Source of the DNA: Epithemia pelagica
Taxonomy: Eukaryota; Protista; Bacillariophyta
Direction of reading: 5' to 3'
NCBI GenBank assembly: GCA_946965045.2
Contig: OX337236.1
Coordinates: 3,410,001 to 3,474,000 of the forward strand
DNA: 64,000 nt
The translations under genes and the position numbers were made by a program. Positions 1 through 64,000 of the stretch are shown here, in pieces (position 1 is the first letter of the stretch; every line of letters starts with the position of its first letter). The notes under the pieces are model-generated. The model worked only from the letters and a program-made list of their open reading frames with translations. It did not search any database and was not told the DNA's origin.

Positions 1-1
1 A

Positions 2-769
2 ACGACAAGAAATGGATGTTGTGCTGTTGCGGTGCACAACCGATACATTGTTGTAATGGGTGGATGGGATGGAAGGCAAAGGTTGTCGTCGGTGGATATT
101 ATTGATACCAGGAACCACACTGTCACTCCGGGGCCAAGCATGGCTGTTCCTCGATCTTTTTGTGCCAGTGCGGTCATTGGACACCGCATCTTTGTCGTTG
201 GAGGCCAAAACACTGATGACTATCTTGACTCGGTGGAGTATTTGGACTTTGCAACACCCTCTGACAATGATGAGACAAAAAAGAAGACTGGATCAACATT
301 CATTTCCTTATCGTCCACCTGGACCACTCATTCTGATTTAGTGCTTTCCAATGCACGAAGTTCTTGTGCAATGGTTGCCGTGGGATCTTGTCTGGTTGTG
401 GCAGGAGGATGGGGCAATTCAAACGTGGAAGTCTTGGATACGAACCGCAACCGCGTGTGGAATCTTCCACCATTCGGAAATCACCGTGCTGGATGCAATA
501 TGGTGACTGTTGCCAATCAAGTTGCCGTTATAAGTGGCTTTGGCAATCTTTCCTGTGCAACATTTGGAATAATCGACAAGAATACGTGGTGTTTTCGTCG
601 TCTCTGTGAACAGCAATCGAACGGATGGTATCATTCTCTTGAAGGTACGGGTATCCATGATACTGATATGTCACCCTTTTTTTCCTCGACATCCGGGTGT
701 CTTTTGGGGGAAGGAATGAATATCCAACATGCTGATATTTCGAGCAAGGCCGGAGACACGCCGTGGTGA
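2..769 (+). CDS. Kelch-repeat protein K1, 5' part outside window (blades 3-6); rearranged C-terminal tail
   Basis: Frame is open from position 2 (TTRNGCCAVAVHNRYIVVMGG...GHRIFVVGG...CLVVAGG...VAVISG), the same framework as the other copies. The tail contains a duplicated GI/NI-x-xADIS segment and shifts frame before the usual RGDEGKD end. Confidence 0.85.
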   Translation, partial: TTRNGCCAVAVHNRYIVVMGGWDGRQRLSSVDIIDTRNHTVTPGPSMAVPRSFCASAVIGHRIFVVGGQNTDDYLDSVEYLDFATPSDNDETKKKTGSTFISLSSTWTTHSDLVLSNARSSCAMVAVGSCLVVAGGWGNSNVEVLDTNRNRVWNLPPFGNHRAGCNMVTVANQVAVISGFGNLSCATFGIIDKNTWCFRRLCEQQSNGWYHSLEGTGIHDTDMSPFFSSTSGCLLGEGMNIQHADISSKAGDTPW

Positions 770-3282
770 TGAAGGGAAGGATGGAACTTGAAATTTGCAA
801 CGTACTGCATGTATGTCCTACCATTAGCGGAACTAAAGCATTATCATTTTACTCTCAAACAGTAGTTGTATTGTTTTCTTCATGGCATTGCAACCTATAG
901 AGATATCATGTACACCGTTGTACTAGTAGAAAATGAAAGTTACACCATCCGGCATGAAACCGCAAACAGGAGTAAAGCCAGGCCTCGGGTAGATGTTCAT
1001 GGTACCATGCCTCTCTGCTGTTGAATGGGTCGAGTAATCATGCTGTGGAAGATAATGGTTGCGTGCCTGAAACACTTGGGCGCAGTGACTCGTTTGGACG
1101 GTCGTCTTCTTCCCGACCATGCGTTGAATTGTGGGGTCCGGTCCTTCTACTAGTATGGCACATGACATTACCCCATCTCTCGATGCTTGTGGTTTCGGGT
1201 GACAGGACATTTGCGAACCCTTTGGAATTTTTGTGACACCATCGTGTTCGATATTTTCTCCAATACAGCAACTATACTTGATCATGAGGTCGGCAATTTG
1301 CATGCGTCGATCCAGCAATCAGTCTCTCCGTAGTGGCTCGTTGACAGTCCATGGGTATCGGTACATGGACAATCGCAGTGCGCAAAGTTATGTCTTGCCC
1401 CTCAATGCCAGTTCCGCGGAATCCTTGTTGCACGATTGCAACACTGTCGAACAGCATTAGTGTTGGACATTGCCCACTACAACCTTTGTGCCTCGTACAG
1501 TACCAACAACAAAACCACGACCACGAATGGCGCCGATCATGTCTTGGCTGTAGTCTACTAGAACTTGTTTTGTTGTTGTTCTTCTTCTTCGTTGGATTCT
1601 GGTTGGTGTTGCTGCCTTGTCGTTCCACATCAACACCCAGCTTGAATCTTTGTATGCAGACTTGAAAGGGCGATGCGACCCTTTCCCAGAATTATTTCTT
1701 CACTCTTCACTACTCCAATCGGGCGCGTCGGAAGGGAGTTGAATAGCGTTCCATACTTCAATCCATAGTACTGCGCTCCTCGTCACCGGCGCAACTACCT
1801 CCAATGGGGCGACTTTGTGATCGATTCAGCAGGTCCTCATGTTGTCATGTCGAGAAAGGGTCCTCAATAATTGGAGACCAGACTGCCATGCAGTGCCACA
1901 ACACAAAACACAAAGGGATTTGCGTGGTCTTGTTGTTGATTCTCGTTCCACGAAAGACATGTGGATGAGGAAGCATACCATCGCCCTAGTGCTATTCTTT
2001 TTGTTGTTCTGTTCTTTGCTGCACTTCGAAAGCCAAGGTACGATTTCTAGCTTGTTGCGATGAAAGTTGTCGTTGAGTATGTTCATCTTGCTAGAGTCTT
2101 CTTTAGAGTCTTCCTCCACGGGAGACATGAGAGCAAGTCATAGCAGAAAACGCTGCCAGAAGGCGCGAAAAGGTCAATCTCCGAAACCAAAGACGGCGAC
2201 GACGGCGACAGACACATTGTTGTGCTGATGGTATCTTTTTTCGTTCGTTTCAATGGATATTCCCCCAAACTGTGATGTGGAGTCCCCCTCCCCCAAAATC
2301 TGGAGTCTCTTCCAAATCTTGGTCGCGGAATGAGGACAGGAATGGCTCGCAGGCGCGCCGACCGAGACGAACCCTGTCACTCTATCTCACAGGCGCGCCG
2401 ACCGAGACGAGCAGTTCCACTCTTTCCTCTATTCGAAAAAGGAGAGGACAATTGACAATTGCTCTCGTCGCCAAGACGACCACTCTACAATAGAACCTAC
2501 TGCCACACTCCATGGGAAACCATGGAATCGTTCGTTACGAGCAATTTATGAGACTCTGCCAGTGACGAGGCATGTACGTCTCTTCTTCCTTTTCTTGGTG
2601 AAAGACTACGAAGATTGTCGCAAGGAAAAATACCAACCATATAAAGGCGCTTCGAATGAAATGGAACAAGGGAGAACAACAACGACCATTCCACAAAAGC
2701 GGTAGCACCGAGGATGCAGAAGCGTTGACGATGCGTCATTCCTCATCCACAAAACTCCCTCTGCAAGCTTGTCTGCCTCCCCAAGACCCCACATTGATGC
2801 TGGTGGTGTACAATCGTTGTTGGTGAGACTCTCTCGATCAACCAAGTGGTCCCTCCAGTTTGTCTTCTTCGCAACAAAATCCTAACGCTACATGAGCAAC
2901 AAGAAAAGAAACCGAGCGATCCACCATGGACCAATGCAAACAGGGTGATATCGAGTACTCTTCTGATTTACCGCATTCATCCTCAAAAAGATCAGCAATG
3001 ATTGGTACATGGGATCTCGTGTTTCGTGTTAACAACATCACCATCCCATGGGTCCCTCTGTAAGAAGAGTAGTTGTGGTTATTGAAAGCAGAGGCTCGAC
3101 AAGTAAGATTGCAAAGAGATCCTCTAGTCACGAGCGCCCACGAAGAACGAAAAATCTATGGATGCAAAACACAGGGATTGAGAGAAATAGATCGGAGCCA
3201 TATACATACCAGTGGTTCTGTGTCGTTAATTTCGGTATCCAAAAACTTCTCCGAAAAGGATGCGTGGTCTGTGACAAGAACA

Positions 3283-3410
3283 GTCACGATATTTCTCTCT
3301 CCATCGATTTCGGCAAGTCAGTCGTGCTTCCAGTCCGCACCCATCAGAATCACAGGAGCACCGCAAAACCTACAATACAGTGTCCCGATCCTCATAAATT
3401 CTGCAGTTAA
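3283..3410 (+). promoter_or_regulatory. Upstream cassette A (putative promoter/5' UTR); other copies at ~11475-11632, ~19953-20120, ~40361-40520, partial at ~33443
   Basis: Conserved gtcacgat...aagtcagtcgtg(c/t)ttccagtccgca...agtgtc(t/c)cgatcc(t/c)cataaa...gcagt ends 15-25 bp before an ATG in every case. Regulatory function is inferred from position. Confidence 0.55.
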
Positions 3411-3425
3411 TATTTTGGAACAACC

Positions 3426-4186
3426 ATGAATGACTCGAATTTGGAACTCAACACCTCTTACTGGGAATACAACGCTCAATACGAACGTCAAGGACAGAGC
3501 GAAACGGTGTGGGCAGGAGATGGCCATTTTGTGGGTCAGTCATGGCTGCTAGGCGACGGCAAACAGAGTGGTGAGATGGCTGTTACCAATGATCGCCCAA
3601 CCTTGCTTTATACATGCATCCGCCACCCCTCTGGCCCAAAAGCAGGCAAGTCGATAGCCCATGAGAACCATCCTTTTGTGGCGCTCGTTCATTTGCTCGC
3701 TACGGCAGAGCCGAATTCTGAAGTATTTCTATCAGCACCATTCCTATCGGACTTTGCTGCGATAGATCAGCTCTGTCATTATGCAATGCCGACAGCTTCA
3801 AATCTAAAGATATTCATTGTTCTGGGACCATCTCCCTGGAATATTGAAAGTCTGCAGAAGTTTGTCGGCACGTATGAAAATCGGCGCGTCGCCTCCGTAT
3901 CAAGTTGTATGGCAAAGATTCGGAATTTTTCCATTCCAAAGCGGTCCTTACCAGTGCTGGAGCTATGGTTGGATCTTACAACTATACCCAAGCTTCTCGG
4001 TTGAAACACTACGAGCATGCTGTCTTATTTGATCCATCCTTCCTCCAGTACCAAGGCTTGCGAACCGAGCTCAGCCAGTTCTGGAATTCTTTGGATATAC
4101 CGGAGGTCAGCATTCCGAGAATGGATGAGCCACAGCAACAGAAAGCCGTTAGCAACCCATACAAGAAAAAGAAAGTGGAGAAGTAG
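3426..4186 (+). pseudogene. PLD-superfamily (single HKD, Nuc/Zucchini-like fold) protein split by a one-base frameshift near 3890-3895
   Basis: ORF 3426-4004 contains EVFLSAPFLSD...LKIFIVLG. The overlapping frame 3905-4186 contains FHSKAVLTSAGAMVGSYNYTQASRLKHYEHAVLF, an HxK...GSxN.T....xE pattern. Adding one C at gtcgcc|tccgt joins the frames (ENRRVALRIKLYGKDSEFFHSK). May be a true pseudogene or a sequence error. Confidence 0.7.
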
Positions 4187-6106
4187 ACATCTTGATTTCT
4201 GCGGATTTAAGCCGCGTATTGTTTAAGTGCGGGTGGCTTGTGTGAACCAAGTAGAGGTCGTGATTCGAGCAGCAGAAGTGACTTTTGTTGCAGCTGTGCC
4301 ACTGCACACTCGTCGACTATGCAGGTTGGGAACAATATTTTCCGGTCCCGATTGTCCTATAATAGGTTGCGGCTTTGGCTCGTCTCTACTAGGAAGGAGT
4401 AAATATCCTGGTTTCAAAGTATTGTACCATAAAGTAACACACAAAGACGACATGTTGCTCTCTTTACGGTGAAGAGGCACAAGGTGTCTTTTCCCTACAG
4501 ATGCTGAATGGTTTGAGTTCAGTGGACCTGCCATGATTCGAATTACGCATATAGTAGATCATGGTTCTCGGCAGCCTGAGAGAACTCAAGCGACATGTTT
4601 TTGGGCAAAGAGAACAAGTGGGAAGACGGACTGATGGTGAGCATCTTGTGCACAAGTTTCGGGTAGAACGGCCACCAAACTTTCCTCAGACTACTGGGAC
4701 AGTAGTGCTCATCGACACTCCTTTGTGAATCCAAAATTCTGTTATCGTAGCCACAGATCTCCATCCATGACAATGACACGGCATGGTTGTGGAGTACCAC
4801 ACCCAAAAGTTGGACGGACAAGACTTGTTTCCGACAAAGACTGCGCGGATTCGGACCAAGGCTTGGTGTAATCGTGAAGCTGAAAGCACACTTGCGTCAC
4901 GTTGACTGAAGAAAAGCATTCTGGTTGCCGTCGTTGCATAGACAAGGACATTGTTTAGAGCTTGTCGGGTGCTGTCAAACTAAGGACCTAGCTCCAGGCC
5001 AATAAACACCAGAGAATCGATCGAGCCACGCTCAAACTCCAATGTTTGCCGCTGCTGCTGCTACCAGGCTTGGATTCACAGTCAATATCCATGTTCGCGA
5101 TCAGTGTTTCATGTCAGAGAACACACTGGCATTGGACAAGGCCACTCTGTCATTGTCTTGTTCCTGTTCTTGCCGTTGTCCTACCACCTCTGTTTCAGAA
5201 ATTGCGGAACTGGATGTTTTTGGAATAGACCCACAAGAATGCAACTCCCGAATCTGTCAGTCACATCCTGCAATTTCCAAGGGCCTCTTTTGTTGCAACG
5301 GTGTATTTTGTCATGAGTGGTTTGACACCGTCAATTTGACATAGCCTGACACACAAAACTCTTGTACGTTCTCGACGCCAGGTGGATCCACGCGACGACT
5401 CCCCTGGTCCACTTTTTGTTCCTTGCACTCTTGTGGTTTTTAATCGAGACGACACCATCACCCATTGGAAAATGTAGCACGGGTTCTGACACCCACCTTG
5501 GCGAACGGAGGCCATTGAGCCAGTGTAATATGCGTCTGCCACAATCAATGGACCACATGCGCGAGCATATTACTGACAACCGGCCAAGACGGCACGAGAC
5601 GGATTTGCCTCTCCCAAAAGATGATGATTGATGGAGTCGGTATCAATAATGGCATAGGACCAACCTTTGCAGTCCCACCCCATCCACGTGACATTCTCGA
5701 AAGCGGTCCAAAGAAGACGAATGCAGGCATCTGCTGTTAATGCAACACGGGAAGCGCGTCACAATGGGTTCCTTCTGGTCCATCATGTCGTGGCCTTGCT
5801 TCCTTCACTATATACCCGATGCATTCAAATCATTGGATCAAGAGTCAAGAGAGGACCACTCTCTCTGTTGTTGCTGTCGTTGTGAACAGACTGTATAGGA
5901 CCAAGGAAAGAATGGTGTTCCACGAATGGCGTGGGACGAGATGACTTGGAAATTAGGGATTGTCGATCTGTGGATGTTGAATTACCAATCTGTGGACCAA
6001 TGTATCATTCAAAAGGACCTCTTCATCACTATTTGGGATATCTCGCTCTCCCTTGTTTTGTGTCGTATCATATTAATGCAGCACAAAAGATACTTTTGGG
6101 GGCTTG

Positions 6107-6126
6107 TCATGAAATCTATGTGCGAT
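6107..6126 (+). promoter_or_regulatory. Upstream cassette B core TCATGAA(A/G)TCTAT(G/A)TGCGA; other copies at 15511, 23191, 33299, 35925, 51646 and (minus) 59034-59053
   Basis: The motif occurs about 115-185 bp upstream of the ATG of K2, K4, K6, K7, K8, K10 and K11, always preceded by AAAGATAC. Function is inferred from position. Confidence 0.55.
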
Positions 6127-6261
6127 TGATTGCCCTTCACCATCGTACGCAGGACAGGCACAACTTTCCTACTCTCTCTCTCCTCTACACCTACAAGCAA
6201 CAAAGCTCGCTGTCATTTCTCGTCGACGTTGTAACAGACGTCGTTGTAAAGCGCCGTGACC

Positions 6262-7590
6262 ATGACAACGACACTGCAAAAGCAAGCATGGCTGTCGGGC
6301 CTTGTCCTGTTAGACGATGAGACACCTGAATGGAATTTCGAGGACTGGCCTCCTCTTGAGGGTGGATGGCGCTGGCATCATGCTACGGTCATAATTGATC
6401 ATCCCGATAACAACAAGGAACAAACGGTCGTCGTGTTGGGAGGTTACAGACAAGCCCCAGGTGCCACGGATTCCGTTCTTGTATTGAATCTATCGGACCC
6501 AGACAGGCAGTGGCGAGAAGGGCCACCCATGAACAAGAAACGTGGTGGACATGCCGCTGCTTTGTGCAATGGCGGCGTTTACGTAATGGGCGGATTCAAT
6601 CGAGTAACTTTGGATTGTATTGAACGAATCGATGCCAATGATTTGCTACAATCATCCTTAACAACAACCACCACGCATGAGAGTCATTGGACGACATTGA
6701 CATGTCGATTATCGACGAGAAGAAATGGATGTTGTGCTGTTGCGGTGCATGATCGATACATTGTTGTAATGGGTGGCTGTTACATTATCAGAGGAACGAT
6801 GGGGATGTGGCGCAAGACATTGACATGTCGCTTATCAACGCAACGAAGAGGATGTTGTGCTGTTGCGGTGCACAACCGATACATCGTTGTAATGGGTGGC
6901 CATAACAACGATCGTCATTTGTCGTCGGTGGATATTATAGATACAAACAACCACACTGTCACTGCGGGACCATCCATGACTGTTCCACGACAACTTTGTG
7001 GCAGTGCGGTGATTCGCCACCGCATCTTTGTCGTTGGAGGCCATGGCGAGCATGGCAATGTTGACTCGGTGGAGTACTTGGACTATGCAACACCCTGTGA
7101 CAATCATGAGACAAAGGAGCAGACTGGCTCGTCATTCATTTCTTTCTCACCCACCTGGACCACTCAGTCGGAGTTGAGGCTTTCCAATGCACGAAGCCCT
7201 TGTGCAGTGGTTGCCGTGGGATCTTGTCTGGTGGTAGTGGGACGACCCAGTCGAACCGTGGAAGTTTTGGATACGCACCGCAACCGTGTGTGGAATCTCC
7301 CTGGACTGCAAGAAGATCGTTGGGGCTGCAGTATGGTGTCTGTTGCCAATCAAGTTGCCGTGATTGGTGGATGGGAGAATCCTTCCTGTGCAACATTACC
7401 ACTACTGGATAGGAAGTCGTGGTGTTTTCGTCGACTATGTGAGCACCAATCGAACAGATGGTATCATTCTCTTGAAAATGCCGGTATCCGAGATGAAGAT
7501 ATCTCACCCTTCTTTACATCGACATCAACTCGTAAACGCGCAAGGTCCAATACTCACCGTGGTGATGAAGGGATGGATGAAGCCTACTAG
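6262..7590 (+). CDS. Kelch-repeat protein K2 (~442 aa) with internal duplication of the blade-3 N-half
   Basis: Six Kelch motifs (GG doublets, W-ending blades, R..HA/R..C). TLTCRLS..R.GCCAVAVH.RYIVVMGG occurs twice. Ends with an RKRAR tail. ATG at 6262; the track starts at an upstream GTG. Confidence 0.9.
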   Translation: MTTTLQKQAWLSGLVLLDDETPEWNFEDWPPLEGGWRWHHATVIIDHPDNNKEQTVVVLGGYRQAPGATDSVLVLNLSDPDRQWREGPPMNKKRGGHAAALCNGGVYVMGGFNRVTLDCIERIDANDLLQSSLTTTTTHESHWTTLTCRLSTRRNGCCAVAVHDRYIVVMGGCYIIRGTMGMWRKTLTCRLSTQRRGCCAVAVHNRYIVVMGGHNNDRHLSSVDIIDTNNHTVTAGPSMTVPRQLCGSAVIRHRIFVVGGHGEHGNVDSVEYLDYATPCDNHETKEQTGSSFISFSPTWTTQSELRLSNARSPCAVVAVGSCLVVVGRPSRTVEVLDTHRNRVWNLPGLQEDRWGCSMVSVANQVAVIGGWENPSCATLPLLDRKSWCFRRLCEHQSNRWYHSLENAGIRDEDISPFFTSTSTRKRARSNTHRGDEGMDEAY

Positions 7591-7848
7591 ACGTTTTGTT
7601 CTCAAGTCACTGACTTGTTTTCTATGTTCGATTGTAATCCTAGAACCTAGTAAGTGGTTTACTCAAAAGTTGAAAGATTATGTTGCAAGATAGAATGTGC
7701 TGGTTTGTTGTCAAAGGCGGGGAAGGAAGACCACATTTTTGTCTCTACATGTGGAAGAGCCACTGCCGTGGTCGTGCGGTCGTGAGACAAGAATCTGGGA
7801 CTTTGTGGTGGCATCATGGCACTTTGCAGCACACAGAGTCATCATCCA

Positions 7849-8015
7849 TGGATCACTTATTCTGATTTGGTTCTTTCCTATCCACGATGTTCTTGTGCAG
7901 TGATTGCTGTGGGATCCGGGCTGGTCGTGGCGGGACGACGACGCAATTCAACTGTGGAAACCTTTGGATACGCACCGGACCCGCGTGTGGAATCTCCCAC
8001 CCTTTGGAAATCGCC
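7849..8015 (+). pseudogene. Eroded Kelch gene fragment (blades 5-6)
   Basis: WITYSDLVLSYPRCSCAVIAVGSGLVVAGRRRNSTVE, followed by frameshifted ...cgcgtgtggaatctcccacc..ggaaatcgcc, matches the blade 5/6 DNA of the intact copies. Confidence 0.75.
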
Positions 8016-9192
8016 TTGAACACTCCGCGTCAAAATCAAAATCTAAATGAAGCACGACCAATACGCACTGTATTGAAAAAGGGAAGGATAATCCTGAATT
8101 GTACTAAAGAATAAAATCACTCATGGAATTGCAGCGTCCGGCAGAACGTGACTTTTACGAAAAGACAAAGACTATCTAGAGGTGTGCTTTGTGTTGAGTG
8201 TGTTTTTGTCGCTGTGTGAATTGCTTTGCTAGCCTTTACCAATCAGATTCAAGAGATGGTTTGGCAGAATTCGCTTTTTTTGGCTGGACTCCAAGAGTCA
8301 CAAACTAATCACTATGAATGTAGAGGACGTGCCTCATTCTTTTTTCTGACAGTTTGCTGAATATCACCAAGTTCAATCTTGTACCAAATCTCACCGTCTT
8401 CAAACTCACGGTACACAATCATGTACCAGGACTGTAGAAGGGGCGTCGCGATTTGCTGTGTCCGACTACACTCGACCGCAATCACACGACAATCTTCATA
8501 CAGCCACGTGTGTGTTTGCTGTCGTCCGTATTATTGTCATCGATGACTCGTACTTGATTCGTTTCTCCAATCACGGTAAGAAGATCAAAGCAATATGCCC
8601 TGTCCACAAATCGAGACTATACCTTCCATCGGCATGGGCATCGGTAATGAAACCCGTGTACCAATCGGGATCGACGCAAACTTGAGCAATCGAGCCGGAT
8701 ACCAACCGGGCGTCTACCACGGATTGCATGCACATGCCATCAGTAATGAATATCGAAGATGGTGCCACGATCGCCTGCACAGGTTTGAACGGCAGAACCT
8801 TGGTTGTCCAACCATCCAAGTGACATTGCGAGCAGTCGATGAGGATGATACCTTGTCAATCATTTCCAAGGCCGAACTCTCTTCTAGAGAGTTGATTGAA
8901 GACGATTCGACAGAGGACGAGCCAAGGACAACGATGCGGACGACATTGAGAAAAGAGAGATTTGTGCTTTCGCAATGAGAGATTGAATCGAGGCTTAGTC
9001 TGCGGCCTCCTTGGGAGTCTTCAAAAGCCGGTTGGTAGCAAGGTAAGGTTGGTACGGCATGACGATAGGCCGGTTCACACCAAACCGCCATTCCGACAAG
9101 AACAGTTCCATCGTTTCGCGAAGTATCCGATGCAGCACGGAGTATATGACGTATTAACCGATCAGCCAGCAATGGCAAGGCTTGTCAATGAC

Positions 9193-9825
9193 TCATGAGA
9201 AACCAGTGTCCACCATTTCCATGTCGAAAAAATCGTCCTTGGTTCTCCCTTGTCGGGTGTATGACGCAATGATGTCTGGTACATCAAGTGCCATTCGTAG
9301 GAGCGTTGTCGGTGTTGACAATGCCCAAGTAGTGCGATCCGAACGAGTCGGCAAAAAAAGTTGTCTTGCGCTGATGCGCCGCAAGTAGTAAAATCCCACG
9401 ATAGACCACCAAGGCAATCGCAGTGCCACGGCTCCAGAATTCAGAACGGCAACGGCACGGAGCAGCCACCATTGGGTGTCATTTGGCAAGAATGACTCCC
9501 CATCGAGACTTGTCGTATCTTCTTGCAGAGATTTGCAGGGTCCATGCAAACTCTCGTGCGCTCCTCGATCTGTCATTTGGGTGTTGTTGATCGTCGTTGC
9601 ATGTTGGGGCTGATCCAGGTGCCTCGCAATTGGATTGAAGGAGGCCACTTGATGGTTGTTGTCCTCAATCATCGTTTCCCGAAGAGATATGTTGGTAAAA
9701 TTGCTTGATGAGGTCAAGTCATCGTTGTCCTCGTTGTCGATGTAATGGAGTATGCCCCAGCGGGGGGTAAGTAGTCGGGTCACATGTGATGTGTGGTGCT
9801 TTTGGGTCCGAATCTCCTCATTCAC
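9193..9825 (-). other. Possible hypothetical or eroded gene; broken paralogue at ~38400-39010
   Basis: 210-codon ATG ORF. TP..RWG.L..ID..D....DDLT.S.NFTN.SL.E.MIEDNNH.VA.FNP and LPNDTQWWLLR recur in the second copy across frameshifts. No domain recognised. Confidence 0.3.
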
Positions 9826-11647
9826 TTATCCTCATGACTCCCCCCGCTGGGGGATAGAGTTCACCAAAAAGCCTGTACCTACAATCTTTAGGAGAGTAAA
9901 AGGCATTAGAAACGCTAGGAATGTTTCGTGGTGTGGAGCACAATCGAGATTTGACGAATCACACCATGTTGTGTGAACGAGACGAAACAATAATCTCCTG
10001 CAAATCGCAACCCATCACCACCAACGCAACAGAGTCTAGCATACAATAGAATGTCATTCCAACAGCAATGACCGCCTGGAAAGAACCCCTCAAGCCTCAA
10101 GTGCCTCCAATGGCTCGTCACTCGTCAGGGACGCTACTGACTGTCGTGGGTGAATCAAGATACTCCCTTTGTCATGCAATGTATCCATTGCAGGATGACG
10201 ACCACGATAGTGATGCTGATGAATGGGAAGTTTCGCAGATGCTCGGAATCCAAGCACACTTGGGTGTCCATGGCCAGTGTATACTGTCTGCGTGATTTGC
10301 CACCAACAAGGTGTGCTGACACGGTCGTCGACGGACCCATCGCGAGCTTCTCTGCCCACCACTTGGGCTATTTTTTGGGAAGCAACAAGAAGACTGGAGC
10401 CTTTATTGCGTGGTTGTATATAGTCCATGACATTGCTGTGATGGATGCTGCAAATGTCAAGCAGATCATGACAGCAATGTGCTCCACCGCTCATTACAAT
10501 CAGCAGCCGGAACAATGCGTAACTTTCATTGCTGTTCGGGAATTTTCCTTTCATGCTTCAGCCTTCTTTCTCTTGCCAAAGAATTCTGCAGCAAGGACTC
10601 TTTTTCTCATTCACAAGTTTCGTGGTGGGGGCCATCACGAAAAACGTCATTTGGTCCACAACGCAATGATGGCCAGGCCAATTTGGTTCGAACCCACCAT
10701 CATTGCCTTGTTGTTTTGGATTCGAAACAAGCCTTGGTTCTTGCTGGCAATAAGCAACATGCCATTGTCCTGCAGAGTTGTGAGGCAGTGACAGCTATCA
10801 GTGCAGTTGCAATGATGAGAGCAACAGTCGGGGCAGGGAGAATGACCACCAAGTGCTAGGATCCATCATCCAGCACAGCACGAACAACGTCTCTGCAGAG
10901 AAGTCGACCATTTTTTCTCGACAACTCTAGAGAGAAATCTCAAGATCAAGGTCCTCCGTTTGCGACAGAAGAGCTTTCATAGAGTCCGCTCAAGGTGCAG
11001 ACGTTGATTGTGAGAAATGGTCGAGTCATTGTTTGTTACTCTGAAACGACCAAGCGTTCCCTCCCGTTTGTCGTTTTACCAACAAGATTCTAACATCATA
11101 TCAGCAACCAGAAACGAACACGAGCGATCCACCTGGCCAAAACAATCATGATGGAAGGGTATCCTCTGTTGGTTTACAGGCCGAGGAAAAATGTTCCGCA
11201 GTGATTGAAATTCTTGTTTCGTGGAATCCACTTCGCCATCCCTATGGTCCCTTTGTAAGAAGTGTAGTTGTGGTTATCCAAAGGAAAAGCTCAAAAAAGT
11301 AGAATTCCAGAGAGATCCTCTGTAGTCATGAGAGCTTACGAAGAACCTATGAATGCAACACAGGGAAAGAGAGAGGCCATACATATCAGTGTTTGTCTGT
11401 CTGCCATGGTATCCAAAAACTTTTCCACGATACTCCCAAGAAGAATGCGTGGTCTTGTTCATTGCGTGGCTACGGTCACGATTTGTCTCGTGACGAAAGC
11501 GACCCATCTTTGGTCCATCTATTTCGTGAAGTCAGTCGTGCTTCCAGTCCGCACCCATCAGCATCACAACAGCAGAGCAACCCTACGTGCCTGTTACAAT
11601 ACAGTGTCTCGATCCTCATAAAATCCGCAGTCGAAACGTTTGCAACA

Positions 11648-12832
11648 ATGACCACCACGCTGAAAGAACAAGCATGGCAGTCGGGGCTTGTCCTTATGGA
11701 CGAGATAGCGCAATGGAATGAAAACGATTGGCCTTCTCTTGAGGGTGGATGGCGAGAGTATCATACATCGGTCGTACTTGATCATCCGGGGAAGACGGTC
11801 GTCGTGTTGGGAGGATATCAACAAGGCCAAGGCGGTGTCAATTCCGTTCTGTTATTGAATCTGTCAGACCCAGACAGGCACTGGCGAGAAGGGCCACCCA
11901 TGAACAAGAGACGTTATGGACATGCCGCTGTTGTGTGCAACGGAGTCGCCTACGTAATGGGAGGATACAATGGAAATGGAATCGAACGAATTGATGCCAA
12001 TGATTTGCTTCGATCATCCTTAACAACCACCACGACGCAGGATAGTCATTGGACAACATTAACTTGTCGGTTATCAAAGAGGCGATGGGGATGTTGTGCT
12101 GTTGCGGTTCAAAACCGATACATCGTTGTAATGGGTGGCAACAGCTATTTCGATGTTGGAACATTGTCGTCGGTGGATATTATTGATACCAGGCACCACA
12201 CCGTCACTGTGGGACCATCCATGACTGTTCCACGACAATTTTGTGCCAGTGCGGTCGTTGGCCACCGCATCTTTGTCGTTGGAGGTCAGAACGGTGACAA
12301 CGGACTATATTCGGTGGAGTATTTGGACTTTACAGAGGAGAAAAAAGACGACACTTTGTCTACAGTCATTTCTTTCTCGTCCAGCTGGATCACTCGTTCT
12401 GAGTTGGCCCTTTCCAACCCTAGAGATTCTTGTGCAATGGTTGCCGTGGGATCATGTCTGGTGGTGGCGGGAGAACGAGGCAATTCAACCGTGGAAGTCT
12501 TGGACACGCACCGCAACCGCGTGTGGAATCTCCCAACACTCACTAGTAGCCGACATGGCTGCAGTCTAGTGACTGTTGCCAATCAAGTTGCCAATCAAGT
12601 TGCCGTGATTGGTGGATGGGAGAATCCTTCCTGTACAACATTACCACTCCTGGATAGAAATTCGTGGTGTTTTCGCCGTCTCTGTGAGCAGCAATCGAAC
12701 GGATGGTATCATTCTCTTGAAGGTGTGGGTATCCGAGATGCTGATATCTCACACTTCTTCACATCGACATTAGCTCGTAAACGCGCAAGGTCCAATACTC
12801 AAAGTGGTGATGAAGGGACGGATGAAGCCTAG
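11648..12832 (+). CDS. Kelch-repeat protein K3 (~394 aa)
   Basis: MTTTLKEQAWQSGLVL start is shared by the family. Six Kelch blades, ANQVANQV 12-bp duplication, RKRAR tail. The upstream extension in the ORF track is cassette-A DNA. Confidence 0.9.
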   Translation: MTTTLKEQAWQSGLVLMDEIAQWNENDWPSLEGGWREYHTSVVLDHPGKTVVVLGGYQQGQGGVNSVLLLNLSDPDRHWREGPPMNKRRYGHAAVVCNGVAYVMGGYNGNGIERIDANDLLRSSLTTTTTQDSHWTTLTCRLSKRRWGCCAVAVQNRYIVVMGGNSYFDVGTLSSVDIIDTRHHTVTVGPSMTVPRQFCASAVVGHRIFVVGGQNGDNGLYSVEYLDFTEEKKDDTLSTVISFSSSWITRSELALSNPRDSCAMVAVGSCLVVAGERGNSTVEVLDTHRNRVWNLPTLTSSRHGCSLVTVANQVANQVAVIGGWENPSCTTLPLLDRNSWCFRRLCEQQSNGWYHSLEGVGIRDADISHFFTSTLARKRARSNTQSGDEGTDEA

Positions 12833-14620
12833 ACGTTTATTTCTCGAGTGGTTGACTTCTTTTCTACATTCGATTGCAATCCTAGAACCTAGAGTAAGTG
12901 GTTACTCAAAAGTAGAAAGAACATGTTGCAAGATAGAATGTGCTTGTTTGTTGTCAAAGACGTGGAAGGAACGACCAACTTTTTTGTCTCTACAAGTGGT
13001 AGTGCCACCACTGTGGTTATGCGACCCACATCGATGTCGTACTCAACGGCAATCCGGTTTGTCCTCGCCATTCTGTGTTCATGACGATGGAATAGTGCAG
13101 AGTAGTTTTCCTGTTGGTGGCAGGGCAAATCCATACATGTTTTATGACATGACGGGTGCTGTGACTGTCAATGGTATTCGATCCTGTCGTTTCTTGGCAT
13201 GGAAAGCTGTTGCTACGACACAGTTTTGCTGTGGACCACGACCATTGGTGGATCATCTCTTACCATCCAAACCTTACTTGAATAGCGCCGAGGGAGACTC
13301 TCCGCATTAATCGGTTGCGGTATTGGTGGACTTCTTGTCTGGATTGAGTTAAGAAGTATGTGTAGTCCTTGCGGTCCTTGTTGCATCGGCATCGTATACT
13401 CGTCTGTATGTGAACCTGGATAATGTTCTTGCTGTTCTGCTTCTGATTAAGTGCTGGTGTAAACAAGGACTCTTTGGTGTGGTTGTCGTATTATCAAGTA
13501 GAGGAATCCGCATGGGCCTTGCATGTTTCCTCGTTTCGTTTGTTGGATTGTGATAAGTCTGGCAAACCAAAAAAACTTGTACCACTCGTACTTGTGGTGG
13601 TCATTGTCGCTGTTGACTCGCGTTGTTGTTTTAGGTGGTGGTTGGTTCCTCCTTCTTGGAGCCATAAATCAATCGACGAATTAGAAGTATAGCGGTGATG
13701 CTAATGTGCCATTCGTTTCGATGTGTGGGGCTGGTGGCCCTTTGTTCCAAAAAATATAAACTGGTCGGGGTAGTCGTCCTTTGGTCCACCAACTGCCGAT
13801 GCATCGACGGAAACCATTCATTCGCTTCAATTGGAAATTGCAGGAAGTAGGACAAAACGGGATGCCTGTTGTGCATTCGACGATTGTTGTTGTTGTTTCG
13901 TTCTTGTTGGTGGATCGAGACTCCTAATGCGCAGGAAGGTTCTTCTTGCTGTTGTTGTTTGGGTGTAACTCGTTGTTGTTGTTAGGTGCAGTCATCATCA
14001 TTGTAGTGCAATCGAGTGACTGCCTGGTCCTTGCTCCTTCCACCACGAATCACGAGTTTAGGTATCTACTGATCGTGCTCCTTGTGTGGCTCGGTTCATG
14101 GTCGAATCCGATGAATCCAACAAAAGGACGAAACGGGCGGATTCAAATGTCCGACGCTAGAAATTGACAAAGGGTTGACTTGTGCATGGAAGTTCGGAGG
14201 ATTGTGTCATGAGGGGACGCTGCTTCTATACTTTCCTCCTCCTCCTCCTCTTTCGAAGAACGAGTCATCATTGCGACTGAGCATGGAAGTAGTGAAACCG
14301 AGTCTTGTTCCTGTGGTGGTTGGTTGTTTATTGGTTGTTATTGTTGTTGTGACAAGACATCTTTCGGGTCTTGTAGTGATAATTGATAATGGTGCTACGG
14401 CCACTGGTCGATGCTGGAGGAGGGTTTCTTGTTGTCGTCATTTCAAGCAGCAAAGGGATGGCAATATTGTTTGCATTGATTCTAAAGCAGCAAGAGCGGT
14501 GAACAGCCACACATTGGTGTCATTGGCAGGCGGAATCGTATCTGTCGATACTCCTCGAGACACAGGTGGCATCTCGGTCGGTGCGAGCGCATTTCTTCTT
14601 CGAAATACGAGCCCATGCGA

Positions 14621-15196
14621 CTATATCGTGAATGAGAAAACAGGTTGGCACACGATTTGGTAAGGGGCAACGACCATGGTGCAGACCGGAGGTGAAAGAG
14701 GAAAACCGGAAGCACCCCACAGTTCAGACCACACCACTATTCTCTTCATTTTCTTTCTCCGCTCACCATTTATGATGTTCGAGAGCACAAATAATGCTGG
14801 TGAGATGACGCAGTCTTTTTGTTCTTGGATACACACGGACGGACTGTGTTTCTTGGAATTGGCAACAGTTCTATCTGCTGTTGAAAAGATCGGATCATCT
14901 CCAGAAACACCAGCCGGAACCACCTTCACGAAACAACGTCTAATATGAAGGTACTGCGACTCGTTCGAAGGGTGGTATTGGATTCGGCCAAGCATCAATT
15001 TGTGTGGTTGGGTCCTTGCATGATACATGCCTGCAGTACTCGACACATGATCCATGTGCATGTAGCCTCGTGACGACCCCCGTCTCTCAGTGTTTGGGTG
15101 TCTCACGATGAGATTGCCGTCCTGGATGCTTTTGTTGTTTGTTACCACAGCACAGATGCAAGATTTGCGACAGTCTACAACTCCCACCAGCTTCAA
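14621..15196 (-). other. Possible hypothetical ORF (191 codons)
   Basis: Unique, compositionally protein-like ORF in a spacer; no motif recognised. Confidence 0.2.
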
Positions 15197-15644
15197 GCAG
15201 TGGTATCATTCCAATTCATATTCGTCCACAGCCTGGGTCCCCAACGTTGCTAGAATCCGATTCATGGTTTAATGAAATACAAGGCTTTCATCAAGGCTCT
15301 GCAGAGCTCCATTCACAGCGTCCAAAAGCTCGATTTCGGTCCACTTGCTAGAGTCAACCAAGACAACAAGATGATGCACCGCCGCTCTGCTCTGTGGATG
15401 TTGTCCATCTTTTGTTTTTTGTTTGTTCTTGGGAACAGATTCTGTGGATGATCCCATCTTCTTTCGGTCAAAAGATACATGAAAGATACCATGTGGTGCC
15501 TGTGGTGCTGTCATGAAGTCTATATGCGACACACTCGCTCCAAAGCTTCCACGCGTAATATGTAGGCTCTTCTGCACATCGGTCCGCATCCATCACGGCC
15601 GCAAACGCACTGAAAACTCTGTCGCAGTCACAATGTTTGCTACC

Positions 15645-16847
15645 ATGCCCACGACGACGTTGAGAGAACAAGCATGGCAGTCGGGCCTTTTCCTACCAGA
15701 CGAGACACCAGAATGGAATGAAAATGATTGGCCTCCTCTTGTGGGAGGAGCGCGAAATCGTCATGCTACGGTCGTACTTGATCATCCCGATAAGGAAAAC
15801 GATAACTTTCACAACAGACAAACGGTCGTCGTGATGGGAGGTTACAGACAAGCCCCAGGTGCCACGGATTCCGTTCTTGTATTGAATCTATCGGACCTAG
15901 ACAAGCAGTGGCGAGAAGGACCATCCATGGACAAGACACGTTCTGGACATGCCGCTGTTGTGTGCAATGGCGGCGTGTACGTAATGGGAGGATACAATCG
16001 AGTAACTTTGGATTGTATTGAACGAATCGATGCCAATGATTTGCTTCGATCATCCTTTACAACCACCACCACCCAGGATAGTTATTGGACAACATTGACA
16101 TGTCGATTATCAACGGGACGAGTGGGATGTTGTGCTGTTGCCGTGCACAACCGATACATCGTTGTAATGGGTGGACGCAGCAATCGTTATTGGTCGTCGG
16201 TGGATATTGTTGATACCAGCAATCACACTCTCATTGCAGGACCATCCATGACTGTTCCACGGTCATACTTTGACAGCGCAGTCGTTGGACACCGCATCTT
16301 TGTCGTTGGAGGCCGAAACAGTGACGAAATACTTGATTCGGTGGAGTATTTGGACTTTGCAGAGGAGAGAAAAGACGACTCTTTGACGACAGTCATTTCC
16401 TTTTCGTCCGCTTGGACCACTCACTCTGAATTGGTGCTTTCCAACCCTCGAGCTTTTTGTGCAATGGTAGCCGTGGGATTTTGTCTGGTGGTGGCGGGAG
16501 GACGAGGCAATTTAAGTGTGCAAGTCTTGGATACGCTTCGCAACCGCGTGTGGAATCTTCGTCGACTGCAAGAACAACGATGGTGCTGCAGTATGGTGAC
16601 CGTTGCCAATCAAGTTGCCGTGATCGGTGGACTGGACAATCGTACCTGTGCGACATTCCCATTAATGGACAAGAATACGTGGTGTTTTCGACGACTCTAT
16701 GAGCAGCCTCAGAACGAATGGTACCAGTTCCGGGAAGGAATGGGTATCCGAGATGCTGACATTTCGCGCTTTTCCACCTCGACATCAGCTCGTAAACGCG
16801 CAAGGCCCGATACACACCGTGGTGATGAAGGGAAGGATGAAACTTGA
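15645..16847 (+). CDS. Kelch-repeat protein K4 (~400 aa)
   Basis: MPTTTLREQAWQSGL start, six Kelch blades, RKRAR tail. The 3' half is nearly identical to K8. Confidence 0.9.
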   Translation: MPTTTLREQAWQSGLFLPDETPEWNENDWPPLVGGARNRHATVVLDHPDKENDNFHNRQTVVVMGGYRQAPGATDSVLVLNLSDLDKQWREGPSMDKTRSGHAAVVCNGGVYVMGGYNRVTLDCIERIDANDLLRSSFTTTTTQDSYWTTLTCRLSTGRVGCCAVAVHNRYIVVMGGRSNRYWSSVDIVDTSNHTLIAGPSMTVPRSYFDSAVVGHRIFVVGGRNSDEILDSVEYLDFAEERKDDSLTTVISFSSAWTTHSELVLSNPRAFCAMVAVGFCLVVAGGRGNLSVQVLDTLRNRVWNLRRLQEQRWCCSMVTVANQVAVIGGLDNRTCATFPLMDKNTWCFRRLYEQPQNEWYQFREGMGIRDADISRFSTSTSARKRARPDTHRGDEGKDET

Positions 16848-19800
16848 AATTTGCAACGTATTGCATGTATGTCGTAACAATAGTGGAATTATAGCATCAT
16901 CATTTTACTCTCAAACAGTAGTTGGATTGTTTTCTTCGTGACATTGCGACCTATAGAGATATCCTGTACACCGTTGTACTAGTAGAAAACGAAAGTTACA
17001 CTATCAGGCCTTGGATATAGATGCCCATGGTACCATGCCTCTCTGCTGTTGAATAGGTCGAGTTATCTTCCTGTGGAAGATTATGGTTGCGTGCTTGAAA
17101 CACTAAACGCAGCAACTCGTTTGGACGGTCGTCTTCGTTCCGACCATGCATTGAATTGTGGGGTCCGGTCCTTCTATGGCCCATGACTGTGTGAGAGGAC
17201 AATACCCCGTGTCTCGACGCTTGTGGTTTTGGGTGACGGGACATTTGCGAATCCTTTGGAATTTGTGACACCGACGTGTGTTCGATATTTTCTCCAATAC
17301 AGCAGCTATACTTTATCATCAGGTCAGCAATTTGCTTGCGTCGATCCAGCAATCAGTCTCTCCACAGTGGTGTGGCTCGTTGACAGGCTACGGTCATCGG
17401 TCCATGGGGATCCACAAGAACAATTGCAGAGCGCAAAGTACCCACTTTCCCATGGCTCTCACGGAGGAAGGCGAAAACGACCATGGCAGTGCTGCGACAT
17501 GCCCAACCACCACCTCGTGTCCAAGTATGGCTCGCTTGATTGCGTCCATACTTTGAACCAGACGGCTTTTCCATTGCAACGTTTGGATTTCTAAATGACT
17601 GGTCGTCCGATGCTCTTGTTGATGTAGTAGAGTGCGTCCAGGGACTTGAGACTTGCCTTGGTGCGAATGCAATCGGGTGGCTTGATCATGTGTGATGCTT
17701 GTTGGAGATCTTGTGCTTCTTGCTTTTCAATACAGAAGTTGTCCTTGTTTGTTGTGAACCTTTTTTCTGGAGAATACCATGGGATCGAATACCTCACCAT
17801 ATCGCATGCGCTCTGTCTTCTGATCAATTTTGGCACCCCATCTCGTCGTTGATGTCAAAGTGTCGCGTCGTCTCTCGTTGTCGATTTTGTGGATGCAAAA
17901 AGATACCTTTTCACTTCTCAGCGGTGGATTCGTGAAAGGCCTAAGAATCTTGTGTAAAGAGAGTGGTGTGTGAAACGCGAGGAATGATCTGTTTGATGCC
18001 CCGAATGCCTGCCACGTGGCGTGTGGAGACAGAACTGAAGAAAAGAAACAGAGAAGAAGAAGAGAAGGTCTACGTTGGACGAAATATCTGAGACAACAAG
18101 ACGGGACGAATCACAGCACGATGGACGACGACCTATACCGCCGATACGTGTGTTGATTGTTGATGCTCCTCCTCGGCAAAGATCCCAACACCACCACCAA
18201 CTCTCAAGTACAAGCTGTCCTTTCCACAGCAAAATGGCAGTCGTTCGAAGCCACGAAATGTAGCTAAAGAAGGATCATCCCAAGTGGCGGTGTGGCACCA
18301 ATGGCTCGTCATGGAGCCTATATATTGTCGAAACCAAAAGCACGGTGACAAGGACAAGGACATGGAACAGACTCCAGCATATAATAAAATGTCATTCCAA
18401 CAGCAAGTGCCACCAATGGCTCGTCAGGGACGCTACTGACTGTTTTGTCATGAAATGTATCCATTTCAGGAATCACATGGTATAGGTTCCTTGGGGAACC
18501 CCCAACAACACACTCCCAGTGGCGCAACAATACTCATGTCTCGATCGCACTGTCGTCGTCATTCTCACCAACAAGGTCATTGACGGACCCATCGCGCTGC
18601 TGCGTACCACTTGGTAATTGTTTTGAAGCAACAAGAAGACTGGAGCCTTTATTGTGTGGCATTGTTGTGAGGAATGCGGCCAATGTCAAAGAGATCATGA
18701 CGACAATGTACTCTGCCGCCGATTGCCAATGGTAGCCGGGGCAACAAACACGAGGCATTTACTTCTCTTTGTCGCAAGGATTGGCTGGACGGAAAAAGAC
18801 CAACGATTGGAAGACACGTACTCGCCATGGGCGTGGAATGGAACAAGGAGGCCATCAAGCTAGACCAACGAGTGTTCGCTGGGGCTCGATGATTCACCAA
18901 ACAACACGACGGTCGACCGCCACATGGTCGATGCTTTCATCCTCCTGGCGACAACAACGACAGCCACAACAATCACCGCTCTCTTGTTTGTGTTGGTCAT
19001 CGCGCCGTTCCGTCGACGACACTGGCCATTGGAGCCGAATTACTGGGCGGCAAAAAGGAACAGGAAGAATTTTACGATCCCCAGACCGAAGCCACGGCAG
19101 TCGCCACTGCGGACGACACGGACAACAACAAGTCCAATGGCGCATCCTGGGATCGATTTGCCGACCGATTGACCTTTTCGGACGACACGGTGGTCAGTGT
19201 GGCCCGACAACTGCAACGTTGCATTTATCAAGTCTTGTATGAGGACGCCGAATTGGAACCTGTGACAGACAACAATGAGGTGGAGTTGCAGGCCTATGCC
19301 ACCACGTTGGTATGGGAAAACACCCTTTGAGTCGTTGTACCTCCAATCTAAGAAACCCAAAACAACCAACATGAATCCATTGGAAGCGTTGAGACAGTGT
19401 TCCTTGGATGACTTTGAACGTATTGATGGGGCCCTTACGGAGGGTCGACCACTCCCCAACCACACGTATAAAAAGATCCACGGCCTGTGGGCAATGTCGT
19501 TGCTTCTCGTCGACTCGGTATGCGTAAGGAACCAACAACCAGACGAACTGTGGACCTGTTTGTATATTCCAACAACGCAAGGCTTGCAGCAACTGGATTG
19601 TCCATTTTTGTCATCTTTCTTATTGTTCTTGGAAAAGAATACTACTCGACCAGAAATGTTCCACTTGGTCCGCAAAGCCACGTGGTGACCACCTCTTCTT
19701 GTTGGCACCCAACAACAAATTGCTGTTCTATTACGAGAGGGGATTGGAAACAAACCGTGGTTGCAGGCAAGGAGCATGGTTCTTTGCGAGAGTCACCACG

Positions 19801-20134
19801 AAACGCTTTATACTACTACTACCACGCATCCCGAAACTTACATGGCGACGAAACTGACGTTTCATGCTGTGGACTCCGACCATTGACCAGCAGTACTACC
19901 AGGATGAAACAACACGAGCAGTGTCAACCACAACAGCTCGATCGAAACAACGGTCACGATTTGTCTCGTGACAAAAGCTCCTACCCCTCTTTGGTCCATC
20001 CATTTCGTCAAGTCAGTCGTGTTTCCAGTCCGCACCCGTCAGCATCAGCATCGCAACGAAAGAGCAAACCTACGTGCCTCTTACAAGACAGAGTCTCGAT
20101 CCCCATAAATTCGCTGCAGTCATTGTGTGGAACC

Positions 20135-21307
20135 ATGACCACAACACTGAAAGACCAAGCATGGCAGGCGGACCTTGTTTTGTTAGACGAGTCACCTGAA
20201 TGGAATATGGAGGACTGGCCTCCTCTTGAGGGTCGATGGCGTTATCGTCATGCTACGGTTGTACTTGATCATCCCGATCAAGACAATAACATCAACAACA
20301 AGAGACAAACGGTAGTCGTGATGGGCGGAAATACACAAGAATTAGTCTTAACCAACTCCGTTCTTGTTATGAATTTATCAGAATCAAACAAGCAGTGGCG
20401 AGAAGGGCCACCCATGAACAAGAAATGTGACGAACATGCCGCTGTTGTGTGCAATGGAGGTGTCTACGTGATGGGAGGATACACTAGATATTCAAGTTTG
20501 GATTGTATCGAACAAATAAATGCCACCGATTTGCTCCAACCATCTTCGACATCAAGCAGCTCGAAGAAGAGCCATTGGACGACATTGACATGTCGCTTAT
20601 CAACGGGAAGATTTGGATGTTGTGCTGTTGCGGTTCACAACCGATACATCGTTGTAGTGGGTGGCTACAACGATGATTATTTGTCGTCGGTGGACATTTT
20701 TGATACAAGGAACCACACTGTCACTGCGGGACCATCCATGACCATTCCTCGATTTGAATGTGCCAGTGCGGTCATTGGTCACCGCATCTTTGTCGTTGGA
20801 GGTCGTAACAAGCATGGCAATCTTGACTCGGTGGAGTATTTGGACTTTGCAGAGGAGAGAAAAGACGGAACTTTGTCTACAGCTATTTGCTTCTCGTCCA
20901 GTTGGATCACTCATTCTGAGTTGGTGTTTTCCAATGTACGAAGTTCTTGTGCAGTGGTTACCGTGGGATCTTGTCTGGTGGTGGCGGGAGGATGGCGCAA
21001 TACAACCGTGGAAGTGTTGGATACGAACCGCAACCGTGTGTGGAATCTCCCACCATTCGTGGATTATCGCAGGGGCTGCAATATGGTGACTGTTGCCAAT
21101 CACGTTGCCGTGATTGGTGGATGGGACAATCCTACCTGTGCGACATTACAACTTCTGGATAGAAATTCATGGTGTTTTCGACAACTCTGTGAGCAGCCTC
21201 GGAACAAATGGTATCATTGTCTAGAAAGATCGAGTAACGGAGATGTCAATGTAACATCCAGCACCATCTCGACATCCACTCTTAATCGATTCAGGACCAA
21301 TACATGA
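20135..21307 (+). CDS. Kelch-repeat protein K5 (~390 aa), alternative C-terminal tail
   Basis: MTTTLKDQAWQADLVL start and six Kelch blades. The tail ERSSNGDVNVTSSTISTSTLNRFRTNT lacks RKRAR. Confidence 0.9.
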   Translation: MTTTLKDQAWQADLVLLDESPEWNMEDWPPLEGRWRYRHATVVLDHPDQDNNINNKRQTVVVMGGNTQELVLTNSVLVMNLSESNKQWREGPPMNKKCDEHAAVVCNGGVYVMGGYTRYSSLDCIEQINATDLLQPSSTSSSSKKSHWTTLTCRLSTGRFGCCAVAVHNRYIVVVGGYNDDYLSSVDIFDTRNHTVTAGPSMTIPRFECASAVIGHRIFVVGGRNKHGNLDSVEYLDFAEERKDGTLSTAICFSSSWITHSELVFSNVRSSCAVVTVGSCLVVAGGWRNTTVEVLDTNRNRVWNLPPFVDYRRGCNMVTVANHVAVIGGWDNPTCATLQLLDRNSWCFRQLCEQPRNKWYHCLERSSNGDVNVTSSTISTSTLNRFRTNT

Positions 21308-22619
21308 TGGAGGATGGCACTTGAGAAATGTGCAACAAGTTGCACGGCCATGGTCGAGCAACTATATCATTGTCATTATACTCTCAAACAAAAAAGGAGA
21401 TCGTGCCCATCCCGTCCATCCTGAGTTACGTTGTCAATCATACAGGTTAATGAAAGGCTCTAAATCACTATACCTAAACGGAGTGACTTGCTTTGTCGAA
21501 AAAGACACTACAGTAGACGGGTATCACAGATCAACTCCTAGCATGTTTTGAAGGCAACACCTTGTACAGAAGATGACCGCACATGATTTTCCTTCTGAAG
21601 CCATGGCGTTTGTGGCATTATCCGTGTAGTAGATAATGAGATGTTACAGCGTCTGCCATGGCACTGCTGTCCTCTGCAAACCTGCCGATGTGATGCAACC
21701 ACTTTTGGATGAATGGCCACGGTACCGTTCCCTCTCTGTGCAGTTGAAAACTCACTTGTCTTGAATAGAATGTATCATCTTCAATGGACGATGACAGTAT
21801 TTTATGGTCTCATTGTATCTTTTAGACACAGAAGGAGCGGCCTGAATTATGTCTCTTCAAGTGATGGCACATGACGAACAAGTGACGTTTCGACCATCCC
21901 AGTCGGTGGGGCCGTGGATTGGTAGCATTGGCTTTGTTTGGTTTCCGTTGCGAATGCAGCAGTGCCAAGTACTTCCCCTGTTGCAGGCAGGACAGGCTTA
22001 TCATGGGTCGTCGACTCGGTACAAATATTGGTGTTGCCACGATTCCCAAAACTGTGCTTCTGGTGGACCTTGTTCTGACAAGGCAACTGTTTTGGAAGTC
22101 GTCATTATTTGATCCACCCATGGTGATGGTGATGCTTCGATCAACCTGTTGTTGTTTGGCTGCTATTGGTGGATCATGAGTTGTGATTTTTCACTTCTTG
22201 TCGTGACCCTTGGTGAAAGAGACGGACGATTGTTAGAGTTGGGTGTTGTTTGGATGGGTCAAGGTGAATCTTGTTGTCACTGTTGTCCACTTCTGATGGT
22301 TCTTTGTGGAAATCGAGCACGGGTGGTTGCTTCTTCTGTACTTTGGTTTTATTATTGGGAGTGGAAGTGGGGAAACCGACGAGTTTTACACACCACTCCA
22401 CAACGACAATCTTTGTACCTCGAACTAAGCAGCAGAATCAGCAAGAAGCGACAACAAGCACAAGAGAGGCTCTATGACGAACTCCCCCAACAAAGCCTTG
22501 TCACGAGCAGGACAGGAATGATGATTGATTGTTCATTGTCAAGTCTGACTTCTCTTACTTGTCGTGAAATCCTCATCTAGTTTGTCTCTATTTGGCTGTA
22601 GGTCCTTTTGCAGGAACCT

Positions 22620-23010
22620 CTGACACACGAAACTCTTGTACGTTCTCGACGCCAGGTGGATCCAAGCGACGACTCCCCCGGTCCACTTTTTGTTCCTTGC
22701 ACTCGTGTGGTTTTCAATCAAGACGACAACACCACCCATTGGCAAATGTAGCACCAGTCCTGACACCCACCGTGGCGAACGGAGCCCATTGAACCAGTGC
22801 GATTTGCGTCTGCCACAAGGATTGTCATCTGCGCGAGCATATTGCAAACAACCGGCTAAGACGGCACGAGACGGATTTGGCTCTCCAAAAAAGATGATGA
22901 ATGATGGAGTCGGTATCAATAATGACATAGGACCAAGCTTTGCGGTCCAACCACGTCCAAGAAGACAAATGCAGGCGTCTGGTGCGAGCTAATGCAACAC
23001 GGGAAGCGAG
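22620..23010 (+). repeat. Duplicate of ~5350-5760 (spacer upstream of K2 and K6)
   Basis: aaactcttgtacgttctcgacgccaggtggatcc...gcgacgactccc...gatggagtcggtatcaataatg is present in both. Confidence 0.8.
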
Positions 23011-23327
23011 TCACAATGGGATGAATGACATCAAGAGAAGACCACTCTCTCTGTTGTTTCATATTTGTGGGGATATCTATTACCCAGTGGATGTTGAATT
23101 GTCAATCTGTGGACCTCTTCATGACAGCTTATTGTGGGATCTCGCTCTCTCCCACATGTCGTAACAAAAAGATACTTTTCTTGAGGCTTGTCATGAAATC
23201 TATGTGCGATTGATTGCCCTTGTCTCTCCACGCCACACACGCGTCGCAAAAAAAAACTCGCTGCAAAAGCTTCCACATTAATACAAATACAATACTCTTC
23301 TTGTCGACATCGTCAAGCGCCGTGACC

Positions 23328-24527
23328 ATGACCACAACAACACTGAAAGAACAAGCATGGCAGTCGGGCCTTGTCCTGTTAGACGAGACACCGGAATGGA
23401 ATTCCGAGGACTGGCCTCCTCTTGCGGGTGGATGGCGTTATCGTCATGCTTCGGTCGTACTGAATCATACCGATAACAACCAAGAACAAACGGTCGTCGT
23501 GTTGGGCGGATATCAACCGGGGCTAGGCGAGCTCGATTCCATTCATGTATTAAACTTGGCAGAATCAAACAAGCAGTGGCGAGAAGGGCCACGCATGAAC
23601 CAGAAACGTGATGGACATGCCGCTGTGGTGTGCAATGGCGGCATTTACGTGATGGGAGGAGACACTGGAGCACCTTTGGATTGTATCAAACAAATTGATG
23701 CCAATTATTTGCTGCATTCATCTTTGACAACCAGCATCACACACGAGATGAACTGGACGACATTGACATGCCGGTTATCAACGCCACGATGGGGATGTTC
23801 TGCTGTCGCGGTTCACAACCGATACATCGTTGTAATGGGTGGCTACAACGATCGTTATTTGTCGTCGGTGGATATTATTGATACCAGCAACCACACTGTC
23901 ACTGCAGGACCATCCATGGCTGTTCCAAGACATTGGTGTGCCAGTGCGGTCATAGGTCACCGCATCTTTGTCGTTGGAGGCTTTAACGCGGACGGCAATC
24001 TTGACTCGGTGGAGTATTTGGACTACGCAACACCCTGTGACAATGATGAGACAGAAAAGGAAACTGGCTCGACGTTCATTTCTTTCTCACCCACCTGGAC
24101 GACTCATTCGGAGTTGAGGCTTTCCAATGCACGAAGTCGTTATGCAATGGTTGCCGTGGGATCTTGTCTTGTGGTGGCGGGAGGATACGAATCATCCGTG
24201 GAGGTCTTGGATACGCATCACAACCGCATGTGGAATCTCGCTGGACTGCAAGAAGAACGATGGGGCTGCAGTATGGTCCCTGTTACCAATCACGTTGCCG
24301 TGATCGGCGGATGGTACAATCCGACCTGCGCGACATTGCCACTAATGGACAAGAATACATGGTGTTTTCGTCGACTCTGTGAGCAGCAGCCCAACGGATG
24401 GCGCCAGCTCCGGGATGGAATGGATATCGGACATGTTCCTATTTCACGCTTTTCCACCTCGACATCAGCTCATAAACGAGCAAGGCCCGATACACGCCGT
24501 GGTGATGAAGACAAGGATGAAACTTGA
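23328..24527 (+). CDS. Kelch-repeat protein K6 (~399 aa)
   Basis: MTTTTLKEQAWQSGLVL start, six Kelch blades, HKRAR tail. Confidence 0.9.
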   Translation: MTTTTLKEQAWQSGLVLLDETPEWNSEDWPPLAGGWRYRHASVVLNHTDNNQEQTVVVLGGYQPGLGELDSIHVLNLAESNKQWREGPRMNQKRDGHAAVVCNGGIYVMGGDTGAPLDCIKQIDANYLLHSSLTTSITHEMNWTTLTCRLSTPRWGCSAVAVHNRYIVVMGGYNDRYLSSVDIIDTSNHTVTAGPSMAVPRHWCASAVIGHRIFVVGGFNADGNLDSVEYLDYATPCDNDETEKETGSTFISFSPTWTTHSELRLSNARSRYAMVAVGSCLVVAGGYESSVEVLDTHHNRMWNLAGLQEERWGCSMVPVTNHVAVIGGWYNPTCATLPLMDKNTWCFRRLCEQQPNGWRQLRDGMDIGHVPISRFSTSTSAHKRARPDTRRGDEDKDET

Positions 24528-25865
24528 AGTGGACATCACGTTGCATTAATGTTCTACAATGACGAAACTTTCGAATAATCATTTCGATCTCAAATAGTTT
24601 TCTTAGTGGCTGATACCTGTGGAATTATCATGTGAATCATGTCATACGGCATGTCCGGGAGAACGCGACTGGTCCGAAACAATGTCATGGATTCTGTAGA
24701 CTTTTGCTCTGTGTTGAGTGCTATTGTCGTATTGTTGAGTAAGGTTATTTTGGCAGTCCCTGCGGTATTTCTCCGTGGCAAGTAATACTCCCTCGCACCA
24801 CCCGTTTCCATCCTCGGAATGCAAAGTCTTCTTGTCCACATATAACAGGGACACACTCTCGTGGCTGTGGAGACAGACAGAGGCGCGCTATCGGAGCTTC
24901 CTGATCTAACCAAGCCTCAATGACGGTGAGCGTTTGCTGTAGCTACGGTTGATTGTTTTCTTGCCGTGAGGAGAAAGTGGTGGTCGGAACAGGGGTCGAT
25001 GGTTGGGACGTCAATTGCAAAAAGGGTTGTGGGCAAGTAAAAGTCTGGGAAACCTTGTGTGGGACCGCCTGAACACCCACACTATGTTCCCGAGCGAGTG
25101 GAATTCAACACCCACCAAGAATTGGACATGTACACCATGGCCAAATCGGATGCCAGGTCAGCGAGACGTTTTACCTGGAACACGGCAAACTCAAAGGTTA
25201 AGTGATGATTGTCAGTTGGAACCCAAAAACGCGCGGTGGAATCTGACCAATTCGACTACGCAATGTGAGATATTGGCCATCTTGCTTCTTCTGGGCGATA
25301 AAGAGAGCGGCGTAGCATCCCAATTCCCGACTGTCGCAAGGTCTTGAGTGGCATTCAATCGTGCCACAATGTGGGACGTTGAGACTTTGTTATTGTCTCT
25401 TCAAGGTCCTGCTGCTATTGTCTTGAGGCAGAGCCGCAGTCGTCGTCATCCTGCTAGTCATCATGGTTGCTTGATGAAGCCAGGGAAGAGCTTGGCTCGT
25501 GGTGGCCGTTGTAGGGAGGGGAGGTGTCTTGTTGGTGTGTGGTTATTGGTGGAAACAACCTCACCACTCGTTGTTCTGCCACAGCTGAGTGACCGTTGAC
25601 CAAACTCGAGGCTTGTTCCAATCCTGTACATTCTCCTGACCCATCCGCAGATGGACCCGTCCACAATTGGATTTGTTCATTGCAAAGGCTGGTTTCTCTA
25701 AATTGTCGCGACAGTGGCGTCCTCATCTGGTTTGGCTCTATAAAAGGCTGTGGGTTGTTTTGACATGAGAATGTTTCGACGGTTTGTTCTTGTGGATGTT
25801 GTCCATCGTTTGGTTTTGGGAACAGATCTGGATTCGCGCATCTTTTGTGGGGAAAGATACGCTCT

Positions 25866-26105
25866 TGAATAAAAACTGACGGCCAGACGCAATATACGGC
25901 TTGCAACAATCAAACTATCAGAAATTATGATGACTAAACTAGGGGTGCCCTTTGGGGGCAAATCGCTCACGTAGGGGCCAAACAGCGACCACGGTACCCA
26001 CTAGCGAACACATAACTAGGGGCCGGGCGATGCCAGGCGGTGCGTAGCGAGGCATGGCGAGGCCCTTCGTAGGTTACAAAGGGGGCGCCCGTGATTATTT
26101 ATTCA
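25866..26105 (-). repeat. 3' LTR (240 bp)
   Basis: tgaataaaaactgacgg...gtgattatttattca. The ends are an 8-bp inverted repeat, TGAATAAA/TTTATTCA. Matches 33039-33278. Confidence 0.97.
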
Positions 26106-26228
26106 GTCCCCGCGAACAAAATCGGGGTGGGCAACTTCGTTTAGTTCGTCATGTCAGCAGAGGCCGGTCCAGTACGTCGGACTATTCTTCAAAAGGGGGC
26201 GATCCCATTTTGGATCTAAAAAGGGGTG

Positions 26229-29200
26229 CTACCACATGATACGTTGGGCCAGGAATCGCAATCGAGGTCCGGGTAGCAGTTTGGTTAGGATATCGGCAAG
26301 ATTCGTTTCACCTTCTTCCCATGCAATGCGCACAAGCCCAGCGGCTTGCGCTTCACGAGTCCGATGATAAGCAATTGCGTTGTGCTTCTTTTTTAGGACT
26401 GATTCCGGCTGCGTCGAGTTCTTAAACACAGATTCATTGTCGCAAAACACATTCGTCTCTCCATCCAACGGGATACCCATCATTCGCAACTTATAACGAA
26501 ATGCTTCAATCATTTCAATGGCAGTCTTCATCGCCACGAACTCACTGCCAAATGTAGACGTCTCAACAGTGTTTTGTCGTTTTGAATACCACATGATCGG
26601 TGCTCGTTGCAAGAACAGTAGGACTCCTGTTTGAGAGCGCCGTGTGACACGACATCCAGCATGATCAGCATCGACAAAGCAAGTCGTGGTGACAGCGTTT
26701 CCACGCGGTGCTGGTGCGTTTGGCGGGATCGGCTCGGCAGCATCAGGGTAATACTCAGACCAATCCGGTCGGGTAAAACGTGACTCGTCGAAGTCAGGGG
26801 TTGTGTCGTCGAACACAATGGCGGATCTATCGTACTTCTTCAGATACGCGAAGATGTGCAACGTTTGCTCGAGATGTCCTTCTCGTGGATTCGCCATAAA
26901 ACGGGACATATGGGAGACTGCGGTTGTAATGTCGATACGACCGAGTTCAACAATCCAACGGAGAATACCGATCAGTCCTTGGTAACAGTTTGCACGTCTT
27001 GCGTCGAGTTCAGGAGACGCGTCCAATTCCGGGCGATATCCATCGGCGATCGGCGTCGTCACTTTTGACTTCAGCTTTTCTCCGGATTTCTCCAGTTCCG
27101 TTTCGACTTCGGCAAGAGCACGCTTACAATACTTGTCAGCGGACATGGCCCAACGATCACGGTTCGACGGATCTTGCGTGTCGGGTATGGTATAACGCCG
27201 AATTTCGGATCCCAAGTATTCGTCTGGTGGTTTGATACTGTCGGGCTTGATCGTATAGCGCCTCTGTAGGTCCTGCATCACGGTTTTGGGATCATGACTA
27301 ACAATCAGCAGATCATCAATATAGACCAAAACATACTCGTAATACTGGAACCCATCAGATGGTCGAGTGTTCGCTCGAAGCCATACATCTGGATCAGCTT
27401 GACACATCTTAAATCCCATGTCGCGGAGCGTTGCGGCGATGTGATCACGCCACCTTGCGGCAGAACTTTTGAGACCATATAATGCGCGCACTATCAGTGC
27501 AGGTTGTCCAACCTTATCTGGTCCAAATTCGAGTCCCGCGGTGGTATAGGTCTTCTCTTTAGTCGGTGCGTTGAGATATGCGTTTTGCACGTCCCCGACA
27601 AGAACATCAAGACCATTTAGTGCAGCGATAGTAAAAGCAATGCGTACGCTATCGCGTGATACCACACTAGAATAGGTTGATTCTTTGGGTGGATCAGTTT
27701 TGTGGCCTCCGGCCACTAACCGTGCTTTTCGTCGCAGGTCTGATTTGATGTCAAAAACCATGTGACAGGGAATATGCTTGTATCCAGAAGGCACTTCGCC
27801 ATCAGCTGGAAAGTCGAAAGCAATGCCAACGTTCTTCATTTCTTTCTCTATAGCCTTACGCCAGAAGTCAGTCCCCGTTCGGCGGTCAATCGCCAGGGCT
27901 TCTTCCACAGAGTGGGGCAACTCAATGCCATACTTGTGCGTTCGCTTCCAATAACGTGACTTTACCTTTTTGATAATGCGGTCTCGTTTGCGAAGTGCAC
28001 GTGGCACCCACCATGCCAAAGCAGGCTCTTTTGCGATGCCAGTGGATACTGCGTATTCGGCGGCTTCAATCATATTTCCATTCTTGACGTCTTTGAGCGG
28101 CAGCCAAACAGTCGATTGATCGGACAGTTCACATTGCAATTCCCAGCCTTTCGTTGTGTGGTGTGATGTGCCGTCAAGGAACGATGCGTCTGTTTGCTTA
28201 ACTGCGGTCTCATCACTGCGGTGACCCACAATGGCTTTCAATGTGTTGAACGCATTGCCCTCCGGGTCAACTTGCGAATACAGATTCTCTGCGATCATAT
28301 TGGTTGCATACGACTCGACCGATCCATCCGGAAACTGTACATCGTAGTACCGGGTATCAAGGATTGGGTTTGCGTCGCGCTCACCAATAGGTCGCCCATG
28401 AGCATCTTTCGTACGTCCAATGATTTTCGCTCGAGCGCTTTCACCTCCTCGCGGCAGCATAACTTCAGCGGTGAGATATTCGTCTAGTTCCTCCGGCGTG
28501 TACGCGTCGGATTCCAGGGCTTCGGCCTCTGGGAACAAGGGCTCTAGAAGTTCACCTTCGTCAAAGAGGTCTGGGGGTGGATCGCTCCCAGTTGTGCCAT
28601 CAGATGGCGGCTCTTTCATTTGCGTTTGAATAGCGGCATCATAGTCCAACAACTGCTGATGAATCGTCGGATTCTTCAGGTCGTCTTCCGGAATGGCCCA
28701 CACATCTTTCCGTGTGACATGATTGCCCTCTTGCGTTAGGATTTCATAGGCCATATCATCGGTGCAATCATCGGCTAAACCCAACCATCGGCCAATCAGT
28801 CTTTTTTCGAAGGGAAACTGTGCCATGGGCATGCGATAATACACCGGCTGATAGAATTGGAACATGGCTAATGGAGAGATGTCTGGCGTTGAGCCAATTA
28901 CATGCTCGAACGGTGTACGTCCATCTAATTCAGGGATATCGGATGCCGTGAGTTGCCGTACGTGTGAGCACCATTTAAGAGCATAGCTCCATAAACGTCG
29001 TGGTGCGCCGGTCGTCCTCATAATCTTGACAACTCCCTTCTTTAGTTCACGAATGCTCGCTTCGGCGGCGTTCTGCCATGGACTATAAGGAACCGTTTTC
29101 TCCATCTTTATGCGGTACTCGTTGCATATTTCACGGGACTTCCCTAGGAACAATTCTCGGGCACCATCAGATACCATTGTTTGGGGAATCCCTACATTGT

Positions 29201-30458
29201 GAATCAAAGACATCAATCCTTCAGGATGTTGCTTTTTCGACTTCCAGGGGTAAACGTGGTCGAATCCTTTGCCGTCGGTAAAGATCGAGGCGCCCGTGTC
29301 CCCGTTCAGTGATACTTCCTTGGCAAACATCTCGTCCGAGAACCAACGGCCTTTCACATTGGGGAATTTGAGCCACGGTGCCTTCTTACGGACCTTACGC
29401 TCAGATGGGATTAATACGTTTCGTACTCCAGCCTGCGTCGTCACTTTAAGCGTATTCTTCGCTTTGGGTAAACCAATGCCCCAACGTTGTGACAGTACGG
29501 CTGCATCAAGCACTCCCTTTCCAGCAGGATCGGCTGGGGAAGACTCGTTAGCAGTCTTGATCATGTACAGCCGACGTTCACGTTTGTCCTCCGGGACTAC
29601 ATCAGCCTCCTCCTTTTCTGGATGAACAGTGACCGTCGCTATTAAGCGTTCGTATAGGTCGTCGCCTTGTGCGTCGGCGTCCAGATCGGGTGATGGATTC
29701 GCAAAAGCATGCTGGTACGTTCGCACTGCTTTGATGAGTCGTGGAATGGAGGATGCGGCAATCGAATTCGGATCGCCATTGCGAATGACAGTAGCGGCAG
29801 CTACACCCAGTTTCTCCTCCGCGTCCGCAAAGGCGGTAGAACGAGGTTGCCATGGGCTATCGGCAGTTAGCACAACTTGTGGCAAGTGTTCCAGCTCGTC
29901 AGAAGTGGGTTTGCGAGTGGCGAAACCACTTATTACACCAGCCATGGTGAGTGGGATGGTGAGATCGGCATCTGGTACGTGGATACTATGCGTGCTGTGC
30001 GGGTCAAACTGTTTAGGTACGTCGTTGACAACGATGCCATGGGCACGCATCTGGTTCGGACAGAGTAACGAACTGCCCATTCGGTCCCCTAAAAACAATG
30101 CTTGGTGGATGACAAGCAAGTAAGACTGGTTTTCGCTGTCAGTCCAGACAGTAGCAACAGTCGCAATAGGGACATTGGTCAGCGGGTTATATTCCTCCAC
30201 GAACGGATGCACACTGATATAGCGGTGGGCTTCGGAGAGCATTACGAAGTCTCTTCCCACGGCACAGGTGTCCGCATGTGAGTCCAACTCACAGGTGAGC
30301 TCAATGGTCTTAACACCATATTCGTCGGTGTTCATAGCACATAGACGATGTGCGAAACGTTTAGAATAACTATAATGGGTGCCTACGTGTGCATTCGATT
30401 GAACAATAAGATTCGTTTTATCAATTTTTACTGCTTCGGCAGCGGATACACAGGGCAC
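26229..30458 (-). CDS. pol: Copia Pol polyprotein (aspartic protease, integrase, reverse transcriptase, RNase H)
   Basis: Protease ELDSHADTC; integrase SDGARE and PYSPWQNAAEASIRELK; RT HMVFDIK..RKARLVAGGH and LVYIDDLL; RNase H FVDADHAG..TRRSQTG and FCDNESV. Uninterrupted 1409 codons. The true start is uncertain. Confidence 0.96.
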   Translation of the reverse strand: MPCVSAAEAVKIDKTNLIVQSNAHVGTHYSYSKRFAHRLCAMNTDEYGVKTIELTCELDSHADTCAVGRDFVMLSEAHRYISVHPFVEEYNPLTNVPIATVATVWTDSENQSYLLVIHQALFLGDRMGSSLLCPNQMRAHGIVVNDVPKQFDPHSTHSIHVPDADLTIPLTMAGVISGFATRKPTSDELEHLPQVVLTADSPWQPRSTAFADAEEKLGVAAATVIRNGDPNSIAASSIPRLIKAVRTYQHAFANPSPDLDADAQGDDLYERLIATVTVHPEKEEADVVPEDKRERRLYMIKTANESSPADPAGKGVLDAAVLSQRWGIGLPKAKNTLKVTTQAGVRNVLIPSERKVRKKAPWLKFPNVKGRWFSDEMFAKEVSLNGDTGASIFTDGKGFDHVYPWKSKKQHPEGLMSLIHNVGIPQTMVSDGARELFLGKSREICNEYRIKMEKTVPYSPWQNAAEASIRELKKGVVKIMRTTGAPRRLWSYALKWCSHVRQLTASDIPELDGRTPFEHVIGSTPDISPLAMFQFYQPVYYRMPMAQFPFEKRLIGRWLGLADDCTDDMAYEILTQEGNHVTRKDVWAIPEDDLKNPTIHQQLLDYDAAIQTQMKEPPSDGTTGSDPPPDLFDEGELLEPLFPEAEALESDAYTPEELDEYLTAEVMLPRGGESARAKIIGRTKDAHGRPIGERDANPILDTRYYDVQFPDGSVESYATNMIAENLYSQVDPEGNAFNTLKAIVGHRSDETAVKQTDASFLDGTSHHTTKGWELQCELSDQSTVWLPLKDVKNGNMIEAAEYAVSTGIAKEPALAWWVPRALRKRDRIIKKVKSRYWKRTHKYGIELPHSVEEALAIDRRTGTDFWRKAIEKEMKNVGIAFDFPADGEVPSGYKHIPCHMVFDIKSDLRRKARLVAGGHKTDPPKESTYSSVVSRDSVRIAFTIAALNGLDVLVGDVQNAYLNAPTKEKTYTTAGLEFGPDKVGQPALIVRALYGLKSSAARWRDHIAATLRDMGFKMCQADPDVWLRANTRPSDGFQYYEYVLVYIDDLLIVSHDPKTVMQDLQRRYTIKPDSIKPPDEYLGSEIRRYTIPDTQDPSNRDRWAMSADKYCKRALAEVETELEKSGEKLKSKVTTPIADGYRPELDASPELDARRANCYQGLIGILRWIVELGRIDITTAVSHMSRFMANPREGHLEQTLHIFAYLKKYDRSAIVFDDTTPDFDESRFTRPDWSEYYPDAAEPIPPNAPAPRGNAVTTTCFVDADHAGCRVTRRSQTGVLLFLQRAPIMWYSKRQNTVETSTFGSEFVAMKTAIEMIEAFRYKLRMMGIPLDGETNVFCDNESVFKNSTQPESVLKKKHNAIAYHRTREAQAAGLVRIAWEEGETNLADILTKLLPGPRLRFLAQRIMW

Positions 30459-30464
30459 ACTCCA

Positions 30465-32543
30465 TCAGGAGGAATTAGACATGTCGGCAGACTTGTCAGA
30501 GACATTCGGGTCACGGACATCGAATTCAAGATCGGCGGAATAACGACCGCATACATTACGCCTTCGCTCGGCGGCAGCCAGTTGTCCATTGGCAAGCATA
30601 GTGTATTTCAAAGCTTCGTCGAACACTTCCGTGTGCTCGGCTAAGCGTTTGCACACATGGTACATTTGGCGCTCTTCTCGTTCATAGCCTGACATTTTAG
30701 ACCAGCGCCAAGACCAAATTGGACTATTGTGTACAATAGTGTCGATCTCTTCGCGGAAGCGCCCTTTTAGCACACTCTGGTCATGCTTGGTAAGTGAGCG
30801 GACGTTGCGAGTCCCCTCAGCATACTTGCCTTTGACCGGTAGCGGCAGCTTCACAAAGATGTCGCCGTGTTCCGGGACTGGCGGGATGGTCATATGACTC
30901 ATATCAGGACGTCCGTCCTCTTCCCATTGCCACATCGGTGGATAGGTCTCGTATTCCCCCATGGGGCGAGTACGTACGGATTTGACGGACGCAGATCCGG
31001 GTTCGTTCGGTTGTGCTTTAGCCTTATGCGCGAAACGTCCAAAGCTGTTGCCAGCTGAGGACTTTGTCGGCTGCGAATCATCTTCGGATGATTTTGCAGG
31101 TGAGGCGGAAGCGCGGAACTTAGAGTGCTTGTCTGGTGATGGTACGTTGTCAACAGAGGAGTCAAGCAAGCTCTCGTCTACTTCCATAATGACCGATACG
31201 TTAGTCTTAGCCTCAGGCTTAGCGTCGTCATGGTCCATGTCTACTGAGATTGCGTCCTCAGCAGTACTCCCATGTGACGTTTTCGATCTCTTCGACGATG
31301 CGTTGGAAGAGTCGTCTGTGGTGACGGATCCAAGCTTCCGCTTTTCTTTGCGCTCTTTGCGAAGAGCCTGGACTTGTTTACGTTCGTCCTCCGTCAGGTC
31401 TGCCCATTCGTCGGCATCGTAGTGACCAGCATGAACGCGGTCCTTCTTCTTCTTGCTCTTTTTCTGATTGCGCCCTTTGCCCTTTCCTTTGCTTGGGGTC
31501 GTACTAGCAGCGGCGATCTTGCGAGAGTCGTCCTGCGTTTCGGTTTTGGCGGCACTGTGCACAGTCAAGAAATATTGCTGGCACGCTTCGAAGTTCTCCA
31601 ACTTCTCCTGGTCACCGTTGACGACGGTCTTTGCTTGGACGAGCGTCGGATCGGTGATCCCATTCATGAAGTCGGTCACCTTTTTCGTTTCCGCGACCGT
31701 TTCGCCAAGCTCTTCCAGGGTGTTGTGCGCATGTTGATGACGGTGGATGTAGTCATGGAAGCGGTACTTCCCTCGTCCTGTAAACTTAGCATTTGCGATC
31801 TGCGCATAAGCTTGTTTCTTGCGCAGGATGCTCGCGGCCTGTCCAGTGGCTTGCCGCTTGACGGTTAGGTAGGCCTCACGGCCGTCCTTTGATTTTGCAT
31901 GCGTTTTAGCAAACGTCCATGCCGGACCATCGTAAATAAGAGGGTAGTACAGCTCGTACACTCTGCGTCGGTCGGCTTTGTACTGGTCCCCCTCATGACG
32001 AGTGGTCGCGACTAGGTCGTCGTCAATGCAGTCGTAATCGGCGGTTAGTGCGTCGTCCGGTACGTCGGACTCCTCACGCAATACGTAGGTGAGCGGCACT
32101 CCCGTTGTCGGATTACGGTGCTGACCCAAGTACGTGCGCCACATTCCGTCGTGACGTTCCCAATCGGCAAGGTTCGTTAGCCTTTTGGGTGGTACTGGGT
32201 CATCCTGACCATCAGTGGTGGTGGCATTCGCGAGTTCCGTTACGCGTTTCATCCACTTGGTGATTACGTCACCAGTATAAGCACCAGCATCAAGGTCCTG
32301 ACCACGGACAGAACGGTATTCCAACCACATTCGGAAGCCAAGGAACTTCAGGTTGAACTGGTAGGGTAGGGTCACACCGTCGGGTAGGTTCTTGGCTAGT
32401 GTCTTCAGCATGGGCTTTACTTCGTTGATAGGGAACTCCAGGAACTGATCCGTTGTCGTGAAGCCCTGTTGCGTTAGGTATCCAACGGTAGCATTGTCGT
32501 AGCCACAGCGGCCCAGTGCAGTACGGAAGGCATTTGCGGCCAT
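30465..32543 (-). CDS. gag: Copia Gag-like protein (692 aa)
   Basis: First long ORF after the 5' LTR. Contains diatom-copia-like gag segments (PLTYVLRE, DGREAY, KVTDFMNGITDP..KTVV) and a basic KGKGKGRNQKKSKKKK region. Confidence 0.85.
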   Translation of the reverse strand: MAANAFRTALGRCGYDNATVGYLTQQGFTTTDQFLEFPINEVKPMLKTLAKNLPDGVTLPYQFNLKFLGFRMWLEYRSVRGQDLDAGAYTGDVITKWMKRVTELANATTTDGQDDPVPPKRLTNLADWERHDGMWRTYLGQHRNPTTGVPLTYVLREESDVPDDALTADYDCIDDDLVATTRHEGDQYKADRRRVYELYYPLIYDGPAWTFAKTHAKSKDGREAYLTVKRQATGQAASILRKKQAYAQIANAKFTGRGKYRFHDYIHRHQHAHNTLEELGETVAETKKVTDFMNGITDPTLVQAKTVVNGDQEKLENFEACQQYFLTVHSAAKTETQDDSRKIAAASTTPSKGKGKGRNQKKSKKKKDRVHAGHYDADEWADLTEDERKQVQALRKERKEKRKLGSVTTDDSSNASSKRSKTSHGSTAEDAISVDMDHDDAKPEAKTNVSVIMEVDESLLDSSVDNVPSPDKHSKFRASASPAKSSEDDSQPTKSSAGNSFGRFAHKAKAQPNEPGSASVKSVRTRPMGEYETYPPMWQWEEDGRPDMSHMTIPPVPEHGDIFVKLPLPVKGKYAEGTRNVRSLTKHDQSVLKGRFREEIDTIVHNSPIWSWRWSKMSGYEREERQMYHVCKRLAEHTEVFDEALKYTMLANGQLAAAERRRNVCGRYSADLEFDVRDPNVSDKSADMSNSS

Positions 32544-33038
32544 GGTTCAAGGGTCGGATGAAGGGTAGGAGGGTGGTAGAAGGTCAAACGGATGGCAAGG
32601 GAAGGCTTGTTCTTGTGCAGAAATTTGCAATTGTGATGAGAGGAGCGAATTTCTGTGAGCCAACAATCTGCGAGTGAATCGGCGAGTAGTCGTCCGGCGA
32701 TTCCGCGAGCGAGCGAGCTAGCGATCGGCGAATCCGCGAGTCGGCAAACCGGCGATTCCGCGAGCAAGCAGGCACGTGTCAAAAGCCAGCAGGCTTATAT
32801 AATTGAGTCGTACGGCGCGCGTGGATGGACAGTCCACTTGTACGAGCACGTGCACGTTACGTTGTGCAGTCGCAAGTCACAAATTAGCGAGTGGGTCCCA
32901 CAGTGACAAAAACGAGTCACAGAGATGACGCAAGCGAGCGAGTGACGAAGCCGCTTAGCGCGAACAACTCCCGAGCGTTGATCAGGCGCTTGCCGTCCGG
33001 CGAACAGTGGGGAACAACAGACAGTGGGTCTGATAAAC

Positions 33039-33278
33039 TGAATAAAAACTGACGGCCAGACGCAATATACGGCTTGCAACAATCAAACTATCAGAAATTA
33101 TGATGACTAAACTAGGGGTGCCCTTTGGGGGCAAATCGCTCACGTAGGGGCCAAACAGCGACCACGGTACCCACTAGCGAACACATAACTAGGGGCCGGG
33201 CGATGCCAGGCGGTGCGTAGCGAGGCATGGCGAGGCCCTTCGTAGGTTACAAAGGGGGCGCCCGTGATTATTTATTCA
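33039..33278 (-). repeat. 5' LTR (240 bp)
   Basis: Same sequence as 25866-26105; lies upstream of gag on the minus strand. Confidence 0.97.
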
Positions 33279-33474
33279 CTCTGCTTGCTGTGGTCAAGTC
33301 ATGAAGTCTATGTGCGATATCGTACATGCGACAGACGCTCTTTGTGGGTCCAAAGCTTCCACGTGTATTCGAAGAGAGTCCTCGTTCCTCGTCGTGCTTC
33401 CATCCATACAAATCAGACTCGCAACAGCCGCAAACGCACTCCACATAAATTCTGCAGTCAAAACGTTTCGAAGC

Positions 33475-34593
33475 ATGCCCACGACATTGAAAGAAGAAGC
33501 CTGGCAGTCGGGCCTTGTCCTTTTGGAAGAGACAGCAGAATGGAATGAAAACGACTGGCCTCCTCTTGCGGGTGGATGGCGTTATCGTCATGCTACGGTT
33601 GTACTAGATCATCCCGATACGGACGGCAACGACAACAACCCGAAGAGACAAACGGTCGTCGTGATGGGAGGACGTCAACAAGGCGAATATGTCACCAATT
33701 CCGTTCTTGTATTGAACTTGGCAAACCCAAACAAACAGTGGCGAGAAGGGCCATCAATGAACAAGAGTCGTCGAGGACATGCCGCTGTTGTGTGCAACAG
33801 AGCCGTCTACGTGATGGGAGGATATGCTGACAATTCAATGTTCGATTGCATGGAACGCATTGATGCCAATGATTTGCTGCAATCATCTTCGACATCAAGC
33901 AGTTCAAAGAAGAGCCATTGGACGACATTGACATGTCGCTTATCAATGGGACGAAGAGGATGTGGTGCTGTTGCGGTTCACAACCGATACATCATTGTAA
34001 TTGGTGGTTATGACGGTAGTCGAACGTTGCCGTCGGTGGATATTATTGATACCAGCAACCACACTGTCACTGCGGGGCCAAGCATGAATATTCCTCGATC
34101 ATATTGTGCTAGTGCGGTCATTGGTAACCGCATCTTCTCCGTTGGAGGCTACACAGGACGCTCGGTGGAGTATTTGGAATTTTCAAAGCCTGGTGACAAT
34201 GAAGAGACAAAGAAGCAGACTGGCTTGACATTGAGTTCTTTCTCGTCCCCATGGATTACTCACTCTGATTTGGTCCTTTCCAATGCACGAAGTCCTTGTG
34301 CAGTGGCTGCCGTGGGATCTTGTCTGGTGGTGGCGGGAGGAGCATGGGTCAATTCAACCGTGAAAGTTCTGGATACGCGCCGCAACCGTGTGTGGAATCT
34401 CCCACCATTCGGAAATGACCGCACTGGCTACAATATGGTGACTGTTGCCAATCAAGTTGCCGTGATTGGTGGATGGGAAAATCCTTCCTGTGCGACATTA
34501 CCACTTATCGACAAGAATACATGGTGCTTTCGTCGACTCTGTGAGCACCAATCGAACGAATGGTATCATTCTCTTGAAGGTATGGGTATCTGA
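33475..34593 (+). CDS. Kelch-repeat protein K7 (~372 aa), tail truncated by CGA>TGA
   Basis: Six blades are complete. The stop at 34591 replaces the Arg codon of paralogues, and the ...CKRARSDT tail is still readable in frame downstream. Starts about 200 bp after the copia LTR. Confidence 0.85.
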   Translation: MPTTLKEEAWQSGLVLLEETAEWNENDWPPLAGGWRYRHATVVLDHPDTDGNDNNPKRQTVVVMGGRQQGEYVTNSVLVLNLANPNKQWREGPSMNKSRRGHAAVVCNRAVYVMGGYADNSMFDCMERIDANDLLQSSSTSSSSKKSHWTTLTCRLSMGRRGCGAVAVHNRYIIVIGGYDGSRTLPSVDIIDTSNHTVTAGPSMNIPRSYCASAVIGNRIFSVGGYTGRSVEYLEFSKPGDNEETKKQTGLTLSSFSSPWITHSDLVLSNARSPCAVAAVGSCLVVAGGAWVNSTVKVLDTRRNRVWNLPPFGNDRTGYNMVTVANQVAVIGGWENPSCATLPLIDKNTWCFRRLCEHQSNEWYHSLEGMGI

Positions 34594-36102
34594 GATGCTG
34601 ATATCTCACCCTTCTCCACATCGACATTAGCTTGTAAACGCGCAAGGTCCGATACTCACCGTGGTGATGAAGGGACGGATGAAAACCTAGACGTTTTGTA
34701 ATAAGTCATTGACTTGTTTTCTATGTTCGATCGCAATCCTAGAACCTAGTTAGTGTTTACTCAAAAGTAGAAAGAACCTGTTGCAAGATAGAATGTGCTT
34801 GTTTGTTGTCAAAGGCATGGAAGGAACGATCCGACTTGTGTGTGTCTACGAGTGGTACTACGCCTTGGCCATGACCTTGTGGTGGTATCATGGCACTTCT
34901 TTACACGGCAAACCGTCATCGATTGGTAACTGTGGTAGCTACGGCAAGAACCGACTGTGTTGTATTCCAAAAAAGTTCTCAAATTGGCTTTGTTTCAATT
35001 TTCTAGAGTTTGATGAATCCGACAAAAGGACGAAACAGGTGGGTCCAAAAGTCCGATGATGAGAGGATCAGGAGCAGAAGCACGACAAGGCAACACTTTG
35101 TTGGACCGGATGAGGCCCGCTTCTGATGGTTCGATTTTTGGATGGAAGCAAGGAGGGAGGACCGTGTCATGTCCAATCCCGACACGATAACCAAGAACAG
35201 TGTGCCTTTCGGAGGAGTCACCATGCGACCGAATGTGTTCGATTCTTCACCATCCAGTTTCCTGCTTCCATGGTGGATCGGCGGAACCCTACGTCCAGAG
35301 ACGTATACCGCAACCCTTTTTGCAAGACCCTCTTGGCTACGATCGAACAGCCCACGTTGTCTCCTGCGAATGGAATTTCGTCTCGTCAGGAGGACAGTTG
35401 CAACAAGGACAGTGAAGTCCAAGAGGAACCCACCAAATCGGATCGGTCGTGCCAGTTGTCACAATGGACCAGCACGACAACAAGGAATCCAGCCTTGTCG
35501 TTGACACACCACAACCTCCCGAACTACCAACGCAGCAACAAAGAAGAAGGCCCTCATTGTTCTTCCTCCAAATGAACGAAACTGATGGTATCATTGTCGT
35601 GGAAGTTGGACTTTGTGGGCACTTTCGTGCCATGGACGACGACGAGTCAGGAAACATCCACCACCACTATTTCCTGTCGCAGCATGGCTCGTTCGATCGA
35701 TCATGCCTGGAAACAAGCTCCTCCTCATCGCGATGTCGTGCCCCTCAATGCCAGATCCGCCGAAACCTTCTTGCACGATTACAACACTGTCGCACAAGAG
35801 TTCTCTACCTCCACTTTGTGCCTCGCACTGACCTATTCATCATACAAAAGGACCTCTTCATCATCACAAATAATGCTGTCGCTCTCTCGTCGTCTGCCAA
35901 AAGATACTCTTTTCTTGGGGCTTGTCATGAAATCTATGTGCGATTGATTTTCCTTCACCATCGTACGCAGGACAGGCACACCTTTTCTGTCTCCATAAAA
36001 AACACACCGCGGTCTCCACGCAAAAAAGCAAAGCTTCCACGCGTTGCTGTATTATTATTACAAAAATACCCTCTGTCAACGTATTAGTAAAGCGCCGTGA
36101 CC

Positions 36103-37302
36103 ATGACAACGGCACTGAAAGAAGAAGCATGGCAGTCGGGCCTTGTACTCTTGGACGAGACAGCTGAATGGAATTACCAGGACTGGCCCTCTCTTATGGG
36201 AGGAGCTCGTGGAGATCATGCTACGGTCGTTCTTGATCATCCCGACACGGACAAGGACAACAACAACAAGGAACACACCGTCGTCGTGATGGGAGGATAT
36301 CGAACAGGTCAAGGCGAGCTCGATTCGGTTCTTACATTGAATCTATCACACCCCAGCAAGCAGTGGCGAGAAGGACCACCCATGAACAGGGGACGTTCTG
36401 GACATGCCGCTGTTGTTTGCAATGGCGGCGTGTACGTGATGGGAGGATACAGTCGAGGACTTTTGGATTGTATTGAACGAATCGATGCCAATGATGTGCT
36501 GCAATCATCTTCGACATCATGCAGCACACATGAGAGTCATTGGACGACATTGAATTGTCGCTTACCAAGGGGAAAATCAGGATGTTGTGTTGTTGCGGTT
36601 CACAACCGATACATTGTTGTAATGGGTGGCTACAGCAATCGTTATTGGTCGTCGGTGGATATTGTTGATACCAGCAATCACACTCTTATTGAGGGACCAT
36701 CTATGACTGTTCCTCGATCATACTTTGTCAGCGCAGTCGTTGGACACCGCATCTTTGTCGTTGGAGGCCGAAACGATGACAATGTACTTGATTCGGTGGA
36801 GTATTTGGACTTTGCAGAGGAGAGAAAAGACGACTCTTTGACGACAGTCATTTCCTTCTCGTCCGCTTGGACCACTCACTCTGAATTGGTGCTTTCCAAC
36901 CCTCGAGCTTTTTGTGCAATGGTAGCCGTGGGATCTTGTCTGGTGGTGGCGGGAGGACGAAGCAATTTAAGTGTGGAAGTCTTGGATACGCTTCGCAACC
37001 GCGTGTGGAATCTTCGTCGACTGCAAGAACAACGATGGTGCTGCAGTATGGTGACCGTTGCCAATCAAGTTGCCGTGATCGGTGGACTGGACAATCGTAC
37101 CTGTGCGACATTCCCATTAATGGACAAGAATACGTGGTGTTTTCGACGACTCTATGAGCAGCCTCAGAACGAATGGTACCAGTTCCGGGAAGGAATGGGT
37201 ATCCGAGATGCTGACATTTCGCGCTTTTCCACCTCGACATCAGCTCGTAAACGCGCAAGGTCCAATGCGCACCGCGGTGATGAAGGGAAGGATGAAACTT
37301 GA
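36103..37302 (+). CDS. Kelch-repeat protein K8 (~399 aa)
   Basis: MTTALKEEAWQSGLVL start, six blades, RKRAR tail. Confidence 0.9.
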   Translation: MTTALKEEAWQSGLVLLDETAEWNYQDWPSLMGGARGDHATVVLDHPDTDKDNNNKEHTVVVMGGYRTGQGELDSVLTLNLSHPSKQWREGPPMNRGRSGHAAVVCNGGVYVMGGYSRGLLDCIERIDANDVLQSSSTSCSTHESHWTTLNCRLPRGKSGCCVVAVHNRYIVVMGGYSNRYWSSVDIVDTSNHTLIEGPSMTVPRSYFVSAVVGHRIFVVGGRNDDNVLDSVEYLDFAEERKDDSLTTVISFSSAWTTHSELVLSNPRAFCAMVAVGSCLVVAGGRSNLSVEVLDTLRNRVWNLRRLQEQRWCCSMVTVANQVAVIGGLDNRTCATFPLMDKNTWCFRRLYEQPQNEWYQFREGMGIRDADISRFSTSTSARKRARSNAHRGDEGKDET

Positions 37303-39220
37303 AATGTGCAACGTATTGCATGTATGTCGTAACAATAGTGGAATTATAGCATTATCATATTACTCTCAACCAGTAGTTGGATTGTTTTCTTCGTGACATT
37401 GCGACCTATAGAGATATCATGTACCATGTACACCGTTGTACTAGTAGAAAACGAAAGTTACTCTATCCGGCATGACACCGCAAACAGGAGTGGAGCAAGG
37501 CCTTGGGTAAAGATGCCCATGGTACCATGCCTCTCCGCTCGTGAATGAGTCAAGTTATCTTGCTGTGGAAGATTATAGTTACGTGCCTGAAACACTAGGC
37601 GTAGCGACTTGTTTGGACGGTCGTCTTCGTTCCCACCATGCGTTCAATTGTGGGGTCCGGTCCTTTGATGGCGAATGCCTGCGTGAGAGGACAGTAGCGA
37701 TGCTCGTGGCGGTTTTGGGTGACAGGACAATTGCGAATCCTTTGGAATTTTTAGCACCGACGTGTTCGATATTTCCTCCAATACAGCAACTATTCTTTAT
37801 CATGAGGTCGGTAATTTGCTCGCAATGGACCAGAACGACACCACGGATCGAGTTTCGTCGTTGCCACACCATAACCTTCCGAACTACGAACGCTGCCACA
37901 AATGAAGAAGTACCTCAATTGGACGAAACTGCTGACGGCGCCATTGCCGTGGAACCGACTGTGTTCAATTCCATCTTGGAAGTCGGAGCATTGACGGCGG
38001 CGACGACAACGACAACGAATCAGGAAACCTCCACCACCGCTATTCCCTGTCGCACTATTGCTCGTTCGAATGCTAATGCCTGGAAACAAGCTGCTCCCCA
38101 TCGCGATGTCTTGCCCCTCAATGACAGTTCCGCTGAAACCTTGTTGCACGATTATAACACTGTCGAGCAGAGTGTTGGACTTCGATCACTACCGCATTTA
38201 AGCCTCGTACCGAACTCAGCAGTATCAACAACAAAACCACGACCACGAATGGCGCCGATCATGTCTTGGCTGTCGTCTAATAGAACTTGTTCTTGTTCTT
38301 CTTCGTTGGATTCTGGTTCTTGGTGGTGCGAATCTTCGTCTGGTCGATGTGGAAGGGCGATGGGACCCTTTCCCGTAATCAATTCTTTACCTGTTGTTTC
38401 TCCCGTGTCGGGTGCATGACGTAACCGTGTCGATTCAAATGACGATTGCACCAATGACCCTTGTACATGAAATCCTCGACAATGCCCACATAGCTCCAAA
38501 CATCGGATCGAGCCGAGTAAAAGGCCACATAGACCACCAAGGTAATCGCAGTGCCACGGAGCAGCCACCATTGGGTGTCATTTGGCAAGAATGACGAACC
38601 ATTGAGAGTTGTCGCATCTTTATGTGGAGATTTGCTGTCCGTAGATTGGAGCGATGCGAACTTGAGGGTCCATACAAACTCTCGCGAATTGTTCCCCAAC
38701 GTGCTCCACGACCATTCGTCGTTTCATTTTGGGACTGATCCTTGGCCTCGTAATTCAATTGTCACGGATTGAAGAAGGCCACTTCATGGTTGTTGTCCTC
38801 AATCATCGCTTCTTGAAGAGACATGTTGGTGAAATTGATTGATAAGGTCAAGTCGTCGCCGTCCTCATCTTCGCCGTCATCGTGGTCGATGCGACGGAGT
38901 AGTCCCCAGCGGGGGTGAGGAGTCGGGTCGCATATGTGTCGTGCTTTTGGTGTTGTTACTTCTAATTCACGAATTCTTATGACTACCTCCCGCTGGGAGT
39001 TAGTCATGGACGTGCACTATAGCCTGTACCTACAATCTTTATGACAGTAAAAGATACTAATAGGTAGGTAGAAACGCTAGGAATGTTTTGTGGCGCGGGG
39101 TCGACTACAATGGACGATGTGGAATGTGGACGGCCATATCTCTAGTTCCAAGTTCCAACCACCACCATCACAACATGCACTGCGCAACTTTACAGCAATC
39201 GATACCGCTCGAGATGACTT

Positions 39221-40234
39221 TTGATGGTTACAAGAACGAGGTTGCAATGGTCAACCGTGGAACAAGAGCAGTGTCAACAACAGCTCAATGGCGCATCCTG
39301 GGATCGATTTGCCGACCGATTGGCTTTTTCGGATGACACAGTGGCCCGTGTGGCCCGAAAATTGCAACGTCACATCAATCAAATCTTGTATGAGGACGCC
39401 GAATTGGAACCTGTGACAGACAACCATGAGGTGGAGTTGCAGGGCTATGCCACCACGTTGGTGTGGAAAACACCCTTTGAGTCGTTGTACCTCCACAACA
39501 AGAATCCCAAAACAACCAACATGAATCCATTGGAAGCGTTGAGACAGTGTTCCTTGGATGACTTTGAACGTATTGATGGGGCCCTTACGGAGGGTCGACC
39601 ACTCCCCAACCACACGTATAAAAAGATCCACGGCCTGTGGGCAATGTCGTTGCTTCTCGTCGACTCTGTATGCGTAAGGAACCAACAACCAGACAGACTG
39701 TGGACCCTTCATTGCATGTCTGTATATTCCAACAACAACAATAAAACATCACTTTCATCACTGTTACGGGCATTCTCTCCGCTTGCGCTTCAAGGCCTGC
39801 AGCAACTGGATTGTCCTCTTTTCGTCATGTTTCTTCTTGTTCTTGGAAAAGAAAACTACAAGGACTCTACTTGTCTCGACCAGAAATGTTCCACTTATGG
39901 TCCACAAAGCCATATGGTGGCCACCTCTTCTTGTTGGCACCCGCCAACAAATTGCTGTTCTACTGTACACTATACTAGAGGGGATTGGAAACAAACCTTG
40001 GTTGCAGGCAATGAGCATCCTGCCATTCTTGCTGTACGAGTCGAAAGGATGACGGAGGAGCAACGCACATGCCCTGTTGTGCGATATGCTAGTTCCCAAG
40101 GGTGTTTGGCAGGGCTCGGACAATGGCGGAAAAGAGCGACGTATTGCTGGGGTTCTTTGCGAGAGGCACCACGAAACACTGTACTAACCTTACTAGGACG
40201 ACGCATCCAGAAAATAACCTGGCCACGAAACTGA
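39221..40234 (+). CDS. Hypothetical protein of unknown family; broken paralogue at ~19130-19690
   Basis: 337-codon ORF. The block ASWDRFADRL.FSDDTV...YEDAELEPVTDN.EVELQ.YATTLVW...MNPLEALRQCSLDDFERIDGALTEGRPLPNHTYKKIHGLWAMSLLL recurs at 19130-19550 with a frameshift. No domain recognised, and the start is uncertain. Confidence 0.45.
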   Translation: MMVTRTRLQWSTVEQEQCQQQLNGASWDRFADRLAFSDDTVARVARKLQRHINQILYEDAELEPVTDNHEVELQGYATTLVWKTPFESLYLHNKNPKTTNMNPLEALRQCSLDDFERIDGALTEGRPLPNHTYKKIHGLWAMSLLLVDSVCVRNQQPDRLWTLHCMSVYSNNNNKTSLSSLLRAFSPLALQGLQQLDCPLFVMFLLVLGKENYKDSTCLDQKCSTYGPQSHMVATSSCWHPPTNCCSTVHYTRGDWKQTLVAGNEHPAILAVRVERMTEEQRTCPVVRYASSQGCLAGLGQWRKRATYCWGSLREAPRNTVLTLLGRRIQKITWPRN

Positions 40235-40535
40235 CCTTTGCCAGTGCCACGATATGACAGGCACCCGTGTCATTCTGTGAACTCTGACCATTGACCAGCA
40301 GTACTTGCAGGATGGAACAACACGAGCAGTGTCAACCACAACAGCTCGATCGAAGCAACTGTCACGATTTGTCTCGTGACGAAAGCTCGTACCCCTCTTT
40401 GGTCCATCTATTTCGTCAAGTCAGTCGTGCTTCCAGTCCGCATCAATCAGAATCACAACTGTTAGCAAACCTACGTGCCTCTTACAAGACAGTGTCTCGA
40501 TCCTCATAAATTCTGCAGTCGAAACCTTTGGAACC

Positions 40536-41822
40536 ATGGCCACCACACTGAAAGAACAAGCATGGCACTCGGGCCTTGTCCTTTCGGATGAGGCACCTCA
40601 ATGGAATGAAAATGATTGGCCTCCTCTCGAGGGTGGACGGCGCGACGAACATGCTACAGTCGTACTAGATCATCCCGATACGGACAACGACAACAACAAC
40701 AACAACAAGAGACAAACCGTCGTCGTGTTGGGTGGATACCAAGCAGGTCAGGGCAGTCTCGATTCCATTCTTGTATTGAATGTGGCAGCGCCGGACAAGC
40801 ACTGGCGAGAAGGGCCACGCATGAACCAGAAACGTGATGGACATGCCGCTGTTGTGTGCAATGGAGGCATTTACGTGATAGGAGGAAACAATGGAAGATC
40901 ATATTTAGATTGTATCGAACGAATTGACATAAAGAATTTGCTGCATTCACCTTTAACAACAAGCAACAAACATGAGAGGCATTGGACGAGATTGGCATGT
41001 CGCTTATCAACGAGATGATCAGGATGTTGTGATGTTGCGGTTCACAGTCGCGTATCAACGAGACGATCAGGATGTTGTGATGTTGCGGTTCACAACCGAT
41101 ACATTGTTGTAATGGGTGGATGGGATGGAAGGCAAAGGTTGTCGTCGGTGGATATTATTGATACCAGGAACCACACCGTCACTGTGGGACCAAGTATGAC
41201 TGTTCCACGACGATTTTGTACCAGCGCGGTCATTGGTCACCGCATCTTTGTCGTTGGAGGCTATATCGAGAGTGGCAATGTTGACTCGGTGGAGTACTTG
41301 GACTATGCAACACCCTGTGACAGTGATGAGACAGAAAAGGAAACTGACTCGACGTTCATTTCTTTCTCACCCACCTGGACCACTCAGTCGGAGTTGAGGC
41401 TTTCCAATGCACGAATTTCTTGTGCAATGGTTGCCGTGGGATCTTGTCTAGTGGTGGCGGGAGGAGGATGGGGCAATTCATCCGTGGAAGTGTTGGATAT
41501 TCACCGCAACCGCGTGTGGAATCTCCCACCATTCGTGAATCACCGCAATGGCTGCAGTATGGTGACTGTTGTCAATAAAGTTGCCGTGATTGGTGGATGG
41601 AAAATTCCTTCCTGTGCGACATTGCCACTAATCGACAAGAATACATTCTTTCGTCGACTCTGTGAGCAGCAGCCCAATCGATGGTATCATTCTCTTGAAG
41701 GTTTGGGTATCCGAGATGATGATATCTCACCCTTCTCCACATCGACATTAGCTTGTAAACGCGCAAGGTCCGATACTCACCGTGGTGATGAAGGGACGGA
41801 TGAAAACCTAGACGTTTTGTAA
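40536..41822 (+). pseudogene. Kelch-repeat gene K9 interrupted by an in-frame TGA at 41016-41018 inside a 48-bp tandem duplication
   Basis: ORFs 40536-41018 and 41112-41822 are in the same frame. The duplicated unit tatcaacgaga(t/c)gatcaggatgttgtgatgttgcggttcaca has TGA in the first copy and CGA in the second. Confidence 0.85.
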
Positions 41823-43049
41823 TAAGTCATTGACTTGTTTTCTATGTTCGATTGCAATCCTAGAACCTAGTTAGTGTTTACTCAAAAGTAGAAAGAACCT
41901 GTTGCAAGATAGAATGTGCTTGTTTGTTGTCAAAGGCATGGAAGGAACGATCCGACTTGTGTGTGTCTACGAGTGGTACTACGCCTTGGCCATGACCTTG
42001 TGGTGGTATCATGGCACTTCTTTACACGGCAAACCGTCATCGATTGGTAACTGTGGTAGCTACGGCAAGAACCGACTGTGTTGTATTCCAAAAAAGTTCT
42101 CAAATTGGCTTTGTTTCAATTTTCTAGAGTTTGATGAATCCGACAAAAGGACGAAACAGGTGGATCCAAAAGTCCGATGATGAGAGGATCAGGAGCAGAA
42201 GCACGACAAGGCAACACTTTGTTGGACCGGATGAGGCCCGCTTCTGATGGTTCGATTTTTGGATGGAAGCAAGGAGGGAGGACCGTGTCATGTCCAATCC
42301 CGACACGATAACCAAGAACAGTGTCCCTTTCGGAGGAGTCACCATGCGACCGAATGTGTTCGATTCTTCACCATCAAGTTTCCTGCTTCCATGGTGGATC
42401 GGCGGAACCCTACGTCCAGAGACGTATACCGCAACACTTCTTGCAAGACCCTCTTGGCTACGATCGAACAACCCACGTTGTCTCCTGCGAATGGAATTTC
42501 GTCTCGTCAGGAGGACAGATGCAACAAGGACAGTGAAGTCCCTCCAGAACAAGTCCAAGAGGAACCCACCAAATCGGATCGGTCGTGCCAGTTGTCGCAA
42601 TGGACCAGCACGACAACAAGGAATCGAGCCTTATCGTTGACACACCACAACCTCCCGAACTACCTACGCAGCCACAAAGAAGAAGGCCCTCATTGTTCTT
42701 CCTCCAAATGAACGAAACTGATGGTATCATTGTCGTGGAAGTTGGACTTTGTGGGCACTTTCGTGCCATGGACGACGACGAGTCAGGAAACATCCACCAC
42801 CACTATTTCCTGTCGCAGCATGGCTCGTTCGATCGATCATGCCTGGAAACAAGCTCCTCCTCATCGCGATGTCGTGCCCCTCAATGCCAGATCCGCCGAA
42901 ACCTTCTTGCACGATTACAACACTGTCGCACAAGAGTACTCTACCTCCACTTTGTGCCTCGCACTGACCTATTCATCATACAAAAGGACCTCTTCATCAC
43001 AAATAATGCTGTCGCTCTCTCCCTCTCTTCGTCGACCAAAAGATACTTT
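41680..43049 (+). repeat. Segmental duplicate of ~34560-35910; also copied in inverted orientation at ~59070-60106
   Basis: Near-identical spacer DNA and identical spurious ORFs (34781/41902, 35126/42247/59438). Confidence 0.9.
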
Positions 43050-43542
43050 ATTTCGTGCCAGGCCAAAGTCGAGGCCAAGCCAACCACGATATTCGTCTGT
43101 CTGCCACACCAAACTTTGGCCCAGGCCACTGGCCTGCCAGTAGTATCACGTCATTATTTTCAGAATAATTACTTATTATTTCTCCCAGGCCAACGGTCTG
43201 ACCCTCTTCCAATGCAGTCTGTCCTTACCACCAAAGACATAAGATACATACGGCGATAGGTGCATGCATACTCTCAGTCGCCAAAGCATACCGTCCTCAA
43301 TGGACGGCATTCCAGGCGTTCATCGCCCTGATACTACTGTACAAATCCATTCGTAGATGCCTGGGGATGCAGCGTTTACCCATCTTCCACTCTTTTTTGT
43401 TGCATGGCATTGGCCATCATTGGCCATCCTATTTCATGTCCAAATCATTAGGAACGATCATCATAGGCATCCACATCTTCTTTTACGCATAGGCTAAGAT
43501 AGAAACAGTCTCATAATTTCATTAAAGAGGCAACTACAAAGC

Positions 43543-46500
43543 ATGTCCACCCCTCCTTCTCGTGCCCCTTCTTCTCGTCGTTGTCGTCCTCATCGTGAGG
43601 AGGAAGATGACTCCCTTGTCAGCAGTCCTGAGCGATCTCCCCAGCGTACTCCACGCAATGGATCTACAACAACGCCTACTCCTACAACGCCTGCTCCTAC
43701 AACCCCTACGGCTAACGCTACAGCAACGGAGATGGAGGAGGAATCTCCCATCGGTATGGACGACGAAGAGATGGAAACGATGATGGAATCATTGACGAAA
43801 ACCGTAAGCGATTCTCTCAAAAACGAAAATACGAGAAAAGCGTACGAATACAAAATCAAGGAGTATTTGAGTTTTTGCCGAATTCACCGTGCCTACCTGC
43901 CTGCTGGATCGCAGTTTCTCGTGGATGAACCCGGTACTTTCTATTTTATTTTTTACAACGTGTTTCGCGAAAAAACAAAAGGAAAACGAAAAAAACCTGG
44001 AGATTTCGATTACGCAGACTTCAAGCATGTTATCAGAACATACAAGCCTATCATCAATCTTCTGAAACACTCTCCCGGTGCCAAAATCCCTCCAGGCAAT
44101 CTTGATCCCACTAACCCCCTCTCCGAATCTACAATCAATACGTACAGGAGTGCTCTCAAACACCAATGGGACACTCAGGGGTCGAAGAAAGACGGAGAAC
44201 GAGTATGGAGCGATGTGGACTCTCCACGTGTCCGATCTCTGATATATATAGCGAAGGTACGTTTAACCAGTGAATTGGTGACTGTCTGTCGACTGTTGAC
44301 CCTGTCTGTGCATATCATCTCTCATAACTATTATTTCTACAGTCACGGACTACCCGTGTTAAGAAACGTAACTACAAGGAGAAAGTGAATGAGACATCTC
44401 CCTTCGAGCATTTTGAAATGATTAACAAGATCGAGTATATGTTTTGGTCTCGCGGTTGCAGGTATGACGGAAAGTCGAATACCAACAAGACTGTCTTTGC
44501 TTCTTTACGACACCGCTTTTCATTCTTGATGAACTACGCCTCTATACTACGGAGCGAGAGTCTGCATCTAGCGGAATTGTCCGACCTAAGAGTTTTTGCG
44601 ATTAACCGTCCTGGCGATATCGACAAGATGCCGATTGTACTCATGGAGTGCCAAACGGGAAAGACCATAAAAGCCGGTGCACCATCACAGTTTGCTCGTG
44701 CAACACGTCATCGAAACGTAATGGCCTGTCCCATTGGAGCAATGGCTATGTATTTGTTTTTTCGGTTCCATATGACCGAGGAATTCTCTGGAACATTCAA
44801 CCAACCTGATTTACGGAACAACTCTTCTTGGTTTGACTTCAAAATTCTTACAAGTGCAGATGGTTCACCTACAGAATCAGTGAAGGTTTCGAATTTTCGT
44901 ACAGAAATCGAGAATATCTTCAATCAACTCGGTATCGTGTCGGACTACACTACCCACTGGTGCAGGCACATTGCACCGACTCATTGCGAATTCAAAGAGA
45001 TAAGCCCTGAGCTTATCAAACAGTTAGGTAAGTGTTCGCTGGTACTACTCTGCTCATATGACAGCCAAATGTATCTCACTGGTTTATATTTTTGTACACA
45101 GGTAACTGGGATAGAGATACCCAAGAGACACGTTATTCTTCTAAAATACCTATTGCTGCGATCCGTTGTATGGCTGGCTTCGAACAGTCTGACGGATACT
45201 GGCTACCCAGAGACAGACTGACCGTACCACCTTCACTGGCACAAAAAATATGGCCCTGGCTGGAACAGAAGGAGGAATGGGTTTCATCAGACTTAACAGA
45301 TGCCGAAAAAGAGCAGAACACGAGTGCCAGGAAGAAACACCCTACCGCATATTGTTTCCTACATTTCCTCCGTTTTCTCCGTGATGTCCTTATACAAGAT
45401 GTGGCTGCCATTATGTCGATTCTCGAGCACCCTGACCCTACCGACTCGCAAGAGTCAGAAATCCGTTTGACACACATTCTTTTTACTGATTTTCCCATAT
45501 TCCAAGATCCTGAGTTTCTGGCCTATAAAGACGAAATGCACAAGTTACTTTCGAAACTTAACGAAACTTCCCAAGATCCCAAGATACGTGCTATTGACCA
45601 GTGTCTTCCCGGTGTGAATCAACGATTTGAGCATCTCAATGTGGAACATGAAATTTTGAAGGAACACATGTACCAGATTTTCTTTGAAATCGACAATGTT
45701 AAGGAAAGTATGACGAAGAGTACAGAGGCTATTATCAACCACTTGAAGCAAATGGAAATTCGGATGAACATGGAAACTGATCGGAAAATCATGCGTTTCT
45801 CCGAGGCCATATCATCATCTTTCCAATCCCGGATCGGAACAACTGTCGAAGCCATATCCGAAGCGACACAACATGCAGCTCGAATCACCTTCTCCACGAA
45901 TGAAAACGAAGGCAACGATGTCACAGATACTGACCCCACCAATGAAATCTCTTCACCAGCCCGACAACCAGTGCCTCCTCCACCACCTTCACCACAAGAT
46001 GCATTTGCAGCCGCCTTCCCACCACCTTCACCACAACAAGATGCATTTGCAGCCGCCTTCCCATGTACTCTTCCGTCACCCAATACCGTACACCCTTCCC
46101 CCGAGTCTGACACTCCAACTAATGACCCCCCGAATGTTTCTCCGAACAATCCCTCTCCGTCGGAAGACAATATCGAAAATTTCCTCGGTATGAAACTACC
46201 GTGCACCCATGTTGCAAGACACCGACTAACGATGAAGCGTTTGTACTTTGAGTTTTTTGGTCTTGGCGAACGACAGGATCAACCAGTGAAACTTGGATTC
46301 CATGGTCTTGACCTGAAATTCCAATTCCATTGGCGGAAACCATATCAACAAAGCGACAAGACATTGTACTCTCGTGTCCAGACTATCGTACGGGGCATAG
46401 CTACTCATCATGGCGTTGAGTTTGGTTCGTGGTCGGACGACATCGAGGCATTCTGTCTCAAATGGGATCCCTTTCTTCAACGCAAAGGGGTAGCTGGCGT

Positions 46501-46627
46501 GTTCCGTCAATTTCAGAAAGACGGAATCACCACCAAACGCGGAAATCGATCGCCAAACACTCCACCACCATCCACACAAAACAACACTCCTACAATTCAC
46601 CCGCGAGTAACTCCTGCCAGTACATAA
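43543..46627 (+). CDS. Crypton-like tyrosine recombinase (Ndc10 domain II-like) with C-terminal GCR1_C-like domain; 3 exons (43543-44256, 44343-45027, 45102-46627), ~974 aa
   Basis: YR motifs LRHRFSFL..ASILRSES..AELSDL (catalytic R), RHRNVMACPIGAMAMYLFFRF, THWCR (HxxR), LGNW and TRY...AIRCMAGF (catalytic Y). Introns gtacgt...ctacag (86 bp) and gtaagt...acacag (74 bp) restore one frame. C-terminal TMKRLYFEFFGLG...HWRK...YSRVQTIV resembles GCR1_C. Confidence 0.85.
45980..46060 (+). repeat. In-frame tandem repeat in the recombinase linker (PPPSPQDAFAAAF / PPPSPQQDAFAAAF)
   Basis: 39-bp and 42-bp units ccaccaccttcaccaca(aca)agatgcatttgcagccgccttc. Confidence 0.85.
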
Positions 46628-46838
46628 TTTGATATAGTCTACAATAACATAGATTTCATTACCTCATACCATCAGCATAGAGTGGAGTTTAAGCGAACGT
46701 AGCTCCAAGCAGGTGGAGTACATGGTAGTGGGGTATGCCGTGTTTCCGACACAGCGGAGTAGTGCTCTCTGGCGTTACACGGCACCTTCCTTTCCCCTTA
46801 AGATCGTCGTCATAGTTTTTACAAAACTCATTTTGACA

Positions 46839-47639
46839 ATGAGCACTCACAATAACAATGGTCTTTACGACTCAATTCAACAAAATGAGCCTGTCCAAGG
46901 TGACCATGAAGGAACCGATCCTTCACAGGCTCGTTCCAATCATGGCAACCATCGTGGTAACCATGGTACAGCAATCAATGACCGCTTTGTCATATCTCCT
47001 CCCGTGGACACGGAATCCGCGATCGCTCACTCTTCTGCACATCCTCTTAACGTGAGAGCTACGTTGTCCGCAACTGGTTGGATCCCCCCCCTCTCCCACG
47101 GCCGTCTGGCATTCAACACTCGCTTTTCTCGTACCTTTGTGTTTCGGAACTGCAGTCCGCCTGTCCGTGATGCGATGCAGGTCATCACCGCGCTTCTCAC
47201 AGAAATCGAAGGCTTTGACCCTGCTGTCGCTGCTTCACTCCGTCACGAGAACGGTACAGAATTCTCTGACCGCACGAGACATGGTGGAACACGCGGTATT
47301 CCTGATGGAAAGTATCTGATTCGTCTAGATTTGTACCAAACAGCTGTTCCTGGTTACATCGGCCGAGAAGATTGGGAGGCAATCCAAGTAGTGAAGACTT
47401 CAATTATTTACGAAGACAACCACCCCATCGCCAAATTAGTGACATCTGCCCCCAAAGTGTACCTGTTCAATAAGAGGGATGAGTCGTGGACATTGGTGAA
47501 TCATATGCCCATCCACCACTCAACGGACGAAGAACGATTCTCCGTGGAATCCGGTATTCTCGTATCTCCCGCATTTAATGGTGTGGAGGTCTACCCCCAA
47601 TGCTCTTTCCGAATGTCTTATCCTCCTTACCGTACCTAG
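46839..47639 (+). CDS. Element cargo ORF A, unknown function (~266 aa); paralogue of ORF B
   Basis: Long ORF bounded by AT-rich spacers; ATG at 46839 is preferred over the upstream GTG. The C-terminal half aligns with ORF B. Confidence 0.65.
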   Translation: MSTHNNNGLYDSIQQNEPVQGDHEGTDPSQARSNHGNHRGNHGTAINDRFVISPPVDTESAIAHSSAHPLNVRATLSATGWIPPLSHGRLAFNTRFSRTFVFRNCSPPVRDAMQVITALLTEIEGFDPAVAASLRHENGTEFSDRTRHGGTRGIPDGKYLIRLDLYQTAVPGYIGREDWEAIQVVKTSIIYEDNHPIAKLVTSAPKVYLFNKRDESWTLVNHMPIHHSTDEERFSVESGILVSPAFNGVEVYPQCSFRMSYPPYRT

Positions 47640-47718
47640 ATAACCTTAATTATAGTCTCAATGTTTCAGTACACGAATTATAATTTTAGTCATACATATC
47701 TAATAGATTACCACCGTC

Positions 47719-48675
47719 TTACAACGGATAAGTACTCATGAATCCCGTGAATTTAAGATCCTGAGTAATCATACAAGTACGGATCACCATATTATCAGTC
47801 GCGATTGTTCGATGCCCCAGGTAATCCCACGGCGAATCAGCGTTGCGTTTGAAAATATGAACATATTTTGAGGAACTCACGATACGCAAAATTCCCACAC
47901 CCATGGAATACATGACGTAGGTCTCCACAGTCTGATAACAATAGTACTCCGGGAAAGTGAAGATTCGTTCCCTGTCAATATGGGGACCACACCGATAAAA
48001 ATCAACACGAGCCAAATGCGCACCATCTACTACCACCATAGGACAATGATCTCGCTCCAGTCTCTCACTTGGTGAAACTTGCAACAATCTACCCTGGGGA
48101 GTATCACGAAACCCCTTCCCACGAAGAAATCCAACAATAAGATCGTTGAAGTGACCGGTTGGTTCATAGAGTCCCGGATAGTCATGCATCTTGAAACGTC
48201 GTGTCAGCGGTTCCTGCTCAGCCGGTTCACGTCGCCAAGCGACTGGCTCTGTCATAGGGATGGGATGTGTCGGCCGTTCTGGAAAGTTCACACGTTGAGT
48301 AATTTGCGTTCGTACTCCACCGCGTAATTGTGCCCGAGTCAGTCCCTCTACTACTTCTCCAGTAGACTGTACGACATCTGGCGAAGACCGGGAACCATCA
48401 TTCTCGTTGTTGTTGTCCGTAGTCTCCTCTGCAGCCATCCCCTCGTGATCGTTATTGTTGTCGTTGTCTTTGTTGTTTGTAGGTTTGTTGTTGTCGTTTG
48501 TAGTTCCGCTGTTGTCGTTGTTGTTATTGTTGGTGTCCTGGGCAGGCCGTTTGTGATCTTCCTCGTTGTTGATGCTGTCCTGGGCAGGCCGTTTACGATC
48601 TTCCTCCGGCGATGCAGTGAGGTCAATGACCTCGCTTTTGCGTTTGTTTCCACCCTTTTTGTTGTCAGATGACAT
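47719..48675 (-). CDS. Element cargo ORF B, unknown function (318 aa); N-terminal KRK plus VIDLT motif
   Basis: ATG-initiated, convergent with ORF A. Low-complexity N-terminus with a 14-aa repeat (EEDRKRPAQDSINN/EEDHKRPAQDTNNN), then a globular-looking C-terminus similar to ORF A. Confidence 0.7.
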   Translation of the reverse strand: MSSDNKKGGNKRKSEVIDLTASPEEDRKRPAQDSINNEEDHKRPAQDTNNNNNDNSGTTNDNNKPTNNKDNDNNNDHEGMAAEETTDNNNENDGSRSSPDVVQSTGEVVEGLTRAQLRGGVRTQITQRVNFPERPTHPIPMTEPVAWRREPAEQEPLTRRFKMHDYPGLYEPTGHFNDLIVGFLRGKGFRDTPQGRLLQVSPSERLERDHCPMVVVDGAHLARVDFYRCGPHIDRERIFTFPEYYCYQTVETYVMYSMGVGILRIVSSSKYVHIFKRNADSPWDYLGHRTIATDNMVIRTCMITQDLKFTGFMSTYPL

Positions 48676-49023
48676 GTTTTATGAACCTAACCTACGCCTA
48701 CGTCTAACCTAAAGATCAAAATGTAACAACCGTCCGATACCGTGTGTGCTTGTCGTCTCATGGTGAATCGACCATCCAAAAAAGGCACGAAAAAAGGTCG
48801 AAGACACCAAAAAAGCTAAAACACGAGTCATGTTTCGTTTGTACTGGACAATAGTAGTCCCTCGCTAAAAATAGACGACAATATGTTAATTACAACTGGC
48901 GATACTGCCAGACATGATCGCCATACAGGTTACATTATCGCCATAAAGGACCAAATCGCTAACAAAATTGAGCGTTGATCCTCATTCTATCATGATTCGG
49001 TCTTATAAAATCCATTTTGAAAA

Positions 49024-49605
49024 ATGAGTGAATCCTGTGGCGGGGATCGTGTATGTGTATGGAATATTGGTGATATCGCGGTGGTGAACTCTCGTTCCTC
49101 CAGTCGCAAGAACTACCTGGGATGGGTCACTCGTGTTCCAGAGACCATTGGATCGAGGAAGCGTGTGACACTCCAATTTGCAGATGGACAGAAATCTTCC
49201 TACCAACCCAAAAATTTAAGATTGCCCCGTGACCCAAGATCGGCGCGGACCAGTGTACAGACAAATCCATTCTACCAAGTGTTCTGTAACGAGTATATTA
49301 TCAACCAAGCGAAAAGGAACGTCAACATAATTGAAGAAACCCAACCGACAGAAGACACAAGGGAGGATCGCCAAAACAAAGATTCACCGACGCATGAGTC
49401 GCCTATTCCTGATGAAATTCCTTCCGAGATTCCCTTGCATTCTTCACGTCGTTATCGTACAAGTGCACGCGAGACAACCGCCAGAGATGAGACACAAGGC
49501 ATACTTCTCGAAATTGTGAAAGAATTGAAACTGTTAAATCTTCGTGTATGTGACATGGAAGACCGAATTAAAAATGTCGAAGATGATGGGTCCATCATGT
49601 CGTAG
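49024..49605 (+). CDS. Element cargo ORF C (193 aa): N-terminal SH3/KOW/Tudor-like beta-barrel pattern, C-terminal coiled coil
   Basis: WNIGDIAVVNS...YLGWVTRV...KRVTLQFADG..SSYQPKNLR fits a small beta-barrel pattern. ILLEIVKELKLLNLRVCDMEDRIKNVE has heptad character. The fold call is by eye. Confidence 0.6.
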   Translation: MSESCGGDRVCVWNIGDIAVVNSRSSSRKNYLGWVTRVPETIGSRKRVTLQFADGQKSSYQPKNLRLPRDPRSARTSVQTNPFYQVFCNEYIINQAKRNVNIIEETQPTEDTREDRQNKDSPTHESPIPDEIPSEIPLHSSRRYRTSARETTARDETQGILLEIVKELKLLNLRVCDMEDRIKNVEDDGSIMS

Positions 49606-49775
49606 TATCAGATTAGCTTAATTAATTTAGTAGACACATATGCTTACTTACTCTGCTTTGACAACGTAGGGCTTAGATAGTCTTGTGTATTTAGACTGTC
49701 CCGTACTCTAGCGATATAGTGGGTCGAGTGTCCACACAGGCAAGAAACAAGAAACCAAACAACCAACAAGCAACG

Positions 49776-50285
49776 ATGGCAAACGAAGATCTCGTCGCCC
49801 GTGTGATCGCAACGATTGAAAAAGATGAAGAAGAGGACCTACCAACATCTCCTCTTAAGGGTTTTTTGCGTTACCTACAGAAAGAAGGTGAAGATACACA
49901 ACAACGCAAAAAGCAGAAGCTCAATGGGCCGAGTGACAACAAACATAACAGGAACAGGAACAGTCCTGTTACTGTAGATCCAAGTGGAGTGGTATGGGAC
50001 AACAGGATCGTTGCAATCACGGAGTACAGTGACGGATCGTGTACTCTTCACTACGACGACGAGAAGTCACGTCATGTCCCAGTGCCAACAAAGAAAAACA
50101 AGCTAGTCCAGCTCAAGATGGAAATGTTTCTGCCAAAACAAACGAAGAACGACAACAAGAGTACCACACGGAAGCAAACTTCCGAAGGGACAACAATCCA
50201 GCGGGAGTCGAATGCTTTGAAGACACTAGAAGAGTCCGAGAAAGAACATCGTAAACGCTACGAAGACTTAGTGAACAATAGTTAA
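49776..50285 (+). CDS. Element cargo ORF D (~169 aa); paralogue of ORF E, PIP-box-like motif
   Basis: N-terminus LVARVIATIEKDEEEDLPTSPLKGFLRYLQKE aligns with ORF E; contains QLKMEMFL. Confidence 0.65.
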   Translation: MANEDLVARVIATIEKDEEEDLPTSPLKGFLRYLQKEGEDTQQRKKQKLNGPSDNKHNRNRNSPVTVDPSGVVWDNRIVAITEYSDGSCTLHYDDEKSRHVPVPTKKNKLVQLKMEMFLPKQTKNDNKSTTRKQTSEGTTIQRESNALKTLEESEKEHRKRYEDLVNNS

Positions 50286-50406
50286 ACTATGTATCGGATA
50301 TTTAGTACAAAAATATTCAATATAGAAACAAATTGTACTTATACATAAAACAAGTTGTGTCACGTAGGAAAGATAGAGCGAGAACGTATGGACGGATATT
50401 TTCGAT

Positions 50407-50534
50407 AAGTAACATAATAGGCATTAGGTCTTTAATAACCGTCCCGTTTAATCTTTAATAACCGTTCCAGTAAGTAACCTAATAGGTATTAGGTCTAAAT
50501 GAGCCCTTCCATTTAGTCTTTAATAACCGTTTCC
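50407..50534. repeat. AT-rich ~64-bp tandem duplication with three TCTTTAATAACCGT motifs inside the YR element
   Basis: taagtaac(a/c)taatagg(c/t)attaggtct at 50407 and 50471; tctttaataaccgt at 50429, 50452 and 50517. Confidence 0.8.
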
Positions 50535-50668
50535 GTTGGATTTTTAAATCAAGTGAATGGAATACATAGGGATGTAGTAACTCGCCCGGCAGACTGATAC
50601 CGAGTCAGCAAGAGCCAGCCAGACATAGGGTTGGAGCGGAACGCAGAAGAAACAAAGCGGATTTGACC

Positions 50669-51259
50669 ATGACGGACCCCCAGCAGCTACTTGACCGCGT
50701 CAAATCAACCATCCTACGGGATGAAGAGGAAGGAGCACCGACGGATTATCTCCATGGGTTCTATAAAGCCCTACAAGAGGAGATGATGGAGGAAATGATG
50801 GAAGAAGAAGTGGAGATGAGCGAAAAAAGCAACAACCAAATGGACGAAGACAAGGACGACGACGACGACGACGACGACTCTGTGAAGACCTTCGACAAGA
50901 TCCTTCGCATGAACATGTCGGATAGTGACGACAGTGATGCAGAAGAGCCCTTAGATGTGGATTCCGAGATGGACGAGGCCAAGAGGATGAAGCTGATTGA
51001 AAAATACAACCGTATTATGAAGACGGGTCGAGTGGATGCTACGGAGGACAACGAAGAAGAAGACACTCACAACGACCGCGTGACAGCGATCGATGAATTC
51101 AGAGATGGAACTCTCATGCTGTACTACGGAGGGTATCGCGCAGTTCGATACCCTCCGAAGAAGGCAGACAAAAACAACAAAACAACAGTCCAGACGAAGA
51201 TGACTACGTTTTTCACGAGGAGCGACAAGAACAACGCAACTCGGAAGGACACGAAATAG
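50669..51259 (+). CDS. Element cargo ORF E (~196 aa), acidic; canonical PIP-box-like motif near the C-terminus
   Basis: LLDRVKSTILRDEEEGAPTDYLHGFYKALQEE aligns with ORF D. D/E-rich middle region; QTKMTTFF at 51191-51214. Confidence 0.68.
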   Translation: MTDPQQLLDRVKSTILRDEEEGAPTDYLHGFYKALQEEMMEEMMEEEVEMSEKSNNQMDEDKDDDDDDDDSVKTFDKILRMNMSDSDDSDAEEPLDVDSEMDEAKRMKLIEKYNRIMKTGRVDATEDNEEEDTHNDRVTAIDEFRDGTLMLYYGGYRAVRYPPKKADKNNKTTVQTKMTTFFTRSDKNNATRKDTK

Positions 51260-51830
51260 TTACGTTAAATTAGTACCGAAGAGTTAGGCATATCAACTGT
51301 GAATGAAAATTAGATACCAAGACCATGGACACGAGCAATGGCGGAGAAATTGTAGACGATTTTGACCGAAATGTGGACAGAAATGTCGCATCATGAACGA
51401 AAATGTCCGGCAACAAGACCCAATCCCGTTGTCCCATACCGTTACGGGTTTGAATTTGATTGTACGATGATTGGAGGGGCAGGCGTGGGTGGCTGGCGAA
51501 AGAAAGCGCAGGACAATAAATTTCGAGCCTGGCCATTACTTCAGTGGGCCAAGCTTGACCTTTGGCCCCGTAGTGCGACTACGAATAACCCAGGCCAAAG
51601 CCTAAAAATCTAGAGAAAATAATGCCTCTTTTTTCTTGGGGCTTGCAATGAAATCTATGTGCGATTGATTGTCCTTCACCATCGTACGCAGGACAGGCAA
51701 AACTTTTCTGTCTCCATAAAAAACACACCGCGGTCTCCACGCAAAAAAGCAAAGCTTCCACGCGTTGCTCTATTATTACAAAAATACCCTCTGCCATTTC
51801 TTGTCAACGTATTAGTAAAGCGCCGTGACC

Positions 51831-52934
51831 ATGACAACGACACTGCAAAAGCAAGCATGGCAGTCGGGCCTTGTCCTATTTGACGAGACACCTGAGTGGA
51901 ATATCGAGGACTGGCCTTCTCTTGTGGATGGATGGCGTGCAGGTCATGCTTCGGTCGTACTGAACCATACCGATAACAACCAAGAACAAACCGTCGTCGT
52001 GTCGGGAGGATATCGAACAGGTCAAGGCGAGCTAGATTCCATTCTTGTATTAAACTTGGCAGAATCAAACAAACAGTGGCGAGACGGACCACGCATGAAC
52101 CAGAAACGTGATGGACATGCCGCTGTTGTGTGCAATGGAGGCATTTACGTGATGGGAGGAGACAATGGAGGTTCAGATTTGAATTGCATGGAACGAATCG
52201 ACGCCAATGATTTGCTTCGATCATCCTTAACAACCACCACCACGCAGGATAGTCATTGGACAACATTGAATTGTCGCTTATCAACGCCACGATGGGGATG
52301 TGGTGCAGTCGCGGTTCACAACAGATACATCGTTGTAATGGGTGGCTACAACGATCGTTATTTGTCGTCGGTGGATATTATAGATACAAACAACCACACT
52401 GTCACTGCGGGACCATCCATGACTGTTCCACGACAACTTTGTGGCAGTGCGGTGATTGGCCACCGCATCTTTGTCGTTGGAGGTTGGAACGGTAATGAAT
52501 ATCTTGACTCGGTGGAGTATTTGGACTATGCAACACCCTTTGACAATGATGAGACAGAAAAGGAGATAGGCTCGACGTTGATTTCTTTCTCACCCACCTG
52601 GACCACTCATTCTGATCTGGTCCTTTCCAATGCACGAACTTCTTGTGCAATGGTTGCCGTGGGATCTTGTCTGGTTGTTGCAGGAGGATGGGGCAATTCA
52701 ACCGTGGAAGTCTTGGATACGCACTTCAACCGCGTGTGGAATCTTCCACCATTCGGAAATCACCGTGATGGCTGCAATATGGTGACTGCCAATCAAGTTG
52801 CCGTGATTGGTGGTGTGTACAATTTTACCTGTGCGACATTACCACTAATGGATAGGAATTCGTGGTGCTTTCGTCGACTCTGTGACCAGCATCCAAACGG
52901 ATGGTATCAGTCTCTGGATGGACTGAGCATCTAA
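51831..52934 (+). CDS. Kelch-repeat protein K10 (~367 aa), tail truncated by TAA
   Basis: Six blades. The stop falls at the same codon as in K7, and the ARKRARS tail is still readable downstream. Starts about 200 bp after the YR element. Confidence 0.85.
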   Translation: MTTTLQKQAWQSGLVLFDETPEWNIEDWPSLVDGWRAGHASVVLNHTDNNQEQTVVVSGGYRTGQGELDSILVLNLAESNKQWRDGPRMNQKRDGHAAVVCNGGIYVMGGDNGGSDLNCMERIDANDLLRSSLTTTTTQDSHWTTLNCRLSTPRWGCGAVAVHNRYIVVMGGYNDRYLSSVDIIDTNNHTVTAGPSMTVPRQLCGSAVIGHRIFVVGGWNGNEYLDSVEYLDYATPFDNDETEKEIGSTLISFSPTWTTHSDLVLSNARTSCAMVAVGSCLVVAGGWGNSTVEVLDTHFNRVWNLPPFGNHRDGCNMVTANQVAVIGGVYNFTCATLPLMDRNSWCFRRLCDQHPNGWYQSLDGLSI

Positions 52935-53301
52935 CATGCTGATGTTTCTCCCTTTCCTACATCGACATCAGCTCGTAAACGCGCAAGGTCCAATGGAGTT
53001 TATTTCTCTAGTGGTTGACTTGTTTTCAACGTTCGATTGCAATCCTAGGACCTAGTATTATAAGTGTTTACTCAAGAGTAGAAACAATATGTTGCAAGAT
53101 AGAACATGCTTGTATTTTGTGAAAGGCGGGGAAAGAACGACCCGATTTGTGTACCTCTACAAGTGGTACTACGCTTCGGCCATTACCCATTTATATCTGT
53201 CAGTTGTGGGACAGTGCCACAACCGTGACTGTGCAGTCGTGAGACCACACTCTAAATAACACAGAATGGATTGCTAGCTGTGGCACGGAGGCCACCAACC
53301 A

Positions 53302-53982
53302 ATGAGAGGAGCAGGAACAAAAGCACGCCAAGGCAAAACCTTGTTGGACCTGACGTTGTCGAGTTTGTATGGAAGTAAGGAGGGAGGACCATGTCATAGT
53401 ATCCAATTCCGACATGATGGCCAAGAACAGGTTGTCCCTTTCGGAGGAGTCTCCGCGCTCCAATCACAATGCCTTCTTCTACCTGATGTTGCATGTGAAT
53501 CACAATACGTTGCTGCACTTGACATGTACCATAGTAATGTGTCATTTGCCCGATATGAAAGGTCGCCACACTTGGATCATCCGCAAACGTTCTACGGGTT
53601 CTTCTCGTCGCCTGACTCGCCACGCTTCGAGAATCCTAGTACCGAGATGCCTGGCTTGCATCACTTTTTTGCGGGTCATTGGTACTTCCCTGTGAAAATG
53701 CTTTGAATTTCTTTGTTCCTGCGCCCGGAGGCAACCTCGTATCAAACCGATCTTCCGTATGATTGTGTTCGTCTTCGGTCATTGGATCGTCAAAGTGCTG
53801 TCCGATGGCAAATGGCTTCGTATCAAAGGTCAACACAGATGCACCGTCCACTTCGGACTCAAACGGACCACCAGCATTCCCATCTCCCGCTTCCTCCGAT
53901 GGCAATGGCAAATTATGGTTGCTCAATGCCGTCTGGCGACAGGCCACTCTCTTCCACGACAACGCTTTCCAAGCACAAATGA
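53302..53982 (+). pseudogene. Possible eroded gene; 5' part homologous to spacers at ~35085-35225, ~42190-42345 and (minus) ~59810-59960
   Basis: ORFs 53302-53706 and 53713-53982 share a frame across one TGA. aagcacg.caaggcaa...ttgttggacc...ggaag.aaggagggaggacc.tgtcat...cctttcggaggagtc recurs in the spacers. Confidence 0.25.
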
Positions 53983-55959
53983 AACACTTGGAATTTTTAT
54001 CCAATCAAGTCTATCGGGAGCTCCATCTGTTGGTCCAATGACGAAGAAACCTGCGACTGTGCTCGATAATTTCCACCAAGGCCAAAATACCTTGCCGTGG
54101 AAGGCGCCGCCGACTCCGCCGACGCTGAAGTAGTAGGTTTTTGGTCTAAATCAAATCCCCATAAGGGCGTTTGCTTGTTTGGTAGCCGTTCTCGAAAGTC
54201 CCAACGTCCCAAACACTTGAACCATGGAGGAAGGGGATCGGACTCGAGCAATGTACGCACACAAGATGGAACACAAGCGGCCAAAGGGTGCCGCCTTGGG
54301 TAATAGCGGTTTGAGCAACGAGTGCACAGAGGACTTTTGCCCTGTGTGTCGTCCTTGCTGCTGTAACAGAGAAAATTGGTTGTTATGTTGGTGGTGCAAC
54401 AGGAGAAACTGTGTTCTCGTACGGTGGTATGCAGAACTTGTCGGACAGTATCCATGGCTTGCCAGGGTTAAATCAAATCTTCCATTGCATCGGCCCAATC
54501 CATTGCATTGACCAATGCCATGGTGGTAGATCCCACACGAGACGCTTGTTGCGCCAATTCACGAGCCATGATATTTCCAGCAGCAGTATCCCAGTGTTCC
54601 AAAATAGCTGCATCGGTCAACTCGGACAGCAAAAGGTTTCACCAGGTAGGGTACTGGTTCGAATTAAGGCGGCCAACAAACAATGCTGCATTGCGGCGAG
54701 GGGAGAACGAACCGCGGATGCATCGTGTCGGATTTGGAGGGTAAAGGACAATGCCCAGACACTGCTTTCAATTGCCTCTTCAGCCTGGACCTAATCCTCC
54801 TGAGACAAGGCTTGACAGCGACTGAACCGTGGGTGTTGTTGCTCCTCCTTTTCCTTCTCCTCGTTGCCAGTCTTTTGTGAATGTCTGCATGGGAGATGCC
54901 GGATGGAGTGGTGGTGGTCGGGGAGACGGAGTCTCCATTCCCGAGACTTGACTGGACGTATTCCGTACCGGCGACGTTTGAAAGGAGGTCTTGGTAATAG
55001 ATTTGTCGGGTGCGGTGGGTTTCCACGAGACAAAGGCCCACAAGGAATCAATCGGGTCTTTGACTGGACCCCACAATGGACGATCGTCTTGGGAGGCATC
55101 GACCGCGGTCGCTATCAAATCCAGCAAACGACTTTGCAGTTGTCGCCGATCACGTTCCAGCGCTTCTTGTTGAATTGTTCTTATCGTGTGAGCTCCAAGT
55201 TGGCGGGTGGTGCCAACAGTGTTGTCAGTGGTGATCTCCAAGCAGCAGCAAAAGCCGAAGAAGAAGCATGGCCCCATCCATGGAACTCCAAAGACGGAAT
55301 GGAGCCGTCATTGAGAAGCAAAGGGAAGGATGCAGTCTGTGGACTGCGGCAACCGCACCGAAAGTACTTCAATTGAACTTAAACAAAAGACGGCGACGGC
55401 CACAGACACATTGTGGTGCTGATTGCTGATGGTATCTTTTTATGGATCTTCCCCCCCCCAACTGTGATGTGGAGTCCCCCTCCCCCAAAGTCTGCGGAGT
55501 CTCTTCCAAATCTTGGTCGCGGGATGAGGACAGGAATGGCTCGCAGGCGCGCCGACCGAGACGAGCCCGGTCACTCTAAAATATCGATTGATGTCGTCGC
55601 CAAAAGACGACCACTCTTTAATAGAACCTACTGCTACACTCAATGGGAAACAAGGCATCTACGGTATCATCCCAACGGCAACGGCGTTCGATCCACGGCC
55701 ATGGCAGCCAAAGAATGATCATCCCAATTGGCAGTCTAAACTCATGGCAGGTATTCCTTTACAAAATTTGTACACAATTTTTGTACTGTAATACACTATG
55801 TATGTGAGGCGCGAAGCCAGCTTGTACGTGCTATATTATTTGGCACCTGTGCCGACGAGAAGAAAAACCATAGAGAGAATGCCATGAATTTTTCGTTCCA
55901 CTGCAACAAAACGACGATCGCACCAATTATGGCAGTAGTGGCACCCTGGATTCCTTCAG

Positions 55960-58900
55960 ATTGGTTAGATAACAGCCAGTTTGTTGCCAGTGCCGTTGGA
56001 AAGGACGGTTCCATTCCATCTTTGCTGGGTGAACAATGATTCGTTCTTCACAGGACGACGGACAAGGAATGTAGAGAAGCAGCAACCAACCATGCTCGAT
56101 TTCCAAAAAGAACCATCAAAGAAGCGGACTACAGGGTCCACAAGGTTTTTGGCTTGTCGTGTTTTTCGTCGTACTGCTTCTTTCATCATCAGACATTGGA
56201 ATCCACCCGTTTCGTCCTTTTGTCGGATTCATTGACCACAAGAGACCATGAACCAAGCCACACAAGGAGCACGACCAACAGATGTCGAAACTCCTGGCTT
56301 GTGTGGGAAAGGAGCAATGGCAACACAGTCACTCGATTGTTCTACGATAATGCCGACAACAACAAGAACAACAACCACAGTTACACCCAAACAACAACAA
56401 TGGGAACAGCCGTCCTGCTCGTTCGTTGAGCAGCACGACACGAAGAGCAAATTCAGCAGGACCCAAACAACAACAATTGTCGCATGCACAACAGAGGCAT
56501 CCCATTTTGTCCTCCCTCTCGTGATTTCCACTGGTAAGGAATGAATGGTTCTGATCGTTGCAACGAAAACTGATGGACCAAATGACGACTTCCACGACCA
56601 GTTGGTTATTTTTGAACACGACCCACCAGCACCACAAACAGAAACCACCGACATAGTAGCACTACCGCTACTTTTACCGTATCAAGTGACTTGTGGCTCC
56701 AAGAAGGAGGAACCAAGCACCACCCATCTCATCAAGAACACGAGTCGATAGCGACCATGACACCATCACAGGCACAAACTCCAGCCACCACCACATGAAC
56801 CAGAGTGTTAAAAAAAAACAAATCACAACCCAACGAACGAAACGAGAAATCATGCAAGGTCATGAGCCGATGCGGATTCTTCCACTTTGTAGTAGGGCAA
56901 ACACTGGTTCCATCCTTTTTCACCAAAGAGTTGTTGTTAACAGCAGCACCGAAGCAGCAGCAGAACAGTAAGAACATCTTCCAGGTTCATTTACAGAGGA
57001 GGAACACGCCGATGCAACAAGGTCCGCAACTCAACCCAGAAAAGAATCCTGCCAATACGGCAATCAACCAACGCGGAGAGTCTCCCTTGGCGTTCTTCAG
57101 GTATTGTTTGGATGGTAACAAATGATCCGACAATGGTCGTGGTCCACAGCAGAATTGTGTCGTCACACCATCATCCCAAGCCAAGAAACGACAGGATGGA
57201 GCACCCTTGACAGTCACAGCACCCGCCATGACAAGAAACATGTATGGATTTGCCCTGTCACGAACAAGAAAACTACTCTGCACTATTCAATCGTAATGAA
57301 CACAAAATGGCGAGGACAAACCGCCCTTGACTACGAGATCGATGCGAAACTCTCCCTTTCTGGAATGCACCACTGCTGGATTTGTGTCCCTGCCATACAG
57401 CTCCCGATCCATGGACGATGACTCTGCGTCCTGCAAAGTGCCATGATGCCACCACAAAGCCCCAGATTCTTGTCTTACCGTCGCTCATCTATGCTGGTGG
57501 CATTACCACTTTTGTCGAGACACAAGAATTTGGTCGCTTCTTCCACGCCTTAGACAAAAAACAAGCACGTTCTATCTTGCAACATACTGTTTCGACTTCT
57601 TTTGAGTCTACACTTATAATACTGGGTCCTAGGATTGCAATAGAACGTAGAAAACAAGTCAACCACTAGAGAAATAAACGGCTAGAGGCTTGATCCTTCT
57701 CTTTGTCACCATGGAGCGTATTGGGCCTTGCGTGTTTACCAGCTGATTTCGATGTGAAGAAGGGTGAGATATCCTCATCTCGGATATCCGCACCTTCAAG
57801 AGAACGATACCATCCGTTGAATTGGTGCTCACAGAGTTGTCGAAAACACCACGAATTCTTGTCCAGTAGTGGTAATGTTGCACAGGTAGGATTGTATCCA
57901 CCACCAATCACGGCAACTTGATTGGCAACAGCCACCATAGTGCAGTCAAAGCGGTCATTTCCGAGTGATGGGAGATTCGAAACGCGGTTGTGGTGCGTAT
58001 CCAACACTTCCACGGTTTGACGGCTTCCTCCGGCCACAATAAGACAATATCCCACGGCAACCATTGCACAAAAAGCTCGAGGCTTCGGAAGCACCAAATC
58101 AGAATGGGTGATCCAACTGGATGAGAAGGAAATGACTGTTGACAAAGTGTCGTTTTGTGTCTCCTCTGCAAAGTCCAAATACTCCACCGAATCAAGTTCA
58201 TCGTCAGCGTTTCGGCCTCCAAGGACAAAGATGCGGTGGTCAATAACCGCACTAGCACACCATTCTCGTGGAACAGTCATGCTTGGTCCCGCAGTGACAG
58301 TGTGGTTGTTTGTATCAATAATATCCACGGACGACAAATAACGATTGATGTAGCCACCCATTACAACGATGTATCGGTTGTGCACCGCAACAGCACAACA
58401 TCCATGTCGTCCCTTTGATAATCGACAGCTTAATCTCGTCCAATTACTCGCATGTGTGGTGCTTGATGTAAAAGATGATTGCAGCACATCATTGGCATCA
58501 ATTCGTTCCATACAATTCAAACATGAACCTTCAGAGTATCCTCCAATCACGTAAATGCCTCCATTGCACACAACAGCGGCATGTCCATCACGTTTCTGGT
58601 TCATGCGTGGCCCTTCTCGCCACTGCTTGTTTGATTCTGCCAAGTTTAATACAAGAATGGAATCTAGCTCGCCTTGACCTGTTCGATATCCACCCAACAC
58701 GACGACGGTTTGTTCTTGGTTGTTATCGGTATGGTTCAGTACGACCGAAGCATGACGATAACGCCATTCACCCTCAAGAGAAGGCCAGTCCTCGATATTC
58801 CATTCAGGTGTCTCGTCAAATAGGACAAGGCCCGACTGCCATGCTTGCTTTTGCAGTGTCGTTGTCATGGTCACGGCGCTTTACTAATACGTTGACAAGA

Positions 58901-60106
58901 AATGGCAGAGGGTATTTTTGTAATAATAGAGCAACGCGTGGAAGCTTTGCTTTTTTGCGTGGAGACCGCGGTGTGTTTTTTATGGAGACAGAAAAGTTTT
59001 GCCTGTCCTGCGTACGATGGTGAAGGACAATCAATCGCACATAGATTTCATTACAAGCCCCAAGAAAAGTATCTTTTGGTCGACGACGAGAGGGAGAGAG
59101 AGAGCGACAGCATTATTTGTGATGATGAAGAGGTCCTTTTGTATGATGAATAGGTCAGTGCGAGGCACAAAGTGGAGGTAGAGTACTCTTGTGCGACAGT
59201 GTCGTCATCGTGCAACAAGGTTTCGGCGGAACTGGCATTGAGGGGCACGACATCGCGATGTGGAGGAGCTTGTTTCCAAGCAAGATCGATCGAACGAGCC
59301 ATGCTGCAACAGGAAATAGTGGCGGTGGATGTTTCCTGACTCGTCGTCGTCCATGGCACGAAAGTGCCCACAAAGTCCAACTTCCAAGACGGAGTTCAAC
59401 ACAGTTGGTTCCACGACAATGATACCATCCATTTCGTTCATTTGGAGAAGGAACAATGAGTGCCTTCTTCTTTGTCGCTGCGTTGGTAGTTCGGGAGGTT
59501 GTGGTGTGTCAACGATAAGGCTCGATTCGTTGTTGTCGTGCTGGTCCATTGCGACAACTGGCACGACCGATCCGATTTGGTGGGTTCCTCTTGGACTTGT
59601 TCTGGAGGGACTTCACTGTCCTTGTTGCATCTGTCCCCCTGACGAGACGAAATTCCATTCGCAGGAGACAACGTGGGTTTTTCGATCGTAGCCAAGAGGG
59701 TCTTGCAAGAAGTGTTGCGGTATACGTCTCTGGACGTAGGGTTCCGCCGATTCACCATGGAAGCAGGAAACTTGATGGTGAAGAATCGAACACATTCGGT
59801 CGCATGGTGACTCCTCCGAAAGGGACACTGTTCTTGGTTATCGTGTCGGGATTGGACATGACACGGTCCTCCCTCCTTACTTCCATCCAAAAATCGAACC
59901 ATCAGAAGCGGGCCTCATCCAGTCCAACAAAGTGTTGCCTTGTCGTGCTTCTGCTCCTGATCCTCTCATCATCGGACTTTTGGATCCACCTGTTTCGTCC
60001 TTTTGTCGGATTCATCAAACTCTAGAAAATTGAAACAAAGCCAATTTGAGAACTTTTTTGGAATACAACACAGTCGGTTCTTGCCGTAGCTACCACAGTT
60101 ACCAAT
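55960..60106 (-). repeat. Inverted block: spacer + cassette B + K11 + downstream module homologous to ~12840-14450
   Basis: The reverse complement matches 42043-43049 joined to 51631-51830 (no YR element), then a Kelch gene, then the 3' spacer seen after K3. The left boundary is approximate. Confidence 0.8.
57666..58868 (-). CDS. Kelch-repeat protein K11 (~400 aa), inverted copy
   Basis: N-terminus nearly identical to K10 (MTTTLQKQAWQSGLVLFDETPEWNIEDWPSL); six blades; GKHAR tail. Confidence 0.9.
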   Translation of the reverse strand: MTTTLQKQAWQSGLVLFDETPEWNIEDWPSLEGEWRYRHASVVLNHTDNNQEQTVVVLGGYRTGQGELDSILVLNLAESNKQWREGPRMNQKRDGHAAVVCNGGIYVIGGYSEGSCLNCMERIDANDVLQSSFTSSTTHASNWTRLSCRLSKGRHGCCAVAVHNRYIVVMGGYINRYLSSVDIIDTNNHTVTAGPSMTVPREWCASAVIDHRIFVLGGRNADDELDSVEYLDFAEETQNDTLSTVISFSSSWITHSDLVLPKPRAFCAMVAVGYCLIVAGGSRQTVEVLDTHHNRVSNLPSLGNDRFDCTMVAVANQVAVIGGGYNPTCATLPLLDKNSWCFRQLCEHQFNGWYRSLEGADIRDEDISPFFTSKSAGKHARPNTLHGDKEKDQASSRLFL

Positions 60107-60319
60107 GTGACTGTTACCAATCAAGTTGCCGTGATTGGTGGATATCGCAATCCTTCATGTGCAACATTACCACTACTGGATAGGAATTCTTGGTGTTTTC
60201 GACGACTCTGTGAGCAGCAGCCCAATAGATGGTATCATAGTCTAGAAAGATCGGGTAAGGGTAACGGAGATGTCAATATAGCATCCTGGACATCTCGACA
60301 TCGACTCTTGAGCGATTAA
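60107..60319 (+). pseudogene. 3' fragment of a K5-type Kelch gene at the inversion junction
   Basis: VTVTNQVAVIGGYRNPSCATLPLLDRNSWCFRRLCEQ...ERSGKGNGDVN is abutted directly against the inverted block. Confidence 0.8.
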
Positions 60320-61342
60320 AGACCAATACATGATGGAGGATGGAACTTGAAATGTGCAACAAGTTGCACGGCCAAGAACTATATCATGGTCAATATATAC
60401 TCTCGTCCAAAAAAAGGAGATCGTGTCCATCCTAAGTGTCCAGCCTTAGTTACGTTGTCAATAATGATAAGTTCTTAATCACTGTAACTATACAGAGTGG
60501 CTTGCTAGGTCCAAAAAGATATTACTCTAGACTGCTTTCGAAGAGCACATCCTAGTATGGTTTGAAGGCTCCACGTTGTATAGAAGATGGCCGCACATGA
60601 ATTTCCCTCGGAAGCCATGGCGTTTGTGGCAGTCGGATCCATGCACCATGGTCAGCTATCCGTGTACTATATAACTATATAATGAGATGTTACAGCGTCC
60701 GCCATGGCACTGCTGTCCTCTGCAAACCTGCGGATGTAAGACAGCCACTCTTGGGTGGATGGCCATGCTACCGTTCCCTCTCTGTACTGTTGAAAAGTCT
60801 CTGGTCTTGATCAGAAGGAATCATCTTTCAATGGAAGATGACAGTCTTTCATGGGCTCGTTTCATCTTTAAGGCAAAGAAGAAGCGGCCTGAATTGTGTC
60901 TCTTCAAGTGATGGCACAGAAGGAACAAGGGACGTTTCGACCATGACCTGATGGTTGTTGGACATTCGGTGGGGCCATGGATTGGTAGCAACGGCTGGAT
61001 CCGACAGCCAACACAGTTTGTCTTTGTTTTGTTTCCGTTGCGATGGCAGCAGTGCACAGTTTGTCTTTGTTTTGTTTCCGTTGCGATGGCAGCAGTGCAA
61101 AGTATACTTCCCCTGTTGCAGATTTATCGTGGGTCGTCGTCGATTCCTTTTTCTTGATGTCAATGTCTCGTTGTGGAGCAACCAATCCGTCGACGTGGTA
61201 CAAATATTGGTGGTGCTACGATTCCCAAGACTGTGCGTTTGGTGGACCGTGTTCCAACAAGGCAACTGCTTTGGAATCCACCCATTGCGGTGATGCATCG
61301 ATCGACCTGTTGGTAAGCGACGATTGTTCTTCTTGTTGTTTG
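60107..61342 (+). repeat. Duplicate of ~21085-22160 containing a 43-bp tandem duplication at 61012-61097
   Basis: Shared ccatggcgtttgtggca..., gaagcggcctgaatt(a/g)tgtctcttcaagtgatggcac and acgattcccaa(a/g)actgtgc. cacagtttgtctttgttttgtttccgttgcgatggcagcagtg occurs twice. Confidence 0.8.
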
Positions 61343-62427
61343 GCTGTCATCCCGCTAAGACCAACTACAACAACGACAAGGCACAAACAGTCGTGGTGAT
61401 GGGAGGATGGCAACAAGATCAAGGCGATCTCGATTCCATTTTTGTATTAAACTTGGCAGACCCAGACAAGCAGTGGCGAGAAGGACCACCCATGAAAAAG
61501 AAACGTTCTGGACATGCCGCTGTTGTGTGCAATGGCGGCGTTTACGTGATGGGAGGTCGCAATACAGCAACTTTGGATTGTATCAAACGCATTGATGCGA
61601 ACGATATACTACAACCATTTTTAACAGCAAGCACCAATCATACGAGTAATTGGACGACATTGACATGTCGATTATCAACGCGACGGTTTGGATGTTGTGC
61701 TGTCGCGGTTCACAACCAATACATCGTTGTAATGGGCGGCTACAACGATCATTATATGTCTTCGGTGGATATTATTGACACTAGCAACCATACTGTCATT
61801 GCAGGACCAAGCATGACTATTCCTCGGCAATTTTGTGACAGTGCGGTCATTGGTCACCGCATCTTTGTCGTTGGAGGCCGGAACGAGGACGACAATCTTG
61901 ACTCGCTGGAGTATTTGGACTTCGAAAGGCCATGTGAAAGTGATGAGACAAAAAAGGGAACTGGCTCGACGTTCATTTCTTTCTCGTCGACCTGGACCGC
62001 TCATTCTAATATGGTGCTTTCCAATGCACGAAGTTCTTGTGCAGTGGTTACCGTGGGATCCTGTTTGGTAGTGGCCGGAGGACTAAGCAATTCAACCGTG
62101 GACGTCTTGGATACGCACCGCAACCGTGTGTGGAATCTCCCACCATTCGGAAATCGCCGCGATCACTTCAGTATGGCGATTGTTGCCAATCATGTTGCCG
62201 TGATAAGTGGTTTTGGCAGTTCTGCCTGTGCGACATTACCACTACTGGACAAGCATACGTGGTGTTTTCGACGACTCTTTGAGCATCAGATCGACAGATG
62301 TTGTCTATTTCGGGAAGGAAGGAATATCCAACTTGCTGATAATTCACCCTTCTCCGCCTCGACATCAGCTCATAAACGAGCAAGGCCCGATACACGCCGT
62401 GGTGATGAAGGAAAGGATGAAACTTGA
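61343..62427 (+). pseudogene. Kelch-repeat gene K12, 5'-truncated (lacks the MTTTL..WPPL..HA N-terminus and its upstream cassette); could still initiate at ATG 61399
   Basis: Kelch similarity begins at tcatcccg (HP) directly after spacer DNA homologous to ~22150. Blades 2-6 and the HKRAR tail are intact. Confidence 0.7.
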
Positions 62428-62429
62428 AA

Positions 62430-63998
62430 TTTGCAACGTATTGCATGTATGTCCTAACAATAGCGGAACTGTAGCATTATCATTTTACTCTCAAACAGTT
62501 GGTGTACTGTATTCTTCATGGCATTGCGACCTCTTGAGATATCACATACACCTTTGTACTAGTAGAAAACGAAGGTTACACCATCCGGCATGACACCGCA
62601 AACAGGAGTGGAACCAGGCCTCGGGTAGATGTCCATGGTACCATGCCTCTCTGAAGTTAACTAGGTCGACTTATCATGCTGTGGAAAATTATGGTTGCGT
62701 GCCTGCAACACTTGGCGCAGCGACTCGTTTGGACGGTCGACCATGCGTTCAATTGTGGAGTCCGGGCTTTCTATGGCTAACGCCTACGTGAGAGGACAGT
62801 ACCCCGTCTCTCGATGCTTGTGGTTTCGGGTGAGAGAACCCTTTGGAATTTTTGCCACCGAAGTGTTCGATATTTCCTCCACTACAGCAACTAGTCTTTG
62901 TGAAGTCTTTATGATGAGGTCAGCAATTTGCTTGCGTCAATCCAGCAATCAGTCTCTCCGTAGTGGCTCGTTGACAGCCCATTGGTATCGGTCCATGGAT
63001 ATCAACAAGAACAATCGCAGTGCGCAAAGTTATGTCTCGCCCCTCAATGCCAGTTCCGCCGAAACCTTGTTGCACGATTGCAACACTGTCGAACAGCATT
63101 AGTGTTGGACATTGCCCACTACAACCTTTGTGCCTCGTACAGTACCAACAACAAAACCACGACCACGAATGGCGCCGATCATGTCTTGGCTGTAGTCTAC
63201 TAGAACTTGTTTTGTTGTTGTTCTTCTTCTTCGTTGGATTCTGGTTGGTGTTGCTGCCTTGTCGTTCCACATCAACACCCAGCTTGAATCTTCGTATGCA
63301 GGCTTGAAGGGGCGATGCCACCCTTTCCCATGATCAATTCTTCACTACTCCAATCGGACGCGTCGGGAGGGAGTTGAATAGCGTTCCATACTTCAATCCA
63401 TAGTACTGCGCTCCTCGTCACCGGCGCAACTACCTCCAATGGGGCGACTTTGTGATCGATTCAGCAGGTCCTCATGGTGTCATGTCGAGAAAGGGTCCTC
63501 AATAATTGGCGACCAGACTGCCATGCAGTGCCACAACACAAAACACAAAGGGATTTGCGTGGTCTTGTTGTTGATTCTCGTTCCACGAAAGACATGTGGA
63601 TGAGGAAGCATACCATCGCCCTAGTGCTATTCTTTTTGTTGTTCTGTTCTTTGCTGCACTTCGAAAGCCAAGGTACGATTTCTAGCTTGTTGCGATGAAA
63701 GTTGTCGTTGAGTATGTTCATCTTGCTAGAGTCTTCTTTAGAGTCTTTCTCCACGGGAGACATGAGAGCAAATCATAGCAGAAAACGCTGCCAGAAGGCG
63801 CGAAAAGGTCAATCTCCGAAACCAAAGACGGCGACGACGGCGACAGACACATTGTTGTGCTGATGGTATCTTTTTTCGTTCGTTTCAATGGATATTCCCC
63901 CAAACTGTGATGTGGAGTCCCCCTCCCCCAAAATCTGGAGTCTCTTCCAAATCTTGGTCGCGGAATGAGGACAGGAATGGCTCGCAGGCGCGCCGACC
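62430..63998 (+). repeat. Segmental duplicate of ~770-2365 (offset ~61.6 kb)
   Basis: Near-identical DNA; ORF-track peptides at 1826/63461 and 2083/63718 are the same apart from a few residues. Confidence 0.9.
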
Positions 63999-64000
63999 AA

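Follow-up and report, generated by a model that had tools for sequence, protein, structure and literature searches.

A recently moved, Crypton-like tyrosine-recombinase element with its own conserved accessory genes in Epithemia pelagica

An insertion of 8,580 bp interrupts one unit of a Kelch-gene array in a 64,000-nt stretch of Epithemia pelagica DNA (the window), and it is best explained, with a probability of about 80%, as an autonomous Crypton-class DNA transposon. On this reading the element carries a recombinase together with element-specific accessory co-factors, including PIP-box proteins that would dock on PCNA. The element moved as one unit, recently, and its five extra genes are its own conserved set, not borrowed cargo. 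Such a six-gene element is unusual because published Cryptons encode a tyrosine recombinase (YR) and at most one further gene (PMC3212892, PMC13465315); the sequence-only reading that preceded this analysis was right that the layout is not known from Cryptons.

The insertion is defined by its flanks. Identity is 94.3% between the left flank (42032-43049) and 60115-59066 on the minus strand, and 86.0% between the right flank (51631-52994) and 59068-57720; the two paralogous matches abut exactly, both in the alignment and on direct reading of the letters. The empty site first noticed in the window is thus confirmed, and a second uninterrupted paralogue lies in the same window; both sites are paralogous, not allelic. 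The filled left junction reads ...GATACTTT followed by ATTTCG and the filled right junction ...GCCTCTTT followed by TTTCTTGGGG, against ...GATACTTTTCTTGGGG at the empty site. CTTT occurs once in each empty paralogue, and the crossover can be placed no more finely than this tetranucleotide because the length of the T-run differs among paralogues. Of six left ends in unrelated surroundings, five have this same CTTT at their edge, and the exception, the old C10b copy, reads TTCT. The element entered a site containing CTTT(T) through recombination inside a 4-bp microhomology, and no inverted repeats were left (Table 1).

Table 1. Coordinates of the element, its parts and the two empty paralogous sites in the window
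Feature	Position	Strand	Details
Element	43050..51629	+	8,580 bp including right CTTT copy (51626-51629)
Element termini			start ATTTCGTGCCAGGCCAAAG; end GAAAATAATGCCT+CTTT
Left copy of 4-bp terminal direct repeat CTTT	43046..43049	+	crossover/target microhomology
Left arm	43050..43300	+	GGCCAA at element positions 12(+), 24(+), 67(-), 139(+)
Recombinase exon 1	43543..44256	+	238 codons; N-terminal, poorly conserved
Intron 1	44257..44342	+	86 bp, GTACGT...CAG; position kept in three diverged relatives
Recombinase exon 2	44343..45027	+	catalytic core part 1
Intron 2	45028..45101	+	74 bp, GTAAGT...CAG
Recombinase exon 3	45102..46627	+	catalytic Tyr in RYSSK, 45134-45136
Gene A	46839..47639	+	266 aa from ATG; ORF open from 46713; A/B-family orphan domain
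Gene B	47719..48675	-	318 aa; low-complexity N-terminus and A/B-family C-terminal domain (aa 125-318)
Gene C	49024..49605	+	193 aa; conserved ~95-aa N-terminal domain and C-terminal helix
Gene D	49776..50285	+	169 aa from ATG; diverged E paralogue
Gene E	50669..51259	+	196 aa, acidic
Right arm	51380..51629	+	GGCCAA at -83(+), -68(-), -37(+) from end
Empty paralogous site 1	59066..59085	-	...GATACTTTTCTTGGGG...
Empty paralogous site 2	35888..35912 (approx.)	+	...GATACTCTTTTCTTGGGG...

Further copies with both termini and different flanks are present in the genome. Both ends recur at C2:6149412-6174005, in a copy that is 0.3% divergent and interrupted by two copia elements, as well as at C10:1893476-1902438 and on C4 and C2b, giving five full loci with the same ends and unrelated flanks. 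The C2a copy shows 26 differences from the window copy over 8.6 kb. The earlier proposal of a recently active multi-gene YR element is borne out by the copy that is only 0.3% different in an unrelated setting. Chromosomal copy number is low, and the window copy is the only one of the 8.6-kb form in the genome with all six genes intact. Short 5.8-kb C4-type relatives, now dead, lack A, C and D; not every accessory gene was therefore needed for past transposition.

The first gene is, by its sequence, a Crypton-type tyrosine recombinase. It starts 493 bp from the left end and has three exons, two GT..AG introns and 974 codons, in line with the intact, intron-containing gene about 490 bp from the end described at first sight. 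Exon 1 contains no Pfam domain, only a weak Phage_int_SAM_4 hint (E = 0.2). Exons 2 and 3 match Pfam NDC10_II (E = 5.6e-17, profile positions 20-198; E = 8.3e-13, positions 197-299), and removal of intron 2 brings profile position 198 next to position 197 in the following ORF. The intron 1 donor GTACGT at 44257 coincides with GTAAGT donors in the relatives L052, L053 and L054. Exon 2 holds a putative Arg-I in ILRSES (44550-44552) and the H-x-x-R motif as HWCR (44955-44966); in exon 3 the catalytic Tyr, kept in the family and replaced by His in a dead C4 copy, is followed by a conserved region and a coiled/low-complexity Pro-Thr-Asn-rich tail. The family conserves the R / HxxR / Y motifs, which are intact in the window copy, 115 columns are invariant across 6 family members, and the nearest Atlas clusters are eukaryotic Tyr recombinases and DUF3504 (scores 0.94-0.95). 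Pfam searches found no RT or DDE domain in the element. Of the YR + GCR1_C-like gene first proposed, the YR part stands and the GCR1_C part falls, with no Pfam match in the recombinase even at E <= 10; this absence agrees better with CryptonS-like than with CryptonF-like elements.

Each of the five ORFs that follow is open, and the two paralogue pairs recognised earlier are upheld (A/B, E = 2e-7; D/E, E about 1e-6). Homologues of A, B, C and E travel with the recombinase in the diverged sister elements L053 and L054, in which identity is ~58% for the recombinase core and 24-36% for the accessory proteins, and they also stand beside a recombinase on C1, C8 and C16. Accessory-gene dN/dS is 0.29-0.43, similar to the non-catalytic parts of the recombinase (0.33-0.47). 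These elements form a small family with two deep subfamilies, and the A/B family, C and the PIP-box D/E family are conserved, element-specific genes under purifying selection. The family is seen in Epithemia pelagica, and in no other species or viral contigs; its conservation is therefore established within one genome only. Homologues of A-E outside the family are absent among 1.84 billion protein representatives, and the idea that A-E might be syntenic host genes finds no support, as no host-gene synteny was found for them. Profile and fold searches gave no recognisable DNA-binding or enzymatic domain in the accessory proteins. A few solitary A-like and C-like matches lie away from any detected recombinase.

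Genes A and B share a fold that is predicted with confidence and has no recognisable relative: the AF2 model of B reaches pLDDT 80.6 and pTM 0.81, and fold comparison gave no match above noise. Searching the A/B profile against the 1.84e9 protein representatives returned ~9 genuine clusters only, and those whose source was looked up all come from one other assembly of Epithemia pelagica. At 8/11 loci the recombinase has a B-like ORF 2-4 kb away, and A-type homologues adjoin B-type genes in L052, L053 and L054. Gene A (dN/dS = 0.32 against C10b) contains a poly-C run at ~47076-47083 whose length varies between copies; gene B (dN/dS = 0.29) contains a SIM-like VIDLT (48616-48630), a candidate SIM only. 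A C48/Ulp1 peptidase identity for A/B was rejected: the family has no invariant Cys, and the Atlas score to C48 clusters (0.80) is at noise level. L053 and L054 contain homologues of gene C (33-36% identity, E = 6e-30 and 2e-38), and others stand next to the recombinase on C1, C8 and C16; 50 columns are invariant and dN/dS is 0.43. Gene C has no Pfam or PDB match, and the 'beta-barrel/coiled-coil' description once given to it drew no match in profile searches.

Genes D and E encode a short motif, the PIP box, which is a predicted docking site for host PCNA. In E (dN/dS = 0.37) it is canonical, QTKMTTFF at 51191-51214, 14 residues from the C-terminus; in D it is an internal PIP-like box, QLKMEMFL at 50109-50132. 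Gene D is restricted to the C9/C2a lineage, and its segment is missing from C10b. The box occupies the same alignment column in 5/5 aligned C9/C4-subfamily members and occurs, close to the C-terminus, in 7/7 D/E-family proteins, including two from the sister subfamily; shuffled sequences contain one in 0.2-1.1% of trials per protein, and the other element proteins have none. The pogo transposase also carries a PIP box. LINE-1 ORF2p is a further transposon-encoded protein with one (PMC10830420). Both share the canonical Q-x-x-[ILM]-x-x-[FY]-[FY] motif, but there it lies inside the catalytic protein, whereas in this element a separate, small acidic protein, itself duplicated (D and E), carries it at the C-terminus. 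A literature search found no paper linking Cryptons to PCNA.

The ends are as distinctive as the genes. GGCCAA occurs 7 times in the two 250-bp arms versus 3 times in the intervening 8 kb (Fisher p = 2.5e-7), an enrichment of about 30-fold. The sister subfamily carries GGATAA at positions 16(+), 36(-), 68(-), 116(+) and 140(+); the hexamer is thus swapped between subfamilies while its positions at both ends are nearly unchanged. The right arm also contains a conserved small palindrome (GGGCCAAG...CTTTGGCCC), then the terminal AATAATGCCT+CTTT. Joining the ends creates AATAA-N7-TTATT, a core common to both subfamilies. Conservation is higher at the termini than in the genes: against C10b the first 140 bp are 93% and the right arm 91% identical, versus 76-87% for the genes. 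Neither inverted-repeat nor direct-repeat scores between the arms exceed shuffles. Judged from these letters, the left arm is likely a protein-binding array and promoter region. Multiple short protein-binding repeats are familiar from the arm-type sites of lambda-family integrases and the subterminal repeats of hAT/CACTA elements; as there, the repeats run in both orientations within ~150-250 bp of the ends, apart from the crossover core, with protein binding predicted here. Crypton ends have been reported as featureless except for a 4-6 bp repeat (PMC3212892, PMC13465315), and arm repeat arrays are not described for them.

By description, the closest known elements are CryptonS of oomycetes and Phaeodactylum tricornutum, which share a stramenopile-type host, a tyrosine recombinase without GCR1_C, termini that lack inverted repeats and have short direct repeats matching the target, and low copy number (Kojima & Jurka 2011, PMC3212892). 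Some CryptonS members have one additional ORF, a C48/Ulp1 peptidase (PMC3212892), whereas the present element has no peptidase and its five extra genes belong to three orphan families. The direct repeat here is CTTT (4 bp) or TATTAT, versus the common TATGG, and descriptions of CryptonS mention no subfamily-specific hexamer arrays at the two ends. CryptonF-1_cRei, the first Crypton whose transposition was observed, likewise recombines a short motif at its end with a nearly identical target (CACCG/CAYCG versus CTTT here) and prefers gene-proximal intergenic DNA, much as this element lies ~200 bp upstream of a Kelch ORF (Lopez-Cortegano et al. 2023, PMC9977147). It encodes a single protein, YR + GCR1_C, whereas here GCR1_C is lacking and five further genes are present. 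The active Chlamydomonas Cryptons excise cleanly, yet their copy number rises (PMC9977147).

That copy gain, the low chromosomal copy number, the conserved set of several element-only proteins and the predicted clamp-binding motif would also suit the integrated form of a plasmid- or virus-like nuclear episome, with the circle as its main life stage. Host replication would then be recruited through the PIP-box proteins, A/B/C would serve nuclear retention, and the recombinase would integrate and excise, a logic comparable to the yeast 2-micron circle or bacterial integrative elements. The 2-micron circle exists as a free plasmid that encodes FLP recombinase, REP1, REP2 and RAF1 and has long inverted repeats and its own origin, and its small proteins deal with the host replication or segregation machinery. 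It resembles the present element in its small size (6-8 kb) and in combining a eukaryotic tyrosine recombinase with a few small element-specific proteins; here, by contrast, every copy seen is chromosomal with clean junctions, and inverted repeats are absent. Profile searches found no replication initiator, polymerase, helicase, capsid or partition ATPase domain, viral contigs gave no match, and the episome is an unlikely account.

The accessory genes might instead be passengers, selfish or host-beneficial, captured once by the family ancestor and selected for a function other than transposition. A dN/dS below 1 indicates function but not which one, there were once C4-type elements that lacked A, C and D, and the subfamilies differ in the order and orientation of their genes. 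Against this, the gene families are orphans restricted to these elements, free-standing intact host copies of B or E were not found in the genome, and the PIP box suggests that its carriers act where DNA is replicated or repaired, as a DNA element would require. This makes passengers quite improbable.

The captain-plus-cargo layout of the sequence-only reading, in which a Starship-like recombinase mobilises captured host genes that vary between copies and perhaps benefit the host, is largely refuted: the recombinase does come first at the 5' end, several non-transposase genes follow, and copy lengths differ (5.8, 8.6, 9.0, 16 and 24.6 kb), but nested copia retrotransposons (RVT_2) make up the added length of the 16- and 24.6-kb copies, the same gene families accompany the recombinase across deep divergence under purifying selection and without host or foreign homologues, and a Pfam search finds no DUF3435 captain match. 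Starships of Pezizomycotina share short direct repeats and the 5' tyrosine recombinase, and their movement via a circle, inferred here, has been proposed or shown (PMC9156397, PMC11162782). They are fungal, span tens to hundreds of kb behind a DUF3435 captain, and carry host-derived cargo that is by definition variable and largely unrelated between captains (PMC11162782), whereas this element has an NDC10_II/Crypton-type recombinase, 8.6 kb and a fixed, element-specific gene set.

As a Crypton-class transposon with its own co-factors, the element may work as follows. The recombinase, perhaps aided by an accessory protein, would bind the GGCCAA arrays in both arms and pair the ends; strand exchange at AATAA-N7-TTATT, the core formed by the joined ends, would release a circle that reintegrates at a CTTT target. 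The accessory proteins would be co-factors of the element, not passengers, and D/E would dock on the host sliding clamp PCNA via the PIP box. Such docking would couple excision or integration (or circle survival) to replicating DNA, which would explain how a cut-and-paste element gains copies.

The element at 43050-51629 of the window, an 8,580-bp insertion with six genes (a recombinase and ORFs A to E), is a Crypton by every feature tested, with a conserved accessory module new to this class. Cryptons (Goodwin 2003; Kojima & Jurka 2011, PMC3212892) have a tyrosine recombinase and short repeats that match the target; they lack terminal inverted or long direct repeats, reverse transcriptase and DDE transposase. 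All of these features are found in the element. Pfam searches of its eight ORFs returned no reverse transcriptase or DDE transposase, and RVT_2 occurs only in copia elements nested in other copies. Its target-matching terminal repeats are microhomology and not a true duplication, as in Cryptons. Crypton ends have been described as featureless, and the class as encoding no more than a single gene besides the recombinase (PMC3212892, PMC13465315): a C48/Ulp1 peptidase in some CryptonS elements (PMC3212892), or a facultative second gene in the Cryptons of a 2026 paper (PMC13465315). No description of a multi-gene Crypton was found among the papers searched.

The recombinase was searched exon by exon against profiles and databases. 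Pfam NDC10_II matches exon 2 (5.6e-17) and exon 3 (8.3e-13); it is the Crypton-related recombinase fold of Ndc10/Cbf2. The two matches lie on adjacent ORFs in different frames, and the profile positions continue from 198 on one side of a 74-bp intron (GTAAGT...CAG) to 197 on the other. Intron 1 (GTACGT...CAG) has its donor at the position of the GTAAGT donors in three diverged relatives, and the resulting gene model agrees with the intron-containing gene of 974 codons proposed in the sequence-only reading. In an alignment of nine family members, ILRSES, SPSQFARATRH, THWCRH (H-x-x-R) and Q-E-[ST]-R-Y-S are invariant. ILRSES, HWCR and RYSSK, invariant in the intact members, hold the R...H-x-x-R...Y catalytic residues; in a dead copy on contig C4 the catalytic Tyr is replaced by His. 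Exon 3 also contains an in-frame tandem repeat (~40-bp period, 90% identity) in its Pro-rich tail, where C10a, a partial copy, has a 3-bp deletion.

Among the profiles which that reading had put forward for the recombinase, NDC10_II was recovered in both exons, and GCR1_C, DUF3435 and DUF3504 were not. The GCR1_C-like domain it had claimed found no match at E <= 10, either in the C-terminal 405 aa of exon 3 or in exon 1; Pfam gave no match to DUF3435 or DUF3504 at E <= 0.1, and none to Phage_integrase. No PDB entry was matched by sequence. The ESM Atlas clusters nearest to exon 2 are eukaryotic Tyr-recombinase and DUF3504 clusters and one unnamed Bacillariophyta cluster, and the likeness to DUF3504 is at the level of Atlas features only.

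Uninterrupted paralogues of the insertion site are present within the window. By flank reading and self-alignment, a single unit of a tandem gene array has been cut in two, into 42032-43049 and 51631-52994. As first read from the sequence, these flanks rejoin at an uninterrupted paralogue on the minus strand (60115-57720), where they abut exactly and are 94.3% and 86.0% identical. A second uninterrupted paralogue lies at ~35888-35912 (33928-35888 against 41041-43021, 92%; 35907-37267 against 51628-52995, 80%). Both empty sites are paralogous, not allelic, and each has a single CTTT, the 4-bp terminal direct repeat of the element. The interior (43050-51629) has no second copy within the window by self-alignment. 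With a slash at the junction, the filled left side reads ...GATACTTT/ATTTCG and the filled right side ...GCCTCTTT/TTTCTTGGGG; the empty sites read ...GATACTTTTCTTGGGG and ...GATACTCTTTTCTTGGGG. Because the T-run differs between the paralogues, the crossover can be placed only within CTTT.

The array encodes Kelch-repeat proteins, and the insertion lies ~200 bp upstream of one Kelch ORF. Window 1-64000 as a whole is a tandem, partly inverted array of at least 14 Kelch-gene units of ~1.2-2.5 kb, 75-94% identical. The near-identical copy C2a also adjoins Kelch genes, and its flanks are not homologous to this array. A 240-bp stretch occurs twice, 7 kb apart, with 100% identity, in array units that are otherwise 75-92% identical; gene conversion in the recent past may have produced this, or the stretch may be a small mobile sequence.

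Further copies with the same termini in unrelated flanks, as expected of the mobile element postulated earlier, were found when the whole 60.5-Mb genome was searched at the DNA level and the matching regions were aligned. Their left ends read CTTT/ATTTCGT[GA]CCAGGCCAAA and their right ends GAAA[AG]TAATGCCT/CTTT. CTTT stands at both termini in four of the five full copies; mutated terminal repeats (TTCT and CTGT) occur only in the old copy C10b. A sister subfamily has TATTAT as its terminal repeat. Genome-wide pattern searches gave no additional element ends; the family is small, without a swarm of short derivatives. Among copies of the 8.6-kb form, every gene is intact only in the window copy (C9).

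Element copies, relatives and associated features in Epithemia pelagica (G000, the genome; C, contig; L, extracted locus or sister-subfamily relative; unprefixed coordinates refer to the window)
Feature	Location	Description
Recombinase exons	43543-44256, 44343-45027, 45102-46627	2,925 nt, 974 codons plus stop (gene model)
Recombinase intron 1	44257-44342
Exon 3 tandem repeat	45973-46063
Gene A poly-C run	47076-47083	C8 in the window copy
Identical 240-bp stretch	25866-26105, 33039-33278
C2a	C2:6149412-6174005	26 differences in 8.6 kb (0.3%); recombinase exon 3 split by 16 kb
C10a	C10:1191506-1196032	Left part 98% identical; 14-bp frameshifting insertion in exon 2
C10b	C10:1893476-1902438	Full-length relative, 76-93% identical; recombinase core lost
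C10c	~39 kb from C10b	Right-end fragment
C10b right third plus flank, two occurrences	C10:1854095-1855948 (L029), C10:1893473-1895326 (L027)	39 kb apart
C10b replacement sequence	L027:8691-10000 and L028:1-1666	2,975 bp in place of element 835-2729
C4		5.76 kb; more diverged element
C4 left-terminal 18-mers	G000:C4:1092059, 1092158 (L030 ~3059, ~3158)	Two perfect copies
C2b		16.15 kb; more diverged element
Sister elements	L053 5566-13372; L054 5730-13697
L052 flanking host ORFs	L052 444-4162, 13568-17268	Include Glyco_hydro_2_C fragments
Sister-only small ORF	L052:11957-12364, L054:12926-13309, L053:12743-13015	90-135 aa, 37% identity
Solitary C-like or A/B-like matches	G000:C2:2219637-2219849, C2:2251919-2252131, C13:2824495-2825079, C13:3008570-3008875, C10:2154011, C7:2606174

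Size differs between copies through nesting and not through cargo, since the additional DNA consists of copia elements: two Ty1/copia elements make up the 16 kb inside C2a, and one more accounts for the additional 10 kb of C2b (RVT_2). In C10a the left part is followed by a 1222-aa ORF of another element. The sequence that replaces the recombinase core of C10b holds short ORFs only and matches none of the other loci compared. The right third of C10b recurs together with its flank; C10c shares this flank and is thus a segmental duplicate, the duplication taking in part of the element. The left end of the C4 element is duplicated, with its terminal 18-mer repeated 99 bp apart. The sister element L052 has the same series of small host ORFs on both sides, and so lies inside a ~13-kb tandem duplication.

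Judged by linkage, recurrence and substitution pattern, the five non-recombinase genes belong to the element itself. Sequence comparison upholds the two paralogue pairs noticed among them: A and B (29% identity over 77 aa, E = 2e-7), and D and E. The C4 and C2b elements have B-like and E-like ORFs at the same positions (25-45% identity, tblastn). Protein searches located 11 recombinase loci in the genome; B-like ORFs lie at most 2-4 kb away at eight of them, and C-like and A/B-like ORFs stand beside recombinases on C1, C8 and C16. Three complete diverged relatives (L052-L054), the sister subfamily, have a recombinase core ~58% identical to that of the window element. They carry C homologues (33-36% identity, E down to 2e-38), B homologues with A homologues adjoining them, and E homologues ending in QMKMEDFF or QKNIKDFF. 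Gene order is recombinase(+) C(-) B(+) A(+) E(-) in the sister elements and recombinase(+) A(+) B(-) C(+) D(+) E(+) in the window element. D is confined to the C9/C2a lineage, and C4-type elements lack A, C and D. The sister elements also have a small conserved ORF near the right end, with no counterpart in the window element.

Between C9 and C10b, dN/dS is 0.32 for A, 0.29 for B, 0.43 for C and 0.37 for E, and 0.33-0.47 for the non-catalytic parts of the recombinase; the B-like gene gives 0.23 between C4 and C2b. All conservation evidence comes from within one species. An A/B profile searched against 1.84 billion protein representatives gave 19 matches, about nine of them genuine. The source was traced for five of the genuine ones (P0001, P0006, P0009, P0010 and P0002, the last by exact match to a C2b ORF); each of them comes either from this genome or from a second assembly of the species. 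The matches not counted as genuine are FG-GAP/RHS-type beta-repeat proteins aligned over one short stretch. No relative outside the species was found by word-index searches with exon 3 and B, PDB sequence searches, or metagenome and viral contig scans.

Several irregularities were seen around these genes. The poly-C run in gene A is C18 in C10a, and C2a has a 2-bp insertion there, which shifts its frame; this variation reflects either true slippage at a hotspot or an error in the assembly of the homopolymer. An intron at this variable spot was rejected, the spot being the poly-C run. The last third of a 390-aa 'B-like' ORF of C4 proved to be antisense to the recombinase 3' end, by way of a deletion, and this candidate was set aside. 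Solitary matches lie away from any recombinase of the element's family: those to the C domain show 41% identity inside 350-aa open frames, and those to the A/B domain 30-43%, some with stops. These may be relics, belong to other element families, or represent host relatives.

Among the Crypton groups the element comes nearest to CryptonS in that GCR1_C is absent. CryptonS, known from oomycetes and one diatom, lacks GCR1_C and has direct repeats of 5-6 bp, mostly TATGG (PMC3212892); the repeats here are CTTT (4 bp) and, in the sister subfamily, TATTAT (5-6 bp). CryptonF has its tyrosine recombinase fused to GCR1_C, and CryptonA has a DUF3504-type recombinase; the element has neither the GCR1_C domain nor a DUF3504 Pfam match. 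The defining features of Starships are a DUF3435 captain and cargo that varies (PMC11162782). The captain-plus-cargo layout suggested by the sequence-only reading is not supported: DUF3435 gave no match, length varies by nested copia elements, and the same orphan gene families recur across subfamilies, whereas Starship cargo is variable and largely host-derived.

The ends of the element are structured without inverted repeats. The terminal arms, aligned against each other, score 17-21 against a shuffle mean of ~16 and maximum of 24-26, which reveals no terminal inverted repeats. A split palindrome or inverted repeat across the joined ends was also rejected; its alignment scores fall within the shuffle range, and minimum-free-energy folds differ between copies. 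The two 250-bp arms contain seven copies of the hexamer GGCCAA, and the intervening 8 kb contain three (p = 2.5e-7). In the sister subfamily the corresponding hexamer is GGATAA, with 8-9 occurrences in the arms and 2-4 inside (p <= 1e-7). The left-arm positions are nearly alike in the two subfamilies: 12/16 (+), 67/68 (-) and 139/140 (+). As the hexamer changed and its layout was kept, the pattern looks like that of a DNA-binding protein co-evolving with its sites. Between C9 and C10b, identity is 91-93% over the first 140 bp and the last 186 bp, as against 76-87% over the genes. Joined on paper, the ends give AATAA-N7-TTATT(T)CGT[GA]CC in both subfamilies, and the terminal direct repeat (CTTT or TATTAT) begins at spacer position 6. 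Since its half-sites are short and AT-rich, the motif stands as an observation and not as proof of a core site.

The D/E family consists of small acidic proteins that fall, by motif, into the PIP-box class and are predicted PCNA partners. The motif Q-x-x-[ILM]-x-x-[FY]-[FYL] is present in all seven D/E members. In the five aligned members of the C9/C4 subfamily it reads Q-x-x-M-x-x-F-[FL] in the same alignment column, and in both sister-subfamily members it lies 4-5 residues from the C-terminus. Overall its distance from the C-terminus is 4-14 residues in six of the seven and 50 residues in D. Shuffling the D/E proteins produced a PIP box in 0.2-1.1% of trials per protein, and the box is absent from all other element proteins. 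No link between Cryptons and PCNA was found in the literature search.

The A/B family was modelled with AlphaFold from 13 sequences (pLDDT 80.6, pTM 0.81; a 5-sequence model with pLDDT 41.7 was discarded) as one helix on a large antiparallel sheet. Fold searches gave nothing above noise (Foldseek PDB best E 0.02; VIA-align over 48,161 chains best Z 4.1; Atlas TM <= 0.44), with NTF2-like/SnoaL cones recurring weakly. Assignment of A/B to the C48/Ulp1 peptidases, which have a His-Asp-Cys catalytic triad and a papain-like fold, was rejected: there is no Pfam Peptidase_C48 match and no invariant Cys in the alignments, the model is beta-rich, and the Atlas score, 0.80, does not rise above noise. 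All four B-type N-termini, which are otherwise unalignable, contain a SIM-like motif (VIDLT, LLIDL, VIVID or IYILD, then an acidic/Ser patch); shuffles yield it 8-50% of the time, too often for the motif to be more than a lead. In the C family a strongly conserved N-terminal domain of 95 aa is combined with a C-terminal helix, and neither Pfam (E <= 10) nor a PDB profile search gave a significant match; a Tudor/SH3-like barrel is a guess.

A mechanism is proposed from the accepted Crypton model and the anatomy of the element's ends. The hexamer arrays would pair the two ends, strand exchange would take place at the joined-end core within CTTT, and a circular intermediate with the junction ...AATAATGCCT-CTTT-ATTTCGTGCC... 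would result. The accessory proteins would act for the element; D and E, in a step proposed from their motif only, may dock on PCNA and so tie movement, or survival of the circle, to replicating DNA. The main alternative takes the circle to be a replicating, plasmid-like episome and not a transient intermediate. It would be copied by the host replisome via the PIP-box proteins D/E, and A/B and C would hold it on chromatin or inside the nucleus, perhaps by the SUMO-dependent tethering at which the SIM-like motif of B hints. We consider this unlikely. If it is true, the element would be the equivalent, in a eukaryotic nucleus, of bacterial integrative elements, and would follow the yeast 2-micron circle as the second recombinase-based nuclear episome.

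In Chlamydomonas, Cryptons insert at a short motif that matches their termini and excise cleanly, yet their copy number rises (Lopez-Cortegano et al. 2023, PMC9977147). Copy gain by a cut-and-paste Crypton is a puzzle that the present family may help to address. Of all classes of eukaryotic DNA transposons, Cryptons are understood least, and an intact, very young six-gene master copy is a tool for their gene-by-gene dissection. That a dedicated small protein carries a conserved clamp-docking motif opens a direct way to test whether Crypton movement is linked to DNA replication. The subfamily-specific hexamer arrays, at conserved positions and at both ends, form a natural specificity swap that should reveal the end-recognising protein. 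The Starship analogy is corrected as well: multi-gene elements with the recombinase first need not carry cargo.
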